Of a stretch of DNA of 20,000 bases, positions 1 to 20,000 are shown piece by piece. The stretch's first letter is position 1, and each line of letters begins with the position of its first letter. The notes beneath the pieces are model-generated. The model was not told the origin of the DNA, ran no database searches, and saw nothing but the letters and a program-made list of their open reading frames with translations. A program made the position numbers and the translations under genes. The stretch lies in IMG/VR virus record IMGVR_UViG_3300025009_000079; one strand, given 5' to 3'. Source of the DNA: an uncultured virus (IMG/VR IMGVR_UViG_3300025009_000079) (Duplodnaviria; Heunggongvirae; Uroviricota; Caudoviricetes).

Positions 1-2
1 GC

Positions 3-152
3 ACCATCGACGAGAACGGACAGCCTCACGGATGGGCATTTGATTGTAATGGTGACCCCACAAAACTAGGCATCAACACCCAAGAAGACGGATCAACCAT
101 CTATGCAGGATGGACCGTTGAGGAGTTGCGAAGCATCGCAAGGTTGAATTGA
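3..152 (+). CDS. 3' end of hypothetical protein (partial, runs off window start)
   Basis: Frame 3 is open from the window edge to TGA 150-152 (...TIYAGWTVEELRSIARLN*); the RBS of the next ORF follows. Confidence 0.6.
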   Translation, partial: TIDENGQPHGWAFDCNGDPTKLGINTQEDGSTIYAGWTVEELRSIARLN

Positions 153-170
153 GAGGAAGGAAACCACCCC

Positions 171-362
171 ATGAGCGATGGCAAGGACCGAGTGATACAG
201 ATTGACGGAGAATGGATAGCCATCTTTAATTTCGACCATGCCGACCACTGGATGGATGACGAGTATCTGTCGGCCCTCATTAACCGACTCAGGTGCCTCC
301 AGGCGAAGCTGAGGAAGGCACGGGCTCAAGCCAAGACCATCACGGAGGAACGAAGACCATGA
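171..362 (+). CDS. hypothetical phage protein (63 aa)
   Basis: GAGGAAGGA RBS upstream; stop overlaps the next start (ATGA). Confidence 0.7.
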   Translation: MSDGKDRVIQIDGEWIAIFNFDHADHWMDDEYLSALINRLRCLQAKLRKARAQAKTITEERRP

Positions 363-640
363 ACCCAATCACCTGGATCAAAAACAAGCTTCACCAACAC
401 AACTACGACGCATGCAAATCATCTTGGGCCTTCACAACAGGGAACCTCGTCATGATCCGACAATACGTCTGCTCGTGCGGCTTCGAACACCCCAAATCCT
501 CCACGCTCGTCGCATCCCTCGCTAATATGATCGCAGCCGAGGAAAACGAATCACGCATCAATCAAGGCAAGGACGGAGAAATCGTCAAACTTGTCACCAC
601 TATCACTCAAAATGGCGTGTCACGCGAAGAGGGGTGGTGA
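359..640 (+). CDS. hypothetical phage protein (CxC motif)
   Basis: GGAGG RBS, ATG 359 coupled to the upstream stop; MNPITWIKNKLHQH...CSCG. Confidence 0.7.
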   Translation: MNPITWIKNKLHQHNYDACKSSWAFTTGNLVMIRQYVCSCGFEHPKSSTLVASLANMIAAEENESRINQGKDGEIVKLVTTITQNGVSREEGW

Positions 641-684
641 TTCCGTGGGCAACCTTTACCACAACCACGCCGAAAGGAGAAACC

Positions 685-903
685 ATGACCAGAACATGCA
701 GAGCTTGCGGTAAGACTATCGAGGTCGGATATGACTTGTACTACCAGATCGACCTGTCATTCAAAGATCCATACGGGATGAATATCTTTACTGGGGCTTC
801 GGACGAAAATCACGCCGCATTCTGCTCTACTGAGGCTTGCGCCAAGAAAGCGGCCGACTTCCTGAAACACTTGCAAGGGATCTTTATTCACACCTCCGTG
901 TAG
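685..903 (+). CDS. small Cys-rich (putative Zn-binding) protein
   Basis: AAAGGAG RBS before ATG 685; CRAC...CSTEAC. Confidence 0.7.
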   Translation: MTRTCRACGKTIEVGYDLYYQIDLSFKDPYGMNIFTGASDENHAAFCSTEACAKKAADFLKHLQGIFIHTSV

Positions 904-1020
904 ATGTGTATGCGTGAGTGTGACTGTGTGTTTATGGGGAAGGTGCGAGTGCGTGTGGGTGTGTGGGGATGTTAAGGCGATTTGGATGGCGAACCTCTCG
1001 GCTGGACGTCCCGCTACTCT

Positions 1021-1060
1021 CACCCCCATGAGTCACCATGGGTCTCCATGCCTCCCCATG
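1021..1060. repeat. four 10-bp-phased CCATG repeats
   Basis: CCATG at 1026, 1036, 1046 and 1056. Confidence 0.85.
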
Positions 1061-1282
1061 GTGGCAAGCTACCACCTGGTGAGGATGAAACGCCGATGGC
1101 ATGCCGACCAGGTGGAGTGGTAGCGTCAGATCTCTCCAGCCAATGCCGACCTGGAGTGTTGGGGATAGCGTTGGGGGCGCAAGCATGGCTAAACCGATAC
1201 CATCGCTAACCTGCCGACAACGCTACGCAAATAGGCAACCAGTGCTATAATGACCCTTGGGTTGTTAACCCAAAGACCGGCC

Positions 1283-1843
1283 TCATTCATCCCCAACGTC
1301 GATAACCCCGTCCTCTTCATCACTGGGGAGCTCCGGCTCGGCCTGAAACTGGATACCGGCCTGGCCAAGAGCCGCGGCTACGTTGGGAAGGAGGACTGCG
1401 GCCGATCCTGCTTGGAATATGTTTTGAATTAGTACAGACGGCGCGTGAGAGGGAAAGATCCCCATAGTCTGTCCAATCCGCCCCTCCTTCTTGTCGGCAA
1501 GAGCAAGGATGGCTTTCTCGCTCTCGCTAAGCTCCTCGATCCTGGAAGCCTTGCCGGTTTTGGGGTCGACGTGGACGCCCGGGGATGGTTCTGTCTCGAG
1601 GCGCTCGTAGATCTTGCCGGCTTTCTTGAGGCACTTAATATGGTTCCCAACCAGCAGCCCAGCCGATTGAATGATGATCTCTTGGCTTATCCGTTCGACC
1701 AGGGCCTTGACTTCGGACTTTTTGAGGCGGCTATTGACGGTTGGAGTGGAGCATCCCAAGGCTTTGGCTATGGCTCTCTGTGACTCTCCGGCAGCACTAA
1801 GGGCCACTATTTCAGCGGTGTTATTGAGTGGAGTTCTCCCCAT
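1283..1843 (-). CDS. HTH DNA-binding protein, probable terminase small subunit-like
   Basis: Start re-assigned to ATG 1843 (AAGGAG RBS); N-terminal HTH GESQRAIAKALGCSTPTVNSRL, helical middle, acidic tail; lies downstream of an HNH gene. No terL is seen in the window. Confidence 0.5.
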   Translation of the reverse strand: MGRTPLNNTAEIVALSAAGESQRAIAKALGCSTPTVNSRLKKSEVKALVERISQEIIIQSAGLLVGNHIKCLKKAGKIYERLETEPSPGVHVDPKTGKASRIEELSESEKAILALADKKEGRIGQTMGIFPSHAPSVLIQNIFQAGSAAVLLPNVAAALGQAGIQFQAEPELPSDEEDGVIDVGDE

Positions 1844-1890
1844 GGCATGGGCTCCTTGCTTCGACGTTAAAGAAAAGTGGAGAATATTGT

Positions 1891-2226
1891 TCACTTTTGG
1901 TTTTTGTAGCCAAGGTATTTTTCATATACCGTGTCTGCATTCTCTTGGGACCGATCTTTGGCGGCCGACAGCATGGTTCTTGACATTCTTCCCCATGACT
2001 TAACGGCGTTGCACCCCTGGCAAGACAGAATGCAGTTACTGGTTGTCCTGGAACCACCTTTACTTATCGCCACAATGTGTTCGACGACCGGCATTGTTGT
2101 TTCTGTGGATACCTTCATCCCACAATACTGACACACACCGTGGTATACGTCCATGAGTGCGAGCAGCAAGGGCTTATGTTGATGCCGTGGGACAATTTTG
2201 AGTACATGGTAGGTTTCTGATCTCAT
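1891..2226 (-). CDS. HNH endonuclease
   Basis: CQYCG...VEHIVAISKGGSRTTSNCILSCQGCNAVKS; GGGGAG RBS. Confidence 0.9.
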   Translation of the reverse strand: MRSETYHVLKIVPRHQHKPLLLALMDVYHGVCQYCGMKVSTETTMPVVEHIVAISKGGSRTTSNCILSCQGCNAVKSWGRMSRTMLSAAKDRSQENADTVYEKYLGYKNQK

Positions 2227-2271
2227 AAGACAGCTCCCCTTTTTGAAGAATATTGTTCAATTCCCTCTTAA

Positions 2272-2301
2272 AGAATACTAATGCGGACCACGCTTCGTCA
2301 A
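2272..2301 (-). promoter_or_regulatory. sigma70-type promoter for the HNH/terS-like unit
   Basis: TTGACG-18 bp-TATTCT on the minus strand. Confidence 0.55.
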
Positions 2302-2378
2302 CCATCTCCTGTAAACCAGCACCACAAGCCAATCCGCAACTATTTTCATCCCAACTACCATTTTGCTGCATTTTTTGC

Positions 2379-2406
2379 TTGACAGCATTACAGCATGTGT
2401 TATCTT
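2379..2406 (+). promoter_or_regulatory. sigma70-type promoter for the plus-strand gene array
   Basis: TTGACA-16 bp-TATCTT with extended -10 TG; overlapped by an ACAGCAT direct repeat. Confidence 0.7.
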
Positions 2407-2576
2407 GTGCTCAACACGGTAAGAAAAGCCAAGCGGCACGCGAAAACAAGCCTCCGCACTCTTGGCTGGCTCTCTAACAACCGAAAAGCTCATCACCTGG
2501 CGGCAGACAAGCCCGGGTGTCCATCCTGCCGAGGCCGACCGGGGCCGTAGCAGTAGCGGGGTAGGGAAAGAAGAGA

Positions 2577-3277
2577 TTGTGTGTTTTGTTAAGGGCTCAG
2601 ACAAAAAGGAAGGGGAATCACATGAGCATCAATTACGATCCGGGCAGAGTGAACAGAGAGCAATGGCTTACAGACGCAATCACCATGCTTCGTCCCGATT
2701 TCAAGGCCATTGGGTTACAGATACCGGCAGAGGTAAGGGTGTCTTGTGGATGGAGCTCCAAGGGTGCGAAGGGTAAGGCCGGATTGTCGCGTATCGGGGA
2801 GTGCTGGTCTCCTGCATCCTCTTCGGCCGGCTACCATGAGATTTTCATCAGCCCCATAATTGACGATGCCTTGCTTGTGGCCGCAACCCTGGTGCATGAG
2901 CTTGTCCATGCTTGTATAGGCGTCGAGCAGAAACACGGTAAGGTATTTGGCAAGTTCGCCCGCAAGATTGGCCTCAAAGCTCCCATGAAGGCAACCACGG
3001 CGGGGCCGAAGCTAACCGAGCGGCTGACCGAGCTGGTCAGAATTAACGGCGAGTATCCACATGCGCGCATGGAAGCACTCACAAACGGCAAGAAAAAGCA
3101 GGCAACGAGGATGCTGAAAGTGTCTTGCCCAACTTGCGGCTACACGGTCAGAATCGCGGCCAAGTGGCTTGAGGAAGGGTTTCCGACTTGTCCTTGCGGT
3201 ACGGAAATGAAGGCGGATGAGGTCGAAAAATAGGGTGTTTACACGACTCATTTTCGAGCCCTGAATAAAGCACACAA
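2577..3277 (+). repeat. 22-bp imperfect inverted repeat (arms 2577-2598 and 3256-3277) enclosing the SprT-like gene
   Basis: TTGTGTGTTTTGTTAAGGGCTC / GAGCCCTGAATAAAGCACACAA: 19 Watson-Crick pairs, 2 G-U, 1 mismatch. Confidence 0.85.
2622..3233 (+). CDS. SprT-like zinc metalloprotease with C-terminal Zn ribbon
   Basis: HELVH (HExxH) plus downstream HGKVF; CPTC...CPC; AAGGAAGGGG RBS before ATG 2622. Confidence 0.85.
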   Translation: MSINYDPGRVNREQWLTDAITMLRPDFKAIGLQIPAEVRVSCGWSSKGAKGKAGLSRIGECWSPASSSAGYHEIFISPIIDDALLVAATLVHELVHACIGVEQKHGKVFGKFARKIGLKAPMKATTAGPKLTERLTELVRINGEYPHARMEALTNGKKKQATRMLKVSCPTCGYTVRIAAKWLEEGFPTCPCGTEMKADEVEK

Positions 3278-3282
3278 CGAGA

Positions 3283-3562
3283 ATCATCCTTTAGTGGATG
3301 CCATGGAGAAAGAGAGAACGAGCCATGATAACAGTGTACGCATTGAATAATGACCAGGGCAAACTCATGTTTGAATTCATTAACCGGGGAGAATATGCCG
3401 AGCCTCAGTATGCGGCACGGGCACGGGACAAGCACTCCGGGAAGTTTTACAAAGTGGAGACGGATCACCTTTCCGAAGTCCGGCGCTTGGCTGTTGACTT
3501 CGGGCACGACATTGACCTTTAGCGCCAACAAACCCCAGCCATGGCATGCACCGAAGGATGAT
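3283..3562 (+). repeat. 24-bp imperfect inverted repeat (arms 3283-3306 and 3539-3562) enclosing ORF 3325-3522
   Basis: ATCATCCTTTAGTGGATGCCATGG / CCATGGCATGCACCGAAGGATGAT: 21 Watson-Crick pairs, 1 G-U, 2 mismatches. Confidence 0.85.
3325..3522 (+). CDS. hypothetical protein (65 aa)
   Basis: Purine-rich leader before ATG 3325; fills the space between the inverted-repeat arms. Confidence 0.65.
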   Translation: MITVYALNNDQGKLMFEFINRGEYAEPQYAARARDKHSGKFYKVETDHLSEVRRLAVDFGHDIDL

Positions 3563-3595
3563 CTATAACCCACTAACAGCCAAAGGAGAGGGACA

Positions 3596-3796
3596 ATGAC
3601 ACACGCACCCAAGTTTTGGAGAGAGTATGTTCGGTCGGCATCTGATGGAGATATCGACCGAATGGCAAGATTTGATCATCTGATCCTTGACGGATTCGGT
3701 GGGGAGAGCGCTGCATACAAGGCAATGGAGGGCAGAATGTATGCTCACAAACACGCTCTCAAGGAAGCTCGTGAAGCCTGCAAGCGAATTGCCTAA
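3596..3796 (+). CDS. hypothetical protein (66 aa)
   Basis: AAAGGAGAGGG RBS. Confidence 0.7.
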   Translation: MTHAPKFWREYVRSASDGDIDRMARFDHLILDGFGGESAAYKAMEGRMYAHKHALKEAREACKRIA

Positions 3797-3925
3797 AACC
3801 GCAAAGGAGAGGACACTGGCGCAAGCCTTTCTGATTCTCCGCCTGCCCGCCCTGGCAACGGGGCGGATAGGAAAAGAGGCGAGAGGGCAGACGACAACAA
3901 GCAACCATATCGAAAGGGGGATCAT

Positions 3926-4078
3926 ATGGCAGAGTTGACACCACGAGACATCGAAATACTGAGAGGCTCCATTAACCGCGCAGTGAGGATTGATCTGGAC
4001 GAAGACGCGAAGATTAAGGAGCTGTTTCTCCTCTACCTGGTCACGGAGCCCATGGGTGAGTGCGTGAAAACTTCCTGA
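3926..4078 (+). CDS. hypothetical protein (50 aa, not in ORF track)
   Basis: GAAAGGGGG RBS; MAELTPRDIEILRG...; TGA lies inside the CCTGA of the next hairpin. Confidence 0.65.
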   Translation: MAELTPRDIEILRGSINRAVRIDLDEDAKIKELFLLYLVTEPMGECVKTS

Positions 4079-4164
4079 CTTGCTCCTGCCCATCGGCTCT
4101 GGTCGGTGGGCGGCATGGAAGCCATGAAGATGACGACAACCAACAACCAAAAGGAAGGGGAATT

Positions 4165-4704
4165 ATGAAACTCTTACAAAAAGTAACGGAATGGAAAGAA
4201 TACACGGAGCACTCTACACGTTGTAGAATGCGCGTAACTTACGGTTTCGATGTCGCTTTCGCCCAACGCTACAAACAAGCTCCATGCTTTAGCATCACTG
4301 CCGACATCGAGCGCAAGAGACGTACTAAGTGGCTCGAAGATTCTTTCGGGTGCTTGCATGACGAAATCCGCGCACATTTCCCGGAGTTGGCATCCCTCAT
4401 CAAATGGCATCTGGTAGCGTACCCATTCAAGCCTATGCACTATCAAGCGAATGCGCTTTATTGGCTCGAAATACACTTGGGATGCTCGAAGTATGGTAGT
4501 ACTCAAAGCAATGTCGATCCATTAGAAGCTTTCAAGAGTCAAATTGTTTTCGGGATACTGCCGGACGACAAGGAGCGCTTCGAGCAGGTATTAGTGGATT
4601 TTGTGGCAAGCAGGGATCTAAAAACGCCGCTTTATGCGTGGTTGGAATCGCGCATTCCACAAGCTCAAGTAGTGTTCGAGCGCGAAATGAAAGAGCTGGA
4701 TTGA
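4165..4704 (+). CDS. hypothetical phage protein (179 aa)
   Basis: AAGGAAGGGG RBS before ATG 4165; GCLHDEI...FPEL...KWHL...PMHY.ANA.YW. Confidence 0.8.
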   Translation: MKLLQKVTEWKEYTEHSTRCRMRVTYGFDVAFAQRYKQAPCFSITADIERKRRTKWLEDSFGCLHDEIRAHFPELASLIKWHLVAYPFKPMHYQANALYWLEIHLGCSKYGSTQSNVDPLEAFKSQIVFGILPDDKERFEQVLVDFVASRDLKTPLYAWLESRIPQAQVVFEREMKELD

Positions 4705-4827
4705 TTGAAATGAGTCGAGTCGAGTAACCTCCTAACTTTTTGCCTGCCGTAACCCTGCCCTGATGGGGTTGCTGGCAGGAATGGAGATATGCGGAGTAAA
4801 CGACAACTTAACGAGAGGGAGACGACG

Positions 4828-5193
4828 ATGAAAAAATCCGAATTGACAATCGTAACGGGAGAACGGCATCGGCTAACACCATACGCATGGGGAGACAGGT
4901 CCATCATGGTGGACGAGGATGCAGTGACCGAAAGCACCAGAGAGGCATTTGGTTTGGATGAAGCTCCCGACCCCGACTCCGATCAAAACGACAAACCGGA
5001 GTGGGTACAGGTTTATCGTGACGCCAACGGCCAGCACTACGCCGTGACCGATGCCGACGTGCGGCGCGATGCCTACCGGAAAACGGAAATCCCTGAATAT
5101 TGGGCGAAATGTGATGACCCAACGCAGCCCGATCAATACGGATCTGTTTGGGTGGCTCAGTCGTGGTCCTCTTTTGATGACGAAGAAGAATAA
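4828..5193 (+). CDS. acidic hypothetical protein (121 aa)
   Basis: GAGAGGGAG RBS before ATG 4828. Confidence 0.75.
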   Translation: MKKSELTIVTGERHRLTPYAWGDRSIMVDEDAVTESTREAFGLDEAPDPDSDQNDKPEWVQVYRDANGQHYAVTDADVRRDAYRKTEIPEYWAKCDDPTQPDQYGSVWVAQSWSSFDDEEE

Positions 5194-5289
5194 CGCAAAT
5201 CCTGATTTCCCCCTACGCTCTCTTAACCGGGAGCGCGGGGAGAAGGCAGGCGAAATTGACGGTAACCACAAACGAGAGGGAGAAAGGAA

Positions 5290-5547
5290 ATGAGCGAGTA
5301 TCAATTTCTATGCGGATGGGGAAAGCTAAAAAACCGGCGCGCCGTCGAGCGGATCGCCCGGAAACACGGCGCACAATACATACTCTACACCGAGCCGCAA
5401 TGCTCCTGCGGGTATGGGTGTCCATCCGGGGAATGCGAAAACAGTACGCGGCACTGGTTTGCGGCCGAAAACATGGGAACGACATTCGATGATTCCCGCG
5501 CATTCGCCGTTGAAACGGATCTCCGGGCGGCTGGAATTATTGAATGA
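5290..5547 (+). CDS. hypothetical protein with Cys cluster (85 aa)
   Basis: RBS within the repeat leader; CSCGYGCPSGEC. Confidence 0.75.
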   Translation: MSEYQFLCGWGKLKNRRAVERIARKHGAQYILYTEPQCSCGYGCPSGECENSTRHWFAAENMGTTFDDSRAFAVETDLRAAGIIE

Positions 5548-5640
5548 TTTCCTGATTTCATCGGCCCCGTCAGGGATGGCGGGGCTTATTGAAGGCAGGC
5601 GAGGCGGCATGATAACCACAAACGAGAGGGAGACGAGAAA

Positions 5641-5811
5641 ATGAAGATTAAATTGGCCCAATACGAATTGGAAATGGACCAGGACTGCAAAAACATCGCG
5701 GATGGTTGGGAGATATTCCCTTCGGCAGTCAACGAGCTCCACATTTCGCCCACTGATTTTACCCGTGCGGAGCAGACCACGGACGATAGCATCATCGTCC
5801 GTGAGGAGTAA
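5641..5811 (+). CDS. acidic hypothetical protein (56 aa, not in ORF track)
   Basis: GAGAGGGAG RBS; MKIKLAQYELEM...IIVREE*; fills the gap between two hairpin elements. Confidence 0.7.
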   Translation: MKIKLAQYELEMDQDCKNIADGWEIFPSAVNELHISPTDFTRAEQTTDDSIIVREE

Positions 5812-5904
5812 ATCCTGATTTCCCCCTACGCTCTCTTAACCGGGAGCGCGGGGAGAAGGCAGGCGAAGCAGACGACAACCACAAAAAGGAAGGGAGAACG
5901 ACCA

Positions 5905-6183
5905 ATGCAATTCTCAGCACTCGGCCTTCAAGCCGATCACGACGAAAACGGAATCCTGCGGGTCAACGCAGGCGGTGAAACCAATCACGAGATGCCCATG
6001 ACCGGCATCGACGCAAACGAACTGGCGCGGGACTGCTACTTTTATCTCCTCGAAGGGGACGTTCCCGAAGAATGGCTTGAGGCGCACAACATGGAGAGCA
6101 GGATCTCCGATGCGCTCCAGACCGAAAGTCGGGATGCGCTGGTGAAATTAGAGGAAGAGGTTCTCGACTTCTTCCGCGACTAA
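5905..6183 (+). CDS. acidic hypothetical protein (92 aa)
   Basis: GGAAGGGAG RBS; rich in D/E. Confidence 0.75.
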   Translation: MQFSALGLQADHDENGILRVNAGGETNHEMPMTGIDANELARDCYFYLLEGDVPEEWLEAHNMESRISDALQTESRDALVKLEEEVLDFFRD

Positions 6184-6191
6184 CCCACCGA

Positions 6192-6207
6192 GCCCGCTTC
6201 GGCGGGC
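6192..6207 (+). other. GC hairpin with UUCG tetraloop, no U-tract
   Basis: GCCCGC-TTCG-GCGGGC just 5' of the RHH gene RBS. Confidence 0.6.
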
Positions 6208-6221
6208 GGAAAGGATAACCC

Positions 6222-6410
6222 ATGGAAGAGAAAACCCAGGTAACCGTGAGACTCCCAGACAGTTTGGTTTGGGGGCTCAAAAAGGAAGTGGTCCGGCAAC
6301 GGATTAACCTCCAGACCGCCGTACAGCGCGCTATCGAGCAGTGGCTCGCTTCAACAGATGGAGAGAAAGACCGTTTCGAGGGTCTCCCAGTGCCCAGGGA
6401 GGGCATGTAG
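6222..6410 (+). CDS. ribbon-helix-helix (CopG/Arc/Omega-like) DNA-binding protein
   Basis: TQVTVRLPDSL beta-strand pattern followed by two helices (LKKEVVRQ; LQTAVQRAIEQWL). Confidence 0.7.
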   Translation: MEEKTQVTVRLPDSLVWGLKKEVVRQRINLQTAVQRAIEQWLASTDGEKDRFEGLPVPREGM

Positions 6411-6412
6411 CC

Positions 6413-6598
6413 ATGAACTTACTCGTAAATTCTCCAATAGAAGACCCAATGACACCGGCGTACATGCGGCAACTCATCCTTTCCGATGACGGTAAGCCGA
6501 GCGGTAGGGATCTGGCCTGCGTCTTGGATGTGACCCAGACCGTGATCCTGCCCGAGTGGGATAGGGTCGTGGTGGGTGGCGAAGTGGAAGAAGATTAG
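6413..6598 (+). CDS. hypothetical protein (61 aa)
   Basis: GGAGGG RBS, ATG 6413 just after the upstream stop. Confidence 0.6.
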   Translation: MNLLVNSPIEDPMTPAYMRQLILSDDGKPSGRDLACVLDVTQTVILPEWDRVVVGGEVEED

Positions 6599-6627
6599 GA
6601 CTAATCACACAAAAAGGAGAGGTAACT

Positions 6628-7056
6628 ATGACAATCGACCAGATGGTTGAAGAGTTTCAGTGTCCAGGCTGCGTATTGGGCAGTGACACGTCATGCGGAT
6701 CATACAACTACGACGCCAACGAGTTGCGGTGCATCTCGCACGTATGCGGGACAATGATCGGTTTCGGGAATACCGTTGCTCTCGGGCTCCCCAAGGGCTT
6801 CAACAAAACTGGATGGCACAAGGACGGCACGCCCCGAAACAAAATGTCCATCCGTTTGTACCCTGAGGGCCAGAAGCCGGCATGGGATCACCTCAACGTG
6901 CCTGTATGGGCCATGGAAGAGAACGGCTTTCTCTTCGTCCGCACATTTGCGCCTCGAATAGATGCCACATGGGTGGACGTGATCGAGGGCGGGAACATGG
7001 GAATGGTGCCAGAATCAACTATCGACGTCGGTGAGTTTGTTGATGAGATCGACTAA
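6628..7056 (+). CDS. hypothetical phage protein, Cys-rich N-terminus
   Basis: AAGGAGAGG RBS; CPGC...C...C..H. Confidence 0.8.
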   Translation: MTIDQMVEEFQCPGCVLGSDTSCGSYNYDANELRCISHVCGTMIGFGNTVALGLPKGFNKTGWHKDGTPRNKMSIRLYPEGQKPAWDHLNVPVWAMEENGFLFVRTFAPRIDATWVDVIEGGNMGMVPESTIDVGEFVDEID

Positions 7057-7081
7057 CCCAGATAAGGAGGGAAGCAAAACC

Positions 7082-7312
7082 ATGAATCCAGAGAAGCACG
7101 AAATCATAGAAGAACTGGCAGACGACTTCGGTAAATTCCGCAAGGATTATTCCGGGCGCGGAATGTACGGGGAAACGTGTGTTGGAATCGTGACGGGCGA
7201 CCCCACCGGATGTATCGAGGAGGCCGAAGCCCGTGGTGTGCGCGGGGCTGTCACCGACAGTATGGGACTGTCAATAATCGTGTACTGGCCGAAGGTGAAG
7301 TATCCCGATTAA
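7082..7312 (+). CDS. hypothetical phage protein (76 aa)
   Basis: AAGGAGG RBS; YSGRGMYGETCVGI...DSMGLSIIVYWP. Confidence 0.8.
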   Translation: MNPEKHEIIEELADDFGKFRKDYSGRGMYGETCVGIVTGDPTGCIEEAEARGVRGAVTDSMGLSIIVYWPKVKYPD

Positions 7313-7333
7313 CCCAAATAAGGAGGGCCTATC

Positions 7334-7687
7334 ATGACAGGATTTGATGTCTACCTCATCACCAGATGCGGGGCAATACAAGCGTTGTTCATTGTCGTGG
7401 CTATTGTAAGTGGGGTATTGGGAATCATCGCACTGGCGATAGAAGTCCTGGATGAGGACAATGAATTACCGCCACTAAAAAAATGGATAGCCGCTTCATG
7501 TATTATCTGTGGCATTTCGTCGGTGGGTGCTGTCTTGATGCCAGACACGAAAGAAGCCGCGGCAATCTACCTGCTGCCCAAAATAGCCAACAACGAACAG
7601 GTTGGCGCTATCCCGAGCAAAACATTAAGCGTCCTGGAAGGGAAGCTTGATGAGTGGATCAAAGATATGGGCAAGGATGACGATTAA
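7334..7687 (+). CDS. phage membrane protein (2 TM)
   Basis: Two hydrophobic segments followed by PDTKEAAAIYLLPKI. Confidence 0.8.
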   Translation: MTGFDVYLITRCGAIQALFIVVAIVSGVLGIIALAIEVLDEDNELPPLKKWIAASCIICGISSVGAVLMPDTKEAAAIYLLPKIANNEQVGAIPSKTLSVLEGKLDEWIKDMGKDDD

Positions 7688-7745
7688 CCCAAACAAGGAG
7701 GGCCATGGAGAATTTCTTGCAGTGATCCTGTGTTAGTTGATACAA

Positions 7746-7852
7746 GTGGATTTGATATTTTGTTGGGGGATCGGGACGCCGGTCAAGGTTCTTGCCCTTC
7801 TCGCAAGGACCACCCCAACATCCACAATCTTTCAACTGAGAAGGAGTTGAGA
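7746..7852 (+). ncRNA. C4/CI-antisense-like three-way-junction RNA plus RBS target hairpin
   Basis: P1 7761-7768/7813-7820 (plus 7746-7750/7821-7825); P2 7769-7784; P3 7787-7811 with loop CCTTCTC; target hairpin 7830-7852 with loop GAGAAGG. Confidence 0.65.
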
Positions 7853-8493
7853 TGTCAAACATTACCGTTAATGATCCCCGCTTCAAGCAGTATGGCCTAG
7901 TGCCAATTCGTTCAAATGTATGTGTATCAATTGACATTAATGCCACCAAATTGGTTTATGGTGATTGTGATAGGGAACAGAAGCATGTTCCTTGGTTCTC
8001 ATCAGATACGATGTCTCAAAGCAACGTACCTGGGATTGACTTTTATATAGAAAAGGAAGATGTTGACTTTCTGATTGCCAAATATCACAAGGACGTAACT
8101 GAGTCCATTAATGAAGTGCTAGATGAATGCGACAATTGCATCGAAACTGGATTACTAGAATACAGAAAGAAAAGAAAAAGAAATAGGACTTCTAAATTGA
8201 TATCTTCTGCCCTTTCTCCAACGAGACACGCAGGCCACATATATGTTATGCGGGCAGGCAACACATCCATGTTCAAAATTGGATACACAACAAGGTCTCC
8301 ACTGTCACGGATGCGTGATATTCAAACAAGTTGCCCGTATGAACTTGATCTCTATTCAGGGTTTGAAACCGATGACTGTCTTGTCTGTGAAGCTAGGATG
8401 CACGGAATTCTGTCTGAATATAGGACCATTGGAGAATGGTTTGATGCCGACACTGAAACAATAGATTCAGCTATTGATTCCATGTTCCGATAG
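7852..8493 (+). CDS. GIY-YIG superfamily (T5orf172/MUG113-like) domain protein
   Basis: GHIYVM...FKIGYTT...RMRDIQTSCP...EARMH...GEWF; visibly more AT-rich than its neighbours. Confidence 0.85.
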   Translation: MSNITVNDPRFKQYGLVPIRSNVCVSIDINATKLVYGDCDREQKHVPWFSSDTMSQSNVPGIDFYIEKEDVDFLIAKYHKDVTESINEVLDECDNCIETGLLEYRKKRKRNRTSKLISSALSPTRHAGHIYVMRAGNTSMFKIGYTTRSPLSRMRDIQTSCPYELDLYSGFETDDCLVCEARMHGILSEYRTIGEWFDADTETIDSAIDSMFR

Positions 8494-8516
8494 TGACGCT
8501 AAAAAGCGCTGTCGTG

Positions 8517-8557
8517 AAAAAACCAAAGCCCCCAAGGAACCGATTTTCCAAGGGGGC
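8517..8557 (-). terminator. intrinsic terminator of the minus-strand operon
   Basis: GCCCCC..GGAA..TTCC..GGGGGC stem followed by TTTGGTTTTTT on the minus strand, between convergent genes. Confidence 0.7.
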
Positions 8558-8616
8558 CAGCCTCACCACGTGAAGCCGCTCAAAGCCGCGTGGTGCCCGT
8601 CTGGTTCATTGCCTGG

Positions 8617-8832
8617 TTATGCACTGGTTTTCTCTCGCTTAACCCCGCAAAACGGGCAATAAGCCGCCACAATCGTGCGGGCTCGGCCCCGTTTCTTCTT
8701 CTCAACCTTTTCGGATGAGATCACGATATCCACCCACATTTGGGACATATCCTCAGATAAGCTGAGGGCGGTCCCGACTCGTGTATTGTATTGCGCCAAC
8801 TGAGCATCCACCTTCTCTAAACACTCACACAT
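8617..8832 (-). CDS. small Zn-binding phage protein
   Basis: MCEC...YCPFCG; GAGGGGAG RBS. Confidence 0.75.
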   Translation of the reverse strand: MCECLEKVDAQLAQYNTRVGTALSLSEDMSQMWVDIVISSEKVEKKKRGRARTIVAAYCPFCGVKREKTSA

Positions 8833-8876
8833 CTTCTCTCCCCTCGCGGCCTAACGTGGCGATAACCCGCGCCGGC

Positions 8877-9038
8877 CTACTCCGACCCACGCAGCACATC
8901 GGACGTGCTGGCCCTCACGGGACACCCGGTCTCGGTGCAATCCCGAACCATCTCCCAAAACCAGCACTCCCCGACATCAACGCCGATTGCCTTTCGCCAC
9001 GGGCAGTGCAGCCAATTTACCAGGACCTTCCACGCCAT
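8877..9038 (-). CDS. small Cys/Trp-rich hypothetical protein
   Basis: ATG 9038 coupled (TGATG) to the upstream stop. Confidence 0.5.
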   Translation of the reverse strand: MAWKVLVNWLHCPWRKAIGVDVGECWFWEMVRDCTETGCPVRASTSDVLRGSE

Positions 9039-9526
9039 CACCAATCCCCCAAAATACCCACCAAAGCATTCCCGTCCTTTCTCCGCAGAATACAAAACCC
9101 GTGGCGAATCCACTCGTCCCGTTCATCATCGGTCATATCGCGCTCCAATTTGTGGATTCGGCGCATCTGGTGGGTACGCTTGCTAATAGCTAATTGTCTG
9201 GCTGGGTCCGGCCTCGGCATCTCGCACAATGGACATGCGTCTTGATCCGGCCCCATGTGGATTCCACAGCGGGAGCACGGGTGCAAAGATTGGTCGATAA
9301 TTCCTCTGAGCGTGGTCGGCTCCACGTCGCCCGGTGCATTAAAATCCTTTCGACAGTCCCGGCAGTACCCCGAGTCGTCAACCTGCCTGTTTTTACCGCA
9401 CCGTGGGCACATTGCAAACGTCATGGCGTATGATGGTTTGTCGATTTTGGCTGTTCTCTCATACTGGATTCGGCCCGGCTCCGCGTCGCTCGGTGCGTTG
9501 AGTTCTTTTTGATCCTGACACATCAA
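9038..9526 (-). CDS. Zn-ribbon hypothetical protein with internal duplication
   Basis: Two CxxC pairs; NAPSDAEP and NAPGDVEP repeats; GAGGAGG RBS. Confidence 0.65.
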   Translation of the reverse strand: MMCQDQKELNAPSDAEPGRIQYERTAKIDKPSYAMTFAMCPRCGKNRQVDDSGYCRDCRKDFNAPGDVEPTTLRGIIDQSLHPCSRCGIHMGPDQDACPLCEMPRPDPARQLAISKRTHQMRRIHKLERDMTDDERDEWIRHGFCILRRKDGNALVGILGDW

Positions 9527-9735
9527 AAATCCTCCTCATACACCCCATCGTCAATGACATGTAGGGCATCCATGACCGCCGTAACCTCGGAATCCCTTGG
9601 CGAGATCGATCCTTCCGCCCCGAGCTTTGTCAGCATCCGGTTAATGGCGTGGTACAGTGGCTTCCACGAGCGGTTGCTCAGTGGATGATCTGTTCTTGGC
9701 GTTGTCGCTTTCTCCAGGTCTAGCCCTTCAAACAT
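9523..9735 (-). CDS. hypothetical protein (70 aa)
   Basis: GGAGGT RBS; stop overlaps the next start. Confidence 0.7.
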   Translation of the reverse strand: MFEGLDLEKATTPRTDHPLSNRSWKPLYHAINRMLTKLGAEGSISPRDSEVTAVMDALHVIDDGVYEEDF

Positions 9736-9754
9736 TTTGTCCTACCTCCATCCA

Positions 9755-9877
9755 TCACCACGTGTCAATCTCAACCTGAAACCCAAGCCATGCAACGATG
9801 CACTCACCGAGCCCGGTGATAATCTTGGGCCTCAGTCTCCAATAACCGGGCTTCCAGTAGAACGTAAAGCTGATCAA
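9755..9877 (-). CDS. small hypothetical protein (40 aa, TTG start)
   Basis: Perfect TAAGGAGGT RBS before TTG; MISFTFYWKPGYWRL... Confidence 0.5.
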   Translation of the reverse strand: MISFTFYWKPGYWRLRPKIITGLGECIVAWLGFQVEIDTW

Positions 9878-10005
9878 TTCCAACCTCCTTAATGCAATGT
9901 GTCACCAGCGCCCCGTGGTTGATTTCCAAAAGTCACCGTGTAGGATTTTACGTTTTTACCCCTTGCGTCGATTCACGGGCAAATTTCGAGCCTTCTGATG
10001 GCATT

Positions 10006-10446
10006 TTAATCGTTGAGCGCAACTATCGAAATCAACATACCGGGACGCTCTCCATCCCTCACGTACCGCTTTTCAATCTGACCCTCACATACCTGGCAGT
10101 CATCCCGCCACATGCCGAGCTGAGTGAGGACATCGAGCACCGCTTTGTCTAAATTATCACGGTCGGGCCGGCCAGTGTGAAAAGCCGGAGCATCCAGCCT
10201 CAACTGGTCAGAGTGTTTCCCGGTCCGATAGTGCCCCTTGATCCGCGGGAAGCGAAAACATGCACTCACTGAGACCGGTCCCTCAATCGGCTTATCCGGG
10301 AGATGCTTCCGCGCCTCGATAGCCACGAGGGCTTTCCAGTCATCGGCCGAATGATCTGGATGAATGGAGGCGTGTTTCCCGCGGATAAATGCTCTGCCTC
10401 GCGGCTGGCCCTTCGGGATTCCGATCACGTCGAAGTCAATGCTCAT
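10006..10446 (-). CDS. rusA: RusA family Holliday junction resolvase
   Basis: PKGQPRGR...RPDRDNLDKAVLDVL...WRDDCQV...KRY; ATG 10446 with GGAGG RBS. Confidence 0.92.
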   Translation of the reverse strand: MSIDFDVIGIPKGQPRGRAFIRGKHASIHPDHSADDWKALVAIEARKHLPDKPIEGPVSVSACFRFPRIKGHYRTGKHSDQLRLDAPAFHTGRPDRDNLDKAVLDVLTQLGMWRDDCQVCEGQIEKRYVRDGERPGMLISIVALND

Positions 10447-10577
10447 TAGATCTTTCCTCCCCATCTCAAAAGATACCGCATCATCCCCATGGCGACCAGG
10501 CACGTTTGCGGGTCGTTGGTGCAGCGGCCTTCAGCTTGTTTGTGGCAGTGGATTTGGTGTTTTTTTAGGGGGCACAT
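10446..10577 (-). CDS. small Cys/His-rich protein (43 aa, not in ORF track)
   Basis: GGGAG RBS; MCPLKKHQIHCH...; TAATG coupling to rusA. Confidence 0.55.
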   Translation of the reverse strand: MCPLKKHQIHCHKQAEGRCTNDPQTCLVAMGMMRYLLRWGGKI

Positions 10578-10579
10578 GC

Positions 10580-10771
10580 TTATCTCCCGTCGTGCGCGTC
10601 ATAACACACCTTGCAGACCGTTCGGCAAAATGGAGAATCCCAATTAATTTCCCCCTCAAAAAACGGAAGCCCATATTCCTCGTAAACCTCCAGACCACAC
10701 AGGGCACAATCTGCCGTTTGTCGATCCAGCTGGATAATCTGCCAAATTCCGTGTTTCTTTAGGGGGCACAC
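10580..10771 (-). CDS. small Zn-finger protein (63 aa)
   Basis: CALC...CKVC; AAGGAG RBS, GTG start. Confidence 0.6.
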   Translation of the reverse strand: MCPLKKHGIWQIIQLDRQTADCALCGLEVYEEYGLPFFEGEINWDSPFCRTVCKVCYDAHDGR

Positions 10772-10773
10772 GG

Positions 10774-11352
10774 CTACTCCTTGCTCTCAATTTGGAGCCT
10801 GTCAGCAATTCCAACTTTCACCACTTCATCCCCCGTGATTTGCCCATACTCATCCCCAAGATATGAAATCATGTTTCGATTGGAGTTGTTCGCTCTGTGG
10901 ATTCCAGTTAAGAGGCCCGGTGACTTACTCATTGACGCCGGGAGTCCGTTATAGATTTTCATGAAGTCCTTTCGCTTCCACTCCAGATCATCCACGAGCC
11001 ATTCACCGGATTGAATCCATCCACCCATCAACTCGATGGTTCGCGCTATTCTGCCATCCTGAAACTCGACGGTTCGATACACTCCATGCCGACCCATCGC
11101 CTCCATATATTGTTGCCACGCTAAAAGAGCGGGATCTCCCACTTCTCCACGCATCAGTTCGACAAGCTCCCCTGATTGGGGAAATCCAAAGAACTTACGA
11201 TGAAAAGGAATTTCAAGAGCTTTCACTGCGTCATCAAAAGACAATTCTTTAAGCAACGCCTCCCGATACATTGCGGCAAAGAACGTGCTCGGCTCCTTCC
11301 CCCACATCTCACATAAGGCGCAAAACCGCTGATCTAGGGCGTCAAGCTCCAT
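10774..11352 (-). CDS. DUF6475-like replication accessory (putative helicase loader/inhibitor)
   Basis: GVYRTVEFQDGRIARTIELMGGW...RKDFMKIY motif; directly downstream of the initiator. Confidence 0.65.
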   Translation of the reverse strand: MELDALDQRFCALCEMWGKEPSTFFAAMYREALLKELSFDDAVKALEIPFHRKFFGFPQSGELVELMRGEVGDPALLAWQQYMEAMGRHGVYRTVEFQDGRIARTIELMGGWIQSGEWLVDDLEWKRKDFMKIYNGLPASMSKSPGLLTGIHRANNSNRNMISYLGDEYGQITGDEVVKVGIADRLQIESKE

Positions 11353-12217
11353 CGCGATTCTCCCTCAGTTTTTTGGCCTCCAAGCATGCCCTAATGGCTG
11401 CATTTCCACAATCACTCATTGTATCAACATATCCAGTTGGCTTGTGTCGTGAATAGTTGCCATTTAATACCTTGCTCATGCTCTCTTTTTTTACCAACCA
11501 TCCAAGGTTTGCAACCCACTTGCGGTCATTTTGTCCTAAAAGAAATGGCATGTTGGAAACGTCCAAAAAGAACTCTTTCCACCAATTAAGATCCCGTCGG
11601 TTCTTGTCCTCGTCCCATCTGGCTTTCAGATTTTTAGTGTTTACGTCGCCCCACACCCTAACCGATGGCAATGAAGGCAATAGAGCGTGGTAAAGTTCGA
11701 TGATTTTCTTGTGTGGGCAACCTGACCTTGACGCCGCTGAACGGCAACTTCCCGGACTATACAGATTCTCATGGTCTTCATGGTTTTCATGGTCTTCATG
11801 GTCCTTTGTGTTACTTGGTTGTTCCTTGGTTGTTACTTGGTTGTTACTTGGTTGTCCTGTTGGTTGTTCTTGTGAATCCGATAACTCTGCATAACTGCGC
11901 CAATTTATTACAGTAATTATGCTGTAATGGATGTTATTTTGGATGTTAACATTTCCTATCTTTTCTAATTTCAAGAGCCTCTTGTACGTCGATATTGGTT
12001 TCTGCTTCAAAATGTGTGCAACTGTATTACGCCCGAAAAGTAATTGCCCGACATCCAAAAAAACTTCCGTTTCTGCTCTCCCAGTAGATACATGAACCCA
12101 CCCTGGTTTGCTTCTGGCATGAAGGAGAATGTAGGACCAGAGGTGCCACAATGCGGCATCCCTGAAAACTTGGCTATCTCTGCTTTTCCTCCACAGCGGA
12201 ACAAAACCGCGATCCAT
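11342..12217 (-). CDS. phage replication initiator (lambda O-analogous)
   Basis: N-terminal GFVPLWRKS..LWSYILLHA winged-helix-like domain, low-complexity repeat linker, C-terminal FLLGQNDRKWVANLGWL..KVLNGNY. Confidence 0.8.
   Translation of the reverse strand: MDRGFVPLWRKSRDSQVFRDAALWHLWSYILLHARSKPGWVHVSTGRAETEVFLDVGQLLFGRNTVAHILKQKPISTYKRLLKLEKIGNVNIQNNIHYSIITVINWRSYAELSDSQEQPTGQPSNNQVTTKEQPSNTKDHEDHENHEDHENLYSPGSCRSAASRSGCPHKKIIELYHALLPSLPSVRVWGDVNTKNLKARWDEDKNRRDLNWWKEFFLDVSNMPFLLGQNDRKWVANLGWLVKKESMSKVLNGNYSRHKPTGYVDTMSDCGNAAIRACLEAKKLRENRDGA
11769..11972. other. putative phage replication origin (iterons plus AT-rich tract) inside the initiator gene
   Basis: 4x 9-bp TCATGGTYY (11769-11804); 4x 11-bp TGTTMCTTGGT (11809-11852) plus a degenerate copy; AT-rich tract at about 11900-11972. 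Confidence 0.7.
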
Positions 12218-12223
12218 ATCGCC

Positions 12224-12565
12224 TCATGCTTTCTTGTGTGTGGCTAATAGTTTGGAAATAAAACCGTAAAGCAGAGCACCAATTTCAGGGTAATAAACAG
12301 GAGGGGCATGCGACAAAATAGTCAGTATGTGCTGTTGCATCTCAGAGGCCCAACAATGGCAATTCTCACAAAGGCAATGAAGCATTTGATCCTCATATTC
12401 CCACGAACTTAAGCCTCTCAGATATGCGCCATGATGAATATGGAGGGTTGATGTTGTGTCTCCGCATCTATCACATGCGAATCTGGACACTTGCATCCGC
12501 CGTAATCTACACTTTTGCCACCGAGGATCTTTGAGAAGTTCAAAATAGGTAGGCTTCTTACTCAT
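12224..12565 (-). CDS. HNH-like endonuclease domain protein
   Basis: YFELLKDPRWQK.R...CDRCG...LHIHH...WEY...LCENCH. Confidence 0.8.
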   Translation of the reverse strand: MSKKPTYFELLKDPRWQKCRLRRMQVSRFACDRCGDTTSTLHIHHGAYLRGLSSWEYEDQMLHCLCENCHCWASEMQQHILTILSHAPPVYYPEIGALLYGFISKLLATHKKA

Positions 12566-12711
12566 GGCTCACTCCATGCAACAAAACGACAGCAAAACGC
12601 AGGACTGACCGACGCTCTACGGTTTGGGAGTCCAGGCGAGAGGCAAGGATGTAGCGCGCCCCGTGATCTTTTGATTCCACGGTCCCTGGCTTTGCTGTCG
12701 ATTTCTTTCAT
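12562..12711 (-). CDS. putative leader ORF (49 aa) spanning the structured RNA
   Basis: GGGGAG RBS before ATG 12711; ATGA overlap with the HNH-like gene. Confidence 0.35.
   Translation of the reverse strand: MKEIDSKARDRGIKRSRGALHPCLSPGLPNRRASVSPAFCCRFVAWSEP
12587..12700 (-). ncRNA. C4/CI-antisense-like structured RNA
   Basis: Closing stem CGACAGCAAA/TTTGCTGTCG; arms CCGTG..CACGG and GGCGC-G-CTAC..GTAG-A-GCGTC; 30-nt pyrimidine-rich loop containing GGACTCCC. Confidence 0.6.
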
Positions 12712-12755
12712 GGATTCGGACTCCCCTTTTCGCCAGGCGTCACCCCAGCACAGCC

Positions 12756-12784
12756 AATCTACCCCCACCCGTTATCCGTGTCAA
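12756..12784 (-). promoter_or_regulatory. sigma70 promoter upstream of the replication module
   Basis: TTGACA-17 bp-TAGATT. Confidence 0.75.
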
Positions 12785-12793
12785 CGCGATTTC

Positions 12794-13180
12794 TCACATC
12801 GGCAACTGTTGCATATTTTGCAACGGTTCACCGTGCTTAAACCCGGTCCTCTGGTGATATTCCCTCAAGCATTCCCGCATGTCCTCACCGGGCGTCAGGC
12901 AATACCCAGCCGCCGTGAGGTTGAGATAGATTTCCCCGCAATCGGAGCACATCCACAAAGACGACATGGGTACGGTGTCCCCATATATATTCATTTCCAC
13001 GGTCGAGAGCGGGGCACGTTCGCGCGAGAACTCCAAGCACTCGGCCCCCAGGTCAATCAAAACCGTACAACTCGAGCACCTACGCCGCCGCTTGGTTTTG
13101 AGCTGCACAAAATCGTCAGGGCCGTAAAAGCACCATCCGCTCTCGCCGTCCCACTCTCCGCAACTGCACGATAGTCCCAT
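12794..13180 (-). CDS. Cys-rich hypothetical phage protein
   Basis: ATG 13180 coupled (TAATG) with GGAGGGAG RBS; CSC, CSSC, CSDC. Confidence 0.75.
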   Translation of the reverse strand: MGLSCSCGEWDGESGWCFYGPDDFVQLKTKRRRRCSSCTVLIDLGAECLEFSRERAPLSTVEMNIYGDTVPMSSLWMCSDCGEIYLNLTAAGYCLTPGEDMRECLREYHQRTGFKHGEPLQNMQQLPM

Positions 13181-13641
13181 TATGCCGTCTCCCTCCAAAG
13201 TTTTTCCAAAATCACCAACCCGCCCTTGCTTTGTCCGCAACGGCTCCAACCCGCGCACAAAAAGCAATATCCTGGATTGACGCTCTGTATCTTTTGGGGA
13301 TTTATATATGTGTAGAACCGTTCTCTGGGCCATTTGTGCCGAGCCCATTGCTCAGCATCCAGGATGAGATCCGAAGAGCGCAAGCCGCTCTCATTTCGAA
13401 ACACGGCACAGTTCACGCCGTCTTGCCCATCGCCGGAAATGAATTTGCGCCAAACGAAAAGGGCCGAATAGTCAGGCAGTATGAGCATGATGTATTCGCC
13501 GGGGCCAACTATTTTGTGAGGCGTTCGACCGTCACGATAATGGCGCTTGGAGTAATGACGCCCATGGATAGGAAGCACTCCCGGGTCTCCATCGCGCGTC
13601 CTGACCCATACGGTCTTAGCAGCATTCCCGAGCTGTATCAT
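13180..13641 (-). CDS. Mom-like (GNAT-fold) putative DNA modification protein
   Basis: RHYS...FRNE...SSDLI...FYTYINP...NPGYCFLCAGW resembles Mom/XF1762-type motifs; ATG 13641 with GGAGGGAG RBS. Confidence 0.55.
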   Translation of the reverse strand: MIQLGNAAKTVWVRTRDGDPGVLPIHGRHYSKRHYRDGRTPHKIVGPGEYIMLILPDYSALFVWRKFISGDGQDGVNCAVFRNESGLRSSDLILDAEQWARHKWPRERFYTYINPQKIQSVNPGYCFLCAGWSRCGQSKGGLVILEKLWRETA

Positions 13642-13850
13642 GCCGTCTCCCTCCGAACCATCTTGGCGCGAATACCACCACGCCATTTCTCAACGATCCG
13701 AGCCTGTATTGAGGCCATCATTGCATCCTGGTCAGCACATCCAGACGCCCAATAATCCACGGCGGCGCGCTTGGCCGCCCAATGGCTACGAGCGTTTATC
13801 GTGATAGTCGCCAGCCCGAGAGTCACCCTCCAATGTGATGCCATCACCAC
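13638..13850 (-). CDS. hypothetical protein (70 aa)
   Basis: Overlaps both neighbours; ends RETA* like the downstream gene. Confidence 0.55.
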   Translation of the reverse strand: MVMASHWRVTLGLATITINARSHWAAKRAAVDYWASGCADQDAMMASIQARIVEKWRGGIRAKMVRRETA

Positions 13851-14050
13851 AACCCCTTGTCTTCAGCAAGCCACTCCGGAATGTCGAGGTCCAGGATGTC
13901 GCCGAGCTTAAGAGAGTCCCAATCGTCCTCGTCATTCTCGATCTTGCTCTTGGGAATCCATGCTTCCTCGTCGCCATCCTTCACGAGTACGGCGCCGGCT
14001 GTATGGGTGATAAATTCCACGGACACGGTTATTGGGTCATTTCTTGCCAT
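13844..14050 (-). CDS. small acidic phage protein
   Basis: TAGAVLV...WIPKSKI...IPEWLAEDKGL. Confidence 0.75.
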   Translation of the reverse strand: MARNDPITVSVEFITHTAGAVLVKDGDEEAWIPKSKIENDEDDWDSLKLGDILDLDIPEWLAEDKGLW

Positions 14051-14150
14051 TCTTTGCCCTTTCGACTTCAATCGCCAACTTCGCAGCACGCACGAACCTC
14101 CGGCACTCGACCAGAACGGCTTGCAGGGCTTCTGTTTGGGATTTTCTCAT
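14037..14150 (-). CDS. small hypothetical protein (37 aa)
   Basis: GAGGA RBS, ATGA coupling; MRKSQTEALQAVLVEC... Confidence 0.45.
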   Translation of the reverse strand: MRKSQTEALQAVLVECRRFVRAAKLAIEVERAKNGKK

Positions 14151-14362
14151 GGCTCAGTCCTCTCAATAAACGGATCGGAAACCATCTCCAAATCAAACGC
14201 CCTTGAGATGGCTTCCGCCGTCTGCCTGGTCATGGACTCGGCAATGAAGTGGTTGCCTCCATAGTATTTCGCCGTTGCCGGCAAAAGCTCATGCGTCAAA
14301 CCCTCGACGACGCGATCTGTCACCAGCGCTCCGCCTGGGCCGTAGTAGCTGCGTGTTTTCAT
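14147..14362 (-). CDS. hypothetical protein (71 aa)
   Basis: AAGGAGGGG RBS; YYGGNHFIAESM. Confidence 0.7.
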   Translation of the reverse strand: MKTRSYYGPGGALVTDRVVEGLTHELLPATAKYYGGNHFIAESMTRQTAEAISRAFDLEMVSDPFIERTEP

Positions 14363-14403
14363 ATCCCCTCCTTGGGCCGGTCGTGGAGACCCGGCCGTTT
14401 GTG

Positions 14404-15093
14404 TTATTTTGGTGAGATGAACACGGGTTTTCCGGTCGCCCGCGCTACCTCGCGTCGGAAATACTCCTCGTCTGAATTCGAGTCGGAGAGATGAAGGAGA
14501 TGCACTTCGCGCACCCGGCGAAGGTCGGTCACCCGCAGGAATTCGAGAGCAGTTTCGAGCGACATATGCGATTCAACGAGCCTCCTCTTCACAGCCGGGT
14601 CAATGTTGGGGTCAATCGTGGATTCCGACCAATTCACTTCTATGGCGATGAGATTCAGTCCTCGAAATTTCGGCCGGATGTAATAAGAATCTGTACAGAA
14701 TAGTAATTTTTCCACGCCGTCACTCACCACAAAGCCAAGTGACCCCAGAGCGTCATGCTCAGTCGGAAACGCCATGCACCGCCACGGCGCAGGTCCGAAA
14801 ACCGTGTAAGGCTCCACAACATGAAGCGAGTGACCAGAGAGCCCCAGGGCTTCCGCCGTGCCTGATGAGCAGTAGAGAGCAATCCCTAGTGCCAGGAGGT
14901 CAGCGGCGGCTTTGGAGTGATCAGAATGAAAATGGGAAAGCAGACACCCACGGAACGTTGAAAGCTCAAAATTTAGCGCGCGCTTGAGCTTGGCAATCGG
15001 GAGCCCACACTCGATCATGAGTGGGGCTCCATTTGGCGTGTCGAGCCGGTAGAGATTGGCGCTCGAGGAGCTATTTATTGCGGTGAATTTCAT
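14404..15093 (-). CDS. MBL-fold metallo-hydrolase (phage YycJ-like putative nuclease)
   Basis: SSSSAN...SHFHSDH (HxHxDH), HDA, TD, E-x-N, SH, HLS; start re-assigned to ATG 15093. Confidence 0.9.
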   Translation of the reverse strand: MKFTAINSSSSANLYRLDTPNGAPLMIECGLPIAKLKRALNFELSTFRGCLLSHFHSDHSKAAADLLALGIALYCSSGTAEALGLSGHSLHVVEPYTVFGPAPWRCMAFPTEHDALGSLGFVVSDGVEKLLFCTDSYYIRPKFRGLNLIAIEVNWSESTIDPNIDPAVKRRLVESHMSLETALEFLRVTDLRRVREVHLLHLSDSNSDEEYFRREVARATGKPVFISPK

Positions 15094-15253
15094 ACGACAC
15101 GACTTCTCCGGTTTCCTCGTCCACCTGAACATCGAGCGCCACTTCCTCAAAATACCGAAAATAGTTTGCTGCTTTTTCGGACGGCCCAGCTTCACGCGCT
15201 ATTTCATACATGGTCTCGGGCGAAGCGTAGGCGTAAATCCGGATCGTTTTCAT
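15071..15253 (-). CDS. hypothetical protein (60 aa)
   Basis: GGGGGA RBS before ATG 15253; lies between recT and the MBL gene. Confidence 0.6.
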   Translation of the reverse strand: MKTIRIYAYASPETMYEIAREAGPSEKAANYFRYFEEVALDVQVDEETGEVVSYEIHRNK

Positions 15254-15264
15254 GTATCCCCCCA

Positions 15265-16128
15265 CTAATACCCAGGGCCACTATTCGGCGGTTCATTTGG
15301 GTCAGGAGCATCCTCTTTCGTTTCGGCCGGCTTCGGATCTTCCTTTTCCGCAGCCTTCTCGGTCTCCGGATCATCGGAAATATCTATGACGTCCCCTTGG
15401 TTCGCCTCATCTCGAATGGTGTCATCGGCCCGCTCTTCCGGAGTCCTGTCGTCGGCATCCGACATGAAGGCGTGAACCATCTCCACCGAGAGAATGCCAT
15501 ATTTTCGGAGGAGTCCCATCAACACGGTCTTGGTGGACATTTCATCCACGTTGGTATGCCATGCCGACCTTGGATTAGAGAAACCCGGAACATACCGCTT
15601 GGCATGAGCAAGAACTTCTTCCTTGGTCCAATAATCGGCCTTTTCAAATCCATTCAGGAGCCGAAAGTAGGCGAAGTATCCTATCGCGGTATCGGACTTT
15701 CTGGCCCCGGTAAGATCAACCTCCCCCGTCATTTTGAAGAACCCTTTGTACTCGCCTTCAAATACCGGCCCGGCATTTATGAAGCGGTATTGTGCCGTTC
15801 GCAGCGCCAGTTGTACATAGCCTTTCCAGCCCACCTGAAAAGCCGGCTTGGGCACTCCCTTTTCTTTGCGTGCGATAATCCAAGCAAAACCGAGCTGTTT
15901 GTTGATGGGAAGTTTGAGTGTCGCGGCTTTGAGTGCTTCCATGACCACGGCTTGCGGCTGACATTCCTGGAGGCTCTTGTCGTTCGTGAAAATGTCAATG
16001 AGCGAAGCCACAAACAATGGAGCACTCTCTTTCATGGAATTCTGGAATTGCTCCTGGACGCTCTGGCTCGAGATTATTTCCTTGAACTTGTCAATGGGTC
16101 GCTTTTGTATCGCGTTTTGCTCTGACAT
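15265..16128 (-). CDS. recT: RecT/Redbeta-family single-strand annealing recombinase
   Basis: AATLKLPINKQLGFAWI...FQVGWKGYVQLALRT...W..N.DEM..KT. Confidence 0.93.
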   Translation of the reverse strand: MSEQNAIQKRPIDKFKEIISSQSVQEQFQNSMKESAPLFVASLIDIFTNDKSLQECQPQAVVMEALKAATLKLPINKQLGFAWIIARKEKGVPKPAFQVGWKGYVQLALRTAQYRFINAGPVFEGEYKGFFKMTGEVDLTGARKSDTAIGYFAYFRLLNGFEKADYWTKEEVLAHAKRYVPGFSNPRSAWHTNVDEMSTKTVLMGLLRKYGILSVEMVHAFMSDADDRTPEERADDTIRDEANQGDVIDISDDPETEKAAEKEDPKPAETKEDAPDPNEPPNSGPGY

Positions 16129-18075
16129 TTATTCCTCCACAACTGTTAATTGTTCATGGCCCACGCTCACGATGAGCTTGATGACCTGGCCCTTGCTGGC
16201 CGGCACATTAATAATGCTCTCGCATCCGTCTATCCACCGAGGCAACCACACCCCGCAGTGCTCGCTCAACACTTCGGCAATTTCGCACCCGGAAGCGATC
16301 CGCGCCGCCTCGTTGAGATTCCGGTATGGCACCCCGCCCCCGTCCATGGCCTCACACATCTCCGTTACGGCTCCATTGATCTGCACGTCGAAAAGCTTGA
16401 ACCGCACAGTGGGGAATCGAGAATTGATCCGATCCGTGAGCATGGAAACCTTGGCGCGGACGAAAAGATCCGTCAGAAAGAGCCCGGCCTCGATTTGCTC
16501 ATATTCCGCGGCGAGCTTCTTTTGCTGTGCCGTCAATTCGCGCACCCTGGCGTCAGCCTGATAGTTGGCCTTGATCGACGCCATGGTGCCTTGCTTGGCT
16601 TCGATCTGAGCTTCCAGATCCTTAATCTTGGCGTCCAGCTCGGCCACGGCGTCATGACTGCCGAGCCGGAGCTCGGATATGGCGCTCTCCAGGATCTCCT
16701 TGCCGGCCAATAGCCGCTCGCGGGCGTTGAGAGCTTCGGATGATGTCTGCACGTTAAGGGGCGTAGCTTTCAGGTGGTCAATCTCGGCTTGAGCCTTGGC
16801 GATGGTCTCGCTTGCCGCTGCGATGGATTTTTCAAGCTCCGCGGATTCAGCTTTGAGCCGCTCGACTTCCGCTTTCAGCGCCTTTCCTTTTTCCTGATTT
16901 TCGGTCAATGTCCTGGACTTGACTTCGTTGAAATGTTCCAGAGCCTTGACCGAGTCCGTTCTGATCTGATTTTCCGGAAGAGCTCCACAGTTAGGGCACG
17001 GGGAATTTTCTCTGTGTGGCTCAAATTGCATGTGAAAAACTTCCGACCATCGTTTGCGCAGCCGGGACAACTCCGTTTCGTGCTGCTCGATGGCGCGCGG
17101 CTGACTGACGAGCACCAGCTCCTTGCCGCGCTTCTCGTTCGTGGCGGTCAAGATGATATTTTCCTGATCCGCGATCTTCTTCCGCTGGGCCGCCGCCACA
17201 AGTTCGACAATCTGAGCCTCGTTGTTGGCAAGAGCTTGCATCTGCCCCTCAATCTCGGTCAATTTCTTCGTCTTGGCCGCGATCTCCCCGCCGTTCTCCG
17301 TGCGCCGCTTTTCGTCCTGGACGGCTTTCAATTCACCCTGGAGAATCTTGATTTCATCCTCTGTGCCGACTTTTGTGAACTCCCCAACGTCGGCCTTGCT
17401 CCGGGTCGCCTCGTCAATCCTGGCAGGGATCTCGGTCAGTTCCTTGTTGATGCGCGCCTTGTCGCCGGCCGCGACCTTCCGCCAGTCCTCGATTGATTTC
17501 TTGCCGACGATTGCCGGGAGCTTGACGAGTTGAGTATCGGAAGCGATCACGTCCGCGTCCGATACGTCCCCGCAGACACCCAGGAGGATTCCGCGGCGGT
17601 CTTGCCAGGCCAGGACCTCGTTGAAGTGGCGGATGTTGGACAAGATCTTGAACGTTCGGTCGTCCGTGATAGAGGCGATGAAATCCTGAAACTCGCGCTG
17701 CGACTTGGGCACTCCGTCGACGTAATGATCTGTTACATGGCCTGTCAGTTCAGCCGATGCCGAGCCGCGCTTCTTGGTGTACTTCTCGGCGTAGACCTTC
17801 TTGAGCTCCATTGTCCCGCCGTCGAACTCGAACACGCCCTCGACGCAATGCTCGATGGAATGCATCGGCTCACCGTCCAGGATCGTTTTAAGCTCAAAGT
17901 TCCCGGCCTGTTGACCCAAGCTGTCCTTAGCGGTCAATAGCCAGGCGTAGGCGTCAAATAGTGTGCTTTTACCTGTTGCATTCTGGCCAAGTACGGACAC
18001 AGACTTGCCGGCGGGGCTAAATGTGAAATCCTTGATGCCCTTGAAGTTTTGAAGCCTAAGAGATTGGAGTTTCAT
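16129..18075 (-). CDS. Rad50/SbcC-like ABC ATPase with coiled coil
   Basis: LQNFKGI, Walker A GQNATGKST, central CPNC zinc hook, degenerate signature LNEAA and Walker B WIDGCES. Confidence 0.9.
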   Translation of the reverse strand: MKLQSLRLQNFKGIKDFTFSPAGKSVSVLGQNATGKSTLFDAYAWLLTAKDSLGQQAGNFELKTILDGEPMHSIEHCVEGVFEFDGGTMELKKVYAEKYTKKRGSASAELTGHVTDHYVDGVPKSQREFQDFIASITDDRTFKILSNIRHFNEVLAWQDRRGILLGVCGDVSDADVIASDTQLVKLPAIVGKKSIEDWRKVAAGDKARINKELTEIPARIDEATRSKADVGEFTKVGTEDEIKILQGELKAVQDEKRRTENGGEIAAKTKKLTEIEGQMQALANNEAQIVELVAAAQRKKIADQENIILTATNEKRGKELVLVSQPRAIEQHETELSRLRKRWSEVFHMQFEPHRENSPCPNCGALPENQIRTDSVKALEHFNEVKSRTLTENQEKGKALKAEVERLKAESAELEKSIAAASETIAKAQAEIDHLKATPLNVQTSSEALNARERLLAGKEILESAISELRLGSHDAVAELDAKIKDLEAQIEAKQGTMASIKANYQADARVRELTAQQKKLAAEYEQIEAGLFLTDLFVRAKVSMLTDRINSRFPTVRFKLFDVQINGAVTEMCEAMDGGGVPYRNLNEAARIASGCEIAEVLSEHCGVWLPRWIDGCESIINVPASKGQVIKLIVSVGHEQLTVVEE

Positions 18076-18551
18076 GCACTCCCCCTTTCCGGCCCAAGCT
18101 CGCTACTTTGCGGCCTCATCACCGGCATTTCTCCCCGGTCGTATCTCCGAGCCTCGGCAGCATGATCCGGACACAGGAAATAGGCAGATCCGCGCACTCG
18201 ATGGCGGATTCTCCATCCAGACTCGAGTGCTTTCTCGAGCCTCTCTAGCGTTTCGAGCCTGCACCTATCGCACTTGATTCCGGCAACCCCGAGCCTGGCA
18301 AGCTCTTGGGCGTGGCGGTCGGTGGATTCTGCCTGAATGCGCCTCATAAAATACTGCGCTTGAGCCAAACGGCTCTCGAAATAGACGGCCCGATTCTCGA
18401 GGCTTCCGGGGTCCGGTTGGGTTTTGAGAGCCTTTTCGGCTATGGTCTTGATCTCTAGGGGCGTTTCCGCCTGACCGATGTAACTCTTGGAGCCGTCAAG
18501 GCATTCGGCGGCCGCGACTATGGCGCGCAATGCTGCTTTGTGTGCCTTCAT
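18072..18551 (-). CDS. hypothetical protein
   Basis: AAAGGAGG RBS before ATG 18551; CDRC...CPDH; ATGA coupling to the ATPase. Confidence 0.7.
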   Translation of the reverse strand: MKAHKAALRAIVAAAECLDGSKSYIGQAETPLEIKTIAEKALKTQPDPGSLENRAVYFESRLAQAQYFMRRIQAESTDRHAQELARLGVAGIKCDRCRLETLERLEKALESGWRIRHRVRGSAYFLCPDHAAEARRYDRGEMPVMRPQSSELGPERGSA

Positions 18552-18565
18552 TTTCCGTCCTCCTT

Positions 18566-18703
18566 TCAATTCGCGTAATGGACGCACTCCCTGCATGGGC
18601 ATTTGGGATCATGCAAATCAAGGCGCCGATGTATGCACGTATTGCACGGCTCGCGGAAATAGCTTGGCTCCTTGACGTGGTGATCCTTTTTGGGCTTGGT
18701 CAC
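18566..18703 (-). CDS. small Cys-rich protein (45 aa)
   Basis: AGGAG RBS, GTG 18703; CNTC...CRECVH. Confidence 0.55.
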   Translation of the reverse strand: MTKPKKDHHVKEPSYFREPCNTCIHRRLDLHDPKCPCRECVHYAN

Positions 18704-18719
18704 TTTGTGGTCTCCTGCC

Positions 18720-18995
18720 TCAATGGCACTTGCACAGCCCACCGTTGCTAGCATATGGACCATTGCAACCAATGGGGTCTTCTGAGTTGTAGTGTTCACC
18801 AGGAATACCGTACCATTCCTCTCCATCTCCGCAGCAATCACAGACTTGGACATCGTGGCCATCGTGCCCCTTTATCCACTTGAGCACGGCATCGATATCC
18901 GAGCAATCGCAAACGTCTTGACCGTATTCATCCGGATCTATTTGCTCAAGATTTTTGAATCCGGTGCCCTGGCAAACATTGCATTGGATGCTCAC
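18720..18995 (-). CDS. Cys-rich protein with DnaJ-like CxxCxGxG motifs
   Basis: GTG 18995 with AAGGAGG RBS; CNVCQGTG...CDCCGDG. Confidence 0.7.
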   Translation of the reverse strand: MSIQCNVCQGTGFKNLEQIDPDEYGQDVCDCSDIDAVLKWIKGHDGHDVQVCDCCGDGEEWYGIPGEHYNSEDPIGCNGPYASNGGLCKCH

Positions 18996-19207
18996 TTTCC
19001 GCCCTCCTTCCGCGCAATAGGCCCACCATGCCCGAAACAAGCCAAAGCAGGACAGTATCCGTCATATCTATTCTGCCCCGGTTCCTGTTTCCCATAGGCA
19101 ACCTTGTCACAAAAACCGGCAGGCACCCCCCCTTGCCACATCGGGACCGAGCACCGGCCCTCACCAGCTTCGTTCAAAACCTTATGGTGCTCCGACAAAT
19201 ACGCCAT
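18992..19207 (-). CDS. hypothetical protein (71 aa)
   Basis: AAGGAGG RBS; coupled at both ends. Confidence 0.7.
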   Translation of the reverse strand: MAYLSEHHKVLNEAGEGRCSVPMWQGGVPAGFCDKVAYGKQEPGQNRYDGYCPALACFGHGGPIARKEGGK

Positions 19208-19287
19208 TACTTTCCACCCTCCTTCCGTTCTCGCGTGAACACTGTCACCCGGTCAAGTCCAAGCTTTTCAGCCAGTCTCGGGATCAC
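19207..19287 (-). CDS. mini-ORF (26 aa) or gene remnant
   Basis: GGAGGAGG RBS, GTGA and TAATG coupling; ends RKEGGK* like the next gene. Confidence 0.4.
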   Translation of the reverse strand: MIPRLAEKLGLDRVTVFTRERKEGGK

Positions 19288-20000
19288 GTTCCGTCCTCCT
19301 CCCCGATGACCTCCACCTTGCGGCATCGCACCTTCGTAATGTCATGCGGGTACACGACAAAATCATCGGGATGCACGAGGCACTTTAGTGTTTTGCCACA
19401 ATTGTAGCTTTGAGCAAGCGATTTGGTGGGAGAAAGATGAAGCCCACCGCCGCATTGTCGCTCATGATTCGCATCCCAGTCAGGGCACTCCACGGTGCCC
19501 TCATACTTGATAGTACCACTCCAGAAATCTGTCATGTCATCTTTGACGGATTTATAGAGCATCATCCTCCCATTGTCGCAGTGTTGTATGTTCTTGGAAT
19601 AGATGTCCATAAAAGACTGCTTGTCGTGTGTTGCCACCGGAACATTCATGCAAGTTGCCGTTGCATCTTGTTCGTTGGGAATTAGCTTACAGCCAATCCC
19701 TATGGCTACGGCAAACTGTTTTAATTTGATCTTTATTTCCGAAAACGCCCGAACCACACAGTTCTCCCATGCCACCACGGAAGAGTTCCCCCTTGCCACC
19801 ACGGAAGAGTTCCCCCTTGCCACCACGGAAGAGTTCCCCCTTGCCTCCACGGAAGAGTTCCCCCTTGCCACCACGGAAGAGTTCCCCCTTGCCTCCACGG
19901 AAGAGTTCTCCCATGCGTCCACGGAAGAGTTCTCCCTTGCCTCCACGGAAGAGTTCCCCCTTGCCTCCACGGAAGAGTTCTCCCTTGCCTCCACGGAAGA
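19284..20000 (-). CDS. octapeptide-repeat phage protein with DUF7666-like C-terminal domain (5' partial)
   Basis: (V-x-A-R/W-G/E-N-S-S)n, then LYK...CGGGLH...KVRCRKVEV. Confidence 0.8.
   Translation of the reverse strand, partial: SSVEARENSSVEARGNSSVEARENSSVDAWENSSVEARGNSSVVARGNSSVEARGNSSVVARGNSSVVARGNSSVVAWENCVVRAFSEIKIKLKQFAVAIGIGCKLIPNEQDATATCMNVPVATHDKQSFMDIYSKNIQHCDNGRMMLYKSVKDDMTDFWSGTIKYEGTVECPDWDANHERQCGGGLHLSPTKSLAQSYNCGKTLKCLVHPDDFVVYPHDITKVRCRKVEVIGEEDGT
19761..20000. repeat. 24-bp coding tandem repeat, at least 10 units
   Basis: GTTCYCCCWTGCCWCCACGGAAGA repeated to the window end. Confidence 0.95.

Follow-up and report, generated by a model that had tools for sequence, protein, structure and literature searches.

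In the rRNA precursor, helices form from both flanks of a long functional RNA, and a double-strand-specific cut frees the enclosed part. Two such helices succeed each other in one transcript. In phage T7, the early polycistronic mRNA is interspersed with helices that span about two turns and are imperfect at the centre; the first of them precedes the first gene and belongs to the leader. The intervening sequence (IVS) in the 23S rRNA of Coxiella burnetii is removed by RNase III. MITEs and mobile insertion cassettes consist of inverted ends around a passenger gene, without a transposase, and the attC sites of integrons have an R''/R' core of GTTRRRY.

The early regions of phages are the chief nursery for ORFans and anti-host genes, and how new genes are inserted without harming operon regulation is poorly understood. 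In T4-type phages, conserved intergenic stem-loops termed PeSLs occur where small non-essential genes are located, and through them ORFans are inserted, deleted and replaced among close relatives (PMC2839356). Stems that enclose longer RNAs have been described for 16S and 23S rRNA, which are flanked in their precursor by RNase III processing stems (PMC6582327), and for the C. burnetii IVS in helix 45 of 23S rRNA, which bears an S23p ORF (PMC4990558). A full-text literature search, with most subscription journals outside its coverage, turned up no account of stems that enclose genes in phage operons.

Two adjacent gene-enclosing stems

The window analysed here, a stretch of 20,000 nucleotides from an uncultured groundwater virus, contains two consecutive genes that are each enclosed by a long-range inverted repeat (Table 1). 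The arm coordinates and the pairing that had been proposed by the original prediction were reproduced exactly, and the two arm pairs are present next to each other, 5 nt apart, as claimed. Stem A pairs over 22 positions (19 Watson-Crick (WC) pairs, two G-U pairs and one mismatch) and stem B over 24 (21 WC pairs, one G-U pair and two mismatches). The arms of A and B are unrelated in sequence to each other, and on both sides they are located outside the ORF and its RBS. In RNAduplex, helix B is lengthened by two further pairs, leaving a gap of 2-5 nt between the helices. The predicted RNA helices of 22 and 24 bp (27 bp after extension) would be intramolecular dsRNA helices of at least about 20 bp, and both closing helices are retained when transcripts of 298 nt and 721 nt are folded, in the MFE structure as well as in the centroid.

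Table 1. Features of the two-stem region, in window coordinates. X1 and X2 are stems of the relative L005; L013 is a further relative.
Feature	Position	Strand	Evidence or remarks
Sigma-70-like early promoter	2379..2406	+	TTGACA, 16 nt, TG-TATCTT; 10/12 matches, extended -10
5' leader, patchily conserved	2413..2576 (start approximate)	+	Ends ..AAGAGA right before stem A
Stem A 5' arm (slot 1)	2577..2598	+	Pairing; column-by-column alignment with L005 stem X1 5' arm, likewise after AAGAGA
Slot 1 cargo: SprT-like gene, 203 aa	2622..3233	+	Own RBS ~2605-2616
Stem A 3' arm	3256..3277	+	Pairing; begins 1 nt beyond the SprT homology block
Spacer CGAGA between helices A and B	3278..3282	+	Resembles AGAGA preceding stem A
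Stem B 5' arm (slot 2)	3283..3306	+	Inner end GCCATGG; pairing; likeness to L013 and L005 X2
Slot 2 cargo: 65-aa ORFan	3325..3522	+	RBS-like GGAGAAAGAGAGAA upstream; ORF list
Stem B 3' arm	3539..3562	+	Inner end CCATGGC; pairing; 23/24 identity to L013 arm
Next gene, not stem-enclosed	3596..3796	+	150/200 shuffles equal its flank pairing

A single promoter-like site is located upstream of both stems, and from this promoter onward no terminator-like site was found on the + strand before 8677. The SprT-like gene matches the Pfam SprT-like family below its gathering score (E 4.8e-5) and PHROG 6361, a family of unknown function, with an E value of 2.4e-48. The slot 2 ORFan has no Pfam or PHROG family, matches only itself among 5.8 billion clusters, and has no relatives among the viral contigs searched. 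Elsewhere in the window, a scan with Pfam and PHROGs revealed RecT, an SbcC-like ATPase (PHROG 77, E 2.6e-53) and an MBL-fold hydrolase, and no transposase or recombinase was found among the 34 ORFs scanned. Rfam returned no family at E <= 1 for the window, rRNA included, and the INPHARED phage collection contained no match for positions 2300-3900. The replication protein used as a query found no relative in viral contigs, and a leader-pattern search returned one unrelated contig lacking a BLAST match. A further search recovered the L013 contig alone.

A sliding RNAduplex scan with 40-mers returned low-energy hits by the thousand, a large share of which fell within coding sequence, and was replaced by ungapped or BLAST-type inverted-repeat scans evaluated against shuffled sequence. 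When ungapped pairs at distances of 20-1500 were scored across the window and in 60 dinucleotide shuffles, A scored 45 and B scored 51 under DNA scoring. The window itself has three hits of at least 45, compared to shuffle means per window of 0.15 hits at this threshold and 0.017 hits at 51 or above; a score of 45 was attained in 9/60 shuffles and a score of 51 in 1/60. With G-U scoring the values were 55 for A and 56 for B, and 55 was attained in 8/60 shuffles. Because shuffles reach its scores, stem A on its own is borderline at the scale of the window. In a gene-bracketing test, the 70 nt before the start codon were paired with the 70 nt after the stop codon. Against the shuffled background for which the original prediction had called, neither flank pairing was attained in 200 shuffles (0/200 each for A and B). 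Ten of the 11 other + strand genes tested gave no significant result, and the sole exception (gene 4789-5193, score 40, 0/200) reflects cross-pairing of local hairpin elements.

The original prediction had also taken the G-U-compatible differences between arms as a sign of pairing in RNA or single-stranded DNA. Such an excess is present, with three of the four transition differences in A and B being G-U-compatible on the + strand and five of six when L005 is added, but it is not significant (one-sided p ~0.11) and the argument is weak. An arm-internal start codon in frame with the cargo was considered as well and rejected, as a homologous ATG is in frame in three of the four stems, which is not significant.

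Related stems with other contents

Stems of this type are known from three genomes only, namely the window and the relatives L005 and L013. The SprT protein of L005 is 89% identical in amino acid sequence to that of the window. At the DNA level the two genes are 79% identical, and this homology is confined to positions 2605-3255, the interior of arms A. The SprT gene of L005 is located outside any stem; its flanks are unpaired (z -1.5), and 79/200 shuffles do equally well. Instead, L005 carries two arm pairs, X1 (3269-3297/3626-3654) and X2 (3660-3683/3928-3951), around two other small genes. These stems are likewise adjacent, enclose the first two cistrons, and directly follow a leader homologous to that of the window (101/169 aligned columns identical); neither was matched by any of 200 shuffles in the gene-flank test. 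In L013, stem B takes the form of a local hairpin, its loop 22 nt long and its predicted energy -32 kcal/mol, located behind the same promoter, and slot 1 is missing. The L013 leader matches that of the window in 87/170 columns, its TTGACA ... TATCTT pair was read by eye, and the sequence aligns with the promoter region of the window.

Across these stems, the cargo is a SprT-like gene, one of three unrelated ORFans, or nothing. Among 13 relatives of the X1 cargo in viral contigs, none (0/13) has a tight enclosing repeat. Comparison of the three genomes shows the stems to be tied to the site rather than to the cargo, at least as judged from sequence. On the same grounds, the units of exchange appear as complete translation units comprising an RBS, an ORF and a short tail, with breakpoints a few nucleotides from the inner ends of the arms. 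The original prediction had suggested gene capture into hairpin loops, and this idea gains from the L013 form with its 22-nt loop, from the unrelated gene in L005, and from the SprT homology that stops inside arms A. Its tie to the hairpin elements further downstream did not hold, as the arms are unrelated to these GC-rich elements and no further copies were found.

The arms of stem B and of the L013 hairpin are identical at 21/24 positions on the 5' side and at 23/24 on the 3' side. They share the G-U and G-G sites, the third imperfect site is still mismatched (A-C in the window and C-C in L013), and in L013 an A-T pair takes the place of the innermost G-C through changes in both arms. Because the arms are so similar, stem B may have been exchanged recently between the window lineage and L013. 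Window B and L005 X2 are more distant, with a stem identity of ~78%. Of their 23 aligned pairs, 15 are identical, three have changed on both sides from one WC pair to another, one two-sided change turns a mismatch into a WC pair, three are changed on one side, and one pair is unchanged on the 5' side. A 1-nt indel is mirrored in both arms, and the inner ends of B and X2 carry the palindrome CCATGG at both sides of the cargo.

For slot 1, the 5' arms of A and X1 are identical at 11/22 positions, and six pairs are altered on both sides and still form WC pairs; the helices keep 19/22 WC pairs in A and 23/27 in X1. Eight of the 11 changed 5'-arm positions are WC-paired in X1, for which a binomial expectation (p = 0.3) gives ~0.004 if the stems are orthologous. 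The compensatory changes that the original prediction had looked to in homologous phages are thus present in both comparisons, and by this alignment arm changes between relatives appear largely compensatory.

Among the public sequencing runs found to contain the stretch, none is an RNA run. Natural variants were read from joints in the assembled contigs of four groundwater metagenome runs, in which starts, ends and rare forms are invisible. Contigs of runs X7 and X3 join position 2560 to 3276 or 3279, and cassette A with both arms is therefore absent from them. In the run X7 contig, the leader is followed by eight other letters and then by ..AACGAGA and stem B. Contigs of runs X3 and X5 skip positions 3603-3824, a segment bounded by RBS-like direct repeats. 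Another cassette deletion between direct repeats joins 5572 to 5898, and a run X5 variant joins 3307 to 3581 with 32 other letters between. All of these joints are skips, some of which include the whole of cassette A, and no DNA inversion was seen among them.

At more distant SprT loci the arrangement differs. L004 carries a perfect 19-nt inverted repeat (3964-3982/5917-5935) around SprT and a serine recombinase gene (Pfam Resolvase, E 2.2e-32). Nine distant loci besides L004 and L005 have no repeat enclosing SprT, and in L003 a 14-nt perfect repeat pair starts after the gene. High-scoring pairs in L002 were rejected as counterparts, as they are situated in a GCGGCG-rich coding repeat and are not comparable.

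Competing explanations and the slot model

Chance complementarity is a practically negligible source of the arm pairs. Stem A alone is borderline window-wide under both scorings, but no shuffle equals either pair in the flank test, pairs A and B adjoin each other, L005 repeats the design with homologous arms, and L013 repeats stem B. This recurrence in relatives already refutes the chance reading. It is also very improbable that site-specific recombination at the inverted arms turns each gene around as an expression switch. Inverted repeats of 22-29 bp do have the size of invertase sites, and the repeat of L004 encloses a serine recombinase gene, but the 34 window ORFs scanned include no recombinase, and two recombinase specificities would be required because the A and B arm sequences are unrelated. 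Moreover, all of the joints listed for the four runs (contigs only, rare forms dropped) are skips and none is strand-changing, and a 22-nt loop as in L013 would be senseless as a switch.

Two further explanations place the history of the stems in DNA. The arm-gene-arm modules could be cassettes moved by recombination, or by a transposase or recombinase acting on inverted ends, with RNA pairing being incidental. We consider this unlikely, although the absence of cassette A, arms included, from contigs of runs X7 and X3 fits it, as do the (A/C)GAGA motif at both flanks of this cassette, the perfect 16-nt direct repeats around X2 of L005 (3641 and 3951), the further direct-repeat deletions in the region (3602->3825 and 5572->5898), and the RecT and SbcC-like proteins encoded by the phage. 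However, stem B is retained with three different loop contents, the SprT homologue of L005 and 13/13 relatives of the X1 cargo lack arms, B has no flanking duplication, and the scanned ORFs include no transposase or recombinase. There is also no common end sequence for one enzyme, because every arm is single-copy and each cassette has arms of its own. Similarly doubtful is an origin of the stems as insertion relics, in which a local leader palindrome was split by a gene landing at its tip and the arms are functionless and not yet decayed. A possible route would be cutting of the tip by a hairpin-specific nuclease and repair by annealing, and the phage encodes an SbcC-like protein, an MBL-fold hydrolase and RecT. 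The breakpoints at the inner ends of the arms, the CCATGG on both cargo sides in B and X2, as a duplicated palindromic target would give, and the unsplit form in L013 agree with this scenario. Against it, the four split stems of two phages keep 82-92% WC pairing in a leader with 60% identity, and the slot 1 arms still pair at 50% identity. Retained pairing despite divergence is unexpected without selection or continual correction.

The explanation that we favour, at about even probability, is that two structure-conserved stems behind an early promoter are slots whose loop content turns over, and we infer for them an RNase III-type role in mRNA. In the early polycistronic mRNA, the stems would form functional helices, each about two turns long and imperfect at the centre, and the double-strand-specific RNase III of the host would most likely cut these helices. 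Cleavage would split the transcript into leader, cistron 1, cistron 2 and the remainder, and each enclosed mRNA would end up with paired, protected ends. 16S/23S precursors, ORF-bearing rRNA intervening sequences and T7 early mRNAs are processed in this manner. The loop would be a permissive site for new genes because only the stem matters. The anatomy is consistent with such an rRNA-like RNase III scheme, given predicted helices of 22-34 bp with imperfect centres, arms outside ORF and RBS, one promoter, no + strand terminator-like site between, and both helices retained in the predicted folds. A stronger form of this model, in which early-leader processing helices are natural plug-in expression slots that accept any complete gene and excise it as a self-contained mRNA with paired ends, which might even be ligated to a circle, for insulated expression, seems rather improbable at present.

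Several considerations temper the slot model. Compensatory change in the arms would be equally expected if a palindromic protein site co-evolves with its protein, if a DNA hairpin undergoes templated correction, or if the cassettes A and X1, with an arm identity of only 50%, are unrelated and not orthologues. A loop of 232-657 nt covered by ribosomes may hinder long-range pairing. In addition, the gain or loss of cassette A including its arms and the 16-nt direct repeat of X2 look more like insertion of a unit than like fixed slots.

If a conserved stem with a free loop is the correct description, it would explain a hot spot of gene turnover together with a standard RNA context for each newcomer, and excision by long-range stems in the manner of rRNA would be extended to protein-coding messages. 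If plug-in slots are real, they would parallel in nature what RNA-processing insulators do in synthetic operons, and they would make the acquisition of ORFans cheap. If the stems act solely in DNA, they would still be precise markers of module boundaries for studies of phage mosaicism.

Comparison with known systems

Within the window each arm matches solely its partner. At 70% identity, a search of the window and nine loci for further arm copies brought up the orthologous hairpin of L013, three weak single hits (16-17 matches) and nothing else. Because the arms are single-copy in the sequence searched, the stems do not represent a dispersed MITE. The outcomes that the original prediction had set against itself, arms that are ends of a known MITE or insertion sequence or borders of an invertible segment, did not emerge: the arms occur once, the window ORFs scanned contain no transposase or recombinase, and none of the joints listed for contigs of four runs is strand-changing.

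Cassette A resembles MITEs and mobile insertion cassettes in that a passenger gene is located within terminal inverted repeats and the whole unit is polymorphic for presence and absence. In contrast to those elements, within the window the ends are single-copy and unshared and have no cognate transposase, and the same ends recur at one site with other cargo or none. No clear target duplication is present either, as A is flanked by AGAGA and CGAGA (4/5 identical), B has none, and the 16-nt repeat of X2 exceeds usual duplications. For a Hin/Gin-type system, a recombinase gene in or beside the segment is found in L004 and not among the window ORFs scanned. Judged by eye, the sequences at the outer arm ends do not fit the attC core, and the window scan revealed no integrase.

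Whereas PeSLs are promoter and terminator units that surround genes as direct repeats and recombine as such, A and B each enclose one gene between unique inverted arms, with one promoter-like site upstream. The PeSL-like part of the window is instead formed by the direct-repeat deletions 3602->3825 and 5572->5898.

The local form of stem B in L013 resembles RNase III sites of the T7 type, which are local intergenic hairpins, whereas the stem halves in the window and in L005 are 232-657 nt apart and hold a whole gene in the loop. The 23S rRNA IVS likewise has a small ORF in the loop of a stem within a larger transcript. That element is located in rRNA, of which none was detected in the window, and carries one gene family, while A and B are located in an mRNA leader and have diverse cargo at fixed stem positions. 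The stems that flank 16S and 23S rRNA share with A and B the arrangement of long-range helices around an enclosed RNA, two in succession. They differ in what is enclosed, which in the phage operon is a protein-coding cistron, here within predicted helices of 22-34 bp.

Stems around the first cistrons of the small-gene block

Two consecutive genes had been predicted to be looped out, each by its own long-range inverted repeat, and both arm pairs were recovered, with 21 of 22 positions paired in stem A and 22 of 24 in stem B. As claimed, the SprT-like gene with its RBS lies within arms A and the next gene within arms B. In both cassettes (arms plus enclosed gene, or cargo), the left arm is located 5ˊ of the RBS and the right arm 3ˊ of the stop codon. 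The arm pairs are five nucleotides apart, and helix B gains two pairs in RNAduplex. Non-paired positions are central in all helices; pairing is perfect over the outermost 5-8 and the innermost 7-13 pairs, a pattern that is partly a consequence of how the arms were delimited. No further copies of the arms were found in the window or the relatives' loci, and no relatives of the 65-aa gene were found in any search made.

Features of the window and of the stems in its closest relative (L005)
Feature	Position	Strand	Remarks
74-aa ORF	2253-2477		Overlaps promoter-like site and leader start; probably not a gene
Promoter-like site	2379-2406	+	TTGACA, 16 nt, TG-TATCTT
Small-gene block	2.4-8.5 kb	+
Stem A (slot 1)	2577-2598/3256-3277		Over 22: 19 Watson-Crick (WC), 2 G-U, 1 mismatch
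SprT-like gene, stem A cargo	2622-3233	+	Pfam E 4.8e-5, under gathering score; PHROG 6361 E 2.4e-48, function unknown
Stem B (slot 2)	3283-3306/3539-3562		Over 24: 21 WC, 1 G-U, 2 mismatches
65-aa gene, stem B cargo	3325-3522	+	ORFan
GC-rich local hairpin elements	5197-5272, 5548-5643, 5810-5885; also 3797-3928, 4705-4791, 6184-6224		Occupy most intergenic gaps of + strand block
Replication block	~10.7-20 kb	-	O-like replication protein, RecT, SbcC-like ATPase, MBL-fold hydrolase
Tandem 11-nt and 9-nt repeats in O-like gene	11798-11872, 11766-11801		Probably origin iterons
33-nt inverted repeat	12573-12605/12682-12714		Just upstream of HNH gene 12224-12565; probably origin-associated palindrome
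At least 8 tandem copies of 24-nt unit	19712-19999		Up to window end, within - strand ORF 19284-19994 (weak PHROG matches to RIIB-like proteins)
L005 stem X1 (slot 1)	3269-3297/3626-3654		29 nt, 86%
L005 stem X2 (slot 2)	3660-3683/3928-3951		24 nt, 92%

The window is phage DNA by its Pfam and PHROG gene content, and the public runs containing it are groundwater metagenomes. Because a promoter-like site precedes the first cistron and its leader of ~165 nt, and no terminator-like sites occur on the + strand before 8677, stems A and B look to bracket the first two cistrons of an apparent single early operon. Other window genes include two HNH genes and one T5orf172 gene. Within 7688-7854, a repeated RBS motif (..AACAAGGAGGGCCATGG) recurs ahead of an ORF of only 6 codons; a long imperfect hairpin (-58 kcal/mol) and then the T5orf172 (GIY-YIG-like) gene (7852-8493) follow. 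The arrangement suggests that an insertion of the homing-endonuclease type has taken the place of a gene.

An ungapped, window-wide scan compared all pairs 20-1500 nt apart with 60 dinucleotide shuffles. Under DNA scoring, A's score of 45, equalled or exceeded by three pairs in the real window, was reached in 9/60 shuffles (mean 0.15 pairs), and B's score of 51 in 1/60 (mean 0.017 pairs). Under G-U scoring, 55 was reached in 8/60 shuffles, and thus stem A by itself is borderline against window-wide chance. A sharper flank test took 70 nt on either side of each gene, upstream of the start and downstream of the stop, and paired them with each other; here the shuffled background proposed in the original prediction as a check matched neither A nor B (0/200 each). 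Ten of 11 other + strand genes were unremarkable, and the exception (4789-5193) reflects cross-pairing of neighbouring local hairpin elements.

Loop contents and arm changes in relatives

The closest relative, metagenome contig L005, encodes a SprT protein with 89% identity, and its DNA homology to the window is limited to 2605-3255, the interior of arms A. Its leader is alignable to the window leader up to a common AAGAGA (101/169 columns identical) and is followed by the adjoining stems X1 and X2, whose cargo, two small genes, is unrelated to that of the window. Neither stem was matched in 200 shuffles of the flank test; the SprT gene of L005 lies 3ˊ of both and is not enclosed (z -1.5; 79/200 shuffles equal it). 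IMG/VR contig L013 has a matching TTGACA/TATCTT promoter, a homologous leader and an adjacent HTH gene with 64% identity. Slot 1 is absent there; stem B closes a loop of just 22 nt, forming a plain local hairpin (predicted -32 kcal/mol), and the first gene after it is a different one. For slot 2, three contents are on record: the 65-aa ORFan of the window, a 72-aa ORF of L005 unrelated to it, and the 22 nt of L013. For slot 1 there are two, SprT and, in L005, an ORF of 95 aa. These three genomes are the only ones from which the stems are known.

When compensatory changes were sought in these homologous phages, the arm changes proved to be largely mirrored in the partner arm. Between B and L013, the innermost G-C changes to A-T, neither the G-U nor the G-G site differs, and a mismatch persists at the third position that is not paired. 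Between B and X2, there are three two-sided WC-to-WC changes, one two-sided mismatch-to-WC change, three one-sided changes and a 1-nt indel mirrored in both arms. A and X1 are taken as orthologous on the basis of position and 50% identity; their 5ˊ arms are identical at 11/22 positions, six pairs are altered on both sides and still WC, and WC pairs are kept at 19/22 and 23/27 in the two helices. Stem-enclosed genes are real and recurrent. The alignments show two site-bound stems with conserved pairing that persist while loop contents change and, by the same comparisons, complete translation units that turn over in the loops, with breakpoints at the arm inner ends. The X1 cargo has relatives in viral contigs; no tight enclosing repeat surrounds any of the 13 examined, and cargo, as judged from sequence, does not bring its own arms.

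Other repeats occur at these loci. A perfect 16-nt direct repeat (TGAGTTTTGCAGTCCT; L005 3641-3656 and 3951-3966) brackets the X2 cassette, and its left copy coincides with the outer part of the X1 3ˊ arm, so the X1 5ˊ arm could also pair beyond that cassette. In an unrelated viral contig, L027, a 162-nt inverted duplication of coding sequence (1185-1345 and 2071-2231; 77% identity) flanks a relative of the first L005 cargo gene. The 5ˊ arm inner ends resemble the start regions of this phage (..GGCC(TC)ATGG; window 3298-3327, L005 3293-3319 and 3680-3703, and the L013 hairpin). The inner-end ATG is in frame with the downstream gene in 3/4 stems, which is not significant; in window stem B, where the homologous ATG does not match the reading frame, another ATG 5 nt upstream does.

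Natural variants in metagenome contigs

Contigs of four public metagenome runs were aligned to window 2000-6000. One contig from run X7 joins 2560 to 3276 through 8 other letters and continues across the stem B 5ˊ arm and 10 nt into the loop, and one from run X3 joins 2560 to 3279. Both are without cassette A, including both arms; the whole cassette is gained or lost. In that X3 contig (depth 7.2), a second joint links 3305 to 3538, B arm to B arm, and one low-depth contig from run X5 (depth 2.4) has 32 letters in place of 3308-3580. Because loose ends in runs X5 and X8 match L013 sequence (by eye), the gene-less form of slot 2 occurs in further samples. The original prediction had suggested checking reads for DNA inversion or excision. 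All joints listed for the assembled contigs of the four runs are skips, with no change of strand, and give inversion of the A and B segments no support. In L004, a distant relative (Thermoguttaceae MAG), a perfect 19-nt inverted repeat (3964-3982/5917-5935) surrounds three ORFs: one SprT-like, one for a serine recombinase (Pfam Resolvase E 2.2e-32) and one other. The locus is prophage-like, and 3964-5935 is a candidate for DNA inversion.

Deletions 3602->3825 and 5572->5898 lie between direct repeats, which are RBS-like sequences and copies of the GC-rich hairpin element, respectively. Gene 3596-3796 is missing from the X3 and X5 contigs with the first joint, and its breakpoints in RBS-region direct repeats (CAAAGGAGAGG..; window 3563-3602 and 3797-3830) suggest loss through recombination between ribosome-binding sites. 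X3 and X5 contigs also skip 5573-5897 between GC-rich element copies. Two of the element copies, 613 nt apart in direct orientation, share 93% identity, and L013 has one with 83% identity; they probably represent a family separate from stems A/B, acting in recombination and/or as RNA.

Possible mechanisms and known systems

In our judgement, the stems are probably selected to pair within a single-stranded nucleic acid. Mirrored arm changes also arise from co-evolving protein sites and through templated correction in DNA hairpins, and the proposal that G-U differences point to RNA is weak, the strand bias (5/6) being not significant. Counted against a site-bound RNA stem are the movement of cassette A with its arms, the direct repeat around the X2 cassette, the 50% arm identity of A and X1, and the small number of genomes, three, that carry the stems. 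An RNA mechanism is plausible but unproven. In such a mechanism, the stems would function in early mRNA, and cutting within them would free each enclosed cistron with paired ends. The stems fit RNase III substrates because they span 22-34 bp (about two helical turns), have an imperfect centre, occupy leader or intercistronic positions and are kept in predicted folds; RNase III specifically is a tentative, somewhat doubtful assignment. B and X2 both have the palindrome CCATGG duplicated at their inner ends. Speculatively, genes might enter loops when a hairpin tip is cut and then repaired by annealing, which would fit the inner-end breakpoints, this duplication and the SbcC-like and RecT genes.

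An integron cassette was rejected for A and B, as was identity with PeSL (PMC2839356); the PeSL-like part of the window is the nearby direct-repeat deletions. A MITE or mobile insertion cassette was also rejected, as ends are not shared, extra copies are absent from the window and the relatives' loci, and no transposase was found among the 34 window ORFs scanned. Nor did the arms, single-copy in these sequences, prove to be the termini of a known MITE or IS, the origin that the original prediction had set against its own. The early mRNAs of T7 are processed by RNase III, giving paired ends. In rRNA precursors, stem cutting releases the enclosed part with paired ends (PMC6582327). Some intervening sequences bear an ORF (PMC4990558). 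They are likewise stem-released. By analogy, the arrangement appears most like stem excision of the rRNA and intervening-sequence type combined with T7-type punctuation, with the difference that here whole genes lie in the loops of site-bound stems.

Follow-up and report, generated by a model that had tools for sequence, protein, structure and literature searches.

Six consecutive intergenic spacers of an uncultured groundwater phage (positions 3797–5904 of the 20 000-nucleotide stretch analysed here, referred to below as the window) each combine an imperfect hairpin of 41–60 nt with a leader, poor in U and rich in A and C, and with a strong Shine–Dalgarno (SD) site. These modules are real, conserved structures in which no conserved promoter, U-tract terminator, Rfam match or attC core was detected. 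With a probability of roughly one half, they are promoter-less linkers resembling the PeSL elements of T4-type phages, which punctuate an early transcript (through processing or stability) and in addition provide homologous crossover points. The phage is tailed, with a genome of roughly 75–90 kb, and is not T4-like, as judged from the SU10-type portal and adaptor matches (Pfam) in its relative G004.

Layout of the array

ORF calling places a + strand gene at 3596–3796 and six further + strand genes that alternate with the six spacers, each of which is 86–129 nt long. The features are as follows.

2379–2406, + strand: candidate σ70-like promoter, TTGACA-16-TATCTT with TG; 10/12 consensus matches
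3797–3925, + strand: module 1; hairpin 3831–3890 (outer stem CUG-A-UUCUC.../...GAG-GG-CAG, GCAA loop); leader 3891–3925 with GACGACAAC and a GGGGG SD
3926–4078, + strand: cargo gene, 50 aa, pI 4.7; ORF with SD
4079–4164, + strand: module 2; hairpin 4086–4113, mini-hairpin 4114–4126, leader 4127–4164 (GACGACAACC...AAAAGGAAGGGG)
4165–4704, + strand: cargo gene, 179 aa; phrog_17696 match (E = 1.2 × 10−7)
4705–4827, + strand: module 3; hairpin 4729–4786 (core GCCUGCC...GGCAGG); leader 4787–4827 (AACGACAAC...AACGAGAGGGAGACGA)
4828–5193, + strand: cargo gene, 121 aa, pI 4.3, net charge about −16
5194–5289, + strand: module 4, type A; hairpin 5201–5250 (CCUG-A-UUUC...GAAG-G-CAGG); leader 5251–5289
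5290–5547, + strand: cargo gene, 85 aa, 5 Cys
5548–5640, + strand: module 5, type A base with another apical stem and a GGGA loop; hairpin 5551–5599; leader 5600–5640
5641–5811, + strand: cargo gene, 56 aa, pI 4.3
5812–5904, + strand: module 6, type A; hairpin 5814–5863; leader 5864–5904, without any U
5905–6183, + strand: cargo gene, 92 aa, pI 4.2, net charge about −16
6184–6221, + strand: seventh linker, of another type; 6-bp UUCG hairpin (GAGCCCGC-UUCG-GCGGGC) abutting the SD GGAAAGGA

The common plan of hairpin, leader and ribosome-binding site that a first-pass annotation had described for six consecutive spacers is confirmed by the sequence, the ORFs, the folds and a covariance model (CM). 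Beyond 6222 the gaps between genes are only 2–38 nt.

Structure and conservation of the hairpins

With their limits set by the authors at the positions listed above (for module 2, 4086–4126), the hairpins have folding energies of −24.4 to −30.8 kcal/mol (z = −3.4 to −4.8 against 200 mononucleotide shuffles each) and contain 15–22 stacked pairs with internal mismatches. Folding of the entire spacers gives weaker z-scores of −1.46 to −2.18, and the spacer at 3523–3597, which has no hairpin, gives +0.41. The sense strand folds more stably than its reverse complement in module 1 (−30.8 versus −22.6 kcal/mol; z = −3.39), module 2 (−24.4 versus −16.1 kcal/mol; z = −3.52), module 3 (−26.3 versus −17.8 kcal/mol; z = −3.68) and module 5 (−28.1 versus −19.7 kcal/mol; z = −4.8). 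Through G–U pairs, of which there are 2–3 per window hairpin, the sense strand is favoured by 6.2–8.6 kcal/mol in five of the six distinct non-canonical hairpin sequences (counted at window modules 1, 2, 3 and 5 and at 8320 and 10296 of the related contig G001) and by 4.0 kcal/mol in the sixth (G001 7253). For the canonical type-A hairpin there is no such difference between the strands (−27.3 versus −27.4 kcal/mol), so that the best-conserved copy lies outside this strand asymmetry. The sense-strand preference, taken with the fixed spacing between hairpin and start codon described below, points to a sense-strand RNA element that belongs to the downstream gene.

Three of the six copies (5201, 5551 and 5814) match the basal stem CCUG-A-UUUC / GAAG-G-CAGG exactly. 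The hairpins at 5201–5250 and 5814–5863 are identical (50/50), and module 5 has the same basal 9 + 9 nt as modules 4 and 6 below an upper stem that is unrelated in sequence and keeps its pairing. Across all seven type-A copies, which come from five phages, the 9 + 9 nt base, its A–G mismatch and a 3′ GSGA are invariant. GNRA loops (GCAA and GGGA) are present in two of the six hairpins. The first-pass description of a basal stem that is exact in three copies, beneath upper stems that differ yet pair, thus stands, but 'many' G–U pairs was a generous term for two or three per hairpin.

A covariance model trained on seven copies of the CCUGAUUUC...GAAGGCAGG type (type A) only recovers all six window spacers on the + strand, with E-values of 2.4 × 10−27 to 0.031 (81 kb searched, filters off). 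The scores are 101.3 bits for module 4, 98.7 for module 6 and 78.8 for module 5, followed by 26.0 for module 2 (E = 2.6 × 10−5), 22.6 for module 1 (E = 2.5 × 10−4) and 15.4 for module 3 (E = 0.031). In an alignment of 18 hits, which is fitted to the model and includes six reverse-strand rows of the same palindromes, 94.4% of cells are paired compared with 47–59% when the partners are slid, and both-sided changes occur at 12 of 19 pairs compared with 0–3 when slid; the comparison set comprises about five phages. In the four relatives with whole records, the model matches at E ≤ 1 fall together in the same operon, apart from a single weak one (E = 0.73). A search of the 20 kb on both strands against Rfam 15 gave no matches at E ≤ 1, and the spacers contain no U-tract terminator, so that the modules correspond neither to an Rfam family nor to plain terminators.

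The invariance of the type-A base could reflect recognition by a sequence-specific RNA-binding protein of phage or host, for which the hairpins would be operators; such a protein might be a translational repressor of early genes (like T4 RegA or the RNA-phage coat protein) or a dedicated endoribonuclease reading the basal stem CCUG-A-UUUC / GAAG-G-CAGG-CGA. Generic structure alone leaves this conservation of stem sequence unexplained, and both the exchange of the apex over an unchanged base in module 5 and the fixed distance to the start codon agree with an operator. However, the protein would have to tolerate much variation, as the bases of modules 1–3 are degenerate (CM scores of 15–26 versus 79–101 bits), and the hairpins end ∼25 nt upstream of the SD without overlapping it. 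In addition, Pfam and PHROGs revealed no family of RNA-binding proteins or nucleases in the operon, and recombinational homogenization could equally keep the base identical. This explanation is considered unlikely.

Leaders and placement of the hairpins

The leaders are composed of 45% A, 29% G, 20% C and 7% T over 235 nt, compared with 24% T in the window. The element GACGACAAC is exact at 3890, 4132 and 5871 and has one mismatch at 4799, and the SD sites read GAGGGAG or GGAAGGG in the modules examined. Hairpin types and leader types reassort as sub-modules: modules 4 and 6 have a common hairpin and different leaders (with 93% identity of the repeat across 76 nt), while modules 3, 4 and 5 have a common leader and SD and different hairpins, the 16-nt leader and SD of module 3 being identical to those of module 5.

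The distance from the hairpin end to the ATG is 35–41 nt in all six window modules and 35–44 nt in ten of 14 modules overall. The gap between the upstream stop codon and the hairpin varies from 2 to 34 nt in the window and from −5 to 34 nt overall, with the hairpin starting 2–7 nt past the stop codon in four of the six window modules. The position of the hairpin therefore follows the downstream start codon and not the upstream stop. The 30S footprint extends from −35 to +19, and a hairpin end at 35–41 nt upstream is close to its upstream edge. The idea that the hairpin keeps the SD open was rejected, since in silico the accessibility of the native SD does not exceed that obtained with shuffled hairpin segments in any of the six modules.

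Promoters, terminators and operon context

The best promoter-like site on the + strand of the window is that at 2379–2406 (a consensus match only), and between ∼2400 and 8400 both GC and AT skew have mainly positive values, which become negative afterwards. The array is probably part of one + strand operon that is served by a single σ70-like promoter, and its layout suggests an early region. Eight sequencing runs were listed as containing the sequence, and all of these are DNA runs. Neither a promoter-like site nor a + strand terminator-like site was found in 3797–5904; the best −35/−10 match per spacer is 6–8/12, at non-homologous positions, and none of the six hairpins has a U-tract behind it. 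Elsewhere on the + strand, at 8677–8692 and near the turn of the strand skew, a hairpin does precede a T-rich run. The earlier statement that the hairpins are not intrinsic terminators agrees with the lack of U-tracts and of terminator-like sites in this region and with the 7% T of the leaders.

Two other types of promoter were considered and rejected. A σ54-like or T7-like promoter in the leader does not fit in spacing and its motif is not conserved (as judged by eye only). The idea of hairpin promoters for an N4-type virion RNA polymerase was dropped because the 4576-aa ORF of G004 is a polyvalent protein and not a polymerase, with AAA_34/Helicase_C_4, ART-PolyVal, InPase, ParB_N and LPD38 domains (Pfam). 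No phage RNA polymerase was detected by Pfam among the 65 submitted G004 ORFs of at least 100 aa.

The hairpins might instead be transcription attenuators or pause sites that lack U-tracts, comparable to the stem-loop half of a PeSL, and grade expression or shield against read-through. Stable GC-rich hairpins that in four of six modules begin just 2–7 nt past a stop codon would suit this role, and the stem-loops of PeSLs have been reported as terminators or attenuators (PMC2839356). The leaders, with 7% U and none at all in module 6, offer no U-tract, although the same phage does have a hairpin with a T-rich run at 8677–8692, and the position of the hairpins tracks the downstream ATG rather than the upstream stop. 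Moreover, no promoter follows to restart transcription, so that efficient termination would silence the remainder of the operon. Attenuation is thus regarded as quite unlikely.

Relatives and portability of the module

The type-A module is 77–84% identical over ∼100 nt in the related contigs G001–G004 and L086; the identity to relatives is 74–83% for module 4 and 77–84% for module 6. The best-conserved module is thus present in four or five related phage contigs, with unrelated genes on either side. An all-against-all comparison of 61 proteins (E ≤ 1 × 10−3) found no match between the flanking genes; 13 pairs of proteins matched, and a gene of the window array is in none of them. One cargo gene, at 7772–8101 in G001 and 7679–8005 in G004 (89% identical), lies beside different modules in the two phages. 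In three cases (window module 2, G003 and G004) the upstream gene, unrelated in each case, ends with the TGA of the CCTGA motif; in the window this is the stop of the gene at 3926–4078. A homolog of the module 2 hairpin with another apical part is found in G001 (reverse complement of L037, 8320–8420).

Contigs from other runs match a module and then diverge exactly at its borders, at 5813/5814, 5871/5884, 5201/5182 and 3825. For module 6 foreign contigs end at 5813/5814 before the module and at 5871/5884 behind it, for module 4 the divergence is at 5182 and 5201, and in a contig of runs X5/X6 position 3602 of the window is linked to 3825, where module 1 has its 5′ edge. The gene at 5905–6183 is replaced in G001-like contigs (joint 5883>6184). 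The seventh linker recurs in G001 with 97% identity across 32 nt and in similar form in G003; in both, the genes that follow it give no BLASTP alignment to the gene at 6222–6410. Gene-sized replacements also end in spacers that have no hairpin (6597>7067 and 3307>3581), indicating that hairpins are not required for shuffling.

As the first-pass annotation had anticipated, the cargo genes vary between conserved modules, the module being kept in relatives while the flanking genes are unrelated, and gene order is therefore not invariant. The cargo turns over; recombination is the probable mechanism.

More distant searches returned few relatives. A 'distant' blastn search with 3500–6500 gave no match in 50 697 phage records. 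Pattern scans gave 29 loci in viral contigs, of which four are related, and 52 loci in metagenome contigs, of which four are related and three of these are the same records as the viral ones. None of the 43 loci from species-representative bacterial genomes is related, providing neither a clue to the host nor evidence of a REP-like family. A scan for the type-B hairpin pattern found G001 only, and a protein scan with 1283–1894 (− strand) found G001 and one weak locus.

These distributions bear on the view that the modules are copies of a small, MITE- or REP-like palindromic repeat of a selfish kind, which spread through intergenic spacers and is tolerated without being used. Near-identical copies in one genome (modules 4 and 6, 93% over 76 nt), the occurrence of the module between unrelated genes in several phages and its palindromic elements would all be expected of such a repeat. 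Its orientation is nevertheless always the same and its distance to the start codon fixed, a functional gene's leader and SD are part of it, and in the four relatives with whole records it stays within one operon. No transposase or HUH/RAYT-type family was detected by Pfam among the submitted ORFs, and the bacterial pattern matches are unrelated (0/43). A selfish origin appears very unlikely.

The turnover of cargo could also suggest that the hairpins are DNA-level recombination sites which, folded single-stranded like integron attC, capture and excise cassettes. The resemblance lies in the plan of the array, in which small ORFs without promoters of their own alternate with imperfect hairpins that have unpaired bases, a conserved base and a variable apex. 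The base of an attC hairpin carries the inverse core RYYYAAC and the core GTTRRRY. Paired RYYYAAC...GTTRRRY cores are absent from both strands of the window and GTTRRRY from all six spacers (0/6), and no tyrosine recombinase or integrase was detected by Pfam among 24 window ORFs and 65 G004 ORFs of at least 100 aa. Instead of marking one fixed crossover position, the breakpoints scatter across the hairpin edge, the leader and the SD. The attC analogy drawn in the first-pass annotation consequently fails on both cores and integrase, and site-specific recombination at the hairpins is extremely improbable.

Cargo genes

Four of the seven small genes around the modules are acidic (pI 4.2–4.7), in agreement with their earlier description as several small and acidic proteins. 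Pfam and PHROGs gave nothing for six of the seven array genes, and the exception matches one PHROG of unknown function. This is the gene at 4165–4704 (phrog_17696, no Pfam family), for which the protein atlas yielded only unnamed viral clusters, by structure (TM 0.58). The genes at 3926–4078, 5290–5547, 5641–5811 and 5905–6183 have no Pfam or PHROG family, that at 5290–5547 has no homologue among 43 proteins called in four relatives, and that at 4828–5193 has no Pfam, PHROG or atlas match. AF2 single-sequence models have a pLDDT of 60.9 for 4828–5193 and 68 for 5905–6183, and a Foldseek search with the latter 92-aa model gave no matches at E ≤ 0.001 in the PDB or BFVD. An anti-defence or host-takeover role for the cargo would be a guess.

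Proposed function

In the preferred reading, that of promoter-less linkers in an early transcript, the spacers would join the cistrons of one operon transcribed by the host RNA polymerase (σ70-type). The first part of each module would be a sense-strand RNA hairpin of 15–22 stacked pairs and the second a U-poor, A/C-rich leader of ∼40 nt that ends in a strong SD. The hairpin would punctuate the polycistronic early transcript as an endonuclease processing site, either RNase III-like or for a nuclease that reads the conserved basal stem, or alternatively could act as an exonuclease or 5′-end barrier. Either way, each cargo cistron would become a stable message with a standard translation start. 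Processing or stabilization of RNA by the hairpins and transcription from one promoter are parts of this proposal. Since ∼100 nt running from stop through hairpin and leader to SD are common to the spacers and to related phages, the shared modules could serve as homologous crossover points at which unrelated small genes are inserted, deleted or replaced with expression intact.

RNase III does not need an invariant basal stem and an A–G mismatch, and a sequence-specific protein fits them better. In a more specific and doubtful version of the linker reading, the invariant CCUG-A-UUUC / GAAG-G-CAGG-CGA base would be the site of a dedicated endoribonuclease of phage or host, comparable to Cas6/Csy4, which cuts the CRISPR transcript. 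The early polycistron would be cut at every module, freeing each ORFan as a monocistronic mRNA with a U-free leader of ∼40 nt that is poor in sites for RNase E, an enzyme that prefers U. The module would then be a plug-and-play insulator for gene trading and one of a widespread, undescribed class of linkers.

Phage genomes contain rows of small, fast-evolving genes, many of which are thought to be host-takeover or anti-defence factors. Their swapping without wrecking expression has been documented mainly for the PeSLs of T4-type phages, which carry their own promoter. The present lineage appears to do the same job inside a single operon with a promoter-less, RNA-level linker, suggesting that modular gene exchange can also follow a second, post-transcriptional route. 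Should the hairpin prove to be a signal for processing or stability that has a defined protein partner, it would offer a compact natural component for insulated multi-gene operons and also a marker of variable accessory genes in uncultured phages.

Comparison with known systems

In the literature searched, no description was found of a class of promoter-less intergenic hairpin linkers in phages. The T7 early-gene RNase III sites of Dunn and Studier are reportedly imperfect intercistronic hairpins of about two helical turns. The window hairpins resemble them in their internal mismatches, in the lack of a promoter or terminator and in their position a few tens of nucleotides before a start codon, and the long early transcript made by the host RNA polymerase in T7 would have its counterpart in the single transcript proposed here. 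Unlike the window hairpins, the T7 sites are not known to form a family of repeats built on a conserved basal stem, or to act as cassette-exchange junctions.

The SAS/ESAS elements of Cluster K mycobacteriophages (PMC3203893) similarly combine a conserved motif overlapping the ribosome-binding site with an upstream inverted repeat at a variable spacing, and their copies, all in a single orientation, precede non-structural genes that belong to different families. The SAS itself is GGGATAGGAGCCC, a 13-bp sequence located 3–7 bp before the start codon (PMC3203893); this motif was not seen in the window leaders examined, which have GAGGGAG or GGAAGGG with other flanks. According to the authors, departures between the ESAS arms lend no support to RNA pairing and favour DNA-binding proteins (PMC3203893), whereas in the window pairing is kept through unrelated stem sequences and the sense strand is favoured.

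The closest parallels are with the PeSLs (PMC2839356 and PMC4122927). In both systems copies of a stem-loop with G–T/G–U pairs separate small ORFan genes within a plastic region, the element is conserved among phages that have different genes on its flanks, and the points of crossover vary in their position within it. Recombination between PeSLs yields mini-circles. In both, the stem-loop is part of a ∼100 bp intergenic element that reaches from the upstream stop to the downstream SD/ATG, as in six of six window spacers. A PeSL is built around a strong σ70-like early promoter with an AT-rich upstream part, whereas the window spacers are promoter-less, GC-rich and U-poor; each PeSL cassette is its own transcription unit, whereas the window modules would all be parts of one operon.

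Genomic setting and proposed operon

The window is phage DNA. Pfam identifies genes for RecT (15265–16128, − strand), an SMC-like ATPase (16129–18075, − strand) and a metallo-beta-lactamase-fold protein (14404–15195, − strand), together with a weak SprT-like match (2577–3233, + strand), and PHROGs identify an HNH endonuclease gene (1891–2226, − strand). A blastn search of 3500–6500 against 50,697 phage records produced no match. Both the GC skew and the AT skew are largely positive between ~2400 and 8400 and negative beyond, the top + strand promoter-like site of the window (TTGACA-16-TATCTT with TG upstream) lies at 2379–2406, and a terminator-like hairpin with a T-rich run behind it is found at 8677–8692 (+ strand). 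The region 2622–8493 is therefore read as a single rightward operon of ~15 small genes, which would be driven by the host RNA polymerase. A GC-rich 5′ untranslated region of ~200 nt (2410–2620) extends from the candidate promoter to the first operon gene (2622). A T5orf172/MUG113 (GIY-YIG-like) endonuclease-like gene (7852–8493, + strand, Pfam), lying in a low-GC island (0.41) behind a 164-nt gap, looks like a homing-endonuclease insertion at the operon end.

Two other repeat regions occur in the window. At least ten tandem copies of the 24-nt unit AGTTCCCCCTTGCCTCCACGGAAG (94% matches) occupy 19760–20000, with the array starting at ~19712 and running past the window end; these probably encode an eight-residue protein repeat, since the array sits inside − strand ORFs. 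At 11769–11872, two adjacent tandem arrays of period 9 (TCATGGTCT, 3.9 copies) and period 11 (TGTTACTTGGT, 4.3 copies) form a low-GC stretch (0.40–0.43) inside the − strand ORF 11342–12217. The period-11 array is iteron-like in look and may mark a replication origin.

Architecture of the hairpin array

Genes (ORF calls) and hairpins (folding; one per spacer, 6/6) of the array
3596–3796, + strand, gene
3831–3890, + strand, imperfect hairpin, module 1
3926–4078, + strand, gene
4086–4126, + strand, imperfect hairpin, module 2
4165–4704, + strand, gene
4729–4786, + strand, imperfect hairpin, module 3
4828–5193, + strand, gene
5201–5250, + strand, imperfect hairpin, module 4
5290–5547, + strand, gene
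5551–5599, + strand, imperfect hairpin, module 5
5641–5811, + strand, gene
5814–5863, + strand, imperfect hairpin, module 6
5905–6183, + strand, gene

The array spacers are 86–129 nt long, and gaps beyond 6222 only 2–38 nt. The six hairpins have predicted free energies of −24.4 to −30.8 kcal/mol, with z-scores of −3.4 to −4.8 (200 mononucleotide shuffles); z is weaker for the entire spacers (−1.46 to −2.18) and is +0.41 for the hairpin-less spacer 3523–3597. The type-A basal stem, CCUG-A-UUUC / GAAG-G-CAGG, is exact in three copies (5201, 5551 and 5814). Hairpins 5201 and 5814 are identical along their full length, and the two copies show 93% identity over 76 nt, while the upper stem of 5551 is unrelated in sequence with pairing retained. 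Seven type-A copies, three of them from the window and four from relatives, were used to build a covariance model. Run on 81 kb with filters off, it matched all six spacers on the + strand, scoring 101.3, 98.7, 78.8, 26.0, 22.6 and 15.4 bits (E-values 2.4e-27 to 0.031). The six hairpin-bearing spacers described in the first-pass annotation are thus confirmed; the GNRA loops that it reported occur in only two of the six hairpins, and its many G-U pairs amount to 2–3 per hairpin. In minimum free-energy folds of full spacers 1 and 2 (3831–3925 and 4083–4160), the 5′ arm of the hairpin base, which is rich in pyrimidines and anti-SD-like (CUCC/CUCCU), pairs instead with the downstream SD, which may represent an alternative structure or a mere composition effect.

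No Rfam family matched at E≤1. Neither a promoter-like site nor a + strand terminator-like site occurs in 3797–5904, which bears out the earlier statement that the hairpins are not intrinsic terminators. The best relaxed −35/−10 combination per spacer reaches only 6–8/12, at non-homologous positions. The proposed analogy with attC hairpins fails, as attC cores are absent and Pfam detects no recombinase among the 24 window ORFs submitted to it. G004, a 100%-complete related phage contig of 89,432 bp, was annotated for an RNA polymerase possibly using hairpin promoters. This idea was rejected: the 65 G004 ORFs that reach 100 aa gave no match to RNA polymerase, integrase or RNase III families, and the 4576-aa ORF (contig positions 9001–22731) is a polyvalent protein in which a Sbno-type helicase is joined by ART-PolyVal, inorganic pyrophosphatase, ParB_N and LPD38. 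G004 further codes for ROS/MucR, DUF1643, PAPS-reductase-like and radical-SAM proteins, and its portal and adaptor are similar to those of phage SU10.

Cargo turnover and module mosaicism

The pattern CCTGATTTC-N20–50-GAAGGCAGG occurs at 29 loci in viral contigs, four of them window-related. A longer pattern gave 52 loci in metagenome contigs, also with four window-related, three being the same records as in the viral set and the fourth a G002-like contig of 92,963 bp (L086); species-representative bacterial genomes gave 43 loci, none related. Across the related phages the type-A module retains 77–84% identity over ~90–110 nt. Contigs G002, G003 and G004 each carry a single type-A copy shortly past an AT-rich promoter region, and G001 has its own hairpin-module array, in which one member is homologous to window module 2 and differs from it in the apical part. 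On four whole records, model matches at E≤1 are confined to the module-bearing operon save one weak match (E 0.73).

The genes flanking the type-A module are mutually unrelated in all five phages, in agreement with the earlier expectation that cargo varies between conserved modules. An all-against-all comparison of the 61 called proteins of the five operons (E≤1e-3) yielded 13 pairs, none with window genes 3596–6183. G001 and the window have colinear flanks (window 646–1844 and 9306–9523), inside which the sole match is a short stretch around 6178–6285. One cargo gene (G001 7772–8101 and G004 7679–8005, 89% identical) adjoins different modules in each phage.

Eight sequencing runs, all DNA, contain the region, and contigs were compared from four runs carrying 7–40% of the sampled words. 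Contig matches to a module break off precisely at the module edges (5813/5814 and 5201/5182 on the left, 5871/5884 on the right), beyond which the contigs carry at least two different left flanks and at least two different right flanks. At one joint (3602 to 3825), a gene's start codon meets module 1 at its 5′ edge; further joints link 3599 with 5182 and 5883 with 6184. Spacers without these hairpins also show gene-sized changes (6597 to 7067, 13 nt apart from the joined sequence; 3307 to 3581, with 32 nt in between), and the shuffling is therefore independent of the hairpin itself.

Types of hairpin and of leader are reassorted among the modules. The hairpin is the same in modules 4 and 6 and the leader differs, modules 3 and 5 have an identical 16-nt leader and SD (4810–4825 and 5621–5636) behind unlike hairpins, modules 4 and 5 have 28 nt of leader in common (89%), and the AAAAGGAAGGG leader is found three times, at 2601, 4146 and 5881. 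In window module 2, G003 and G004, unrelated upstream genes terminate on the TGA within the module's CCTGA; together with the reassortment, this fits crossovers inside modules. A seventh linker (6184–6221), a 6-bp UUCG hairpin abutting the SD and unlike modules 1–6, is a second linker type with the same behaviour: G001 carries it with 97% identity over 32 nt, it can be recognised in G003, and BLASTP gave no alignment between the genes behind it in these contigs and the window gene.

RNA or DNA element

Five of six distinct non-canonical hairpin sequences (window modules 1, 2, 3 and 5; G001 8320 and 10296) fold better than their reverse complements by 6.2–8.6 kcal/mol, and the G001 hairpin at 7253, counted as a sixth, by 4.0, an advantage that comes from sense-strand G-U pairs; no such asymmetry is seen in the canonical type-A hairpin (−27.3 versus −27.4). 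Over 18 matches, in an alignment that is fitted to the model, 94.4% of cells pair, compared with 47–59% with slid partners, and 12 of 19 pairs show changes on both sides, compared with 0–3; six of the 18 rows repeat the same palindromes read on the reverse strand, and few independent lineages are represented. The hairpin ends 35–41 nt before the ATG in all six window modules (35–44 nt in 10 of 14 modules overall), whereas the stop-to-hairpin distance varies from −5 to 34 nt, which assigns the hairpin to the downstream gene's leader. Leaders contain 7% U (none in module 6) versus 24% in the window. Taken together, asymmetry, covariation, spacing and leader composition speak for an element that acts as sense-strand RNA rather than as double-stranded DNA.

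Possible function

The window hairpins resemble the RNase III sites between T7 early genes: they span about two helical turns, lack promoter or terminator signals and would lie in a long early transcript. They end near −36 to −42, at the upstream edge of the 30S footprint, and a U-poor leader is expected to be a poor RNase E substrate. These three features favour a reading in which the hairpin, followed by a standard start region, would punctuate the transcript either as a processing site or as an end barrier. A more specific version, in which the hairpin would hold the SD accessible, failed, the predicted SD accessibility being no higher with the native than with shuffled hairpin segments in all six modules. 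RNase III would not account for the basal stem, A-G mismatch and 3′ GSGA, which are invariant in all seven type-A copies, and a sequence-specific protein partner of the hairpin thus stays in contention.

Acidic proteins (pI 4.2–4.7) account for four of the seven gene products from 3926 to 6183. For six of these products neither Pfam nor PHROGs gave a family, and the 179-aa cargo protein matches one function-unknown PHROG. Protein atlas searches gave nothing usable, single-sequence AF2 models of two cargo proteins reached modest confidence (pLDDT 68 and 61), and a Foldseek search of the 92-aa model against PDB and BFVD found no match at E≤0.001. A role in anti-defence or takeover is a guess.

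Comparison with known systems

The start-associated sequences (SAS/ESAS) of Cluster K mycobacteriophages likewise combine an RBS motif with an upstream inverted repeat, for which the authors considered RNA pairing unsupported (PMC3203893). The closest match in role is provided by the promoter-early stem-loops (PeSLs) of T4-type phages. These are composite elements that reach from stop codon to ATG and include a stem-loop; they border ORFans and bring about modular shuffling (PMC2839356, PMC4122927). Their defining feature is a strong sigma-70-like promoter (PMC2839356, PMC4122927), a hallmark that was tested for and is absent in the window modules. The modules are a real, conserved and portable intergenic RNA element, for which good comparative evidence points to cargo exchange and for which RNA processing is proposed, and they constitute a promoter-less variant of the PeSL idea.
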